DNA from: Eledone cirrhosa
Lineage: Eukaryota
Direction of reading: 5' to 3'
NCBI GenBank assembly: GCA_964016885.1
Contig: OZ024757.1
Coordinates: 1,736,001 to 1,800,000, forward strand
DNA length: 64,000 nt
Positions 1 through 64,000 of this stretch are shown here, piece after piece. The notes beneath the pieces were generated by a model, which was given only the letters and a program-made list of their open reading frames with translations, was not told where the DNA came from and searched no databases. The translations under genes were made by a program, and so were the position numbers. Each line of letters opens with the position of its first letter. The stretch's first letter is position 1.

Positions 1-299
1 ACTGAGAGTACAAGACTCTCCCCCTGGACAACCCCTCCCCCAGAATTAGTCGTTTAGTTTGCATATTGTGACCCCAACGCACCCTATTTATTTTATAACA
101 TATTGGATTTCTAGTAATGTACTTTTGTTGTCATGTATAATGTTTTTTTTAATGTCTAAAGAAAATTAACTGTCGCCGGAATGCCACTACTTAAAATAAA
201 ACTTCAGAGATAAATTAGGAATATTTATTAAGACACGAAAGTAATTAATGGAGAAAGTTAAGAATATTTTTCTGTTACTACATAAAAGGAAGTCTGAAA

Positions 300-605
300 A
301 TAACTAAACACTAAATACCGGTCGCTCTCCGACAGGTTTGCAGTCGTGCCCTTGGCTGTGGAGACTTCTGGTGTACTTGGCCCTAAGGCTACCTCCCTAC
401 TTACCACCATAGGCGCTGAGATGGCTACCTGTAGCAGTGGAGACTTCTGGTGTCCTTGGCCCTAGGGCTACCTGCCTACTTACCACCATAGGCGCTGAGC
501 TGGCCAGCCGCAGGTGTGAGCCTCGCAAGATGGAATGGCTCTTCCAACGCATCTCCCTTTCTATCCTCCGGAGAAACGTCTTCTCCATTCTGTCCGCCGG
601 GTCTA
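300..605 (+). mobile_element. 3' remnant of CRE-clade (restriction-like endonuclease) non-LTR retrotransposon
   Basis: Translates to KYRSLSDRFAVVPLAVETSGVLGP...IGAELASRRCEPRKMEWLFQRISLSILRRN, the typical CRE RLE C-terminus. It contains an internal ~80-bp tandem duplication (357-430 / 437-500). Confidence 0.75.
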
Positions 606-978
606 TGGGCGGCCAGCACGTGGGATCCCAATTGCTCATAATGCAGAGAGATGGGGAAGGCGAGAGAGATGGAGGTGATGACGGTGGGAGTTCGGCTCTT
701 CCGTGTTCGGATACATTGCACCTGCCACAAGGATCATGTGATATTTTTTTAGAAATCTGTAGTTCACATATGTTTATATTTGGCGAAAGTTGCTTATATT
801 GAAACAATTACTAACGACCGCGGAAGGAAAGGTTGACCACAGTGAGATTTGAACTTAGAACTGAGACAAAGTGCTGGTAAGCACTAAACACCACATCTGA
901 TGGCTGTGTCACTATTTGTTACCTACGACAGGTTCTGGGCCGAGAAGCGACCGATACTTCTACATTATTGGAGTTCAG

Positions 979-1436
979 GGCGATATCCAATTTTAGCGGC
1001 CTAAATGCCGCTTACTTGCTGTAGTTGCTGCTTACTTCAATGTATGAGGCTATTCCAACAAATTTACATTCCCTTTTTTTTAGCCGTTAAAAGAAATAGA
1101 TTTATTTATTGTTTTTTTTTTTTGCGATTTATTTGCCACTGGGGCATAGATTTCTTTATTTGCCACGTTTTTGTTTGTTTGTTTTTTTGCGATTTATTAG
1201 CCTTTTGGGGTCACACACACCCCCGTAGAAAGTGTGCGACCTTTCTGCCAGGGAGCACAGAGAGAGGGGGGTGCTCCCTTCTTCTCTTACCTGTACAAAC
1301 CATTTGTTGGCCGGCGACATATCCCACAGTTTCCTCGTTCTGGGAATGTAAATTTGTTGGAATAGCCTCATACATTGAAGTAAGCAGCAACTACAGCAAG
1401 TAAGCGGCATTTAGGCCGCTAAAATTGGATATCGCC
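979..1436. mobile_element. Non-autonomous TIR element (MITE), Merlin-like
   Basis: Perfect ~95-bp terminal inverted repeats (979-1073 / 1342-1436) starting GGCGATATCC. Exact 8-bp TSD GAGTTCAG at 971-978 and 1437-1444. Confidence 0.85.
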
Positions 1437-1744
1437 GAGTTCAGTTTATGGGACAACTGGAACACTCATCAACGAACCGACGGGGATCCATCATCATCAA
1501 ATTAACTGATGTAATGATTGTGTTAATGAGGAAGGTAGAAAGGGAGGATGATAAAATGACAAGAGAGTTATTTAAAGGGAAGCAACTCTTATTATAAAGG
1601 GAGAGAGATAGGGAGATAAAGAGAGGGGTAAAGAGAGAGATAGGTAGATAAAGAGAGAAAGAGGCGTAGTATTTGGATTTCGAATGAATTTTGGTGTCGT
1701 CTCTTGTGACTGGTTCGTATAATTTATTGACTTTATTATCTTTG

Positions 1745-2262
1745 GTTAGTCCTACACTGGGTCCTTGAGCAAGACACTCTACTTCACCTTGCTCCAGTCC
1801 ACTTTGATTTGTATCTGTAATTCAAGGTCCCTCCATGTCACATGTGGAGGTGTTGGACTTACGATCATAATGTCGTGGGTTCTATTCCTGGGTTGTGTGT
1901 TGTGTTCTTGAGCAAAACACTTCATTTCATGTTGTTCCAGTATACTCAGCTGGAAATGAGTACCAGTAATAGTTGGTTAGTTAACTTTGCGAAGGACTGG
2001 CGTCCTCTCCAGGGGGAGTCTTGTACTCTCAGTCATTACTCGCTACGAAAATCGGGATAAACACCGGCCTAACAAACCTTCTGGCTTCATTCAGACTTAG
2101 CCATGTCACACACTGTGTCACACTGAATCTCCCTGAAAATTACGTTAAGGGGTACACGTGTCTGTGGAATGCTGAGTCATTTGCACGTTAATTTCACGAG
2201 CGGGCTGTTCTTTTAATTGAATCAACTGGAACACTGTTTGTCGTAACTGACGGAGGTCCAAA
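1745..2262 (+). mobile_element. Nested tRNA-derived SINE fragments
   Basis: Degenerate B-box-like head and recurring CTTGAGCAAGACAC...TTGCTCCAGT core. Related pieces at 1-28 (-), 7925-8035 (-), 35440-35570 and 51780-51919. Confidence 0.65.
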
Positions 2263-2272
2263 GATACACATA

Positions 2273-2882
2273 TCTTCTATCTATATATATAAAACTGGGG
2301 ATGTCTGTCTGTGTGTGTGAGTTTGAATCCCTAAAACTCGAGAACCACCCACCCTACTGTTTTCAAACTTTACATGTGTATTACTTATGTTTCAGGGAGT
2401 GTTATGCACATTAAAAAATTCAACTTTTTGATACCCTAGGGCCTGCATTAGGTGGAAAACTGCATTTTTTTTCAGCTTTTTGGGGGGTTTTTTAGGCGTT
2501 AGGTGAGACTTGAAATTGTAACTATGTATTAGTCAGTCTCTTCCTCATACCGTGAGCATGGCCTAGGGCCCGCATTAGGTGAAAAACTTCATTTTTTCAG
2601 CTTTTTAGGGCTTTTTTGAGGTGTTACGTCTAGCCGATTTTCCCGAATTTCAAGGCATATTATGCACATAAAAAAAAATTCATTTTCTTGATCCCCCAGG
2701 GCCCGCATTAGGTGAAAACCTGCATTTTTCCTGCTTCATCAAGGAAAATCTTAAAGATTATCCAGCCATCAGAGTATTCGGTTTATTTTCTTTACATATT
2801 GTCCAGGCATGCAGTTTTTCCACGATTAGGTCTGTTGTTCCAAAATACCTTATCCCGTGCAACGCCGGGTACCACTGCTAGT
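2273..2882 (+). mobile_element. Non-autonomous Helitron
   Basis: 5' TC...TATATATAAAA-TGTCTGTCTG start, 3' hairpin CCCGTGCAACGCCGGG followed by CTAG, inserted at A|T. Internal tandem CCTAGGGCCCGCATTAGG repeats. Confidence 0.8.
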
Positions 2883-2944
2883 ACATACATATATATATAT
2901 CACACATACACACATCACACATTAAATACCTATATACATACATA

Positions 2945-3039
<95 letters not shown>

Positions 3040-3399
3040 TCACACACACACATACATTCCGTTTACCGTTGTAGTGTGTTGTGTGAGCCATTGACACTGT
3101 ATAGATATTTTATTCATAGTTGTATAAATAACATTACAAATCGTTTGCAATTCTTTCAGAATGAAAATATAAACAGAGCATATAAATAAATTTACAGTAG
3201 AATAACATAACAAATATGTTTTAAATATATACATAAATAACATTACATGCTTAGATAACATTATAAATTGCTCGCGATTCATTCGGAAAGATATATTCTT
3301 TTAATGTTACAATATTAAAGAAAATGTAAAGGAAGGGGTGAACAACGAAGCCAACACCAGAGCAAAAGACAGCAACGAGGAGTACTGGGCAACCTCTCT

Positions 3400-3655
3400 A
3401 ATGATTTTTGAGGCAAGCCAGTACACTGTCAGTGTTACCTCGGGTGATGGCGAGGCTGATGCGCTGAAACAGCCAAGCGCCCTCACGAGATTCGCCAGTC
3501 ACCTCTATTAGGCGAGCCGCCAGTAAAGAGTCAGCGGCCCGACTCCCCCAAACGCCTGAAAAATGTAGCTTGTCGACAGATCAGAGTATTTGAGGGTCTT
3601 ACTCCGCTAGGCTGCGGAAGCTGTGGCTCTTGTCCTAACCGCAGCATCCAGGACA
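3400..3655 (-). mobile_element. CRE-like RLE retrotransposon 3' remnant
   Basis: Minus strand reads KTLKYSDLSTSYIF..AFGGVGP..AARLIEVTGESREGAWLFQRISLAITRGN, with a stop and a frameshift. Confidence 0.75.
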
Positions 3656-6600
3656 CTTGTAGGTATAATACAGATATAATACAGTTACTGCTAGGACACT
3701 TGTAGATATAATACAGTTACTGCTAGGACACTTGTAGATATAATACAGATATAATACAGTTACTACTAGGACACTTGTAGATATAATACAGTTACTACTA
3801 GGACACTTGTAGATATAATACAGTTACTGCTAGGACACTTGTAGATATAATACAGTTACTGCTAGGACACTTGTAGATATAATACAGTTACTGCTAGGAC
3901 ACTTGTAGATATAATACAGATATAATACAGTTACTGCTAGGACACTTGTAGATATAATACAGTTACTACTAGGACACTTGTAGATATAATACAGTTACTG
4001 CTAGGACACTTGTAGATATAATACAGTTACTGCTAGGACACTTGTAGATATAATACAGTTACTACTAGGACACTTGTAGATATAATACAGTTACTGCTAG
4101 GACACTTGTAGATATAATACAGATATAATACAGTTACTGCTAGGACACTTGTAGATATAATACAGATATAATACAGTTACTGCTAGGACACTTGTAGATA
4201 TAATACAGATATAATACAGTTACTGCTAGGACACTTGTAGATATAATACAGTTACTGCTAGGACACTTGTAGATATAATACAGTTACTGCTAGGACACTT
4301 GTAGATATAATACAGTTACTGCTAGGACACTTGTAGATATAATACAGATATAATACAGTTACTGCTAGGACACTTGTAGATATAATACAGATATAATACA
4401 GTTACTACTAGGACACTTGTAGATATAATACAGTTACTGCTAGGACACTTGTAGATATAATACAGTTACTGCTAGGACACTTGTAGATATAATACAGTTA
4501 CTACTAGGACACTTGTAGATATAATACAGTTACTGCTAGGACACTTGTAGATATAATACAGTTACTGCTAGGACACTTGTAGATATAATACAGTTACTGC
4601 TAGGACACTTGTAGATATAATACAGTTACTGCTAGGACACTTGTAGATATAATACAGATATAATACAGTTACTGCTAGGACACTTGTAGATATAATACAG
4701 ATATAATACAGTTACTACTAGGACACTTGTAGATATAATACAGATATAATACAGTTACTGCTAGGACACTTGTAGATATAATACAGTTACTGCTAGGACA
4801 CTTGTAGATATAATACAGATATAATACAGTTACTGCTAGGACACTTGTAGATATAATACAGTTACTGCTAGGACACTTGTAGATATAATACAGATATAAT
4901 ACAGTTACTGCTAGGACACTTGTAGATATAATACAGTTACTGCTAGGACACTTGTAGATATAATACAGATATAATACAGTTACTGCTAGGACACTTGTAG
5001 ATATAATACAGATATAATACAGTTACTACTAGGACACTTGTAGATATAATACAGATATAATACAGTTACTGCTAGGACACTTGTAGATATAATACAGTTA
5101 CTGCTAGGACACTTGTAGATATAATACAGTTACTGCTAGGACACTTGTAGATATAATACAGATATAATACAGTTACTGCTAGGACACTTGTAGATATAAT
5201 ACAGATATAATACAGTTACTACTAGGACACTTGTAGATATAATACAGTTACTGCTAGGACACTTGTAGATATAATATAGTTACTGCTAGGACACTTGTAG
5301 ATATAATATAGTTACTGCTAGGACACTTGTAGATATAATACAGTTACTGCTAGGACACTTGTAGATATAATATAGTTACTGTTAGGACACTTGTAGATAT
5401 AATACAGTTACTGCTAGGACACTTGTAGATATAATACAGATATAATACAGTTACTACTAGGACACTTGTAGATATAATATAGTTACTGCTAGGACACTTG
5501 TAGATATAATACAGTTACTGCTAGGACACTTGTAGATATAATACAGTTACTGCTAGGACACTTGTAGATATAATATAGTTACTGTTAGGACACTTGTAGA
5601 TATAATACAGATATAATACAATTACTGCTAGGCCACTTGTAGATATAATACAATTACTGCTAGGCCACTTGTAGATATAATACAGTTACTGCTAGGACAC
5701 TTGTAGATATAATACAGTTACTGCTAGGACACTTGTAGATATAATACAGTTACTGCTAGGACACTTGTAGATATAATACAGATATAATACAGTTACTGCT
5801 AGGACACTTGTAGATATAATACAGATATAATACAGTTACTACTAGGACACTTGTAGATATAATACAGTTACTGCTAGGACACTTGTAGATATAATACAGT
5901 TACTGCTAGGACACTTGTAGATATAATACAGTTACTACTAGGACACTTGTAGATATAATACAGTTACTGCTAGGACACTTGTAGATATAATACAGTTACT
6001 GCTAGGACACTTGTAGATATAATACAGTTACTGCTAGGACACTTGTAGATATAATACAGTTACTGCTAGGACACTTGTAGATATAATACAGATATAATAC
6101 AGTTACTGCTAGGACACTTGTAGATATAATACAGTTACTGCTAGGACACTTGTAGATATAATACAGATATAATACAGTTACTGCTAGGACACTTGTAGAT
6201 ATAATACAGTTACTGCTAGGACACTTGTAGATATAATACAGATATAATACAGTTACTGCTAGGACACTTGTAGATATAATACAGATATAATACAGTTACT
6301 ACTAGGACACTTGTAGATATAATACAGATATAATACAGTTACTGCTAGGACACTTGTAGATATAATACAGTTACTGCTAGGACACTTGTAGATATAATAC
6401 AGTTACTGCTAGGACACTTGTAGATATAATACAGATATAATACAGTTACTGCTAGGACACTTGTAGATATAATACAGATATAATACAGTTACTACTAGGA
6501 CACTTGTAGATATAATACAGTTACTGCTAGGACACTTGTAGATATAATATAGTTACTGCTAGGACACTTGTAGATATAATATAGTTACTGCTAGGACACT

Positions 6601-7523
6601 TGTAGATATAATACAGTTACTGCTAGGACACTTGTAGATATAATATAGTTACTGTTAGGACACTTGTAGATATAATACAGTTACTGCTAGGACACTTGTA
6701 GATATAATACAGATATAATACAGTTACTACTAGGACACTTGTAGATATAATATAGTTACTGCTAGGACACTTGTAGATATAATACAGTTACTGCTAGGAC
6801 ACTTGTAGATATAATACAGTTACTGCTAGGACACTTGTAGATATAATATAGTTACTGTTAGGACACTTGTAGATATAATACAGATATAATACAATTACTG
6901 CTAGGCCACTTGTAGATATAATACAATTACTGCTAGGCCACTTGTAGATATAATACAGTTACTGCTAGGACACTTGTAGATATAATATAGTTACTGCTAG
7001 GACACTTGTAGATATAATACAGATATAATACAATTACTGCTAGGCCACTTGTAGATATAATACAATTACTGCTAGGCCACTTGTAGATATAATACAGTTA
7101 CTGCTAGGACACTTGTAGATATAATATAGTTACTGCTAGGACACTTGTAGATATAATACAGTTACTGCTAGGACACTTGTAGATATAATACAGATATAAT
7201 ACAATTACTGCTAGGCCACTTGTAGATATAATACAGTTACTGCTAGGACACTTGTAGATATAATACAGTTACTGCTAGGACACTTGTAGATATAATATAG
7301 TTACTGCTAGGACACTTGTAGATATAATACAGATACTGCTAGGACACTTGTAGATATAATATAGTTACTGCTAGGACACTTGTAGATATAATATAGTTAC
7401 TGCTAGGACACTTGTAGATATAATATAGTTACTGCTAGGACACTTATAGATATACTACAGTTACTGCTAGGACACTTGTAGATATAATACAGTTACTGCT
7501 AGGACACTTGTAGATATAATACA
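3650..7523. repeat. Minisatellite, 32-bp unit with 43-bp variant
   Basis: GGACACTTGTAGATATAATACAGTTACTGCTA repeated about 100 times. The variant carries an extra AGATATAATAC. Confidence 0.98.
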
Positions 7524-7627
7524 AAGAAATATATGATCAGAGCGAGAGAAAAAAATGAAAAAGCCTATCAATTCTCCACCAAGTGTATCAATAGGTCACA
7601 TACAAGGGTCAACGGAACTTTTTGAGG

Positions 7628-7892
7628 TAACACACTGGCAGCATTACCTCGGGTGATGGCGAGGCTAAGGTGCTGAAACAGCTAAGCACCCTCACCAGGG
7701 GGCATCACCTGACACCTGTGTAAGGCCGTGTGATGGCGAGACTAAGTCACTGTAACAACCAAGCACCCTCACATCACCTGACACCTGGGTAAGACGAGCC
7801 ATCAATGATGACAAAAACTTTGCTGTCAGCGACCCAGCTCCCCCAAATGTCGCGGGCTGCTGGAAGAAATAATTGGTTTTATGTCTTCTCAC
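7628..7892 (-). mobile_element. CRE-like RLE retrotransposon 3' remnant (rearranged)
   Basis: YFFQQPATFGGAGSLTAKFLSSLMARLTQVSGD followed by EGA*LFQHLSLAITRGNAASV. Homologous to 3400-3655. Confidence 0.7.
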
Positions 7893-8178
7893 ACATTCTA
7901 GTTTAACTAAATACCAGAAGGATTCATGTACAAGTGACCGAGCATTCTACAGACATGTGCCCCTTAACGTAGTTCTCAGGGAGACTCAGAGGGGCACAAT
8001 GTGACTGGCCCACTTTTGAATTACAGGTATAACTCTTCAGAGTGGCCTGGAACCAGTTGAAATGACGGTGTCTTGCCTGACACTGGCCCGGGGGTTGGGG
8101 CTGAAGTACTTGTGGAGCCAATAGAGGACAGAATGTAGATGTTCACCTTGAGTGTGGCACGGGAGACTTGTTGGAGCC

Positions 8179-11100
8179 AACTCCACCCCCAGTAGTAATG
8201 TTGGTAGTAAGGTAACCCAGGGTAACACCACCCCCAGTAGGGAGGTGACCCAGGGTACCACCACCCCCAGTAGTAAAGTTGGTAGGGAGGTGACCCAGGG
8301 TAACACCACCCCCAGTAGTAATGTTGGTAGGGAGGTGACCCAGGGTAACACCACCCCCAGTAGGGAGGTGACCCAAGGTACCACCACCCCCAGTAGTAAA
8401 GTTGGTAGGGAGGTGACCCAGGGTAACACCACCCCCAGTAGTAATGTTGGTAGGGAGGTGACCCAGGGTAACACCACCCCCAGTAGTAATGTTGGTAGGG
8501 AGGTGACCCAGGGTAACTCCACCCCCAGTAGTAATGTTGGTAGGGAGGTGACCCAGGTTAACTCCACCCCCAGTAGTAATGTTGGTAGGGAGGTGACCTA
8601 GGGTAACTCCACCCCCAGTAGTAATGTTGGTAGGGAGGTGACCCAGGGTAACACCACCCCCAGTAGTAATGTTGGTAGGGAGGTGACCCAGGGTAACTCC
8701 ACCCCCAGTAGTAATGTTGGTAGGGAGGTGACTCAGGGTAACACCACCCCCAGTAGTAATGTTGGTAGGGAGGTGACCCAGGGTAACACCACCCCCAGTA
8801 GGGAGGTGACCCAGGGTACCACCACCCCCAGTAGTAATGTTGGTAGGGAGGTGACCCAGGGTAACACCACCCCCAGTAGGGAGGTGACCCAGGGTACCAC
8901 CACCCCCAGTAGTAATGTTGGTAGGGAGGTGACCAGGGTAACACCACCCCCAGTAGTAATGTTGGTAGGGAGGTGACCCAGGGTAACTCCACCCCCAGTA
9001 GTAATGTTGGTAGGGAGGTGACCCAGGTTAACTCCACCCCCAGTAGTAATGTTGGTAGGGAGGTGACCTAGGGTACCACCACCCCCAGTAGTAATGTTGG
9101 TAGGGAGGTGACCCAGGGTAACACCACCCCCAGTAGTAATGTTGGTAGGGAAGTGACCCAGGGTAACACCACCCCCAGTAGTAATGTTGGTACGGAGGTG
9201 ACCCAGGGTAACACCACCCCCAGTAGTAATGTTGGTAGGGAGGTGACCCAGGGTAACACCACCCCCAGTAGTAATGTTGGTAGGGAGGTGACCCAGGGTA
9301 ACTCCACCCCCAGTAGTAATGTTGGTAGGGAGGTGACCCAGGGTAACACCACCCCCAGTAGTAATGTTGGTAGGGAGGTGACCCAGGGTAACACCACCCC
9401 CAGTAGGGAGGTGACCCAGGGTACCACCACCCCCAGTAGGGAGGTGACCCAGGGTACCACCACCCCCAGTAGTAATGTTGGTAGGGAGGTGACCCAGGGT
9501 AACACCACCCCCAGTAGGGAGGTGACCCAGGGTACCACCACCCCCAGTAGTAATGTTGGTAGGGAGGTGACCAGGGTAACACCACCCCCAGTAGTAATGT
9601 TGGTAGGGAGGTGACCCAGGGTAACACCACCCCCAGTAGGGAGGTGACCCAGGGTAACACCACCCCCAGTAGTAATGTTGGTAGGGAGGTGGCCCAGGGT
9701 AACACCACCCCCAGTAGTAATGTTGGTAGGGAGGTGACCCAGGGTAACTCCACCCCCAGTAGTAATGTTGGTAGGGAGGTGACCCAGGGTAACACCACCC
9801 CCAGTAGTAATGTTGGTAGGGAAGTGACCCAGGGTACCACCACCCCCAGTAGTAATGTTGGTAGGGAGGTGACCCAGGGTAACACCACCCCCAGTAGTAA
9901 TGTTGGTAGGGAAGTGACCCAGGGTAACACCACCCCCAGTAGTAATGTTGGTACGGAGGTGACCCAGGGTAACACCACCCCCAGTAGTAATGTTGGTAGG
10001 GATGTGACCCAGGGTAACACCACCCCCAGTAGTAATGTTGGTAGGGAGGTGACCCAGGGTAACTCCACCCCCAGTAGTAATGTTGGTAGGGAGGTGACCC
10101 AGGGTAACTCCACCCCCAGTAGTAATGTTGGTAGGGAGGTGACCCAGGGTACCACCACCCCCAGTAGTAAAGTTGGTAGGGAGGTGACCCAGGGTAACAC
10201 CACCCCCAGTAGTAATGTTGGTAGGGAGGTGACCCAGGGTACCACCACCCCCAGTAGTAATGTTGGTAGGGAGGTGACCCAGGGTAACTCCACCCCCAGT
10301 AGTAATGTTGGTAGGGAGGTGACCCAGGGTAACTCCACCCCCAGTAGGGAGGTGACCCAGGGTAACACCACCCCCAGTAGGGAGGTGACCCAGGGTAACT
10401 CCACCCCCAGTAGTAATGTTGGTAGGGAGGTGACCCAGGGTACCACCACCCCCAGTAGGGAGGTGACCCAGGGTAACACCACCCCCAGTAGTAATGTTGG
10501 TAGGGAGGTGACCCAGGGTACCACCACCCCCAGTAGGGAGGTGACCCAGGGTAACACCACCCCCAGTAGTAATGTTGGTAGGGAGGTGACCCAGGGTAAC
10601 ACCACCCCCAGTAGTAATGTTGGTAGGGAAGTGACCCAGGGTACCACCACCCCCAGTAGGGAGGTGACCCAGGGTAACTCCACCCCCAGTAGGGAGGTGA
10701 CCCAGGATAACTCCACCCCCAGTAGGGAGGTGACCCAGGGTAACACCACCCCCAGTAGTAATGTTGGTAGGGAGGTGACCCAGGGTACCACCACCCCCAG
10801 TAGGGAGGTGACCCAGGGTAACACCACCCCAGTAGGGAGGTGACCCAGGGTACCACCACCCCCAGTAGTAATGTTGTTTGGGAGGTGACCCAGGGTACCA
10901 CCACCCCCAGTAGGGAGGTGACCCAGGGTAACACCACCCCCAGTAGTAATGTTGGTAGGGAGGTGACCCAGGGTACCACCACCCCCAGTAGTAATGTTGG
11001 TAGGGAGGTGACCCAGGGTAACTCCACCCCCAGTAGTAATGTTGGTAGGGAGGTTGACCAGGGTAACTCCACCCCCAGTAGTAATGTTGGTAGGGAGGTG

Positions 11101-12147
11101 ACCCAGGGTAACTCCACCCCCAGTAGTAATGTTGGTAGGGAGGTGACCCAGGGTACCACCACCCCCAGTAGGGAGGTGACCCAGGGTAACACCACCCCCA
11201 GTAGTAATGTTGGTAGGGAGGTAACCCAGGGTAACACCACCCCCAGTAGTAATGTTGGTAGGGAGGTGACCCAGGGTAACTCCACCCCCAGTAGTAATGT
11301 TGGTAGGGAGGTGACCCAGGGTAACACCACCCCCAGTAGGGAGGTGACCCAGGGTACCACCACCCCCAGTAGTAATGTTGGTAGGGAGGTGACCCAGGGT
11401 AACTCCACCCCCAGTAGTAATGTTGGTAGGGAGGTGACCCAGGGTAACTCCACCCCCAGTAGTAAAGTTGGTAGGGAGGTGACCCAGGGTACCACCACCC
11501 CTAGTAGGGAGGTGACCCAGGGTAACACCACCCCCAGTAGTAATGTTGGTAGGGAGGTAACCCAGGGTAACACCACCCCCAGTAGTAATGTTGGTAGGGA
11601 GGTGACCCAGGGTAACTCCACCCCCAGTAGTAATGTTGGTAGGGAGGTGGCCCAGGGTAACACCACCCCCAGTAGGGAGGTGACCCAGGGTACCACCACC
11701 CCCAGTAGTAAAGTTGGTAGGGAGGTGACCCAGGGTAACTCCACCCCTAGTAGTAAAGTTGGTAGGGAGGTGACCCAGGGTACCACCACCCCCAGTAGGG
11801 AGGTGACCCAGGGTACCACCACCCCCAGTAGGGAGGTGACCCAGGGTACCACCACCCCCAGTAGGGAGGCGACCCAGGGTAACACCACCCCCAGTAGTAA
11901 TGTTGGTAGGGAGGTGACCCAGGGTAACACCACCCCCAGTAGGGAGGTGACCCAGGGTAACACCATCCCCAGTATGGAGGTGACCCAGGGTAACACCACC
12001 CCCAGTAGGGAGGTGACCCAGGGTAACACCACCCCCAGTAGTAATGTTGGTAAGGACGTGACCCAGGGTAACACCACCCCCAGTAGGGAGGTGACCCAGG
12101 GTAACACCACCCCCAGTAGTAATGTTGGTAGGGAGGTGACCCAGGGG
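8179..12147. repeat. GC-rich minisatellite, 45-bp and 33-bp units
   Basis: GTGACCCAGGGTAACACCACCCCCAGTAGTAATGTTGGTAGGGAG with a 12-bp-deleted variant. It is the source of all the long repetitive ORFs here. Confidence 0.98.
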
Positions 12148-12600
12148 TCAACAATATCGGAAGTCTTCACCATTTATAAAATATTCCGACAACAAATGAA
12201 ATGAATGTATGGGTAGTGCCCCTGATCACTTTTAGTACTCTCGGGTCTCAAATAACCCCTCCCCTGTTCTTATTCCAACCCCACCCCAACTCTTACACTT
12301 ATTATATTTTCCTAATCTATCTCCAGCAAAATCTTATTGTAAGTAGCAGCATCCCTGCAACAATTAATTTTCTTTAGACATCAGAAAACATTCTACATGA
12401 CAACAAAAGTTCATTACTAGAAATCCCAAATGTTATAAAATAAATAGGATGGGTTGCACTCTCAATATGTAAACTAAACGACTAATACTGGTTTTTTAAA
12501 GAAATCAACAGATTTCGCCTCTCCCTCCCATAATTTGTGACCCTTTCAAGATATAATAGTATTGAATTTTTCCATCATTGTATAACTTCTGTCTCTAAAA

Positions 12601-13013
12601 TATAGTTGACACATGTTTATATATAACATAATATAATATAGTTGACATATGTTTATATATAACAGATAATATAATATAGTTGACATATGTTTATTTATAA
12701 CAGATAATATAATATAGTTGACATGTTTATTTATAACAGATAATATAATATAGTTGACATATGTTTATTTATAACAGATAATATAATATAGTTGACATAT
12801 GTTTATATATAACAGATAATATAACATAGTTGACATGTTTATTTATAACAGATAATATAATATAGTTGACATATGTTTATATATAACAGATAATATAATG
12901 TAGTTGACATAATATGTTTATATATGACAGATAATATAATATAGTTGACATATGTTTATATATAACAGATAATATAATGTAGTTGACATATGTTTATATA
13001 TGACAGATAATAT
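12601..13013. repeat. 38-bp AT-rich minisatellite, left block
   Basis: TAGTTGACATATGTTTATATATAACAGATAATATAATA units. Confidence 0.95.
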
Positions 13014-13972
13014 AACTAGACATGAAAAATGCGCAAGCTCAAAAGTGCCACAGAATGTTATAATAAACCTTCAAAAGTGTGGGACTAGAGTTGTTGCTAA
13101 AAAATATTGTAATCATTATATATCGTACATTCTGTGGCATCCTTTATAAAAATAGCTTAAACCAACGAAGCCTTTATTTTTACGCTATTTCACTTAGTTA
13201 ATTCTTAGAGTGTAACATATAAAAATATGATTTACAACTATAAAATAAATTAATTAATATAATAACAGAGCTGCGGAGCTGAAATTTAGGAAATAATGGA
13301 GTATCGGATCCTGAGTTGGAGCCAGTCAATTTTTGGCCGACTCCGCAGCCCTGTATAATACATTTCATATTAAAGTTATTAATAAACCTATTTTACACTT
13401 CATGCAAATTACCACGAGATATTGATATTAGATATAAGATACAGCGCAATATCTACAGCTGTAAAAGTACGAAAGCGAAGTAATAATAAGTGGCTTAAGG
13501 TAATTCCAATATGAAAGTTTGTAGTGATAAAAATTTGATAATGCAATACGATTGTTAATATTATAGTTCTATGAAAATGTAACAATAGATAACTAAATTA
13601 TTTTACTATTAGTATATTTAAGAAATTATCATTATAGATTTGATCGTTCATATAAGCATCATATTAAGTTTCAACACAATTATTTTGTTACTATGAGTAT
13701 ATGATAATAATATTACGTAATTATTTATAGCTGTTATTACATTAAACATAGATGTATTTATTTTTATATGTTACACTCTAAGAATTAACTAAGTGAAATA
13801 GCGTAAAAATAAAGGCTTCGTTGGTTTAAGCTATTTTTATAAAGGATGCCACAGAATGTACGATATATAATGATTACAATATTTTTTAGCAACAACTCTA
13901 GTCCCACACTTTTGAAGGTTTATTATAACATTCTGTGGCACTTTTGAGCTTGCGCATTTTTCATGTCTAGTT
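13014..13972. mobile_element. Unclassified foldback/MITE with ~213-bp perfect TIRs
   Basis: 13014-13227 is the reverse complement of 13759-13972. Possible 6-bp TSD TAATAT (low complexity). A small CAG(A/G)GCTGCGGAG...CTCCGCAGCCCTG MITE remnant is nested at about 13266-13352. Confidence 0.75.
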
Positions 13973-14565
13973 TAATATTTTTTTAAGGCAACGCTTGTAA
14001 TAACTCTAGTTAAACAGGATATATATTAATAATAAATTATCGTTGTAATGTAATTAGATTATGTAATTGTTATTATAAATTATCTTATAAATATTAGTGT
14101 AAGATGTATAAAAATATTTTCAGACTTTTAATATAAACAACTACAAAAAACAATCAATATTAAATCAATATATTATACATAATAGAAAACATAAAATATA
14201 CAATACAAAAACAAAATATTTACATACAATTGCAATTATCAGTGTATATACATTTTCTTTATATTCCCTGAGCAAATTAATAAGATTTGTTTTTATTGTA
14301 CATAATTTGATGACTTGTTGGAGTGTATTAAAAGATAGCAACAATTTGTGATTAAATTGTTATCTTAAGCAACTCACTTTTTAATAGTTGTTGGCTGAGC
14401 GAAATTGTAAAAGCCTATGAGCAAATATAAAAAAAAATACACAAACAACATTTCCTTGTGTTATTACAACATTAGATAAAATAATTGAGCAATGTCGTTA
14501 TATTTTGCTCTTATTGCACATTAATAGTGTTTCTATTTTTCGGCACAAATCCATTACGGCAGTCC

Positions 14566-14695
14566 ATTACTGGTACTTTATTTTATCGAATTAGTAAGTA
14601 TGAAAGTCGAAGTTAACCTCGGCAGGATTTGAACTTAGAATGCAAAGGACCATAACAATACTGCAAAGCATGGTGTCTGACGCTCTACCAATACT
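14566..14695 (-). mobile_element. tRNA-derived SINE (Meta-domain-like family), degenerate
   Basis: Reverse complement of the TTCAAATCC..CCGAGGTTAACTT..TTTCAT..TCGATAAAATAAAGTACCAG core also seen at 21548, 60620 and 62557. Confidence 0.7.
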
Positions 14696-16522
14696 TGTGT
14701 TGAGCTGGTCATTAATTTATGGTGGTCGTGCGTGGAGTAGAGCAATCGCTAGTTGAAATATTATGAACAAAACATTTTTATTTGCCGAAGAACATATTTT
14801 CAATACTGTTTGTGAATGTGACGAAGGAAATACATTCTGATATGGAACAGTGTACAAAGTGTGTCTGTGAATAACATAATGTTACCTCATGTTGTTGTCA
14901 AGACATAATGGATTTTGTATATCCAGTTAGAAGATGAAACCTAGCCATCTCGGATTAGTTATATTTCATGCCATGTGTAAACGTGTTTGAGGATAGCAAA
15001 ATATGCGCGTTAATTATAATAATTAGTTAATAATATTACAAAATATACCTAATTAAACTCTTTGCTTGAAATTTTATCATTCTTCGTTTATATATATATA
15101 TAGAGAGAGAGAGAGGGAGAGAGAGAGAGAGAGAGAGATTTATCTAGTCCTTCGCTCAAGATTAATCTATAAGTTTAGATGTTTGCCTTCGTTTAAGTAA
15201 ATATTACAGTAAGATTTTTAATATAAACAACTACAAAAAACAATTAATATTAAAACGAAAAAATTATCAATGATAAAAGAAGCGGATGCAACTTTTTTTT
15301 TTATAAAGTTATATTCCTGTTTCTTTAAAGAACATTTCATTTTTGTTCTATTGTAGGCGAAATAATGCAATGGTTTAATAGGGAAGATATAACTTACGAA
15401 TTATGTCTCTAACCGTGTAACGCTTTTTAAGTAGATAACTACAATTGAAAATACTAAAGAAATGGAACCAACAATTCAATTTGAAAGTCGTCTAGTGACA
15501 GTGTATTACTGGTACTTTATTTTATCGACCCCGTAACGATGAAAGGCAAAAATGCAAATGCTTAAAATTTAAATTGCCTTAATTCTATCGTCTGCTGTTT
15601 CATTAAAGGGAGATTATCGTCTGTATTTAATTCTATCGTCTACTGTTCCACTAAACAGATATACCTCCACTATCGTCTCTATTTATACATTTTAACTTAT
15701 AACTTATACACATTTGATTTGAAATATTTTATCTAGTCCCCCCTCTCAATATTATGATGATTTCTTTCGAATGAAACAGTTCTAGTCCTGTAGAAGCCAT
15801 TTATATATATAATTGAACTGAGTTAAAAATTCACAATATTTATAATTAAATAAGCTCATATATATATGTGTGTATTTATCTGTTTATTGTATTATATATA
15901 ATGTGTGTATATACAGGATGTCCCCCAAAAATATATACACACTTCAACAGCATTCTAATAACTATTGCCTGTACAGGTAATCAAAGTGTCAATCGAATGT
16001 TAGTTTCGTGTTTTAACAGTACAAATTTACAATACACACATAAAACCAGTGTATATACATACATGAGTGTGTATACACATACATGAATGTGTATATATAT
16101 ATAGACACATATATTCACGGTGCAACGGTACATTAAAATATAGATGCGGGAGAGGGGGGTGTATATATAGGGGCGCTGGGGATAAAGGAGTGTAAAGCGT
16201 GTGTAATTGATATATTGAAGGAGAGGAGCGTGCAGCGATAGAGTAACAAATATATAGAGAGGGGGAGAGATGGTATTGAAGGGGAGGAGTGCAAAGCGAA
16301 AGAGTAAGAGATATATATAGAGACGGAACAGATAGAGAGAAACAGGCGTAAGTAACAGTGGAAGAGATATAGAGAGAGGTACTCTGATTGGTTGAAAATT
16401 AGCCAATGACATACGATCACCACCACCACGGCTATCCCCGAAAAATTTTTAAAGAAGCTAGGCATATATGTTAGAACACGAAAAGTGAACATTCTGTTGT
16501 TTCACACTTTTCGTGTTCTAAC

Positions 16523-19500
16523 AGATATAGTTGACATATGTTTATATATAACAAATATAATGTAGTTGACATATGTTTATATATAACAGATAATAAAATA
16601 TAGCTGACATATGTTTATATATAACAGATAATATAATGTAGTTGACATATGTTTATATATGACAGATAATATAATATAGTTGACATGTTTATATATAACA
16701 GATAATATAATGTAGTTGACATATGTTTATATATAACAGATAATAAAATATAGTTGACATATGTTTATTTATAACAGATAATATAATATAGTTGACATAT
16801 GTTTATATATAACAGATAATATAATGTAGTTGACATATGTTTATATATGACAGATAATATAATATAGTTGACATGTTTATATATAACAGATAATAAAATA
16901 TAGTTGACATATGTTTATATATAACAGATAATATAATGTAGTTGACATATGTTTATATATGACAGATAATATAATATAGTTGACATGTTTATATATAACA
17001 GATAATATAATGTAGTTGACATATGTTTATATATAACAGATAATAAAATATAGTTGACATATGTTTATTTATAACAGATAATATAATATAGTTGACATAT
17101 GTTTATATATAACAGATAATATAATGTAGTTGACATATGTTTATATATGACAGATAATATAATATAGTTGACATATGTTTATATATAACAGATAATATAA
17201 TGTAGTTGACATATGTTTATATATGACAGATAATATAATATAGTTGACATATGTTTATATATAACAGATAATATAATGTAGTTGACATATGTTTATATAT
17301 AACAGATAATAAAATATAGTTGACATATGTTTATATATAACAGATAATATAATGTAGTTGACATATGTTTATATATAACATATAATATAATATAGTTGAC
17401 ATATGTTTATATATAACATAATATAATATAGTTGACATATGTTTATATATAACAGATAATATAATGTAGTTGACATATGTTTATATATAACAAATATAAT
17501 ATAGTTGACATATGTTTATATATAACAGATAATATAATATAGTTGACATGTTTATTTATAACAGATAATATAATATAGTTGACATATGTTTATATATAAC
17601 AGATAATATAATGTAGTTGACATAATATGTTTATATATGACAGATAATATAATATAGTTGACATATGTTTATATATAACATAATATAATGTAGTTGACAT
17701 AATATGTTTATATATGACAGATAATATAATATAGTTGACATGTTTATATATAACAGATAATATAATGTAGTTGACATATGTTTATATATAACAGATAATA
17801 AAATATAGTTGACATATGTTTATTTATAACAGATAATATAATATAGTTGACATATGTTTATATATAACAGATAATATAATGTAGTTGACATATGTTTATA
17901 TATGACAGATAATATAATATAGTTGACATGTTTATATATAACAGATAATAAAATATAGTTGACATATGTTTATATATAACAGATAATATAATGTAGTTGA
18001 CATATGTTTATATATGACAGATAATATAATATAGTTGACATGTTTATATATAACAGATAATATAATGTAGTTGACATATGTTTATATATAACAGATAATA
18101 AAATATAGTTGACATATGTTTATTTATAACAGATAATATAATATAGTTGACATATGTTTATATATAACAGATAATATAATGTAGTTGACATAATATGTTT
18201 ATATATGACAGATAATATAATATAGTTGACATATGTTTATATATAACAGATAATATAATGTAGTTGACATATGTTTATATATGACAGATAATATAATATA
18301 GTTGACATATGTTTATATATAACAGATAATATAATGTAGTTGACATATGTTTATATATAACAGATAATAAAATATAGTTGACATATGTTTATATATAACA
18401 GATAATATAATGTAGTTGACATATGTTTATATATAACATATAATATAATATAGTTGACATATGTTTATATATAACATAATATAATATAGTTGACATATGT
18501 TTATATATAACAGATAATATAATGTAGTTGACATATGTTTATATATAACAAATATAATATAGTTGACATATGTTTATATATAACAGATAATATAATATAG
18601 TTGACATGTTTATTTATAACAGATAATATAATATAGTTGACATATGTTTATATATAACAGATAATATAATGTAGTTGACATAATATGTTTATATATGACA
18701 GATAATATAATATAGTTGACATATGTTTATATATAACATAATATAATGTAGTTGACATAATATGTTTATATATGACAGATAATATAATATAGTTGACATA
18801 TGTTTATATATAACAGATAATATAATGTAGTTGACATATGTTTATATATAACAGATAATAAAATATAGTTGACATATGTTTATATATAACAGATAATATA
18901 ATGTAGTTGACATATGTTTATATATAACATATAATATAATATAGTTGACATATGTTTATATATAACATAATATAATATAGTTGACATATGTTTATATATA
19001 ACATAATATAATATAGTTGACATATGTTTATATATAACAGATAATATAATATAGTTGACATATGTTTATATATAACAGATAATATAATATAGTTGACATA
19101 TGTTTATATATAACATATAATAAAATATAGTTGACATATGTTTATATATAACAGATAATATAATATAGTTGACATATGTTTATATATAACAGATAATATA
19201 ATATAGTTGACATGTTTATATATAACAGATAATATAATATAGTTGACATATGTTTATATATAACAGATAATATAATATAGTTGACATATGTTTATATATA
19301 ACAGATAATATAATATAGTTGACATATGTTTATATATAACAGATAATATAATGTAGTTGATATATGTTTATATATAACAGATAATAAAATATAGTTGACA
19401 TATGTTTATATATAACATATAATATAATGTAGTTGACATATGTTTATATATAACATATAATATAATATAGTTGACATATGTTTATATATAACAGATAATA

Positions 19501-19640
19501 AAATATAGTTGACATATGTTTATATATAACATAATATAATATAGTTGACATATGTTTATATATAACAGATAATATAATATAGTTGACATATGTTTATATA
19601 TAACAGATAATATAATATAGTTGACATATGTTTATATATA
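16523..19640. repeat. 38-bp AT-rich minisatellite, main block
   Basis: Same unit as 12601-13013, about 80 copies. One further partial unit at 19889-19911. Confidence 0.98.
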
Positions 19641-19889
19641 ATAATAATAATGAAAATACTGTGTACAGTGCTCAGGTGCACTACAACTCATCAAAAGTGT
19701 ATGTATAGTACATAGGGTAATCTACAAACATCAGGAAAATGAACAGTGCATGGGTCATGATATACAAATGTGTGCATGTGTATGGAAGGGGGACATCAGG
19801 TGTAGTTTTGGTAAATTTCGGGAAGCATGAGGGTTTTAAAGGATGCAGTGTCTCGGCAGCTAACAACTGACGCAGGCAGTTTGTTCCAG
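19640..19889 (-). mobile_element. CR1/L2-type LINE 3' end
   Basis: Minus strand WNKLPASVVSCRDTASFK matches the WN.LP..VV.....FK C-terminal motif. A 3' UTR and (TTA)n tail follow. Inserted at the end of the satellite. Confidence 0.65.
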
Positions 19890-20419
19890 ATAATATAATA
19901 TAGTTGACATAAAATAACATTTAATAGATTGATAACTTTATTAAACTAAAGAGAAAATGTGATAAAAACTAAGACTGTGGCCATATTGGGGCATCATCAT
20001 CATCATCATCATTTACGACCGCTTTTCCCTGCTTGCAAGGGTGAGCACTGTATAATTATACTGGGGCCATGCTGGATCACTATACTTTTTATTGTTTTAC
20101 TGGTTTCAGTCATTAGACTGTGGCCATGCTGGAGTACCACCTTAATATTTATTTTATTCTATTTTATTTGTACTTTCAGGCTTCGACTGAGCAAATTGAA
20201 ATTGTTGAAAAGCTGAGAAATCAAAGGAATTGTTTTTTGAAGGAGAATTGAAGATATTGAGGAGAGACACAGAGAGTGAGTGTGTGACTGATAGAGAGAC
20301 ACAGAGAGTGAGTGAGTGACTGATAGAGAGAGGTTAGAGAGTGATTGAGGGAACAACAAAGAGAGGCAGACTGAGGTTTTTCCATAAAATTGTTAGACAA
20401 GTGTTTCAATTAATGGGTC

Positions 20420-20720
20420 TAAAATATAACAGTTTTAATTAATTAATGTAAAAATAACTGTTTTAATTAATGAGTGTAAAATATAACTGCCATAACTAGC
20501 AATTGTGAAATATAACAGTTTTAATTAATGAGTGAAAATATAACTGTTTTAATTAATGAGTGTAAGAATATAACTGTTTCGGTTAATAATTGTGAAACAT
20601 AAGTTTTAATTAATGAGTATGAAATATAACAGCTTTAATTAATGAGTGTGAATTATAACAGTTTTAATTAAAAATTGCAAAATATAACTGTTTTAATTAA
20701 TGAGTGTAAAATATAACTGC
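20420..20720. repeat. Degenerate ~30-bp AT-rich tandem repeat
   Basis: AAATATAACTGTTTTAATTAATGAGTGT units directly upstream of and overlapping the ORF start at 20700. Confidence 0.85.
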
Positions 20721-21515
20721 TGCAGCCAACAGTTGAATGAAAGACATGACATTATGAAATACATGGAACGGTGTGAAAATAATTCAAAATGGACGGTTGT
20801 GATGTTAATTCTTCTCCTTCTAATGTGTCTTATTGTTCCATTGAAAAGTCTTCAAGCTGTCAATGTGTCAAACATAGAAAAGCCATCTGTGAGTCCATTC
20901 CAACGACATATACAACATTTAAAGGACCTGAAAAGCAAGTTTAGAACCCAACCAAATCGTATGTGGTCTACCCTAAAAGCTAGCACCCATCACATCATTA
21001 CATCAGAAGATCCTGATAGACCAGCTGTGATCATGATGGTTTTACCAAGTAATAAATCCAATCCCATGGCCCTATGTTTAGCCCGACACTTCTCACACAA
21101 CCTCGACAAGGTACTTCTTTGTCACACTACATCTGTTGCTACATACCCTGTCATTGATGGGGCTAAATATGTCAACTATAAAACCAATGAACAGAAATTA
21201 CAATTAGATAACTCCATCCAACGTATTGTTAGACATCACAGTTCAGTAGTAATTAATCACTTAGAGAAACTTGACAGTGAAACTGTCATGTATTTCCATG
21301 GTCTTTGTGACACAACAGAAGCTTTACACAAACGGATTGCTGTCATATTTCTAGTGGAGACACCTCTTGAAATAAAACATGAAATGGAGCTGGCATCGTA
21401 TTTAGGAGGTTTGTGGGATGACATAGACCGCGTTCAAGTAAAACCTCTCCTTGCACGCATTGCTAACAATGTCATATTTTTGAACCAAGATGATAGTTTT
21501 ACAAACTGCCAGTAG
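20700..21515 (+). CDS. TOR1AIP: Torsin-1A-interacting protein (LAP1/LULL1 family): TM helix plus luminal AAA+-like activator domain, probably a terminal exon
   Basis: Hydrophobic segment WTVVMLILLLLMCLIVPL, then family motifs LKSKF.TQ...W, PAVIMMV, ALCLA, IDG, KLQLD, VVINHLEKL, FHGLCD, and C-terminal LLARIANNVI (arginine-finger position). The true start is uncertain. Confidence 0.88.
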   Translation: MSVKYNCCSQQLNERHDIMKYMERCENNSKWTVVMLILLLLMCLIVPLKSLQAVNVSNIEKPSVSPFQRHIQHLKDLKSKFRTQPNRMWSTLKASTHHIITSEDPDRPAVIMMVLPSNKSNPMALCLARHFSHNLDKVLLCHTTSVATYPVIDGAKYVNYKTNEQKLQLDNSIQRIVRHHSSVVINHLEKLDSETVMYFHGLCDTTEALHKRIAVIFLVETPLEIKHEMELASYLGGLWDDIDRVQVKPLLARIANNVIFLNQDDSFTNCQ

Positions 21516-21545
21516 ATGGTGTTGTTTTTGTTATTCACACACAAG

Positions 21546-21760
21546 GGCAGTGGATTGGCCAAATCGGTAGAGTGTCAGAGAAAATGCTTAGCGGCATTTA
21601 TTCTGGATCTTTACGTCCTGAATTCAAATCCCACCAAGGTCTACTTTGTCTTTCATTCTTTCAGGGTTGATAAAATAAAATACCAGTCACATACTGGGGT
21701 CGATGTAATGAATGACCTTTCATCTCCCTCAAATTACTGGCCTTTTGCCTAAATTAGAAA
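21546..21760 (+). mobile_element. tRNA-derived SINE (Meta-domain-like) in the presumed 3' UTR
   Basis: A-box-like TGGCCAAATCGGTAGAG, B-box-like ATTCAAATCC, core CTTTCATTCTTTCAGGGTTGATAAAATAAAATACCAG. Confidence 0.75.
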
Positions 21761-21967
21761 TCCTTATTATTCACACACACACACACACATATATATAATC
21801 TCTCCTTCGTAATCCCGTCTCTATTTTTGTCCTCCTGAAGAAGAGCTGAAGCCCAACATGTCGAACTTTCTTCCTCTTTTTCCATATAAAGCGTGAAACT
21901 ATCTTTGTATCTCTTTTTGTTGTCTCCTTGAAATATAGTTATGTAATAAGCAACATAAGATAATTAT

Positions 21968-22038
21968 TTCATTTACCAAAGGTTTCACGAAGACAGACGA
22001 GCTTGGCACAGACGTCTGCCTTCAATCATCAGAATGAA
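21968..22038 (-). ncRNA. Type I hammerhead ribozyme
   Basis: Minus strand: UUCAUU-CUGAUGA-[UGAAGGCAGACG..CGUCUGUCUUCG]-GAAA-CC UUU GG-UA|AAUGAA. All three helices form. Confidence 0.85.
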
Positions 22039-22573
22039 TTAATTATCTTATGCTGTTTATTACATAACTAAAAAGCTCTGTAGCCTACATAGAGCACTCT
22101 CTTTTCCTTTACCTTTCCTATGGGAAATACTTCAATTATATATATATATGTCGTATTCTATGTGGTTGTGGTGGGGCTGATGATGTTAGGACTCAATATG
22201 TCGTAGGAAAGATGATCACAGCGAGATTAAACGGTGGAGCCAGTAGTTCTTGTGGTTGGTGACCACCGCTTAAGGCTTCCTCGAAGAAGATTCGCCCAGG
22301 TTACAGAGTCATTCACACACGCACACACATATATAACTGAAGAGTGTGTATGTGCATTTAGAAAGCCGTACAATAGAAGTAGGTTAGATTACCAAGGTAA
22401 TAAGTTGGGAGGGAACTGAGAGAGAAAACAAAGGTGGGAGAAGGAAAAGAAAAGGAAGAATAACTGAAAGTTACCTGAGAAATATATCACTATATATATA
22501 TATATATAAAAAACATGAGAAAAAAGAAGAATACTGCGTGGTTTACACATGGGTTTATATATATATATATATA

Positions 22574-23446
22574 CAGGGTGCGGACGATATTTGTTCACAA
22601 GATTACAGTCTAGGAAAAGGTAACACAGTAGTTTCATTTTTTAAGATTTATTTATCAAACTTGGGTCAGTTTGTCTTCATGACTTGTTCTTTCGATCTCA
22701 CTCGATAAACCCACCATTGGCTTTGATGACGGCCTCAAAGCAGCCTCGGAACCGGCTACAGGCCTTCGTCACTGTTCCCCGACTTAGGCCCCTAATGGCA
22801 CTTGTGATCCTGGCCTTCAGATCGTCTTTCGTATTGCAGCTAGATCTGTTGGTGTCTCGTTCCACTGCGCCCCACACAAAGAAGTCGAGGGGGTTGCAGT
22901 CAGGCGAGCTGGGAGGCCAGATGTCAGGTGAAGTGTGGTCGACGAAGTTCTCTGACAGCCAGGCTTGTGTCTTTCTGCTGGTATGGGAGGGCGCTGAGTC
23001 TTGCTGCCACACGTACGTACGGCCTACCTGCAGCTACCTGGTCGATCCAGGGCTTTACTACCTCGCTCAGAACGCGGATGTAGCCCTCAGGGAAGAAGTG
23101 AGGTGGCATGACGTCACCTTGACTGCTGATGACACCTAAGACCAATGTTGTCGCTGGGAACTTTGTCTACATGACTCTAGGCACGTCTTTGGATGAGACA
23201 GCGAACCACCTGTTGTTATGGAAGTTGATCTTCTGGTCTTATTTGTCCTCCTGGCGCAGATTCCAAGAAGAACTCCGTGTCTCTTCCACAAATTTGGAGA
23301 TTCAAAATTATTCATAATCAATTATTCTGAAAATAAATAATGGAAATATAGTCAGTTTTTATGAAGACAAGAGTGACAACGGAAGTAAAAAGAATTTGCA
23401 TAAAATTAGCAGTTGAAAATTGCGAACAAATATCATCCGCATCCTG
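22574..23446 (-). mobile_element. Tc1/mariner DD37D (maT) element, internally deleted
   Basis: TIRs CAGGGTGCGGACGATATTTGTTC / GAACAAATATCATCCGCATCCTG flanked by TA. The transposase remnant QQDSAPSH...WPPSSPDCNPLD has 37 aa between the Asp residues and is frameshifted. Confidence 0.9.
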
Positions 23447-23932
23447 TATATAAGCAGGTATCATCATCATCATCATCATCATTTTACGTCTGCAGGGAAA
23501 AGCGGACATAAAAGGTATATATATAAATATATATAAGCAGGTATATATCATCATCATCATATAAATAAGCAGGTTTATATATCATCATCATCATCTTCAT
23601 TTAACGTCCATTTTCCACGCTATAAACAGGTATTTATATATATATATATAAGCTGGTATTGCACCAAGAATTCTATCACTTCTTTCTGTTCAAACTGGCT
23701 GTAACCGGCTGGTTGTACTTATGTTAAGGTATTGTTCTCAAAATAAATGATATCAAAATCTCATAGATTTGATATTATGTGAAATAATCCTTTACTGTGA
23801 CAATACAATAGTATATATAGAGTAATGTAAATGTTATGTGAGGTAAAGACTTTACTGTGACAATACAATAGTATATATAGAGTAATGTAAATGTTATGTG
23901 AGGTAAAGACTTTACTGTGAAAATATAGTATA

Positions 23933-26900
23933 CTAGCAGTATAGCCCGCCGTTGCTCGAGTTTGTTCATTTGCTATGAAAAGTTACATACAGGTAAACGT
24001 GGCTTGAAAGAGAATAAGATTATCAATTAAGTGCATAAAGCAGTTGAACCGGTTTATTAAAAGTTACGAACCAATTAGCATTTTGGTCAATCAATGATGG
24101 GTTAATAATCTTCCAATAGCGAATTTAGTAGACCAAAGTTGCAAGATGGTGGCCCTGATGCCACTGGGTGTCAGATCTGTCCGCCATGGGTGACCCTACC
24201 AGTTTTCCAGATGGCATATCTCCAACACCTGCACCAACATCTATAGCACCTTTGTAGACGATATTGCGTGTCATCCCTTGAGGAGTGTAAGCAAAAGGTC
24301 TATTCCTGCTCCCTACGCGGGAACAGGCAACATAAAGTTGGCCATGGGAGAAGCCTGGCTCCTCCAAATGGATGTCCGCCACCAACAATGTTTGCCCTTG
24401 TGACTTGTTAATGGACATGGCAAAACATGGTCTCGCCAGAAATCGAACGGGATATCTGTCGCCGAGGGGAAAAGGTTCATCCTTGGAATGAAAACATTCT
24501 CCCCACCCCGTTACAATGGTGGCCTCAATCAAGTGGGGTGTCAGTGACTTGACGACCATGCGAGTACTGTTGCACTGCTTTGGTGGACGCAAGTTCCTTA
24601 TTAGCATAATGGGACAGCCAACCCTAAGCTTAAGAATGTGAGGTGGGAGCCCTGGGGGCTCAAGGGAATTTAATAACTCAACCGGATAATTAACGATATC
24701 GTTGGGGTCTGACGTCCGGTCGATAGATTTGAAGATGGCTCTTCACCGGGAATCTTCTCAATCAGCTGCTCGTTAATAAAATTAACCATGGTATTTTTCG
24801 GAGCAAGGATGGCTCTTTCGCTGAGCCAATCGAGATTTTTAAAGTTAAATGGAAGTCAGGAAAAACTGCTTCCCAAAGGTCAGAAGGGCTGCTCACAATG
24901 TTGCACAGGGAGTCGATTGCTATGCCGCTCTTGTCATCCGCAGGGACATTGCCCTCACCAAGTGCTAAAATGTTCTGAGCAAATGCTGCAGACATGTCAC
25001 CATGCAAATGAGCACGCATATTTGTGCTCAGGTACAAACTCTTCACCTGGAGCCACAACATGGACGACTTAAGGCAGGCACGCACTTCACCAACTCTTGT
25101 CCCTTTGGGGATGACAGGCAGCGTTTGCCGAAAATCCCCTGATAGCAGAAGGGTTACGCCACCCATAGGAGCCGTAGAATCCCTAATGTCTTTCAGGGTC
25201 CTGTTCCAATGCCTCAAAGGCACCCTTGTGTGCCATTGTGCACTCATCCCAAACAATGAGGCAACATTTTTTGAGAACCAGAGCTTCGTGTAAACTCTTG
25301 CTGATATTGCATGTTGGTGTCTCAGTTTTTACTAAATCCAAGGGGAGTTTAAAGGTTGAATGTGCTGTCCTGCCTCCCGGCAGCAAAATAGCAGTGATCC
25401 CGGACGATGCAACAGCCAACGCAATTTTTTTCTCCTGACGAATCTTAACGAGAATCAATTTCGTTACAAAAGTTTTTCCGGTACCCCAGGAGCATTGAGA
25501 AAGTAAATACCCCCAGTCTGATTTTGAACCGCGTCAATGACAGTTAAATAGGCTAACCTTTGGTCCGACAGAAGTTTGGGCTCATTTTCCTCTAAGTATT
25601 GGGAAAGAGATTCGATGTCATATGCTGTTTCCCGCAACAAATCCGGGGCCGTGTTAGCTTCCTCTCTGACGGTTGACGGCAAGCCATACATCGCCAACTC
25701 ACTCCCACCCATGCCAAGGAGGGCGTCCTCGATATCAATGAGTGCCCTGTTGTAGATAATGTCGCTGTAACCAACTTCCACTGAAGTATACTGCAGATAA
25801 GCCAGGTGCAGGAAGTCCTCAGGCATGAAATCTCTGTACTTGACTCAAAGATTTGGGATCACCCAATTCACACTTTTGAAGCAAAATGGCAAAGAGTTCC
25901 CATAGACCTTTAGGTGATTTCAACAAAGCACCCTCTGCTAAAGTGGAATCCCATTGCGAATCATCTTTCAAAAGACCACGCTTAAAGCAGGCTTCCCGGT
26001 ACATATCACATATTTCTCCGTCAACAGTTTTGAGGTCCTGAAAACTTTGTGGGCCTACAACTTCATGCAGAAGAAGGCGGAGATGAAAACACTCATGCTG
26101 ACTTGGGGGCACAGTGTAAACCCTTCCAAGATAGCTGTCAAATTTTACACCAGGATGTCTTTCAACAGCCTGACCTGACTTCTTCGCACCCAAGTGTTTT
26201 TCGACCATATAAAGTAGGATGGAACCTGGGGGTACACAATTATTTGCGCAAATGTGTCGAACTGGCAAAGTTTGAAGAAACCCGTCAGAGTGGTCTCTTT
26301 CGGATCGGCGGCGGTTTGGTCCGTAAAGTAAACCCTTTGCTCATTTTCCAAATGTACCGCAAGCTGTACGGTGGCGTGGTGCCATTGGTGTAGGGGTAAA
26401 CCAAATAGGCGCCAAAAAGCTTCATTGCTACTGATGTACCGCCCCGCCAGGTATTCTGTGACCTCGTCCCTGCTATTTTCTGCTTGAAATACGAACATTG
26501 CGGCATCAGAGCCCTTATTTACATATTTGCATATGTATTTTATCGACTTGACGGAGTTGCAAAACTCAACGTTGATGTGGGCGTTGAACATCTTCAAGAG
26601 AAGCGAGCAGTAAGGGACCACCCATCTATTGTCGACTTGACTCCCCTTTACTGTTGTGGTGAAGCCACCGTTCTCGGGCCGTCTCCGCCTGTACAGGGGG
26701 TACCCGTCGCCACCAGTCTGAGTCTGGTCAACAAATTTTTGGGGGGTATCCCTTACTGCATGACCCCCCCCCCCTTTCAGACACGTGTGATCCTCATTAG
26801 GACCCGACGCACACGGACCATGTTAGCTTTGATGATGTCATGTAATTCCTGGTCAGTTGCTGGGTTAGGGATTTGAGCTGAAATGAAGCTGTCTATGGCA

Positions 26901-27592
26901 TTTGAATTGATTTTATCAGCTAACCAAATCAAAATGTGAGCATGTGGCAGCCCTCGTTTTTGCCATTTGATGGTGAACATGTCACATTTTACACCCCCAA
27001 ATACCTGACACTTTTTGATTAAAACCATGAGTTTAGCCAGTTTCAGTCTGAACACTCTGGCCATGAGGTCATGTCTGTTTGAATAATTTTGCCCAGGAAA
27101 AAGTTCACGGGTTCATTCCGATTCATATGTCTATAGCACTAACCTGTTATATGAAGTGTTATTTTGTGGGTTGTTTGCAATAAGCCGATTGAAAATGCCC
27201 CAGATAAGAATTATCTCAATACGGAACGCTCCACTGCAGTGTTGTCATATAGGGAGTGAAGAGCGACAGAGAGAGTAAAGCAATTAAATTATAGAGAGGG
27301 GGAATATACGGAATGCTCCATTTGATCATACACACTGTTTCTCTCTCTACAGTGTTGTCATATAGAGAGTGAAGAGTGACAGAGAGAGTCAATCAGTTAA
27401 ATTATAGAGAGGCGGAATGATCATGATCGATTTTTGCCCTTATTGTTGATGGATTTTAAATTGTTTTGCTTCATGACCTTTTCCTGACCAAGAGCAATAA
27501 TTGTCCCAACGTTGAATAGAATCCGTTGGAAATTGTGGACGTGAATCCGTTACAAACCTTAACACACACATCCTCAGATTTATATATATAGA
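23933..27592 (-). mobile_element. Helitron with both termini and a decayed RepHel gene
   Basis: 5' TC at 27592, 3' hairpin plus CTAG at 23933, A|T target with no TSD. HUH motif KWQKRGLPHAHILIW. PIF1 motifs VASSGITAILLPGGRTAHS, LIVWDEC, GDFRQTLPV, FAMSINKSQGQT, HGQLYVACSRV. Many frameshifts, and the Rep N-terminus is missing. Confidence 0.95.
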
Positions 27593-28479
27593 TATAGAGT
27601 AATGTAAATGTTATGTGAGATATGTGTGGTAAAGCCTTTACTATGACAATATAATAGTATATATAGAGTAATGTAAATGTTATGTGAGGTAAAGCCTTTA
27701 CTGTGAAAATACAATAGTATATATAGAGTAATGTAAATGTTATGTGCGGTAAAGCATTTACTGTGAAAATACAATAGTATATATAGAGTAATGTAAATGC
27801 TATGTGAGGTAAAGTCTTTACCGTGAAAATACAATAGTATATATAGGGTAGTGTAAATGTTATGTGAGGTAAAGGCTTTACTGTGAAAATACAATAGTAT
27901 ATATAGAGTAATGTAAATGTAATGGGAGATATTACGTGAGGTAAAGCCTTTACTGTGAAAATATAATAGTATATATAGAGTAATGTAAATGTTATGTGAG
28001 GTAAAGTCTTTACTGTGATAATAGTATATATAGAGTAATGTAAATGTTATGTGAGATATTACGTGAGGTAAAGCCTTTACTGTGAAAATACAATAGTATA
28101 TATAGAGTAATGTAAATGTTATGAGATATTACGTGAGGTAAAGCCTTTACTGTGAAAATACAATAGTATATATAGAGTAATGTAAATGTTATGTGAGGTA
28201 AAGTCTTTACCGTGAAAATACAATAGTATATATAGGGTAGTGTAAATGTTATGTGAGGTAAAGGCTTTACTGTGAAAATACAATAGTATATATAGAGTAA
28301 TGTAAATGTAATGGGAGATATTACGTGAGGTAAAGCCTTTACTGTGAAAATATAATAGCATATATAGGGTAGTGTAAATGTTATGTGATTTAAAGCCTTT
28401 ACTGTGAAAATACAATAGTATATATAGATTAATGTAAATATGTGAGGTAAGGCCTCATGTAAATATTATGTGAGGTAAC

Positions 28480-30987
28480 GCCTACGACAGTAAAGAGGAA
28501 CAGATAGAGACATTTAACGTAGAAGAGAACTGGGAGTTCCTAAAAAATAATTTACTAGAGGCGACGGATGAGGTCTGTGGCTGGAGTAAGACCTCAAGCA
28601 GGGGGAGAGTGACTTGGTGGTGGAACAATAAGGTAGATGAAGCAGTTAAGGCCAAGAGACAGGCATGGAAAGAATGGAAGAACGGGGGGAGCAGGGTACA
28701 TTACATAGAGACCAAGAGGGAAGCTAGGCGACAAGTATACTTAGCTAGGAGGGAAGCAGAGGATAGAAAATACAAGCATGTTTTACAACGTGAGGACCAG
28801 AAACAGGAGGTATTCAAGATTGCGAGGCAGTGTGTCAGAGATAGTTGTGATGTCATTGGAGAGAAGTGTATCCGGAATGATAAAGGTGAGCTTGCCCTCA
28901 CAAGTGCTGAGAAGAAAGATGCATGGAAGAGTCATTATGATAGATTACTAAATGAGGAGAATGCATGGGAAGAAGAGACCCTACCCCAAGTAGACCCTAT
29001 AGAGGGACCAGCAGTACAAGTCAGCAGCAGCGTAGTAAGTAAGGCAATCAAAGATATGAAGATGGGGAAGGCAACCGGTCCATCGGGTATAGCTGCTGAG
29101 ATGCTGAAGGCATCTGGGTCTGTAGGTCACACTATAACCACACGTATCGTTAACCAGGTAATACTAGAAGGGGCCATACCAAAAGATTGGTGCAGTAGCA
29201 TCATTGTCAACTGCTACAAAGGCAAAGGCGATGCACTAGATAGAGGAAACTATAGAGGTATAAAGTTGATGGACCAGGTCATGAAAGTAACAGAAAGAGT
29301 TATAGCACAGCTGATTAGGGACCGGGTGAATATAGACGAGATGCAATTTGGGTTTGTACCAGGAAGAAGCACCACTGATGCCCTCTTCCTTGTGAGGCAA
29401 TTACAGGAAAAGTACCTAGCTAAAAGTAATCCACTCTACTTGGCATTTGTCGACCTTGAGAAAGCCTTTGACAGAGTTCCACGTGCTGTAATCTGGTGGG
29501 CTCTTAGAAAACTAGGAGTAGATGAATGGCTTGTGAAAGCGGTACAAGCCATGTATAGGGGAGCAGTCAGCAAAGTTAGGATTAGCAATGAGTATAGCGA
29601 GGAATTTAGCGTACAGGTTGGGGTCCACCAGGGCTCTGTTCTTAGCCCTCTCCTGTTCATCATAGTCCTGCAGGCAATAACGGAGGAGTTTAAGACCGGA
29701 TGCCCATGGGAACTCCTGTATGCTGATGACCTCGCACTCATAGCTGAATCTATGGTAGAACTAGAGAATAAATTCCAAACCTGGAAGCAGGGACTAGAGA
29801 GAAAGGGTCTCAAAGTCAACATGACCAAGACTAAGGTCCTTGTAAGTAGACGAGAAAACAGAACCCAGATCCCCTCGGGGAAATGGCCTTGCTCAGTATG
29901 TAGGAAAGGTGTAGGTAGGAACTCCATTCTCTGCCCCAAATGCAAACAATGGGTACACAAGAGATGTAGCGGGATCTCAGGAAGCTTAATTAAGAATGTA
30001 GGATTCACATGCAGCAGCTGTGCTGAGACAGCAAGCAGCAAACAGCCACAGGAAACAAGTACCACCAATCTCTGGGTGGGCCCTGTAGAAACAGTAGACA
30101 GCTTCTGCTACCTAGGTGACCGAATTAGCAACGGAGGTGGGTGTTCAGAAAGTACAATAACTAGGGTAAGAACGGGATGGAAGAAGTTTAGGGAACTACT
30201 ACCACTGCTAGCTGCAAAAGGCTTCTCCCTCAGAATGAAAGGCAGACTGTATGATGCGTGTATCCGAACAGCGATGTTGCATGGTAGTGAGACCTGGGCG
30301 CTGAAGGTGGAAGACTTACGTAGATTAGAGAGAAACGAAGCCTGCATGCTCCGATGGATGTGTAACAGTAATATACGTGAACGACAAAGCATAAATGAAT
30401 TGAGAGAGAGACTGAGCATAAGAGGAATCAAAAGCTGTGTGCAGGAGAGGCGGTCGCGCTGGTATGGACATGTGATGCGTATGAAGGATGACAGCTGCAT
30501 AAAAAGGTGCAGAGCACTAGAAGTTGATGGAAACCGCAGAGTGGGGAGACCCAAGATGACCTGGGATGAGGTGATAAAAGCCGACCTTACCCAATTACAC
30601 CTCTCAAAGGTGATGACACACGACCGTGACTTCTGGCGTCACGCAGTAATACAGAGTACCCGACCTCCCATGGGTACATGCTGAAGCATATAAACAATAT
30701 GCCCCCACACCCCCCACCGCAAGGTGGTCGTGGAGGTGCCACGGCAAAAAAGCACCCAGCCCACACTGTAAAGTGGACGTGTAGGCGCCACGAAAAAGCA
30801 CCCAGCACTCACTGTAAATGAGGTTGGTGTTAGGAAGGGCATCCAGCTGTAGAAATCAAGCCAGATCAGTTCCTGTATGAGCAAGGCATGGTCAGCCGAC
30901 CAGACACTGCACACAACAGGACAACCCGTCTAACCCATGCTAGCGTGGAAGAACGGACGTAAAACGGTGATGATGATGATGATGATG
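28480..30987 (+). mobile_element. RTE-clade LINE, 5'-truncated, intact RT ORF (28609-30684)
   Basis: RT motifs YKGKGD..NYRGIKL, AFVDLEKAFDRV, GVHQGSVLSP, LYADD. Internal C4HC3 finger. 3' UTR ending in (GAT)n. Confidence 0.95.
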
Positions 30988-32566
30988 AAGGCCTTTACTG
31001 TGAAAATACAATAGTATATATAGAGTAATGTAAATGTTATGTGAGGTAAATGCTTTACTATGACAATACAATAGTATATATAGAGTAATGTAAATGTTAT
31101 GTGAGATATTACTTGAGATAAAGCCTTTACTGTGAAAATACAATAGTATATATAGAGTAATATAAATGTTATGTGAGATATTATGTAAGGTAAAGCCTTT
31201 ACTATGACAATACAATAGTATATAGAGAGTAATGTAAATGTTATGTGAGATATTATGTGAGGTAAAGCCTTTACTGTGGAAATACAATAGTATATATAGA
31301 GTAATGTAAATATTATGTGTGATATTGTGTGAGGTAAATGCTTTGCTATGACAATACAATACTATATATAGAGTAATGTAAATGTTATGTGAGGTAAAGC
31401 CTTTACTGTGAAAATACAATAGTATATATAGAGTAATGTAAATGTTATGTGAGATATTATGTGAGGTAAAGCCTTTACTGTGAAAATACAATAGTATATA
31501 TAGTGTAATGTAAATGTTATGTGTGATATTGTGTGAGGTAAATGCTTTACTATGACAATACAATACTATATATAGAGTAATGTAAATGTTATGTGACGTA
31601 AAGCCTTTACTGTAAAAATACAATAGTATATATAGAGTAATGTAAATGTTATGTGAGATATTACGTGAGGTAAAGCCTTTACTGTGGAAATACAATAGTA
31701 TATATAGAGTAATGTAAATGTTATGTGAGGTAAAGCCTTTACTGTGAAAATACAATAGTATATATAGAGTAATGTAAATGTTATGTGAGGTAAAGCCTTT
31801 ACTGTGAAAATACAATAGTATATATAGAGTAATGTAAATGTTATGGGGTCTATTTACTGTATTATCCTGGTTAGATAAAGAGTTATTAGTATTCAATAGC
31901 CTACAATAATTATTAACTTCATTAGTCCGTCCATTATTATCTACAATATTTATTATCTGGGCTCAAATCCCAGGTCAGCTTTGCATCCTTACTGGGGTCA
32001 ATAGACCACTGCCAGAGCAAAAGATAATATTGCGAGGAGCACTTGAAAACCTCTAGCTTTGAATTATTCTTCGCCTTTATATGATTGTATTATCAATTCA
32101 TCTAAACATATATATATAATGAAATTAAGGTCTTTATTAATTGACTAGGAGATGGGGCTAGTATCAGGTCTATAGCATTTACATAAATCCCGAGCCATCC
32201 ATCTGTGAAACACTTGTAACTGTGAAACTACACTTTATTCACAATATATTCTCTCTGCCCTAGCATAGAGTGCTGACTTTGGTACCCTTCCTCGGTAAAC
32301 CCCAAATCTACTGAACCACCTATTATATATATATATCTTAGAAAAAAAACGAGATGTCCTACATGAGTGAATGTATAAGAAAAAAAGATGAAATCGAAAA
32401 TGCAACTGGAGTCTTTTTAAGAATATTTATTTGGCTCCTTTACTGGTTTCACAGTTCTTGTGCTTTTCAAAAGTAGAATTGAGATGGAGGGTTTGTGGTT
32501 TTTCTCACATCGATGCGAGAAAAACCACAAACCCTCCATCTCAATTCTACTTTTTTCCTTACATAT

Positions 32567-33210
32567 ATATCATCATCATCATCATCATCACCGTTTTACG
32601 TCCGTTCTTCCACGCTAGCATGGGTTAGACGGGTTGTCCTGTTGTGGGCAGTGTCTGGTCGGCTGACCATGCCTTGCTCATACAGGAACTGATCTGGCTT
32701 GATTTCTACAGCTGGATGCCCTTCCTAACACCAACCTCATTTACAGTGAGTGCTGGGTGCTTTTTCGAGGCGCCTACACGTCCACTTTACAGTGTGGGCT
32801 GGGTGCTTTTTTGCCGTGGCACCTCCACGACCACCTTGCGGTGGGGGGTGTGGGGGCATATTGTCTATATGCTTCAGCTTGTACCCATGGGAGGTCGGGT
32901 ACTCTGTATTACTGCGTGACGCCAGAGGTCACGGTCGTGTGTCATCGCCTTTGAGAGGTGTAATTGGGTAAGGTCGGCTTTTATCACCTCATCTCAGGTC
33001 ATCTTGGGTCTCTCCACTCCGCGGTTTCCATCGACTTCTAGTGCTCTGCACCTTTTTATGCAGCTGTCATCCTTCATACGCATCACATGTCCATACCAGC
33101 GCAACCGCCTCTCCTGCACACAGCATTTGATTCCTCTTATGCTCAGTCTCTCTCTCAATTTATTTATGCTTTGTCGTTCGCGTATATTACTGTTACACAT
33201 CCATCGGAGC
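32567..33210 (-). mobile_element. RTE LINE 3' fragment (same family as 28480-30987)
   Basis: Near-identical reverse complement of about 30348-30987. Confidence 0.95.
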
Positions 33211-33331
33211 ACCACCCCGGTACTATTCTGGTACTTCGTTTATCAATGGGATGAAAGACAAAGTTGAACTCAGAGACTGGAACAAATACCATGAAGCATC
33301 CGACGTTCAAATGATTCTGCTAATCCGCCTT

Positions 33332-34680
33332 ATCATTGTTTAACGTCCATCTTCCACGCTAGCATGAGTTAGACGGTTTTGTTCCATTTGATGTGGGAAT
33401 GGTCAGGAGACCGTGTCTCCCTATCACGGAAGTGTCTCTGTCAGGTTTTCTACAGCTGGATGCCCTTCCTAACACCAACCACATTTACTGTGTGGACTGG
33501 GAGCCTTTTTACTGTGTCTCCTACATGACCACTTTACATGTGGACTGGGAGCCTTTTTACTGTGTCTCCTACATGACCACTTTACAGTGTGGACTGGGAG
33601 CCTTTTCACCGTGTCTCCTACATGATCACTTTACAATGTGGACTGGGAGCCTTTTCACCGTGTCTCCTACATGACCACTTTACAGTGTGGACTGGGAGCC
33701 TTTTCACTGTGTCTCCTACATGACCACTTTACAGTGTGGACTGGGAGCCTTTTCACCGTGTCTCCTACATGACCACTTTACAATGTGGACTGGAAGCCTT
33801 TTCACCGTGTCTCCTACATGACCACTTTACAGTGTGGACTGGGAGCCTTTTCACCGTGTCTCCTACATGACCACTTTACAGTGTGGACTGGGAGCCTTTT
33901 CACCGTGTCTCCTACATGACCACTTTACAGTGTGGACTGGGAGCCTTTTCACCGTGTCTCCTACATGACCACTTTACAATGTGGACTGGAAGCCTTTTCA
34001 CCGTGTCTCCTACATGACCACTTTACAGTGTGGACTGGGAGCCTTTTCACCGTGTCTCCTACATGACCACTTTACAGTGTGGACTGGGAGCCTTTTCACC
34101 GTGTCTCCTACATGACCACTTTACATGTGGACTGGGAGCCTTTTCACTGTGTCTCTACATGACCACTTTACAATGTGGACTGGGAGCCTTTTCACCGTGT
34201 CTCCTACATGACCACTTTACATGTGGACTGGGAGCCTTTTCACCGTGTCTCCTACATGACCACTTTACAGTGTGGACTGGGAGCCTTTCACCGTGTCTCC
34301 TACATGACCACTTTACATGTGGACTGGGAGCCTTTTCACTGTGTCTCCTACATGACCACTTTACAGTGTGGACTGGGAGCCTTTTCACCGTGTCTCCTAC
34401 ATGACCACTTTACATGTGGACTGGGAGCCTTTTCACCGTGTCTCCTACATGACCACTTTACAGTGTGGACTGGGAGCCTTTCACCGTGTCTCCTACATGA
34501 CCACTTTACATGTGGACTGGGAGCCTTTTCACTGTGTCTCCTACATGACCACTTTACAGTGTGGACTGGGAGCCTTTTCACCGTGTCTCCTACATGACCA
34601 CTTTACAGTGTGGACTGTTGTGTCATCGACACAATGGATGGAACGGGGGGAGAATGTGGTGGGGTGTACATTGAGTTAAG
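33332..34680 (-). repeat. 49-bp minisatellite expanded inside an RTE 3' UTR
   Basis: RTE tail (33332-33490) runs into CTTTACAGTGTGGACTGGGAGCCTTTTCACCGTGTCTCCTACATGACCA about 23 times. Confidence 0.9.
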
Positions 34681-34881
34681 AGGTGCCTACTGACTGTAGG
34701 TTTGTATGTAATGGCAGTTGGGTCTTCTGTACAACTGCATGGCATCACAATCAACATGCTCACTAAATGGGGTTGCGCATATACAACGTACCAATCAGTA
34801 AATAATGATGCAATTCAATTGAAGCACTTAACGTCATGCTTTACTTTGCAAATATGATTTGTGAGTCAGTGCCGGAGTATA

Positions 34882-35189
34882 TGTAGAATAAGGAAAATGC
34901 GAACTTCGGTATAGATGTTAAAAAGTCCTTTATTAAGAAAACTGTGATACAGACAGCATCTTTACGTAATAAGGTTATATAAAGATGATATCTGATGATA
35001 TCGCATAGTTACATGATTCAACAATCATGTAACCACGGCCATCATTGAAATATATATCACAGCTTTGTGACTGGTTACATGATTGAACAATCACGTAACC
35101 ACAATGGTCATTGAAATATATATCACAGCTTTGTTAATAAAGAACTCTTTAACATCTACACCAAACTTGGCATTTTTCTTATTCCATAT
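34882..35189. repeat. Small element with imperfect ~70-bp inverted ends and an internal ~65-bp duplication
   Basis: 34882-34950 is approximately the reverse complement of 35120-35189. GTTACATGATT..AATCATGTAACC hairpin unit present twice. Confidence 0.6.
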
Positions 35190-35570
35190 CATCATCATCA
35201 TCATCACCGTTTTACGTCCGTTCTTCCACACTAGCATGGGTTAGACGGGTTGTCCTGTTGTGAGCAGTGTCCGGTCGGCTGACCATGCCTTGCTCATACA
35301 GGAACTGATTTGGCTTGATTTCTACAGCTGGATGCCCTTCCTAACGCCAACCTCATTTACAGTGAGTGCTGGGTGCTTTTTTGCCGTGGCACCTCCAAGA
35401 CCACTTTGCAGGGGAATGATAGGGACCTCATTTCTACATCTGAGTAAACTGGAGCAATGTGAAATAAAGTGTCTTGCTAAAGGAAACAACACATCACCTG
35501 GTCCAAGAATTGAACTCACAACCTTTCGATTGCAAGCCCAATGCTCTAACCATTAGGCCATGCGCCTTCG
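35188..35570 (-). mobile_element. tRNA-headed SINE carrying the RTE 3' tail
   Basis: Minus strand GGCGCATGGCCTAATGGTTAGAG (A box)...GAGTTCAATTC (B box), SINE core, then about 220 nt matching the RTE 3' UTR and (GAT)n. Second copy at 51518-51919. Confidence 0.85.
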
Positions 35571-36470
<900 letters not shown>

Positions 36471-36606
36471 ACGAAGGCACATGGCTTAATGGTTAGAGCA
36501 TTGGGCTTGCAATCGAAAGGTTGTCAGTTCAATTCTTGGACCAGGTGATGTGTTATATATATACATATACATATATACATATACATATATATATACATAT
36601 ATATAT

Positions 36607-37846
36607 ATGAATATAGACATAGAATATTCGAAAATATTCTGTATGTTTATAATAAACATTTTGAAGACCTAATCGCTATAGAATAGAATACGTCACGTAT
36701 TACAATTAGATTCTCGATAAAAGCAAGGGAAGTAATCTACGCGTTTCATTCTTATTAGAAATCTTCAGGACTACATATCCAGTGCTTTTATCGAGAATGA
36801 CACAGCTAGAGACTTATAGAATACTTAGCTGTGTACAGAAACTGGTTTGAAAGAGCGGTTGCCGGTCCGGCAGAAATTAGAAATTGGAATAAATGCTCTG
36901 AAATAGCGATATATATGTGAATATAGACATAGAATATTCGAAAATATTCTGTATGTTTATAATAAACATTTTGAAGACCTAATCGCTATAGAATAGAATA
37001 CGTCACGTATTACAATTAGATTCTCGATAAAAGCAAGGGAAGTAATCTACGCGTTTCATTCTTATTAGATTACTTCCCTTGCTTTTATCGAGAATCTAAT
37101 TGTAATACGTGACGTATTCTATTCTATAGCGATTAGGTCTTCAAAATGTTTATTATAAACATACAGAATATTTTCGAATATTCTATGTCTATATTCACAT
37201 ATATATCGCTATTTCAGAGCATTTATTCCAATTTCTAATTTCTGCCGGACCGGCAACCGCTCTTTCAAACCAGTTTCTGTACACAGCTAAGTATTCTATA
37301 AGTCTCTAGCTGTGTCATTCTCGATAAAAGCACTGGATATGTAGTCCTGAAGATTTCTAATAAGAATGAAACGCGTAGATTACTTCCCTTGCTTTTATCG
37401 AGAATCTAATTGTAATACGTGACGTATTCTATTCTATAGCGATTAGGTCTTCAAAATGTTTATTATAAACATACAGAATATTTTCGAATATTCTATGTCT
37501 ATATTCACATATATATCGCTATTTCAGAGCATTTATTCCAATTTCTAATTTCTGCCGGACCGGCAACCGCTCTTTCAAACCAGTTTCTGTACACAGCTAA
37601 GTATTCTATAAGTCTCTAGCTGTGTCATTCTCGATAAAAGCACTGGATATGTAGTCCTGAAGATTTCTAATAAGAATGAAACGCGTAGATTACTTCCCTT
37701 GCTTTTATCGAGAATCTAATTGTAATACGTGACGTATTCTATTCTATAGCGATTAGGTCTTCAAAATGTTTATTATAAACATACAGAATATTTTCGAATA
37801 TTCTATGTCTATATTCACATATATATCGCTATTTCAGAGCATTTAT

Positions 37847-37851
<5 letters not shown>
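36607..37851. mobile_element. Retrozyme-like / PLE pseudo-LTR array: 310-nt non-coding unit, ~1.5 copies (-) plus ~2.5 copies (+), one HHR per unit
   Basis: Identical units with period 310 (37341 to 37651). HHR GUAGUC-CUGAAGA-U UUCU AAUA AGAA U-GAAA-CGCG-UA|GAUUAC at 36732-36774 (-), 37341-37383 (+) and 37651-37693 (+). Flanked by (TA)n. Confidence 0.85.
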
Positions 37852-37943
<92 letters not shown>

Positions 37944-38348
37944 TCTTTAAGTCGTTTGGAAGCCTCGACAATGCAGATAGGTAAATCTCCGGGTAACAAG
38001 ATCCGGTGGTGGAGAGAGAGGTGTAAGTGGGTGTACGTTGAGATACGTGGTGTGTAAAGATGTGTAAATGTGTAGAGAAAGAAGGGAAGAGTATAAAGGA
38101 TAAAATAAAATAACAACACAAGAGAGAATTACCTTGGGAGAGATTTAATAGTCCCTATATATTTCGGATTCACATCCATCAACTGGGGTTTTTGTTCCGG
38201 GGTAAAGGTTGTCTGTCGGACAGGTGCGAAACGCGTCCTCGAGGACGCGTTTTGCACCTGTCCGACAGACAACCTTTACCCCGGAAAAGTGCTTCCAATC
38301 TACTGTAAAACTCATTCTTTGACATAATCATTGAATATTGTTTAACAA

Positions 38349-38379
<31 letters not shown>

Positions 38380-38449
38380 CTCTTTTACTCTTTTACCTGT
38401 TTCAGCCATCCGGCTGAGGCCATGCTGGGGCACCGATATATATATATGT

Positions 38450-40790
38450 GAATATGTGATGGGAGAGAGAAAATCCTCAACGCTCACATGATGATGTGGA
38501 CTGACATCCTAAAGCCAAGCAGACGCACTGTCAAAAACTTCCAGGCGTCTAACAATGGCATACCACCTTTGTATGGGCTCCGCAAAGACCATAAGACAGT
38601 CGACGACCCGACGACAGGACCACCAACAAGACCTGTATGCGGAGCAAATATAGCTAGCAACTACAGGATCTCCTACTTCCTCTCAATGGTTATATGCCCC
38701 ATAATCAAGATGTCCCCAGATGTATGTGACAGTACAGAAGACCCTCCTCAGCAGAATCAGTGAGTGCAACAAAAACAAAAACCTATCCAACTGCATAATA
38801 GGCAGTATGGATGTGGTATCACTGTACCCATCCATTAACATTGATTTTGCTGTGGAAAAATGTGTGGAGATGATCATTGAGAGTGAGGTGGAGTTCTGCG
38901 ACGTCGACACAGACGAACTGGGCCTCCTACTTAGACTTACCAACGACACTGACTACCTAGACAGCCATGACTTAGATGTTTCTGCCCCAGTAGACCCATA
39001 AGAGATAGACCCCCCACCATAACCTCAATGGCAAAAAAGACTCCCATGGGAAGGTGAATTGGGTGGACCAAAGCTATACGGACCCCCCAAAACAATGATC
39101 AGGTAAGAAAAATGGTCGCACATGCAATAGGGGCTAGTATCAAAACTACCCTAAAGGGCCACATATTCAAATTGAAAGAGAAGATCTACACCCAAAATGA
39201 GGGAGCAGCCATTGGCGTCAGCATAGCTGGTGACGTTGCCAACCTTTTTATGGTATGATGGGAAAGGAGACTCAAAGATCTCTTGATGAGAGCTCCATAG
39301 ACCTCATCATGTACTCTCGTTGCGTAGACGACATTAATATAGTAATAAGGCCATCCTCACAAGAGAGTACTAACAAGTATGATTTAGAATGTAGCACAAT
39401 GGAAAGATCCAGCAGATAGCTAACTCCATACACCAGAGTATAACTGTAACTATCGACTACCCTTCCAAACACCCTAACAGTAGACTACCTGTATTAAACA
39501 TGGAACTCTGGATTAACACTATAGACGAGAGAGCCCAAATTCTCCACCCACACTATGCTAAACCCATGGCCCCCAAATACCTGATACTAAAAAACTCAGC
39601 AATGTCCAGTAGTGCTAAATTTAATATTCTGATCGCAGATTTGGTACGAGTGATGAAGAATGCGTCCCGCATGTGCGACCCAACAGAAATGGAAAGACAC
39701 ATCCAACACTTCATCAACCGCATGCAGCTCTCTGGCTACAACCAAAGAGACAGAGTCAGAGTATACGAAGGAGCCACGGAGAAGTATAAGACCCTCATAG
39801 AACTGGACATGAAAGGAATTTGCCCATTATACGGGAGCAAATCATGGAATAGCTTAGATAGGACTAGACATAAGATAGGGAAAGCCACCTCATGGTACGA
39901 CAACCAGAGATACCAGAGTGTCATGTTTGTGGACGCTACCCCTGGAGGGAAATTAGCTAACCAGTATAGAAAGGCCCTGAGAAAGACCCACTTAAAGATT
40001 AAGGTGGTAGAAAAGCCAGGAACCACCATAAAATCCCTGATCAGCAAAACCTACCCTTTTAAGAAAACCCACCGTACTAATAGGAAATGTATCATATGCA
40101 AAGTAAACCCCCGGATAAACTGTATAACTAGAAACGTAGTCTATAGCATAAGATGTACAGAGGGTACTTGCAGAAACATGACAACAACATACATAGGCGA
40201 GACAGCTCGTAGCATAGGTGAAAGGATAAACCAACACTGGGGGGAACTAAAAGGATGAAAAAACGGTTCAGTACTATACGAACATACCAGACAACAACAC
40301 GACGGTAACATAGACAACATAGAAATTAGAATAATATCTAAACATAGAAATGACCCAGCAGATAGGCAAATCAGAGAGGCTAGCGAAATAGAACTTAGAA
40401 GGCCAAGGCTAAACAGAAAAAAGGAATGGAATAACAACAACACCCAAACAAACAATACTGACCTAAGAGAAGTATAAATAAATAAATAAATACATACACA
40501 AGCACAATAACAACAAACACATATAAACACACACTAGTAAACTAAGATAGAATACAATAACCAATACACAGTCACCCAAACATGAACACTATACACACAT
40601 GCAAACGCATGCGCAGAGAAGACAAAAAAAATAAATAAATAAATAAACAGACTAAATAAAGATGGCGTAGGCATACAATACAACAGGAGGAAACACTATA
40701 GCACCACTGACAATGTTGCAGATGTGCAACGAAAGAACTTTGTTAGACTATATAACATTCCATAAAGTATACAGCTAATATCTAATACTT
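38450..40790 (+). mobile_element. Penelope-like element (Neptune-like): RT plus GIY-YIG pseudogene
   Basis: PPLYGLRKDHK..TRPVCG, GSMDVVSLYPSI, QNEGAAIG, YSRCVDDI (frameshifted RT). Cys-rich linker and NVVYSIRC..C..YIGETARSIGERINQH endonuclease. HHR-like motif in the 3' end. Confidence 0.9.
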
Positions 40791-42016
40791 TACCAATTTA
40801 AAATCCTTTTTCTCAAGGGCACATATATATATATATATATATTTCTTTAAAAATATACCCATCTTTCTACCTTATTTCAATGTTATTTATTATACATTAT
40901 ATAATACTAGTTACTCATTCTATATCATTCCTATTTATAACTTCCCTTTCTTCCTTTTTCCTTTTTTCTTTTAATTTTTAACCTCTAATCTGTACCTTTT
41001 CTTCCTAGATACTTCTCAATTCTAATTATTACTCACCACAATATATCCACTCTTCCTTCTTCCATCCTATCACTGGCCATAAAACTTACTATTACCCTTT
41101 TAAATACTTTATATCACCTTGAAAAATCCTTCGCAAATAAAAACATTTTTTTGACGTTAGATTATTCATCCTCAATTCATTATTTTTTCTCCCTCTCATG
41201 CTCGTCTAACTTCTACATATTACACATCACAACACATAAAAACAAACTTAAACCCGAGCTAATCTCCTTTATTACATTATATTATTACCATTAGGAAATA
41301 CTTCATAAACATACATATTTTGATGTTACGGTCTTCTCCTTAAACACTATCTCCTTCTTTGCTTTCTGCGCTCATCTGTAAACAAACTATTTACATATAT
41401 TACACATACATATTACATTACATAAAAACAAACTTAAACACTAACTAATTCCTCTAAATTCATAATTCATCCACTTTTCTACTTCTTTTCACACTATATC
41501 CTTAATAACATTAATATTTTTATTTTAATAATACATATCAACAATTTCTTTCCATCGCACATATTATTAAACCCTTCAATATTCAAACCTTAATTTAATA
41601 TTATTCTTAATACATATTAACAATTTCTTTTCATCGCACATATTATTAAACCCTTCAATATACAAACCTTAATTTAACATTATTCTTAAATTTTTCTCTT
41701 CGTTAATTTTCAAATTCTTTTAATTTATATATTATCTTCCAACGGTTTTTTAACCTCTCTCTGTAAAACAATATATTTTTCTCAGTTATAAAAGCTATCT
41801 CTCTCTCTCTATCACCCATCTCCCCTCCTATCTCATCCTTCCTTATTATACTCCTCCCCCTCCATTCTTTACTCTCATCTCCTCCTCTTTTTCATCCTTT
41901 CCAACCCCCCCTCATTTTTTTCCCAATATCACACATCAATCTAAAACTACTTTTCAAATGTTGATTTAAAACTGCACTATTCACAAGTGTTTTTTAACCT
42001 TCATATCATGTCTCCC

Positions 42017-42087
42017 TATTTTAGCTGATGAAAACGCAAATGTTATCACATGATGATATTTGTTTTTGAAATGCGTATAATAAAATA
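42017..42087 (+). ncRNA. Type I hammerhead ribozyme (long helix II)
   Basis: UAUUUUAG-CUGAUGA-[AAACGCAAAUGUUAUC..GAUAUUUGUUUUU]-GAAA-UGCGUA-UA|AUAAAAUA. The closing pair of helix I is mismatched. Confidence 0.7.
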
Positions 42088-42117
42088 CATGGAACTCTTT
42101 TAACCATCTTTTGATCT

Positions 42118-42152
<35 letters not shown>

Positions 42153-42562
42153 TACATACATACATACACACACATATATATATAAAACATACACACACAT
42201 AAACACACATATACAATTCACATTCATACACATTGATACGCATGCATATACTCACAATCACACGAATAGGAACATATATATAAATGTAGGTGAATATACA
42301 CATCTAAAAATATATAAATACATTCACGTACACATATGCATGAGAAAAAATACATACAACCACATACACACATATATATTAAAAAATTACTTATATATAA
42401 AAAACATATATATAAAAAAAAACTATATATAAAGATATACATACATACACACATACGCATAAGTACGTACACATACATACGCACGCACATACATATATAT
42501 CTATATATACACACATACACACACATATATATATATATATAAATATATATATATACATATAT

Positions 42563-42604
<42 letters not shown>

Positions 42605-42700
42605 CCTATTAAATTAAATATAACCTCTACATATATATATATATATATATATTGATTACATCTTAACCATTTAACATCTTAGGGTATGTCATGTATCATT

Positions 42701-42757
42701 ATATTTTGTCTGACGAGGACGTACTGTTGTACATCCGAAATATGTATAATAAAATAT
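42701..42757 (+). ncRNA. Type I hammerhead ribozyme
   Basis: AUAUUUUGU-CUGACGA-GGACGUAC UGUU GUACAUCC-GAAA-UAUGUA-UA|AUAAAAUAU, with a 9-bp helix I. Confidence 0.85.
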
Positions 42758-42894
42758 AATTGATCAAAAGAACATCTATTTTATTAATATTTATATTTTA
42801 ATATTAATAACTCTGGAAAATTATTTTCCATAGAGTGCTTCCAATCTATTGTAAAACTCATTCTTTGATGTAATCATTGAATCTAGTTTAACTC

Positions 42895-42931
<37 letters not shown>

Positions 42932-43179
42932 CATAAATATATATATATAAAAATAAAAAGGTGGAAGGGGTATTCAAATAGTTGGGAATACAACAAATAA
43001 TAAATAAAGGTATAAATGTTTATAGCTGATTTAGAGCACTCAACAGTTCCTGTAACAAATAATCAATGAAAAAAACATTAAATAACTCTGTATGTAATTA
43101 TATATATACATACATATATATACATGCACACACACACACACAACCATATACATACAAATATATATATATAGAGAGAGAG

Positions 43180-44480
43180 AGAGTATAACTGTAACTATCG
43201 ACTACCTGTATTAGACACGGAACTCTGGATTAACACTATAGACGAGAGAGCCCAAATTCTCCACCCACACTATGCTAAACCCATGGCCTCCAAATACCTG
43301 ATACTCAAAAACTCAGCAATGTCCAGTAGTGCTAAGTTTAATATTCTGATCGCAAACTTGGTACAAGTGATGAAGAACGTGTCCCGTATGTGCGACCCAA
43401 CAGAAATGGAAAGACACATCCAACACTTCATCAACCACATGCAGCTCTCTGGCTACAAACAAAGAGACAGAGTCAGAGTATACGAAGGAGCCACGGAGAA
43501 GTATAAGACCCTCATAGAACTAGACATGAAAGGAATTTGCCCATTATACAGGAGCAAATCATGGAATAGCTTAGATAGGACTAAACATAAGATAGGGAAA
43601 GTCACCTCATGGTACGACAACCAGAGATACCAGAGTGTCATGTTTGTGGATGCTACCCCTGGAGGGAAATTAGCTAACCAGTGTAGAAAGGCCCTGAGAA
43701 AGACCCACTTAAAGATTAAGGTGGTAGAAAAGCCAGGAACCACCATAAAATCCCTGATCAGCAAAACCTACCCTTTTAAGAAAACCCACCGTACTAATAG
43801 GAAATGTATCATATGTAAAGTAAACCCCCAGATAAACTATAAAACTAGAAACGTAGTCTATAGCATAAGATGTACAGAGGGTACTTGCAGAAACATGACA
43901 ACAACATACATAGGCGAGACAGCTCGTAGCATAGGTGAAAGGATAAACCAACACTGGGGGGAACTAAAGACGAAAAAACGGTTCAGTACTATACGAACAT
44001 ACCAGACAACAACACGACGGTAACATAGACAACATAGAAATTAGAATAATATCTAAACATAGAAATGACCCAGCAGATAGGCAAATCAGAGAGGCAAGTG
44101 AAATAGAACTTAGAAGGCCAAAGCTAAACAGAAAAAATAAATGGAATAACAACAACACCCAAACAAACAACACTGACCTAAGAGAAGTATAAATAAATAA
44201 ATACATACACAAGCACAATAACAACAAACACATATAAACACACACTAGTAAACTCAGATAGAATACAATAACCAATACACAGTCACCCAAACACGAACAC
44301 ACATCAAACAAAACACTATACACACACGCAAACGCATGTGCAGAGAAGACAAAAAAATAAACAAATAAATAAACAGACTAAATAAAGATGGCGTAGGCAT
44401 ACAATGCAACGGGAGGAAACACTATAGCACCACTGACGATGTTGCAGATGTGCAACAAAAGAACTTTGTTAGACTATATA
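43180..44480 (+). mobile_element. Second, 5'-truncated copy of the Neptune-like PLE (GIY-YIG ORF 43283-44023)
   Basis: Highly similar to 39435-40752. Flanked by microsatellites. Confidence 0.9.
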
Positions 44481-44682
44481 TATGTTTGTGTCTATATTGT
44501 ATCTGTATTTTTGACCGTTGGTCAGTCAATGGTAAACATTGAGGACCGAATAAATTAAATTAACCGATATAAAAGACACAGAAGCGAAAACCAACCAAAC
44601 AGTGAGTGTGTTCTGTTATTAATTCTGGCAATATTATCACACAAATATGACCCTCCTCTATATATATATATATATATATATA

Positions 44683-45393
44683 TAGAAAGATTTGAATGGA
44701 TACAGTTTAGTTGAAAGGAATTTATTGACACGTGTTTCTATAACAGTTACATAACCTAAAACAGCTGCTATCTACAAACTTTTAGTTATGCAGACATTCA
44801 ATATTTCAATGTTATTATTTACTGTCATTTCATCAGAATAATATTACTGAGGACCTATTTAGTTTTTATAGAGAATATTAGGAGGGAGGGGTGAAGTTGT
44901 TAGAAGAATAGCTGAAGGAGTGGTTTTTCGATAGCAGTGAGAATTCTTGGTGGCAGTGAGTAATTAGATTCCCATCTGTTGTTTTGACATTTTTTATAGA
45001 ATATATTATTGGTTATTTTTCTAAATCTATAGAAGGATTAGAGATAGTAAAGATATGCGTGGTTGGTTTTGTGTTTGCACTTAATTAACATTCAGACTTA
45101 AATTTTTCTTTCAAGTGTACGTATCCTTTCACCCACGCATTCACAAACAAATATATTTGCACACCTCTACAAAATACATATACTCACAATTCACATATTC
45201 ATACTTACATATATATACACATGCATACACATATATATACACACATGTATTCATGTACATACATACGCGCTCATGTGTATACATTTCCATACTCAACTTA
45301 TCTTTATATACACACGTATAGACACACACATATATACATACATACTCTAGTCCATGTGTACACACATACACATACATACACATCCATATACAC

Positions 45394-45476
<83 letters not shown>

Positions 45477-47519
45477 CACTTTAATACATGAATACACTTA
45501 CATCTAACTATACACATCAAACATAGATATATATTTACTTATTTATATACATTTTCACATATATATACATACTTATGGACGTTTTTAGACACATTCATTA
45601 TCGCATATTTGTACCTATTCTCATCAGCATATCTTTCCATTATTAGTGTGGTAATTTAAGGTTATTAATATATGTTGAGAAGAGATTGTTTTTATATTTT
45701 TCTAACTAGATTAAGGTTTATATAGTTGGGGGATGTCCCTCTTTTATGTAATATTCGGCTTGTAGTGGGGAAAAAAGGGTTTTAGTTCTGTGACGGCAGA
45801 ATAATGTTCGTTCAATTCTGTTATTCAGCAGTTTCTTCTTGTGTGTGATTATGTAATAAATCTCAAGATTACACAATTTGCAGAAATTTTGGCTCCTGGA
45901 AAAGCTTTGGGTTTTAGCTAATTTTTCCCATTTTAGGGTAAACTTTTGATCGCTATCCCTGAGCGTCCAAGCTTTTTCTGCTAAAGTTGTTACATTTCTT
46001 TGGCTCAGGTGTTTTATTGAGTAAGAATGCCTATACAATCGAGATTTAAACGATGTTGCCGTTGATCCCACGTAATACCTCTCGTTGCCTCCGGATTTAA
46101 TGGTACACTTATAAATAATATTTTTTTCCAGGCAGTTATTGCCGAGGGGGCAGTTGTCAGGATAGGTGCAGTTACAGTTGTGTACGTTGGGTTTTCTCTG
46201 GAGTAGTATTGCGGACGAACTTAGGTGTGGTTTATTTATGTTCTGTAGTGTATTGTTTACTGTTTTTTTTGTGTTCTTTGCACTTAAGTTCTTAGTGTTT
46301 TCGTTTAACCTTCTAGTATTGATCTTTTTTATGTGTTGTTCAAGGTTTAACGCTGTAGAGTATGACAGTCTTATAGTGGTAGGGTTTAGGATTTTGTGGT
46401 ATTTGTGTGATGTGGGAAAATGTCTTTTAATTATTTTAAAGAAGAGTACTGGTAAATTTGTACTAATGGAACTATTGTATTCGGGGTTATACCATAAGTA
46501 CTCTTTGCATCGCTTTCTATTAGTTTTGTTTGTTGGTTTACTGGTGTGCATACTATGGTAGTAAGTGTGGTTTGGTGTTGTGTTATTATATCTACCTATG
46601 TGGGATTTATTTTGGGTGTTTTGATTGTTCCCATCTATGTACAGCGTTAAACCTTGAACAACACATAAAAAAGATCAATACTAGAAGGTTAAACGAAAAC
46701 ACTAAGAACTTAAGTACAAAGAAAACAAAAAAAACAGTAAACAATACACTACAGAACATAAATAAACCACACCTAAGTTCGTCCGCAATACTACTCCAGA
46801 GAAAACCCAACGTACACAACTGTAACTGCACCTATCCTGACAACTGCCCCCTCGGCAATAACTGCCTGGAAAAAAATATTATTTATAAGTGTACCATTAA
46901 ATCCGGAGGCAACGAGTAGTATTACGTGGGATCAACGGCAACATCGTTTAAATCTCGATTGTATAGGCATTCTTACTCAATAAAACACCTGAGCCAAAGA
47001 AATGTAACAACTTTAGCAGAAAAAGCTTGGACGCTCGGGGATAGCGATCAAAAGTTTACCCTAAAATGGGAAAAATTAGCTAAAACCCAAAGCTTTTCCA
47101 GGAGCCAAAATTTCTGCAAATTGTGTAATCTTGAGATTTATTACATAATCACACACAAGAAGAAACTGCTGAATAACAGAATTGAACGAACATTATTCTG
47201 CCGTCACAGAACTAAAACCCTTTTTTCCCACTACAAGCCGAATATTACATAAAAGAGGGACATCCCCCAACTATATAAACCTTAATCTAGTTAGAAAAAT
47301 ATAAAAACAATCTCTTCTCAACATATATTAATAACCTTAAATTACCACACTAATAATGGAAAGATATGCTGATGAGAATAGGTACAAATATGCGATAATG
47401 AATGTGTCTAAAAACGTCCATAAGTATGTATATATATGTGAAAATGTATATAAATAAGTAAATATATATCTATGTTTGATGTGTATAGTTAGATGTAAGT
47501 GTATTCATGTATTAAAGTG

Positions 47520-47574
<55 letters not shown>

Positions 47575-48286
47575 GTGTATATGGATGTGTATGTATGTGT
47601 ATGTGTGTACACATGGACTAGAGTATGTATGTATATATGTGTGTGTCTATACGTGTGTATATAAAGATAAGTTGAGTATGAAAATGTATACACATGAGCG
47701 CGTATGTATGTACATGAATACATGTGTGTATATATATGTGTATGCATGTGTATATATATGTAAGTATGAATATGTGAATTGTGAGTATATGTATTTTGTA
47801 GAGGTGTGCAAATATATTTGTTTGTAAATGCGTGGGTGAAAGGATACGTACACTTGAAAGAAAAATTTAAGTCTGAATGTTAATTAAGTGCAAACACAAA
47901 ACCAACCACGCATATCTTTACTATCTCTAATCCTTCTATAGATTTAGAAAAATAACCAATAATATATTCTATAAAAAATGTCAAAACAACAGATGGGAAT
48001 CTAATTACTCACTGCCACCAAGAATTCTCACTGCTATCGAAAAACCACTCCTTCAGCTATTCTTCTAACAACTTCACCCCTCCCTCCTAATATTCTCTAT
48101 AAAAACTAAATAGGTCCTCAGTAATATTATTCTGATGAAATGACAGTAAATAATAACATTGAAATATTGAATGTCTGCATAACTAAAAGTTTGTAGATAG
48201 CAGCTGTTTTAGGTTATGTAACTGTTATAGAAACACGTGTCGATAAATTCCTTTCAACTAAACTGTATCCATTCAAATCTTTCTAT
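44683..48286. mobile_element. PLE (Nematis-like) 3' portion as a ~1.65-kb inverted duplication
   Basis: 44683-46356 is the reverse complement of about 46639-48286. ORF LWYNPEYN..HFP..HK..N..IRLSYS..CNC..CPL..CL..IIYKCTI..YYVGST is a GIY-YIG with Cys linker. Confidence 0.88.
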
Positions 48287-48393
48287 TTTTCTCCGGATTA
48301 CTTTTGGAACTACAACTGGAACCGTCGAGCAAACTCTACGTGAGCTGATAATCTACTGTGTGTAATATTTATATTACAACACAACGGAAAATA

Positions 48394-48453
<60 letters not shown>

Positions 48454-48527
48454 TTATATACACACACACATATATACAAAAAGTTACATCACCACATAAA
48501 TAAAAATACACACACACACATATATAT

Positions 48528-49234
48528 ACATGTTACATGGTAGTGAGACCTGGGCGCTGAAGGTGGAAGACTTACGTAGATTAGAGAGAAATGAAGCCTG
48601 CATGCTCCGATGGATGTGTAATAGTAATATACGCGAACGACAAAGCATAAATGAATTGAGAGAGAGACTGAGCATAAGAGGAATCAAATGCTGTGTGCAG
48701 GAGAGGCGGTTGCGTTGGTATGGACATGTGATGCGTATGAAGGATGACAGCTGCATAAAAAGGTGCAGAGCACTAGAAGTCGATGGAAACCGCGGAGTGG
48801 AAAGACCCAAGATGACCTGGGATAAGGTGAAAAAGCCGACCTTACCCAATTACACCTCTCAAAGGCGATGACACACGACCGTGACCTCTTGCGTCACGCA
48901 GTAATACAGAGTACCCGACCTCCCATGGGTACAAGCTGAAGCATATAGACAATATGCCCCCACACCTCCCACTGCAAGGTGGTCGTGGAGGTGCCACGGC
49001 AAAAAAGCACCCAGCCCACACTGTAAAGTGGACGTGTAGGCGCCACGAAAAAGCACCCAGCACTCACTGTAAATGAGGTTGGTGTTAGGAAGGGCATCCA
49101 GCTGTAGAAATCAAGCCAAATCAGTTCCTGTATGAGCAAGGCATGGTCAGCCGACCAGACACTGCCCACAACAGGACAACCCGTCTAACCCATGCTAGCG
49201 TGGAAGAAAGGACGTAAAACGGTGATGATGATGA

Positions 49235-49237
<3 letters not shown>
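48528..49237 (+). mobile_element. RTE LINE 3' fragment
   Basis: Matches about 30274-30987, with a (GAT)n tail. Confidence 0.95.
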
Positions 49238-49325
<88 letters not shown>

Positions 49326-49327
49326 TG

Positions 49328-49364
<37 letters not shown>

Positions 49365-49376
49365 GTATTTATATAT

Positions 49377-50210
49377 AATTAAGTTAAAAATGTACATCCA
49401 CATATGTATACTGAAATACTAGTATGCATATGAATACACACACGTGTACATATGTAGATGTACCGAGTTTTTCACTGGTCACTTTACTGTGAGTGTCCAG
49501 CTATTCTGTATGTAAACACACAGACAAACCGGTTTTCTGGAGAATAGAGGAAAGGTGTTTCCTCAAAAACCAGTATGACTCTAAAAACCGGTTTGTCTGT
49601 GTGTTTACATACAGAATAGCTGGACACTCACAGTAAAGTGACCAGTGAAAAACTCGGTACATCTACATATGTACACGTGTGTGTATTCATATGCATACTA
49701 GTATTTCAGTATACATATGTGGATGTACATTTTTAACTTAATTGTTTAAGCGTCAGTCATACAAAAGTGAGTTACAAACGAAACGAAATTTAATTTCGTT
49801 TCGTTATTTGTTTTTATCGTCTCCGTTGAACCGGTACGTACTCACGCTCTATGCAAATTAGTCTGCCCACTACTAATTTTCATAGAAAAAGCATATAACG
49901 ATATGTGCTTTTACGATTCTCTAGAAAGGCCGGAAGATAGGTAAATATTGCTGATGAGATGTAACAACATCGAAACTAGTCCAATATTCCTTGTCTGGCT
50001 TTCTGGAGAATAGAGGAAAGGTGTTTCCTCAAAAACCAGTATGACTCTAAAAACCGGTTTGTCTGTGTGTTTACATACAGAATAGCTGGACACTCACAGT
50101 AAAGTGACCAGTGAAAAACTCGGTACATCTACATATGTACACGTGTGTGTATTCATATGCATACTAGTATTTCAGTATACATATGTGGATGTACATTTTT
50201 AACTTAATTA
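49377..50210. mobile_element. HHR-bearing non-coding unit (466-nt period) with 5' inverted copy
   Basis: 49534-49743 repeats at 50000-50209. 49377-49536 is the inverted 3' end. Flanked by (TA)n. Confidence 0.8.
49944..49988 (+). ncRNA. Minimal type I hammerhead ribozyme
   Basis: AAUAUUG-CUGAUGA-GAUGU AACA ACAUC-GAAA-CUAG-UC|CAAUAUU. Perfect helices I and II, palindromic ACUAGU helix III, GUC site. Confidence 0.9.
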
Positions 50211-50217
50211 TATATAA

Positions 50218-50725
<508 letters not shown>

Positions 50726-51227
50726 TATATTCAATTAAGGTTAATAGTATGAAATAGATACTACAGGTCATTCTTAAATTATGGTTGGAGTAGAAAATTT
50801 ACAAATAAAAAGACTTATGTAGGTTGGCTTGCACATATACTCACACCCACCTCCACAGACACACACACACATACAAAATGTTGGGTGGTAATACTTAAAA
50901 TAATGGTTAGAGTCCAATACTTAGATAGTTTAGAAAATTTAGAAATAAAAGGTTTATGCTGGTTCACTTGTACATACACTCACACCTACCCCCTCCGACA
51001 CTCACACATATCTACACACACAAATCCATACAGGTGTGTATATATATATATGCATGCATGCATGTACGCACAAGTATACACATATATATATATATATATT
51101 TTAAATATATATACACAGAACATACATATATATAAAATATATACATAGAAAAATATATATATACACACACGTATATATATATACATATATATATGTATGT
51201 ATATATAGATGTGTGTGTATATATAGT

Positions 51228-51294
<67 letters not shown>

Positions 51295-51517
51295 TTATAT
51301 ATATATAACGAAGGAGGTATGGTAAGGAACCAGAAGGACCATAACGCACCAGAGTACTTAATACTTAGGGTAGTAGAGTGGGTAATAGTAAAATGTTTGA
51401 CCCCAACGACAGAGCTCAAAAAGTTTCGACAGCTAGAAATAGCCGTCGAAACGGCTTGAGCTCTGTCGTCGGGGTCATACATTTTCCTATATATATGTGT
51501 GAATATATATATGTATA

Positions 51518-51917
51518 TCATCATCATCATCATCACCGTTTTATGTCCGTTCTTCAACGCTAGCATGGGTTAGACGAGTTGTCCTGTTGTTGGCAGTGTC
51601 CGGTCGGCTGACCTTATCTTGCTCATACGGGAACTGATTCTGGCTTGATTTCTACAGCTGGATGCCCTTCCTAACACCAACCTCATTTACAGTGAGTGGT
51701 GGGTGCTTTTTTTTTTGCCATGGCACCTCTACGACCACTTTGCAGTGGAATGATATGGACCCCAGTCGCTATCATCTCATTTCTACAGCTGAGTAAATTG
51801 GAGCAATGTGAAATAAAGTGTCTTGCTCAAGGAAACAACACATCACCCGGTCTGAGAATTGAACTCACAACCTTTCGATTGCAAGCCCAATGCTCAAACC
51901 ACTAAGCCATGTGCCTT

Positions 51918-51919
<2 letters not shown>
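51518..51919 (-). mobile_element. tRNA-headed SINE with RTE tail, second copy
   Basis: Same architecture as 35188-35570. Confidence 0.85.
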
Positions 51920-51961
<42 letters not shown>

Positions 51962-51967
<6 letters not shown>

Positions 51968-52332
51968 AAGAATTAGTATATCTACTAACATATATATACA
52001 GATGCATACCTATGCCAGCAAATATATAGGTTTTGTCTTAGTAACTTTGTGGTTCAATGCAAGGGGATGCAGAACAATAATATGAAAGACGTAAAACAAG
52101 AAAATTATAAAAATTAACTTACTTACTAAAATTTCACTCCAACTAATTAATTTCTGAAAGGGAATAAACATAGTTTCCGAAGAAACGTACGGAGAAGCCT
52201 TTCGTCATCAAAGGCTTCTCCGTACGTTTCTTCGGAAACTATGTTTATTCCCTTTCAGAAATTAATTAGTTGGAGTGAAAATTTAGTAAGTAACTTAATT
52301 TTTATAATTTTCTTGTTTTACGTCTTTCATAT
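51962..52332. mobile_element. Probable PLE pseudo-LTR with a ~123-bp near-perfect palindrome
   Basis: 52080-52202 / 52210-52332 inverted around a 7-nt spacer. Same family at 57433-58030. Confidence 0.65.
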
Positions 52333-52334
52333 AT

Positions 52335-55238
52335 ATACCAGAAGACGTGACAGAGTATCTGTTGTAAACACTAAATCCCTCCCCCATGAAGAATGCACCT
52401 CCCAACATAGACTGATAATTAGCGACCTCATAGTCAGGACGAGACGTACTAGACAGCAGAAGAGGACTATCCTCAGGAGAAAAATATGGAAGCTAAAGGA
52501 TCCCACAGCCAGAAATAAATTTCAAAGCATATTACTTGATGCTTTCGACAGTAAGGAAGAGCAATTAGAGTCGTACAAGGTAGAGGAACAGTGGGAATTC
52601 CTCAAAGCAAACCTGCTGATGGCGGCAGATGAAGTCTGTGGCTGGAGCAGGCCTGTAGGCAGGAGGAGAGTAACATGATGGTGGAACAGTAAGGTGGAGG
52701 GGTCAATCAAGGCCAAAAAGCAGGCTTGGAAAGCATGGCGGGATGGGGGAAGTAGAGAAGACTATCAAGTGGCCAGGAGGGAAGCTAGGAGACAAGTGTA
52801 CTTCGCAAGAAGTTAAGCAGAGGAAAGAAAGTTCAAGCATGTTCTACAACGCAAGGACCAAAAACGCGAGGTGTTCAGGATTGCTAGGCAATGTGTCAAG
52901 GAAAACCGTGATATTGTCGGGGAGAAGTGTGTACTTAACGATGATGGCATACTTGCCATCACTGACGCTGATAAGAAGGTAGCTTGGAAGTGTCACTACG
53001 AAAGGCTACTAAATGAGGAGAATAAATGGGAGAAAGACAGTCTCCCCCACATCAACCCAATAGAGGGACCAGCAGTGTTAGTCGAAGGTAGTATAATAAG
53101 TAAGGCAATCAAAGATATGAAGACGGGTAAGGCGGCTGGGCCTTCAGAAATAGTTGCTGAGATGCTGAAAGCCTCTGGTACGGTGGGACACACCATGGTC
53201 ACCCGGATAGTAAACCAAGTCATACAGAATGGGGTTGTTCCGAAGGACTGGCGTAGCAGCATCATCGTTAACTGTTACAAGGGTAAAGGAGATGCCCTAG
53301 ATAGGAGTAACTATAGAGGCATTAAATTAATCGACCAGGTCATGAAGGTCACGGAAAAAGTAATAGCGCAACTAATCAGAGAAAGAATTGATCTAGATGA
53401 AATGCAGTTCAGGTTTGTGTCAGGCAAAAGTACCACAGATGCTCTTTTCATTGTACGACAACTACAGGAGAAGTACCTAGCTAAAAGTAAACCCCTATAC
53501 TTAGCTTTTGTCGACTTGGAGAAAGCCTTCGACAGAGTCCCCCGTTCCATTATCTGGTGGGCTCTTAGAAAACTAGGTGTTGATGAATGGCTTGTGAGAG
53601 CTATACAAGCCATGTATAAAGAAACAGTCAGCAAGGTTAGAATTAACAACGAATATAGTGAAGAGTTTAGCGTAAAAGTTGGTGTCCATCAGGGCTCTGT
53701 TCTTAGCCCCCTACTATTTATTATTGCCCTTCAGGCTATAACAGAGGAGTTCAAGACTGGCTGCCCATGGGAACTCCTATACGCGGATGATCTAACGCTC
53801 ATAGCTGAATCAATGGCCGAGCTAGAGAAGAAATTCCAAACATGGAAGCATGGCCTAGAATCAAAAGGCCTTAAAATTAACCTGGCTAAGACTAAAGTTC
53901 TAGTTTGTAGGAAAGAAAATAACGCACCGGTCCCTTCCGGGAAATGGCCATGCTCAGTGTGTAGGAAAGGCGTAGGTAGAAACTCCATTTTATGTCCCAA
54001 ATGCAAAGTATGGGTGCATAAAAGATGTAGTGGGATCACAGGTAAGCTAACTAAGAACACAGATTTTACATGTGCCCGGTGCTCTGGTGCAATAAGTAGC
54101 AGCAAGTGCCCACAAAATACTGGCTCTTTCAATTGCGCAGAGGGTTCTATAGAAATAGTGGACAGCTTCCGTTACCTGGGTGACAAAATCAGCAGTGGGG
54201 GAGGGTGCTCTGAAAGTACAGTAGCTAGAGTCAGAACTGGATGGAAAAAGTTCAGGGAGCTTATACCACTATTAGCCGCTAAAGGGTTCTCCCTAAAAAT
54301 GAAAGGCAGGTTGTATGATGCCTGCATACGAACAGCAATGTTGCATGGCAGTGAGACCTGGGCATTGTGTGCAGAGGATATACGCAGACTGGAGAGGAAC
54401 GAAGCTTGCATGCTCCGCTGGATGTGTAATAGTAATATACGTGAACGGCAAAGCATAAACGAACTAAGGAAAAAATTAGAAATAAGAGGGATCAGATGTT
54501 GTTTACTCGAGAGAAGGCTACGTTGGTATGGTCATGTGATGCGCATGAAAGACGACAGCTGTATAACAAAGTGCAGGGCAATAAAGATAGATGGTAGCCA
54601 CGGAGTAGGCAGACCCAGAAAAACCTGGGACGAGCTGATAAATTCCGACCTCACACACTTACACCTCTCCAAGACAATGTCACTGGACCGAGACCTTTGG
54701 CGGTACTCAGTAACAGAGAAGACCCGCCTTACCTAAATATAAAGTAAAACCTACTACAGTCAGTAGGCATCTCTAACAAAATACACCCCCGTCCCACCAC
54801 CCCCACCCCATCCACACCGCCCCTTTCAATGCAAAGTTATGTTGGTGCCACAACATCCAGGCCGAAACAAATGAGATCGTGTACGTGTCACAACAAAAAA
54901 CACACAGTCCACGCTGTAATGTGGCCGTGTAGGCAACACGGTAAAAACCTCCCAGTCCCACACTGTAAATGTGGTTTGTGTTAGGAAGGGCATCCAGCTG
55001 TAGAAAACACGCCAGACAGTCCACGCTGTAATGTGGCCGTGTAGGCAACACGGTAAAAACCTCCCAGCCCCACACTGTAAATGTGGTTGGTGTTAGGAAG
55101 GGCATCCAGCTGTAGAAAACCCGCCAGACAGTCCTATGCGAGCAAGACAACCACTCTAGCCTCAAGTGGGAAAACCCCCGTCCAAACCCATGCAAGCGTG
55201 GAACATGGACGTTAAACGATGATGATGATGATGATGAT
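52335..55238 (+). mobile_element. RTE LINE, second family, 5'-truncated (ORF 52871-54736)
   Basis: Full RT motif set including LYADD, C4HC3 finger, internally repetitive 3' UTR and (GAT)n tail. Stop and frameshift upstream. Confidence 0.95.
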
Positions 55239-55244
55239 ATATAT

Positions 55245-56515
55245 ATGAATTTGTTTAGCAAGATTCTTTATCTGAAAACGTGTGTTGAAACCGATATTGT
55301 TATACTTTGGGAGGGTCATGTTGCCAATAAGAAACACACGCATCAGTTGCTTTCACTTCAATTTATTTTTATAAATTTAGGAATTTATAAATTTCCGGTT
55401 GGTTGGTTGGTTCCACAACCAGATGGTTGTTTATATATTGTCAAAGTTCTTTCGTCACACATTCTATGACTTCTTCAGTGACTGGGGATTCTTTTCTTTG
55501 TTTTTGTGCCTCTCCTTTGTTCTGTCCTACGCCATCTCGTTTCTGTGTGAATGTTGTGTGCTCAGTCTGCGCATGCGCTACATCCGGGTGTTTGTGTGTG
55601 TTTATATTCGTTTATTTATTTGTTTATTTACATGTTACTGGTTCGTTGTTTGTTCTATGTGTGTGTGTGTTTTCATTTTGTCCTTAATTGTAAGTTGTGA
55701 TGTTGCTGTTCCACTCATGTTTTTTATTTAATTTTGGTTGTAATTCTTTTATGTTTATTGCCTCTGTTATTTGTCTAAACATTGCGTCTTTTCTGTGTGT
55801 GAGATTCTATTTTTATTTCTATGTTCTCTAATTTACCCTTATGTTCTATTTTAGCATGTTGGTGGAGTACAGATGATTCTTTTTTATCTTGAAGGTCTCG
55901 CCAGTGTTCATTTATCCGTTCTCCTATACTACGAGCTGTGTCACATATGTACACTATATTCTTATCTCTACATTGTCCTTCAGTACATCTTATGCTATAT
56001 ACTACATTTCTAGTTTTACAGTTAATATGGGGGCTTAATTTACAGGTTATACATTTCTTATCTATACAGGGAGGTCTTTGAAAAGGGTATGTCTTGCTAA
56101 TAAGTGTTTTTATGGAGGTACCTGGTCTTTCTACTATCTTAATATTGAGTTTATGTTTATCTAGGGCCCTTCTAAATTTGTAAGCTAATTCACCTCTAGG
56201 GGTTGTATCGATGAGCATTACACTCTGGTATTTATTGCTATCATCCCATGAGTTTATTCTATTAGCCTTATTCCTAGTATTAGCCTTATTCCTAGCTGGG
56301 ACAAAGAAAAGAATCCCCAGTCACTGAAGAGGTCACAGAATGTGTGACGAAAGAACTTTGACAATATATAAACAACCATCTGGTTGTGGAACCAACCAAC
56401 CAACCGGAAATTTATAAATTCCTAAATTTATAAATTTATTATAATAAATTGAAGTGAAAGTAACTGGTGCGTGTGTTTCTTATTGGCAACATGACCCTCC
56501 CAAAGTATAACAATA
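55245..56515 (-). mobile_element. PLE 3' fragment (GIY-YIG ORF 55775-56218) with inverted pseudo-LTR
   Basis: NVVYSIRC..IVYICDTARSIGERINEH. 56300-56515 is an inverted copy of about 55296-55502. HHR GUCA-CUGAAGA..GAAA-GAAC-UU|UGAC at 55440-55482 (-) and 56320-56362 (+). Confidence 0.85.
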
Positions 56516-56539
56516 TATATATATATAGAAAATATATAT

Positions 56540-57390
56540 ATAGAAAAGAGGACAAAACTCTAATTCCGTCAGGGAAATGGCCGTGTTCGATATGCAGAAA
56601 AGGAACTGGCATAAATTCTATAAAATGCACACAATGCAGATCCTGGGTACACAAGAGATGTAGCGGGATAGCAGGCAAACTAACAGGTAGGGAGAAATAT
56701 GTATGCAGTAGATGTACAGGGAAATTAGACAGTAGAAGTCGCACTGATAGACACATTTTTGAAATGCAAGAGGGCGCTATAGAAGTGGTGGATAGCTTCC
56801 GGTACCTAGGAGATCAGATTAGCATGGGAGGAGGGTGTTCCAAGGCCATAGTATCTAGAATAAGGACGGGTTGGAAGAAGTTTAGGGAGCTGCTTCCTCT
56901 GTTGACGAAGAAGGGTTTCTCTCTGCATACGAAAGGCCGGTTGTATGATGCCTGTGTGAGGAGCGCGATGCTGCATGGTAGTGAGACATGGGCAGCAACT
57001 GCAGAGGATATGCGATGGCTGGAGAGAAATGAGGCAAGCATGCTCCGTTGGATGTGCAGTGTAAATGCGCGTGAACGACCCAGCATAAATGTGTTGAGAG
57101 AGAAACTGTGTCTGAGAGGGATAGAATGTAGTGTATGGGAGAGGAGACTGAGGTGGTATGGACATGTGATGCGCATGGAGGATGACCGATGGGTGAAGAA
57201 GTGCCAGGAATTGCCAGTTGAAGGAAGACGTGGTAGAGGTAGACCACGAAAAACATGGGCGGAGGTGGTGAGAACAGACCTCAGATCATTGAAGCTCACG
57301 GTGGAGATGACGAGGGACCGTGGCGAGTGGAGAGATGCTGTGCTGAATAAGACCCGTCCCACCCTTGCAAGAGGGAAAAGCGGACATAAA

Positions 57391-57427
<37 letters not shown>
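56540..57427 (+). mobile_element. RTE LINE, third family, 3' fragment
   Basis: C4HC3 finger plus RTE C-terminus. The (GAT)n tail is almost abutting the ORF end. Confidence 0.92.
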
Positions 57428-57428
<1 letters not shown>

Positions 57429-57432
57429 ATAT

Positions 57433-58030
57433 ATATGAAAGACATAAAATAAGAAAATTATAAAAATTAACTTACTTACTAAAATTTCACTCCAACTAAT
57501 TAGTTTCTGAAAGGGAATAAACATGGTTTCCGAAGGAACGCATGGAGAAAGCCTTTCGTCATCAGGGAAGTCTATTCTCAGCTAAGTTCCCAGGCAATGC
57601 GTGGACACAAGGAACTTATACAAAAATAATTCAGAGGATGGAAAAAAGCAAAGCGTGGACTAAGTTCCAAGACATTGAAAAAATCACTGCCTGCTTGGTC
57701 GGTTGCAAAGTCAAAAGAATCAATCACGTGACATTGAGGTTAATCAGTGAGGTGTTAAGAAGACAGCAGCCAAACCATTACTATGAACTATAGTATCAGT
57801 TTATGCGTTCCTTTGGAAACCATGTTTATTTCCTTTCAGAAACTAATTAGTTGGAGTGAAATTTTAGTAAGTAAGTTAATTTTTATAATTTTCTTATTTT
57901 ACGTCTTTCATATAATTGTTCTGCATCCCCTTGCATTGAACCACAAAGTTACTAAGACAAAACCTATATATTTGCTAGCATAGGTATGCACCTGTATATA
58001 CATGTTGGTAGATATACTAATTCTTTATAT
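57433..58030. mobile_element. Probable PLE pseudo-LTR pair in inverted orientation
   Basis: 57433-57542 is inverted relative to 57803-57912. Minus strand has a CUGAUGA..GAAAC core at about 57520-57563. Confidence 0.6.
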
Positions 58031-58034
58031 ATAT

Positions 58035-58068
<34 letters not shown>

Positions 58069-58371
58069 ATAAAGAAAAAGAGATGAAATCGAAAATGCAA
58101 CTGGAGTCTTATTTTTTTTTAAAATATATATATTTATTTGGTTCCTTTACCGGTTTCGCAGTTCTTCTGCTTTAAAAACCACAGACCCTCCATCTCAACT
58201 CTACTTTTGAAAAGCAGAAGAACTGCGAAACCGGTAAAGGAACCAAATAAATATATATATTTTTTTTAAAAATAAGACTCCAGTTGCATTTTCGATTTCA
58301 TCTCTTTTTCTTTATACTTTCACTTGTGTAGGACACCTCAGTTATTTTTCAATTTGTAAAAAAAACCTCAC

Positions 58372-58380
<9 letters not shown>
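58069..58380. mobile_element. Small HHR-variant element with 5' inverted duplication
   Basis: 58069-58173 / 58211-58315 inverted. Related copy at 32340-32545. Flanked by (TA)n. Confidence 0.7.
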
Positions 58381-58415
<35 letters not shown>

Positions 58416-58433
58416 GTATGTATCTATCAGGAA

Positions 58434-58482
58434 GCTTCCTGATGATTTCTCCCAAATGAAACAGTTCTAGTCCTGTAGAAGC
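58434..58482 (+). ncRNA. Type I hammerhead ribozyme
   Basis: GCUUC-CUGAUGA-UUU CUCCC AAA U-GAAA-CAG UUCUAGUC CUG-UA|GAAGC. A 5'-truncated homolog lies at 15755-15797. Confidence 0.78.
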
Positions 58483-58824
58483 CTTTCTATATTAAATATA
58501 TATATATATCATCATCATTGTCGTTTTTATGTCCATTCTCTCACACTTGCATGGGTTGGACAGGTCCTTCTCAACACACCATCTCTCCACTTGTCATGTT
58601 CCTTCATCATCTCATGGCTTCTCTCCAGATTACACATGTCCTCTGCAGTCACAGCCCATGTCTCACCACCATGTAGCATCACAACCTCCACATGTCCTCT
58701 GCAGTCACAGCCCATGTTTCTATGTATCTACTCTGGTAGTTTACTTAACATTACCTATTGAGTACGCTGAGATGCAACTGGTACTAGCAGTAAAACCCAT
58801 CCTAGTCTCGTCAACTTATATATA

Positions 58825-60212
58825 TCATCATAATCATCCGCTTTTCCCTACTTGCAAGGGTGGGACGGGTCTTATTCAGCACAGCATCTCTCCACCTGTC
58901 ACAGTCCTTCATCATCTCCTCTGTCAGCTTCAGCGATCTGAGGTCTGCTCTCACCACCTCCGCCCATGTTTTTCGTGGTCTTCCTCTACTACGTCTTCCT
59001 TCTACTGGGATTTCTTGGCACTTCTTCAGCCATCGGTCATCCTCCATGCGCATCACATGTCTGTACCATCTCAGCCTTCTCTCCTGCACACCACAACTTA
59101 TCCCTCTTATACACAGTTTCTCTCTCAACATATCCATGCTGGGTCGTTCACTCACATTGACATTACACATCCAACGGAGCATGCTTGCCTCATTTCTCTC
59201 CAGCCGTCGCATATCCACTGCAGTTGCTGCCTATGTCTCACTACCATGCAGCATTGACCTCCTCACACAGGCATCATATAACTGGCTTTTCATGCGCAGG
59301 GAGAAACCCTTCTTTGTCAACAAAGGAAGCAGCTCCCTAAACTTCTTCCAACCTGTCCTTATTCTAGATACTATGCCCTCGGAACACCCCCTCCCATGCT
59401 AATCTGATTACCGAGGTACCGGAAGCTATCAACCACTTCTATAGAACCCACCTGCATTTGAAAAAAGTGTCTATCACTCGACAACTACTGCCAACTTTCC
59501 CTGTACATCTACTGCATACGTATTTCTCACTACCTGTTAGTTTGCCTGCCATCCCGCTACATCTCTTGTGTACCCAGGATCTGCATTGTGTACATTTTAT
59601 GGAATTTATGTCAGTTCCTTTTCTACATAGCCATTTCCCTGATAGAATCAGAGTATTGTCCTCTCTTCTACTTATCAACACTTTTGTCTTAGCTATGTTC
59701 ACTCCCAGTCCTCTTGATTCCAACTGCTGTTTCCAGAGCCAGAATTTATTCTCTAGCTCCTCTACTGATTCTGCTATAAGAGCATCTGATCATCAGCATA
59801 GAGAAGTTCCCATGGACAACCAGTCTTAAACTCCTCTGTTATGGCCTGGAGGACTATAATGAACAAGAGTGGGCTGAGGACCGAACCCTGATGTACACCT
59901 ACTTGTATCTGGAATTCCTCACTAAACTCCATTCCTATTCTCACTTTACTGACAGCACCCCTGTATATAGCTTGCACTGCCCTCACAAGCCATTCCTCTA
60001 CACCTAGTTTCCTTAGGGACCACCAGATGACAGATCACGGTACCCTATCAAAGGCCTTCTCTAGGTCAACAAAAGCTAAGTATAGTGGCTTATTCTTCTC
60101 TAAGAACCTCTCTTGTAGTTGTCTCACTAAAAAGAGGGCATCTGTTGTACTTTTCCGAGGCACAAAACCAAACTACATCTCATGTAATTTGACCCTTTCT
60201 CTAATTAGTTGT
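58825..60212 (-). mobile_element. RTE LINE (third family), decayed
   Basis: Fragments of AFVDLEKAFD, GVHQGSVLSP, LYADD, the finger and the C-terminus, with frameshifts. Short related tail at 58508-58715. Confidence 0.9.
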
Positions 60213-60618
60213 GTAGTGACCTACATTCTGCGGGCTCATATACATTCTCCATGCGATATTTGGCTCAGCCCAGCCAATGACCGCCAGCGGAGGAGAATGT
60301 ATCTCTACGCGCCCTGAGGGAAAAATTCCCGTGTCGATTCGAGAAATCGCTCTCTTGCTGCTCGAGCGCACTAAGGTAAAGACCACTTACTCTCTTGCTG
60401 CTTGAAAGCCGAAGGACCAACACAAACAATGTAACGGTGAGATTTTCACTTTGGCCTGCCGGCCTTCCTTGGGCCTGGCACAATGCCACATTCTTTTTGT
60501 AACCATTTTATGTTTAACTTCAACCATACAATTGAACAAACATTACTTTGTGCTACAACAAATAAACATACATTTCATCTCTTATTTCTGCTCTTGACAT
60601 CATTATTATGCTACACGT

Positions 60619-60863
60619 GGGCGGTGGATTGGCAGTATCGGTAGAGAGACGGACGCCATGCTTTCCAGCATAGTTACATCCCTTTACGATCTGAGTTCAA
60701 ATCCCGCCGAGGTTGACTTTGCCTTTCATCCTTACGGGGTCGATAAAATAAAGTACCAGTAATGCGCCGAGGTTAACTTTGCCTTTCATCCTTACGGGGT
60801 CAATAAAATAAAGTACCAGTAATGTACTGGGTAATTGCTGGCCTTGTGCCTAAAGTAGAAACA
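60619..60863 (+). mobile_element. Meta-domain-like SINE with long TSD and internal 60-bp duplication
   Basis: Flanked by ATTATTATGCTACACGTGG on both sides. Core duplicated at about 60705-60764 / 60765-60823. Confidence 0.85.
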
Positions 60864-60999
60864 ATTATTATGCTACACGTGGCGCTACTAACTATCACAT
60901 ATCTTAATCGCTAAAGTTGCACTAATATTCTCTCTGCTTCTTTCATAACCTGATCCATCAGCTTTAGGCCCCTATAATTATATATATATATATATATGT

Positions 61000-61037
<38 letters not shown>

Positions 61038-61492
61038 CAAAATCTGTCCACACCTTGACCCCTGGGTTACATTTAACAGTCATTTTCTGGATTATCTCCT
61101 TTCGGGTGTCAACAGGTCTGAGAGTGGACGACCTCTAAAGGTCAGCCCTTTGTTCTCAAGTCTTGAGACAGAGGAAGCAACAGATGTAAATAGCCTACCT
61201 TAGATCAGGCCAGGCAAGTTCAGAACAGTTCTTGATAGAGTAAACATGTAGACTATCACTATCTACAGACCCCTTGGGGTTTTACAGACTCTTACTCTCT
61301 CTCACTCAATCTCTATCTCTTGGTCTCTTTCTTAACCAAGCCAGTGAAGTTCATGGAGTTTTATTGGTAAATACAATTTAATTCTACTGTTACAAACAAA
61401 CAACGTACATAATTCTTGTGTATTTTTAGTATAGCTCCAGCGTCAGCTATTTTCAATAAATTAATGATATAGCAGTTTGGTGTCATCGTGGT

Positions 61493-62328
61493 TCATCATC
61501 ATCATCGTCAATTAACGTCAATCTTCCACGCTAGCATGGGTTAGACGGGTTAGTCCCATCTAGAAGCAAGTTGGGTCGGGTGACCGTGTATCGCTCATAT
61601 AAGAGAGTTTCTGGCTGGTTTTCTACGGCTAGATGCCCTTCCTAATGCCAACCACATTTACAGTGTGGACTGGGTACTTTTTGTCGTGACACCTACACGA
61701 TTCATTTATATATATTCATTTTCTGCGTGATCAAGGAATTATCATATCATCATCATCTTATTGAACACTTACTTACCTGTACCCATGTAACCTCTGGTCA
61801 CACTGTATCACACAACAGTGACCACACCACACAGCAAGCTACAAGTGAGCACACACACAATAAATGAATCAACACCAAAACACAATCAAATAACCAGCTT
61901 GAACATCAAAATCCTTGCTATATATATATATATATATATATATCATCATCATCATCATCATCATCACCGTTTTACATCCGTTCTTCCACGCTAGCATGGG
62001 TTAGACGGGTTGTCCTGTTGTGGGCAGTGTCTGGTCGGCTGACCATGCCTTGCTCATACAGGAACTGATCTGGCTTGATTTTTACAGCTTGATGCCCTTC
62101 CTAACACCAACCTCATTTACAGTGAGTGCTGGGTGCTTTTTCGTGGCGCCTACACGTCCACTTTACAGTGTGGGCTGGGTGCTTTTTTGCCGTGGCACCT
62201 CCACGACCACCTTGCGGTGGGTATGTCCATACCAGCGCAACCGCCTCTCCTGCACACAGCATTTGATTCCTCTTATGCTCAGTCTCTCTCTCAATTCATT
62301 TATGCTTTGTCGTTCACGTATATTACTG

Positions 62329-62331
<3 letters not shown>
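61493..62331 (-). mobile_element. Two RTE 3' tail fragments (61493-61700; 61943-62331, internally deleted)
   Basis: (CAT)n plus TTCCACGCTAGCATGGGTTAGACGGG tail sequence. Confidence 0.85.
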
Positions 62332-62395
<64 letters not shown>

Positions 62396-62556
62396 GCTGG
62401 TAGTTGTGGTGTTATAGTCAGTAGCACCACGAGTAATCAGTTTGGTAGAAGTATATGTTAGTCATATCGACAAACGAGTAGCATGATAATGATGTCAACA
62501 AGAAGAATGTTCGTGAGATGAAATGTATGTTTATTTTTGTTGTACAACAAAGTAAT

Positions 62557-62742
62557 TGTTTCTACTTTTGGCACAAGGCCATCAATTACCCAGTGCATTA
62601 CTGGTACTTTATTTTATCGACCCCGTAAGGATGAAAGGCAAAGTTAACCTCGGTGGGATTTGAACTCAGACCGCAAAGGGACGTAACTATGCTGGAAAGC
62701 ATGGCGTCCGACCCTCTACCGATACTGCCAAGCCACCACCCT
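62557..62742 (-). mobile_element. Meta-domain-like SINE with 17-bp TSD
   Basis: Flanked by TTGTACAACAAAGTAAT at 62540-62556 and 62743-62759. Confidence 0.85.
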
Positions 62743-63489
62743 TTGTACAACAAAGTAATGTTTGTTAATTTGTATGGTTGAAGTTAAACATAAAAGGGTT
62801 ACAAAAGGAATGTGCCATTGTGCCAGGCCCAAGGCAGGCCGGCAGGCCAAAGTGCAAATCTCACCGTTACATATTGTACGTGTCGGTCCTTCGACGTTCA
62901 AGCAGCAAGAGACCAAGTGGTCTTTACTATCCCATGGTCAGGATGCGAGAGACTGATTTCTCTAATTCACTCGGGAATTTCTCCCTCAGGGCACGTAGGG
63001 ATTCATTCTCTTCTGCTGGCGCTGATTGGCTGATCTGAGCCAAATCACGCACAGAGAATGTATATGAGCCCGTGGAATGTAGGTCACTACATATATATTC
63101 ATAAATGGCAATTTCTGTCTGTTTGTGAATCTAAAATTAAAAAAACTACCAAACCGATCTTGCTGAAATTTTTCAACACCACCTCATGTATGTGCGTGTA
63201 TATATATATATGTGTGTGTGTGTGTGTATATAAATATATATATGTGTATATATATATATGTATGTGTGTGTGTGTGTATATATATATATGTATGTGTATG
63301 TATATATGTGTTTAAAATACTGAAGTGTTTAAGTGAATGAATACTCAATACTGGTGTTCCAAAACAATATAAAAGAGATAATTGGCATTAAGGGTTTTGG
63401 AACAAAAGAAATAATTAGCAATAAGGGCAGGGGCCCCAGGTTATCACAGCCTAGGCCCGCCTGTCATCGTGCCACTGTAATAGAGCCAA

Positions 63490-64000
63490 ACAAGGCATTT
63501 AGTCTTGGCTGCTGGAACGTACGGACGCTACTTAACAGGGATTCCTTGGAACGTCCTGAACGAAGGACCGCTCTTGTTGCAAAGGAGCTTTGACGTTACG
63601 ATCTTGACATCGTAGCTTTATCTGAGACGAGGTTAGCTGGAGATGGTCATCTTACAGAATTTTGTGGAGAATATACATTCTTCTGGAAAGGAAGAGATGA
63701 AGGAACCAGAAGAGAGGCTGGGGTAGCATTGCTGTTGAGACTGCTCTTGTGGATAAATTAGAAGAATTCCCAGTGGGGATTAGTGAGCGTCTTATGTCCA
63801 TGAGAATTCCGCTGGACAAAGGAAGATATGCGACCCTGGTGAGTGTGTATGCTCCAACTATGAATTCTGTCGATGAAGAAAAAGTGTCCTTTTACCATGC
63901 CTTGAAAGTCATCGTGCTTAGTGACTTAAATGCTAGAGTGGGTAGGGATTTTAACACATGGAATGTAATCAGAAGGCATGGGTGGGAAAGTGTAAAAACA
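63490..64000 (+). mobile_element. 5' part of a BovB-like RTE LINE (APE endonuclease), decayed
   Basis: LGCWNVRTLL..PERRTALVAKEL*RYDLDIVALSETRLAG..YTFFWKG..SERLMSMRI..VSVYAPT..DLNARVG. Confidence 0.88.

What the first reader, a model, noticed from the sequence alone, without database searches (positions are those of the whole stretch)
36607..37851. 310-nt non-coding hammerhead array whose 5' junction sits on the ribozyme cleavage site: candidate cephalopod retrozyme
Seen: identical 310-nt units with no protein motif and one minimal type I HHR each. The HHR has a palindromic helix III (ACGCGU), and a perfect 16-bp ATTCTCGATAAAAGCA/TGCTTTTATCGAGAAT stem extends helix I. The plus-strand run begins at TA|GATTAC (37066-37073), exactly at the predicted GUA| cut, joined to the inverted copy by a 4-nt microhomology (TAGA). 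Known: small HHR-containing tandem 'non-LTR retrozymes' of some metazoans give circular RNAs and are thought to be mobilised by PLEs, and palindromic helix III allows dimeric cleavage. Inference: this insertion was reverse-transcribed from a self-cleaved multimeric or circular RNA and is recent.
Basis: partly seen in the sequence, partly recalled or inferred. Interest (0 to 1): 0.9.

Follow-up and report, generated by a model that had tools for sequence, protein, structure and literature searches.

The report
Palindromic retrozyme carrying Penelope insertion marks
This is one copy of a young, non-coding 310-base repeat with a hammerhead-ribozyme motif, present about 16,800 times in this animal genome as back-to-back arrays whose two fixed outer ends indicate it was likely pasted in by a Penelope-type reverse transcriptase, probably copying a circular RNA, although its junction at the predicted ribozyme cut site is a coincidence.

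Summary
The array is real: 310-nt identical units, one type I hammerhead motif each, 1.5 inverted plus 2.5 forward units in (TA)n. The headline inference fails. Other copies' 5' junctions are spread over the unit: 0 of 198 arms include the cut site, and genome-wide there are 6 clean starts at the cut against 9 and 7 at control positions. The family has 16,772 hammerhead-bearing units and at least 1,130 insertions. Most sampled loci are palindromes with 3' ends outward. In 96 of 96 classifiable two-armed loci, one end is at unit ~130-139 and the other at ~156-173. This is the one-sided 'tail' that Penelope-like elements (PLEs) make from two internal reverse-transcription starts. Both arms carry one locus haplotype (214 of 217 sites; 42 haplotypes in 95 loci). 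Best reading: a non-LTR retrozyme inserted by a PLE enzyme priming both target ends on one RNA, likely a circle (inferred). Cleavage, circles, the partner PLE and the cephalopod label are untested or not found. Retrozymes and PLE tails are each known; I did not find the combination in the retrozyme papers read. This scan noted similar PLE-type palindromic or tandem insertions in two other genomes (AI notes, unchecked).

The parts
36554..36607 (.). left (TA)n target microsatellite
   Evidence: TRF period 2; sequence
36608..37069 (-). inverted arm, 1.5 units; outer 3' end at unit 130 (ambiguous to 139, 36599) = short end; inner 5' end at unit 289
   Evidence: exact 462-nt match to the tandem; junction table
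36732..36774 (-). complete type I hammerhead motif of the inverted arm, predicted cut 36738|36737
   Evidence: descriptor scan
37066..37069 (.). inversion junction, 4-nt microhomology TAGA; includes the predicted cut by chance; this junction occurs once in the genome
37066..37852 (+). forward arm, 2.5 identical units; outer 3' end at unit 165 = long end
37317..37405 (+). hammerhead 1: 16-bp stem 37317-37332/37390-37405, helix I 37341-37346/37378-37383, core from 37347, predicted cut 37377|37378
37627..37715 (+). hammerhead 2, predicted cut 37687|37688
37378..37687 (+). 310-nt monomer that double cleavage would release (predicted)
   Evidence: lies between two complete motifs; cleavage not tested
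37746..37852 (+). conserved structured module (unit 59-165, last copy) holding both insertion end sites; shared with sister families; inferred binding and initiation region for the reverse transcriptase
37817..37852 (+). one-sided 'tail': 26-35 nt between the short site (unit 130-139) and the long site (unit 165)
37853..37944 (.). right (TA)n target microsatellite

Best explanation
The locus is one insertion of a young, non-coding hammerhead-motif tandem element (a non-LTR retrozyme) that is likely mobilised by a Penelope-like element's enzyme, which likely primes reverse transcription from both cut ends of a (TA)n target on one and the same, probably circular, 310-nt RNA. Shown in sequence: head-to-tail units; palindromic layout with 3' ends outward; one short and one long outer end per locus; (TA)n flanks; scattered inner 5' ends joined by microhomology or short inserts; one haplotype per locus on both arms. 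Inferred steps: (1) an array is transcribed on the hammerhead strand; (2) neighbouring ribozymes cleave as a dimer through the palindromic helix III and the monomer is ligated; (3) a PLE protein binds the structured module at unit 59-172 and nicks both strands of (TA)n; (4) one DNA end primes at unit ~130-139, pairing with the AU repeat there, the other at ~165-172; (5) both enzymes run round the template for several turns (median 3.4 units per arm) and fall off at random; (6) the two cDNAs are joined by microhomology-mediated end joining. Odds: PLE mobilisation about 0.9, both arms from one template sequence about 0.8, circle rather than uncleaved linear multimer about 0.6.
For: Ends: 52 of 52 resolved two-armed loci picked by the long end have the short end opposite; 11 of 11 picked by an internal motif and 33 of 36 from the first search are also short+long (2 unclear, 1 cut off); no long+long or short+short locus. 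184 of 199 outer ends run into (TA)n within 12 nt. PMC11167929 (main text read) shows in vitro that a PLE protein cuts and extends both strands of AT-rich DNA and starts at two adjacent internal RNA sites downstream of the hammerhead cut, which bound the 30-40-nt tail; PMC8557442 and PMC3846280 (passages) describe the inverted 5'-truncated copy, the one-sided tail and (TA)n targets. Junctions: 29 of 45 insert-free junctions have >=2 nt microhomology (null 18.5%, p 2e-11); 19 of 64 carry inserts. One template: arms agree at 214 of 217 haplotype sites while two random loci share a haplotype 8% of the time; 33 of 42 haplotypes are private to one locus yet fixed in its units; within-locus mismatch is 0.08%. 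For a circle: no 5' ends at the cut; no indel scars at unit 306-2 in 929 units (the 84 indels at position 3 are a fixed haplotype insertion); only 2 of 93 loci share minority variants between arms in register, against 90 unshared variants in 235 overlapping units. Function retained: 948 of 962 sampled cores intact; sister families keep the motif with different stems and a C3-G8 versus U3-A8 swap; the end module shows two-sided changes in 5 of 19 predicted pairs over 14 sequences of related families.
Against: No transcript, cleavage or circle was observed. No autonomous partner was found: none of 25 GIY-YIG reading frames in about 1.3 Mb of fetched DNA ends in the module, nor did profile scans find one. 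L159 and L141 carry minority variants at the same unit index from both outer ends, which requires a multi-unit template at least there. Long arrays show repeated variants with irregular spacing (L145, L122, L062), so local duplication after insertion also lengthens and homogenises arrays. PMC11167929 found hammerhead cleavage dispensable in vitro and unprocessed RNA the main substrate; the preprint 10.64898/2026.07.22.740005 saw cleavage in only 1 of 9 retrozyme dimers. Helix II is weak in the predicted circle (pair probability 0.15-0.17) and helix III does not form in the monomer. Avoidance of the core by fixed variants is not significant on its own (0 of 47, expected 1.7).
Confidence: 0.6

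Rival explanations
1. Same PLE-driven two-ended priming, but the template is an uncleaved linear multi-unit transcript; arrays regain length and uniformity afterwards by local duplication. The hammerhead is then only a folding or binding element, or acts late.
For: In-register variants on both arms of L159 and L141; local duplications in long arrays; unprocessed RNA is the substrate for the anole PLE in vitro (PMC11167929); no 5' ends at the cut fits this too.
Against: 33 private haplotypes are fixed across inverted arms at 99.9% internal identity, which needs a one-unit bottleneck and then parallel expansion of both arms; only 2 of 93 loci show inherited multi-unit patterns; no junction is repeated among the 64 position-sampled loci, and the one junction found 5 times sits in 4 haplotypes.
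Confidence: 0.27
2. One priming event, after which the cDNA folds back or self-primes and is copied to make the mirror arm, ending where its AT repeat anneals to the target (related to the self-priming model of PMC3846280).
For: Explains one haplotype per locus; several junction inserts are short fold-back palindromes; the short end has 8 nt of homology to (TA)n.
Against: If the long end always comes first the short-end arm cannot be the longer, yet it is in 26 of 63 loci; if either may come first, short+short loci are expected and none was seen; L159's arms match in register from the outer ends, not from the junction.
Confidence: 0.07
3. One reading: reverse transcriptase ran off the 5' end of a self-cleaved linear RNA, so the junction marks the cut.
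For: The junction's 4-nt ambiguity includes the cut at this locus; 5 of 198 other arms lie within 3 nt of it.
Against: 5.7 such arms are expected by chance; 0 of 198 include the cut exactly; 6 versus 9 and 7 genome-wide. It cannot be excluded for this single locus.
Confidence: 0.03
4. Assembly artefact or DNA-level satellite rearrangement.
For: Palindromes can arise from fold-back reads; arrays do expand locally.
Against: Arms have different fixed ends and unrelated flanks at about 100 loci; contigs from 4 runs of 4 studies hold the unit head-to-tail, and one shows (TA)n following unit 139 (that run may be the source data); 1,130 exact long-end junctions, control 0.
Confidence: 0.03

Closest known systems
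Metazoan non-LTR retrozymes (Cervera and de la Pena 2020, PMC7229834; Li, Clavereau and Pollet 2026, bioRxiv 10.64898/2026.07.22.740005)
   Same: Non-coding tandem units of 150-450 bp, low GC, one type I hammerhead per unit, thousands of copies, structured predicted circle; weak palindromic helix III (like axolotl Amex1) and U.U at the base of helix II (like Amex2); PLEs present in the same genome.
   Different: Those papers infer PLE mobilisation from co-occurrence and pLTR homology; a word search of their main texts finds no inverted arrays or tails (supplements not read). Here most loci are palindromes with a fixed short and long end. Circles were shown there and are untested here.
Penelope-like element insertions with inverted 5'-truncated copy and one-sided 30-40-bp tail (PMC8557442, PMC3846280); Poseidon from Anolis in vitro (PMC11167929)
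   Same: 3' ends outward, variable 5' ends, 26-35-nt tail on one side, two internal start sites downstream of the hammerhead cut, AT-rich or (TA)n target, microhomology at the junction.
   Different: No reading frame; both arms are multi-unit; the two start sites are used strictly as a pair (96 of 96), whereas the in vitro work saw no strand difference in start site; the short site is complementary to the target over 8 nt.
Non-autonomous Chlamys elements such as MRC1 (PMC8557442)
   Same: Non-autonomous PLE derivatives with multicopy head-to-tail insertions.
   Different: Those share 3' ends with known autonomous families and their clade lacks canonical hammerheads; here the hammerhead is present and no partner was found.
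L1 twin priming (recalled, not from a call)
   Same: Two target ends prime on one RNA and give an inversion joined by microhomology.
   Different: There the downstream cDNA stops near the internal primer; here the long arm's 5' end lies at unit 120-150 in only 10 of 63 loci (p 0.09), and both arms repeat the same sequence.

Membership tests
non-LTR retrozyme | tandem units of about 150-450 bp, GC below 50% | tested here: met
   310-bp period; the 2-kb bin holding the array is 26% GC
non-LTR retrozyme | type I hammerhead motif in every unit, at least two consecutive complete motifs | tested here: met
   37347 and 37657; 948 of 962 sampled cores intact; Rfam score below gathering
non-LTR retrozyme | no coding capacity | tested here: met
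   longest frame 59 codons in the tandem
non-LTR retrozyme | dispersed, mobile, multi-locus | tested here: met
   16,772 units and 1,130 exact long-end junctions on many contigs
non-LTR retrozyme | self-cleavage (as dimer) | not testable with these tools
   helix III duplex -9.5 kcal/mol predicted only
non-LTR retrozyme | accumulates as monomer circular RNA | not testable with these tools
   no run on record as RNA was available; circular contigs cannot tell a circle from tandem DNA
Penelope-like element (non-autonomous) | inverted 5'-truncated copy with 3' ends outward | tested here: met
   54 of 60 loci picked by the long end are two-armed, 3 single-armed, 3 unresolved
Penelope-like element (non-autonomous) | 30-40-bp tail on one end only | tested here: met
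   short 130-139 and long 156-173 ends paired in 96 of 96 classifiable loci; 26-35 nt in the window
Penelope-like element (non-autonomous) | AT-rich or microsatellite target | tested here: met
   184 of 199 ends
Penelope-like element (non-autonomous) | 3' end shared with an autonomous RT + GIY-YIG family | tested here: inconclusive
   0 of 25 GIY-YIG frames in the sampled DNA, a small part of the genome
ordinary pseudo-LTR of a coding PLE | unit lies directly downstream of an RT/GIY-YIG frame | tested here: not met
   in the 113 family loci read, the 5' side is the other arm, (TA)n, unrelated DNA or not reached; nearby PLE frames are separate insertions
PLE minimal hammerhead (min-HHR) | no helix III stem, long helix II (7-8 bp), short helix I | tested here: not met
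   helix I 6 bp, helix II 4 bp, helix III 1-2 bp: canonical by PMC4209133

The most novel reading that the evidence does not exclude
A Penelope reverse-transcriptase dimer grips one 310-nt ribozyme-made RNA circle at two sites 26-35 nt apart and rolls round it from both ends of a double-strand break. This double rolling-circle reverse transcription has written roughly 1,800 palindromes into the genome, explains the Penelope 'tail' and inverted repeat as an obligate pair, and serves at least seven retrozyme families here that swap ribozymes but keep an initiation module.
Probability: 0.4. Interest if true: 0.8.

Novelty: new member of a known kind. Interest (0 to 1): 0.6.

Why it matters
Which enzyme spreads animal retrozymes, and whether their circles are really the template, are open questions in the papers read; how PLEs form inverted repeats and tails is named as unsolved in PMC8557442. 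This family puts the PLE insertion signature directly on a retrozyme, in over a thousand near-identical natural events. It adds constraints: the two start sites are always used as a pair, both arms come from one haplotype, and the ribozyme cut leaves no ends. A 310-nt RNA with mapped start sites is a ready substrate for an in vitro test. If the circle reading holds, it is a natural rolling-circle reverse transcription system in an animal genome. About 5 Mb (0.17%) of palindromic DNA could also be a source of double-stranded RNA (inference).

Tried and rejected
(1) Junction at the cut site as a mechanism: rejected. (2) An apparent hotspot of 5' ends at unit 205-213 in the first 38 loci: absent from position-sampled loci (chi-square p 0.32 over 128 arms), probably produced by the first search seeding on the window's rare base at unit 209 (inference); that set was left out of the uniformity test. 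A mild skew towards unit 1-155 (Rayleigh p 0.03) fits arms shorter than one unit. (3) Inheritance of the 148/210 junction from a master palindrome: rejected, 5 copies genome-wide in 4 haplotypes; it remains a small unexplained hotspot. (4) A 'fixed' G at the cleavage position in L050: alignment artefact, all 13 complete motifs read GUA. (5) Lock-step of the two enzymes: the offset between the arms' 5' ends is uniform (13 of 63 within 30 nt, expected 12.4), though arm lengths correlate (rho 0.44). (6) Partner search: neighbouring PLE frames, 25 GIY-YIG frames, two profile scans and two sister-family searches gave only more non-coding families. (7) Expression: no RNA holder listed, which says nothing either way; three runs of unknown kind gave single 340-nt self-overlapping contigs, expected from tandem DNA as well as from a circle, so not counted as evidence of a circle. 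(8) Pfam found nothing in the two window PLE fragments. (9) A genome-wide count of mixed-haplotype arrays could not be run and stays open. (10) No look-alike among earlier scan findings by sequence. Rows dropped: repeated junction records of L039 and L099, and L052; L039, L047, L060, L099; L046, L047, L062, L150 and position 209.

Full report
OBSERVATION. The window holds an inverted arm (36608-37069, 1.5 units) and a forward arm (37066-37852, 2.5 units) of a 310-nt unit, between (TA)n runs. I number the unit from the first base after the predicted cut (37068 = 1). The forward units are identical and the longest reading frame is 59 codons. Three complete type I hammerhead motifs are present (37347 +, 37657 +, 36768 -). 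Helix I has 6 bp and is continued past an internal loop by a 16-bp stem; helix II has 4 bp above a U.U pair; helix III has 1-2 bp with a palindromic loop. By the definition in PMC4209133 (passages) that is a canonical, dimer-dependent animal hammerhead, not a minimal one. Two of 3000 shuffles hold such a motif; Rfam gives only a weak HH9 match, E 0.071. The 4-nt microhomology at the junction includes the predicted cut.

THE FAMILY. The window's genome (3.0 Gb) holds 16,772 exact matches to a 25-nt hammerhead pattern and 1,130 exact junctions of unit 165 with (AT)n; reversed-pattern controls gave 0. With a mean of 9.4 units per resolved locus this is roughly 1,800 loci and 5 Mb (estimate). I read 113 family loci: the window, 38 from a similarity search, 14 of 20 stretches taken in order along contig C1 by an internal motif, and 60 taken in order along C1 by the long end. 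Copies are mostly 94-100% identical to the window's unit.

THE CUT-SITE CLAIM. Inner 5' ends are spread over the unit (128 arms of 64 position-sampled loci, chi-square p 0.32). None of these 128, and none of 198 arms overall, includes the cut (expected 1.1 and 1.9); 5 of 198 lie within 3 nt (expected 5.7). Genome-wide, patterns for a clean start give 6 at the cut and 9 and 7 at unit 61 and 217 (some matches may be small indels). The window's junction occurs once. The coincidence is chance, about 3% for such a locus.

WHAT IS CONSTANT. The outer 3' ends. Of 60 loci picked by the long end, 54 are two-armed, 3 single-armed and 3 unresolved. In 52 of 52 resolved ones the other end is short (unit 127-139); so too in 11 of 11 picked by the internal motif and 33 of 36 of the first set (2 unclear, 1 cut off); there is no long+long or short+short locus. 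For the 44 loci not chosen by an end, independent 50:50 choice would give this with probability 0.5^44. 184 of 199 outer ends run into (TA)n. The short site is an AU repeat that can pair with the target over 8 nt; the long site offers 2-3 nt. The difference, 26-35 nt, matches the 30-40-bp tail found at one end of PLE insertions together with an inverted 5'-truncated copy (PMC8557442, passages; PMC3846280, passages). PMC11167929 (main text) showed that a PLE protein cuts and extends both strands of AT-rich DNA and starts at two adjacent internal RNA sites that bound the tail. The fixed ends are 3' on the hammerhead strand, so that strand is the likely template (inference). Junctions are rich in microhomology (29 of 45 with >=2 nt against 18.5%) or carry inserts (19 of 64), as expected of microhomology-mediated end joining (established knowledge).

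ONE TEMPLATE PER EVENT. Ninety-five loci with enough units fall into 42 haplotypes, 33 seen once; two random loci share a haplotype 8% of the time; yet the two arms of a locus agree at 214 of 217 haplotype sites and units within a locus differ at 0.08% of bases. Private variants are fixed through both inverted arms (for example L036, L037, L043). This points to a one-unit bottleneck followed by amplification during insertion, which a circle gives naturally. No run-off ends at the cut and no scars at the unit joint in 929 units argue against jumping between cleaved linear monomers. Against: in L159 both arms begin with two units of one haplotype and continue with another, and L141 shares one variant in register, so some templates were multi-unit; these two loci also show both primers starting in the same unit. 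They are 2 of 93 loci, against 90 unshared variants in 235 overlapping units. Long arrays also show local duplication. Fold-back of one cDNA is disfavoured because the short-end arm is the longer in 26 of 63 loci.

SISTER FAMILIES. At least six other non-coding hammerhead tandem families show the same kind of layout. Four share the module at unit 59-172 and the same two ends but carry different hammerheads, three of them with U3-A8 in place of C3-G8. In 14 copies across families, 5 of 19 predicted pairs of the module show two-sided changes (related sequences, so suggestive only). The module, not the ribozyme sequence, is therefore the likely enzyme-binding part (inference). No autonomous partner was found: 0 of 25 GIY-YIG frames in the fetched DNA end in the module, and the decayed PLE beside the array (38480-40400; atlas look-alikes with HTH_animal and GIY-YIG) shares no sequence with the unit beyond a 15-nt chance match.

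ARTEFACT AND EXPRESSION. Distinct ends and flanks at about 100 loci exclude fold-back reads. Contigs from 4 runs of 4 studies hold the unit head-to-tail; one may be the source data. Expression, cleavage and circles could not be examined.

COMPARISON AND NOVELTY. It meets every sequence-testable feature of animal non-LTR retrozymes (PMC7229834, results and discussion read; bioRxiv 10.64898/2026.07.22.740005, abstract to discussion read) and of PLE insertion structure. Those two papers infer PLE mobilisation from co-occurrence and homology; their main texts do not mention inverted arrays or tails (supplements not read and may bear on this). Searches for octopus or cephalopod with hammerhead or ribozyme, and for retrozyme or Penelope with inversion, template switch or twin priming, listed no paper describing this family or strict pairing of start sites; the library omits most subscription journals and Repbase was not searched. 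The host group was not tested. Earlier scan notes on other genomes report similar PLE-type palindromic and tandem insertions; they are unchecked AI notes and came after my reading.

VERDICT. A new member of a known kind, with unusually direct evidence on mechanism. Interest 0.6.

Noticed in passing
window 49237-50365: A palindromic copy of a second hammerhead tandem family (466-nt unit, motif at 49951) in (TA)n; also in L039, L053, L073, L113, L156.
   Followed up: partly
L069-L098, L104, L107-L109, L113, L116; L052, L114, L167; L179-L198: Sister families (about 316-350-nt units, 65-90% alike in the end module) with the same two ends; most use a U3-A8 catalytic core, one keeps C3-G8.
   Followed up: partly
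L033, L034, L041, L102, L110, L143, L193 and window 49830-49950: Three of the other tandem families carry an ATGCAAAT octamer upstream of the hammerhead, a lead for an snRNA-type promoter as recalled for newt satellite 2 (recalled, untested).
   Followed up: no
window 38480-40400 and 43172-44023: Two decayed PLE copies (RT thumb and GIY-YIG, 94% alike at protein level) with a degenerate hammerhead near 40705; not the partner by sequence.
   Followed up: partly
window 38199-38283: Near-perfect 85-nt hairpin containing GAAACGCGTC; scores above the Rfam MIR7486 threshold, most likely an inversion junction of another element rather than a microRNA.
   Followed up: no
window 42710 (+), 44836 (-), 48132 (+), 50464 (-), 58439 (+): Further hammerhead-like cores, probably PLE ends; the one at 58439 has a helix II much like the array's.
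   Followed up: no
L159:1318-7719 and L131:308-4326: Arrays that switch haplotype along an arm; in L159 both arms switch at the same distance from their outer ends.
   Followed up: partly
L061-L065: The same 3-nt-microhomology junction (unit 148/210) formed at 5 loci in 4 haplotypes; more than chance suggests, unexplained.
   Followed up: partly
L039:4340-8652 and L099:3843-4020: A whole element repeated across an assembly gap (L039) and a junction repeated within one locus (L099).
   Followed up: no
window 35500-35560 (-) and 36475-36544 (+): Two tRNA-derived SINE-like copies in inverted orientation around an 870-nt (TA)n just left of the array.
   Followed up: no
L142 (minus strand, first 2.3 kb): A 763-codon open RT + GIY-YIG frame, cut off by the edge of the stretch, near-identical in L031 and L118: a young PLE family.
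   Followed up: no

Follow-up and report, generated by a model that had tools for sequence, protein, structure and literature searches.

The insertion analysed here lies in a 64,000-nt window of Eledone cirrhosa DNA (contig OZ024757.1, positions 1,736,001 to 1,800,000; coordinates below are those of this whole stretch), between two (AT)n tracts, and has a period of 466 nt. Its features are collected in Table 1. Nucleotides 49534-49743 are identical to 50000-50209 (0 mismatches over 210 nt), and the direct arm thus formed, 49534-50209, is 676 nt long, or 1.45 units. Together with the 160-nt inverted arm, three copies are present within 49377-50209, and they are identical wherever they overlap. 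The two arms meet head to head through a 3-nt microhomology. These results agree with a preliminary description of the locus, made from the letters alone, which had proposed about 1.45 direct units with an inverted 3' end, no open reading frame, and a first unit that begins about 18 nt past the position equivalent to the cleavage site and lacks its own ribozyme. The longest stop-free stretch in the element was 60 codons, indicating that it is non-coding. A second copy was not found elsewhere in the 64-kb window, and no contig bridging the junction of the inverted and direct arms was present among the pieces listed.

Table 1. Features of the 466-nt insertion and its flanks
Feature	Positions	Strand	Basis or remark
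Left (AT)n microsatellite flank	49237..49376	.	49340-49376 mirrors 50210-50246
Inverted arm, 160 nt, 3' end outward	49377..49536	-	Reverse complement of 50050-50209, no mismatch
TTT microhomology at the head-to-head joint of the arms	49534..49536	.	3 nt
5'-truncated first unit, pseudo-LTR-like, without ribozyme core	49534..49743	+	Starts 18-21 nt past the cleavage-equivalent position
One full 466-nt unit, non-coding, strongly self-paired as a predicted circle	49744..50209	+	
'Tail' between the short and long 3' ends, about 71-74 nt	49744..49817	+	Contig loose ends; inverted long-end arms
Octamer-like ATGCAAAT (49851) and TATAA (49894), upstream of the ribozyme; candidate internal promoter	49851..49898	+	Motif positions
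Hammerhead domain with predicted extended stem I (49916-49950 pairs with 49982-50011)	49916..50011	+	Predicted fold
Type I hammerhead, palindromic ACUAGU helix III, GUC triplet	49944..49988	+	Descriptor, Rfam, compensatory change
Proposed 'second core': 3' strand of extended stem I (50003-50011), hairpin (50013-50030), start of a helix (50039-50046)	50003..50041	+	Predicted fold
Right (AT)n microsatellite flank, putative priming side	50210..50365	.	

The 466-nt unit has a G+C content of 36% and carries one type I hammerhead ribozyme (HHR), and its head-to-tail joint was observed both in the locus and in public contigs. As a monomer circle, the unit 49744-50209 was predicted to fold with -154.5 kcal/mol (z -12.5 against 100 shuffles) and 66% of its bases paired. 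The tail contains a 13-bp hairpin at 49777-49805; this insertion is without the tail at both of its ends, the short end of the family being 50209, equivalent to 49743. Octamer-like, TATAA and CCGGAAG words occur within 49851-49936, 5' of the ribozyme, as a possible internal promoter. Satellite 2 of newts has an snRNA-type promoter, which offers a parallel to these motifs.

The hammerhead consists of a 7-bp stem I (49944-49950/49982-49988), the CUGAUGA core (49951-49957), a stem II closed by a hexaloop (49958-49971) and then GAAAC-UA-GUC, with cleavage predicted after 49981. All parts of a type I hammerhead, i.e., the core CUGANGA, GAAA and NUH with stems I, II and III, are present. A strict descriptor of the motif matched none of 2000 dinucleotide shuffles. 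The Rfam model Hammerhead_HH9 was matched over its whole length including the loops (38.9 bits, E 3.9e-8), although the score is below the gathering score of 52, and an Rfam search of the whole window at the gathering cut-off listed no hammerhead. Among family copies, stem II showed one compensatory pair, the sole one of its kind: 49959 A>T with 49970 T>A, which occur together in a contig of run X4 and account for 44% and 32%, respectively, of the depth in run X1. The GUC hammerhead recognised earlier at this position is therefore supported, although the wording 'textbook minimal' is not. In canonical metazoan type I hammerheads, helix III is short and its small loop palindromic, a build that hinders cleavage of the monomer but works as a dimer, whereas the minimal ribozymes (min-HHR) of Penelope-like elements (PLEs) are without helix III and loop 3 and have a helix II of 7-8 bp with an unpaired 5' base and a helix I of 4-5 bp (PMC4209133). 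The ribozyme at 49944-49988 has a helix I of 7 bp plus an internal loop, a helix II of 4-5 bp and a weak, palindromic helix III, for which self-pairing of ACUAGU was calculated as -6.2 kcal/mol. By the definitions of PMC4209133 it is a canonical metazoan type I hammerhead. With a single ribozyme, this copy alone could not release an RNA of unit length.

In the summed depth of X1 the cleavage triplet was GUU in about three quarters (223,362 of 295,067), the GUC of this copy being the minority form. GUU is a weaker cleavage triplet. In the X4 contig, it occurs together with the swapped stem II pair.

Directly downstream, a decayed second core had been proposed. The letters are indeed present, with CUGGAGA at 50003-50009, a 7-bp hairpin at 50013-50030 and then AAAAACCAGUA, but no stem I is formed at the GUA (0 pairs), and two invariant bases, A6 and G12, are altered. 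In the fold predicted for the circular monomer, 50003-50011 lengthens stem I by pairing with 49916-49924 (probabilities of 0.89-1.0), CUGGAGA itself pairing with 49918-49924 at a probability of 1.0, and 50039-50046 pairs with 49755-49762. The stretch 50003-50041 is thus probably not a working ribozyme motif and, by this model, would be an extension of stem I. That it is the relic of a second hammerhead of the PLE type is improbable: a loose descriptor, fitted post hoc, matched 0 of 2000 shuffles, and the 7-bp stem, with its G-C pair at the base, looks like helix II of min-HHR (PMC4209133), but in addition to the missing stem and changed bases its helix III is not palindromic (duplex -0.2 kcal/mol vs -6.2 for the real hammerhead), its letters are used by other predicted helices, and no variants at or above 3% were listed at 50003-50045 in the family contigs, including none that would restore the core.

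Data on the family came from public contigs of unrecorded kind. In run X1, 1176 contigs matched the unit; all 30 bins were covered, with depth within one order across the unit, and the head-to-tail joint 50209>49744 was present. Family pieces reached depths of 9,000-25,000, compared with 10-18 at the flank junction of this locus, depth not being equal to copy number. Two fixed 3' ends were observed, about 71-74 nt apart: the short end at 50209 and the long end at 49814-49818. Departures from the unit at 49816-49818 were seen in nine contigs of X1, and in five of these the sequence continues as (AT)n (7 of 39 loose ends listed). The short end (49370-49379) is the exit point of other contigs, and inverted arms beginning at the long end occur at two contig junctions (both from 18 of 20 loose ends listed). 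Copies extending 5' into PLE coding sequence, which would speak against a separate family, were not seen among the 7 of 39 loose ends listed; the upstream sequence was non-coding and was joined to the unit's own 3' end.

Parts of the unit occurred in 20 of the 24 runs listed, under 17 organism codes, which does not in itself establish a range beyond organism A; outside organism A, contigs from X4 and X5 were compared. One 26-nt pattern of the unit was matched in neither metagenome nor viral contigs (0 each). Raw Hi-C reads of X23, sampled at about 1/100 and too sparse to serve as a test, contained 0 reads of the unit. X5 has a single contig of 495 nt, and another run of the same sample has next to no words of the unit. 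This contig closes on itself (465 + 30) but was rejected as a circle because a tandem array gives an identical graph loop and the kind of run is unrecorded; its four A>G changes were rejected as editing, three of them occurring in X1 too. A joint of 'opposite strands' in X9 was rejected as an inversion junction, as it is ordinary unit sequence.

The layout of the insertion equals that of PLE insertions, and most PLE copies are 5'-truncated (PMC8557442); the repeats might then be truncated terminal pieces (pLTRs) of an autonomous PLE and not a separate non-autonomous family. We consider this very unlikely, as the unit closes head to tail without coding sequence, depth stays within one order over the whole unit, and the ribozyme is canonical, those of metazoan PLEs being mostly minimal variants (PMC4209133). 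An open reading frame for reverse transcriptase (RT) with GIY-YIG was not found in the 466-nt element. Within the window, the PLE-like coding stretch 43172-44020 scored 0.94-0.95 against clusters in which 18-27% of the members carry GIY-YIG, which is a lead only; Pfam gave no family for 16 of the 24 window frames, including this GIY-YIG-like one. Relatives of it occur at 39476-40276 and 55856-56278, the protein identity between copies being 92% and 57%. Between the 466-nt unit and the PLE-like remnants of the 64-kb window, no common sequence was found beyond AT-rich bits.

Two further hammerhead-like motifs were noted. One lies at 42710 (42698-42757), near broken PLE-like frames with a CxxC linker and GIY-YIG-like words. 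The other, on the minus strand at 50366-50480, has its core at 50464 and a long stem II; about 55 nt separate its end from the (AT)n tract that also holds the insertion, so that two ribozyme-bearing elements lie on one microsatellite. Upstream of this motif is a decayed frame with the word PDGLN, which is typical of PLE endonuclease ends.

PLEs with an endonuclease (EN+) are described as having partial tandem copies, a head-to-head inverted pLTR, an optional tail and microsatellite targets (PMC8557442, PMC3846280). The element shares with them a truncated direct copy before the full unit, a microhomology junction to an inverted 3' end, a hammerhead in the repeat, an AT-rich microsatellite target, with (AT)n behind the long end in five contigs (7 of 39 loose ends listed), and, in the family though not in this tailless copy, two fixed 3' ends split by a tail. 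It differs in the absence of an RT-EN frame, in a longer tail (about 71-74 nt vs 30-40 bp in PMC8557442 and 31 in PMC3846280), in its canonical rather than minimal ribozyme, and, at this locus, in a mirrored 37-nt flank instead of a direct target-site duplication. Internal fixed starts of reverse transcription and AT-rich cleavage were shown in vitro for PAc (PMC11167929), and an active pair of autonomous and non-autonomous PLEs inserting in microsatellites has been reported (PMC9977147). Insertion into (AT)n by the endonuclease and reverse transcriptase of a PLE acting in trans is likely.

The neighbouring element at 36607-37851 has a unit of 310 nt. It resembles the 466-nt element in its partial tandem and inverted 3' end, its (AT)n target and a hammerhead with palindromic helix III; however, the sequences are unrelated (only 12-nt chance matches, E 3.6), the flanks of the 310-nt element are not mirrored, and its ends are one short (left) and one long (right), about 26-35 nt apart. 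The start of its direct arm coincides with the predicted GUA cleavage site and falls in a 4-nt microhomology; its inverted arm continues beyond that site as far as stem II. As the units are unrelated and the layout is common to both, the earlier suggestion of an independent family inserted by the same machinery is supported.

At the 466-nt insertion, both arms end at the same base, 50209, and the 37 nt outside the two ends (49340-49376 vs 50210-50246) are mirror images of each other, including a non-repeat AAATAC interruption (GTATTT/AAATAC). Beyond these 37 nt the flanks diverge and run into different unique DNA. The flank junction 49356-49395 was recovered as a separate low-depth contig in three of four runs compared, the three coming from one sample, with depths of 17.9, 10.3 and 12.9. 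This depth of 10-18, against 9,000-25,000 for the family, indicates that at least one genuine copy of the flank junction exists and that the family as a whole does not end there. An assembly artefact at the mirrored left end is most unlikely, since the junction occurs in three runs, from a single sample, and the flanks lead into different unique DNA; nevertheless, assemblers are troubled by inverted PLE repeats (PMC8557442), and the two flank junctions are identical, so that short contigs cannot separate one copy from two.

The left inverted arm and the mirrored flank are, in our view and with fair confidence, best explained by snap-back of the cDNA during insertion. Tandem copies elsewhere would be transcribed, pairs of ribozymes would excise 466-nt monomers, and ligation would convert these into circles. 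An enzyme would nick the (AT)n on the right and begin copying at the short fixed start, 50209; copying would make one lap, crossing the closed ribozyme junction, continue for another 210 nt and stall at the predicted extended stem I (50000). From the geometry, the 3' end of the cDNA may have annealed via AAA/TTT to the primer-side copy at 50050, and the snapped-back cDNA may then have copied 160 nt to 50209 and 37 nt into the flank before rejoining the left side in (AT)n. Priming on the nearer copy (49584) would have extended into 49744 and not into the flank. With a circular template, the primer-side 210 nt would be the part displaced and single-stranded on the second lap, provided that the RNA is not removed promptly. 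Among R2 insertions, one documented class of junctions arises when the 3' end of the cDNA snaps back onto the cDNA itself or onto target DNA close by (PMC11371274), and self-priming has been proposed for the inverted repeats of PLEs (PMC3846280). Classical twin priming on one RNA was rejected, as it predicts a direct arm starting beside the priming point of the inverted arm (49744), whereas the actual start is 50000.

Alternatively, both cut DNA ends could have been primed independently at the same short start, the flank palindrome being pre-existing or arising from later template switching between the inverted arms. In vitro, PAc cuts either strand and extends it with the same start sites (PMC11167929), which favours two-ended priming in general; other insertions of the family, with inverted arms from the long end (two junctions, 18 of 20 loose ends listed), fit it as the usual route, as does the 310-nt neighbour, in which a short end is combined with a long one. 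Interruptions of palindromic form are also found in these (AT) microsatellites. Such palindromes are nevertheless rare: in the AT tracts of the window, those running through at least two interrupted steps are centred at 14 of 916 positions, and those through at least four, as at this locus, at 2 of 916. A later fold-back would also occur more easily onto the copy 47 nt away than onto that 513 nt away, and the nearer would not have copied the flank. Independent priming of both ends is on these grounds rather unlikely here. The snap-back explanation, for its part, draws on a single locus and a microhomology of 3 nt; a pair of short ends is in itself nothing unusual where the tail is optional, as in EN+ PLEs (PMC3846280), and a preference of the endonuclease for palindrome centres would void the figure of 0.2-1.5% (2-14 of 916).

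The direct arm exceeds one unit and passes through an intact ribozyme, which indicates that the template was either a partly uncleaved multimer or a closed (re-ligated) circle. The element had earlier been said to be templated by a cleaved RNA, and this part of the proposal was not established: the direct arm of the neighbour does start on its cleavage site, but the present arm crosses an intact ribozyme and other starts in the family are spread from +1 to +76. Six of these are at 49991 (the least sure, the contig being short on its other side), 50004, 50017, 50020, 50040 and 50058, i.e., +9 to +76 (18 of 20 loose ends listed); further starts are at 49983 (+1; X1, 7 of 39 loose ends listed) and 50034 (X4). 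The count leaves out row 49425, a deletion variant, and rows 49370-49379, which are 3' ends or tandem joints. The chance that either of two arms starts within 0-21 nt of the site is about 9%.

One possibility, which we hold to be less than probable, is a linear multimer with a ribozyme-made 5' end, copied to its end, with 18-21 nt lost at joining. The microhomology-bound start of the neighbour on its site would fit, as would the clustering of starts, none of which falls at 50059-50209 among the 18 of 20 listed (P 0.009 after down-weighting of positions hidden by rare alleles of this copy), and R2 templates show slight 5' loss near a ribozyme-made end (PMC11331408). However, the starts extend over 76 nt without a peak at the site, the P value of the clustering rises to 0.09 should both remaining rows of the 20 fall outside, and the listed starts cover mostly the downstream side of the site and scarcely the upstream side. 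Furthermore, the start zone is strongly paired, and stalling therefore predicts the same pattern as a cleaved template, and for PAc cleavage is unnecessary for insertion (PMC11167929). A linear multimer is a proposal about the template alone and can be reconciled with snap-back.

A circular RNA as template is given less confidence than snap-back itself. Unlikely on present evidence is the full combination, in which a Penelope-type enzyme would have reverse-transcribed a circular RNA in rolling-circle fashion and left the mirrored flank as a genomic trace, the snap-back having skipped an identical copy 47 nt away. If it were true, inverted PLE arms would form by two routes that could be counted genome-wide, two-ended priming with a tail at one end and snap-back with no tail and a mirrored flank. 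The locus suggests a simple count: should snap-back truly operate, mirrored flanks are expected wherever both arms share one end. A young high-copy family such as this one offers many natural insertion records.

The element is very probably a copy of an animal non-LTR retrozyme. Like these (PMC7229834; bioRxiv 10.64898/2026.07.22.740005), it is a non-coding tandem unit of a few hundred bases with G+C below 50%, one type I HHR per unit and a strongly self-paired predicted circle, with PLEs in the same genome; its weak palindromic helix III resembles that of the axolotl HHR_Amex1, whose efficient cleavage requires a dimer. Points against this assignment are the Rfam score below gathering, the GUU triplet in most of the family depth and the single HHR of the locus, two ribozymes being the criterion of the 2026 preprint (Li, Clavereau, Pollet). 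An autonomous partner was also not found in the 64-kb window, the unit matching the PLE-like sequences there only in AT-rich bits. Expression and circles of retrozymes were demonstrated in PMC7229834 and the 2026 preprint; those of the 466-nt element are putative. The portions of the retrozyme accounts covered here (Cervera and de la Pena 2020; the 2026 preprint) mention neither inverted arms nor fixed ends, tails or targeting of (AT)n. That retrozymes originate from PLEs and are mobilised by them has already been argued (bioRxiv 10.64898/2026.07.22.740005), copying of retrozyme circles by PLE enzymes has been proposed and not shown (PMC4209133, PMC7229834, bioRxiv 10.64898/2026.07.22.740005), and how PLEs build tandem and inverted repeats is called open (PMC8557442, PMC11167929). 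The junction resembles the R2 snap-back 5' junctions, in which the cDNA 3' end primes on cDNA or nearby target before joining and leaves an inverted segment (PMC11371274, PMC11331408), but R2 represents a different enzyme family in an engineered system, and the present case is deduced from one natural locus. No description of the 466-nt family or of mirrored flanks at PLE insertions was found in the literature covered, chiefly listings and the opening lines of abstracts of openly accessible papers in addition to the works cited. The element belongs to a known kind of animal mobile element and, as a retrozyme copy alone, is ordinary; its new feature is the common end of the arms with the 37-nt mirrored flank.

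Several other features of the window were recorded. A near-perfect, G+C-rich hairpin of 85 nt lies at 38199-38283, 350 nt from the 310-nt element; its Rfam match to MIR7486 probably reflects the hairpin alone, and the Rfam miRNA matches as a whole were discarded, being explained by hairpins and AT repeats. In two cases a PHD finger follows a reverse transcriptase frame; these and a third PHD piece are located at 28474-30684, 52817-54736 and 56464-57438. Pieces of a PIF1-like helicase at 24125-25328 on the minus strand may be a Helitron remnant, and a plus-strand frame at 20697-21515 has a weak-context match to LAP1_C. Compound AT microsatellites made of palindromic units, e.g., ACAC(AT)3GTGT, occupy 35593-36451.
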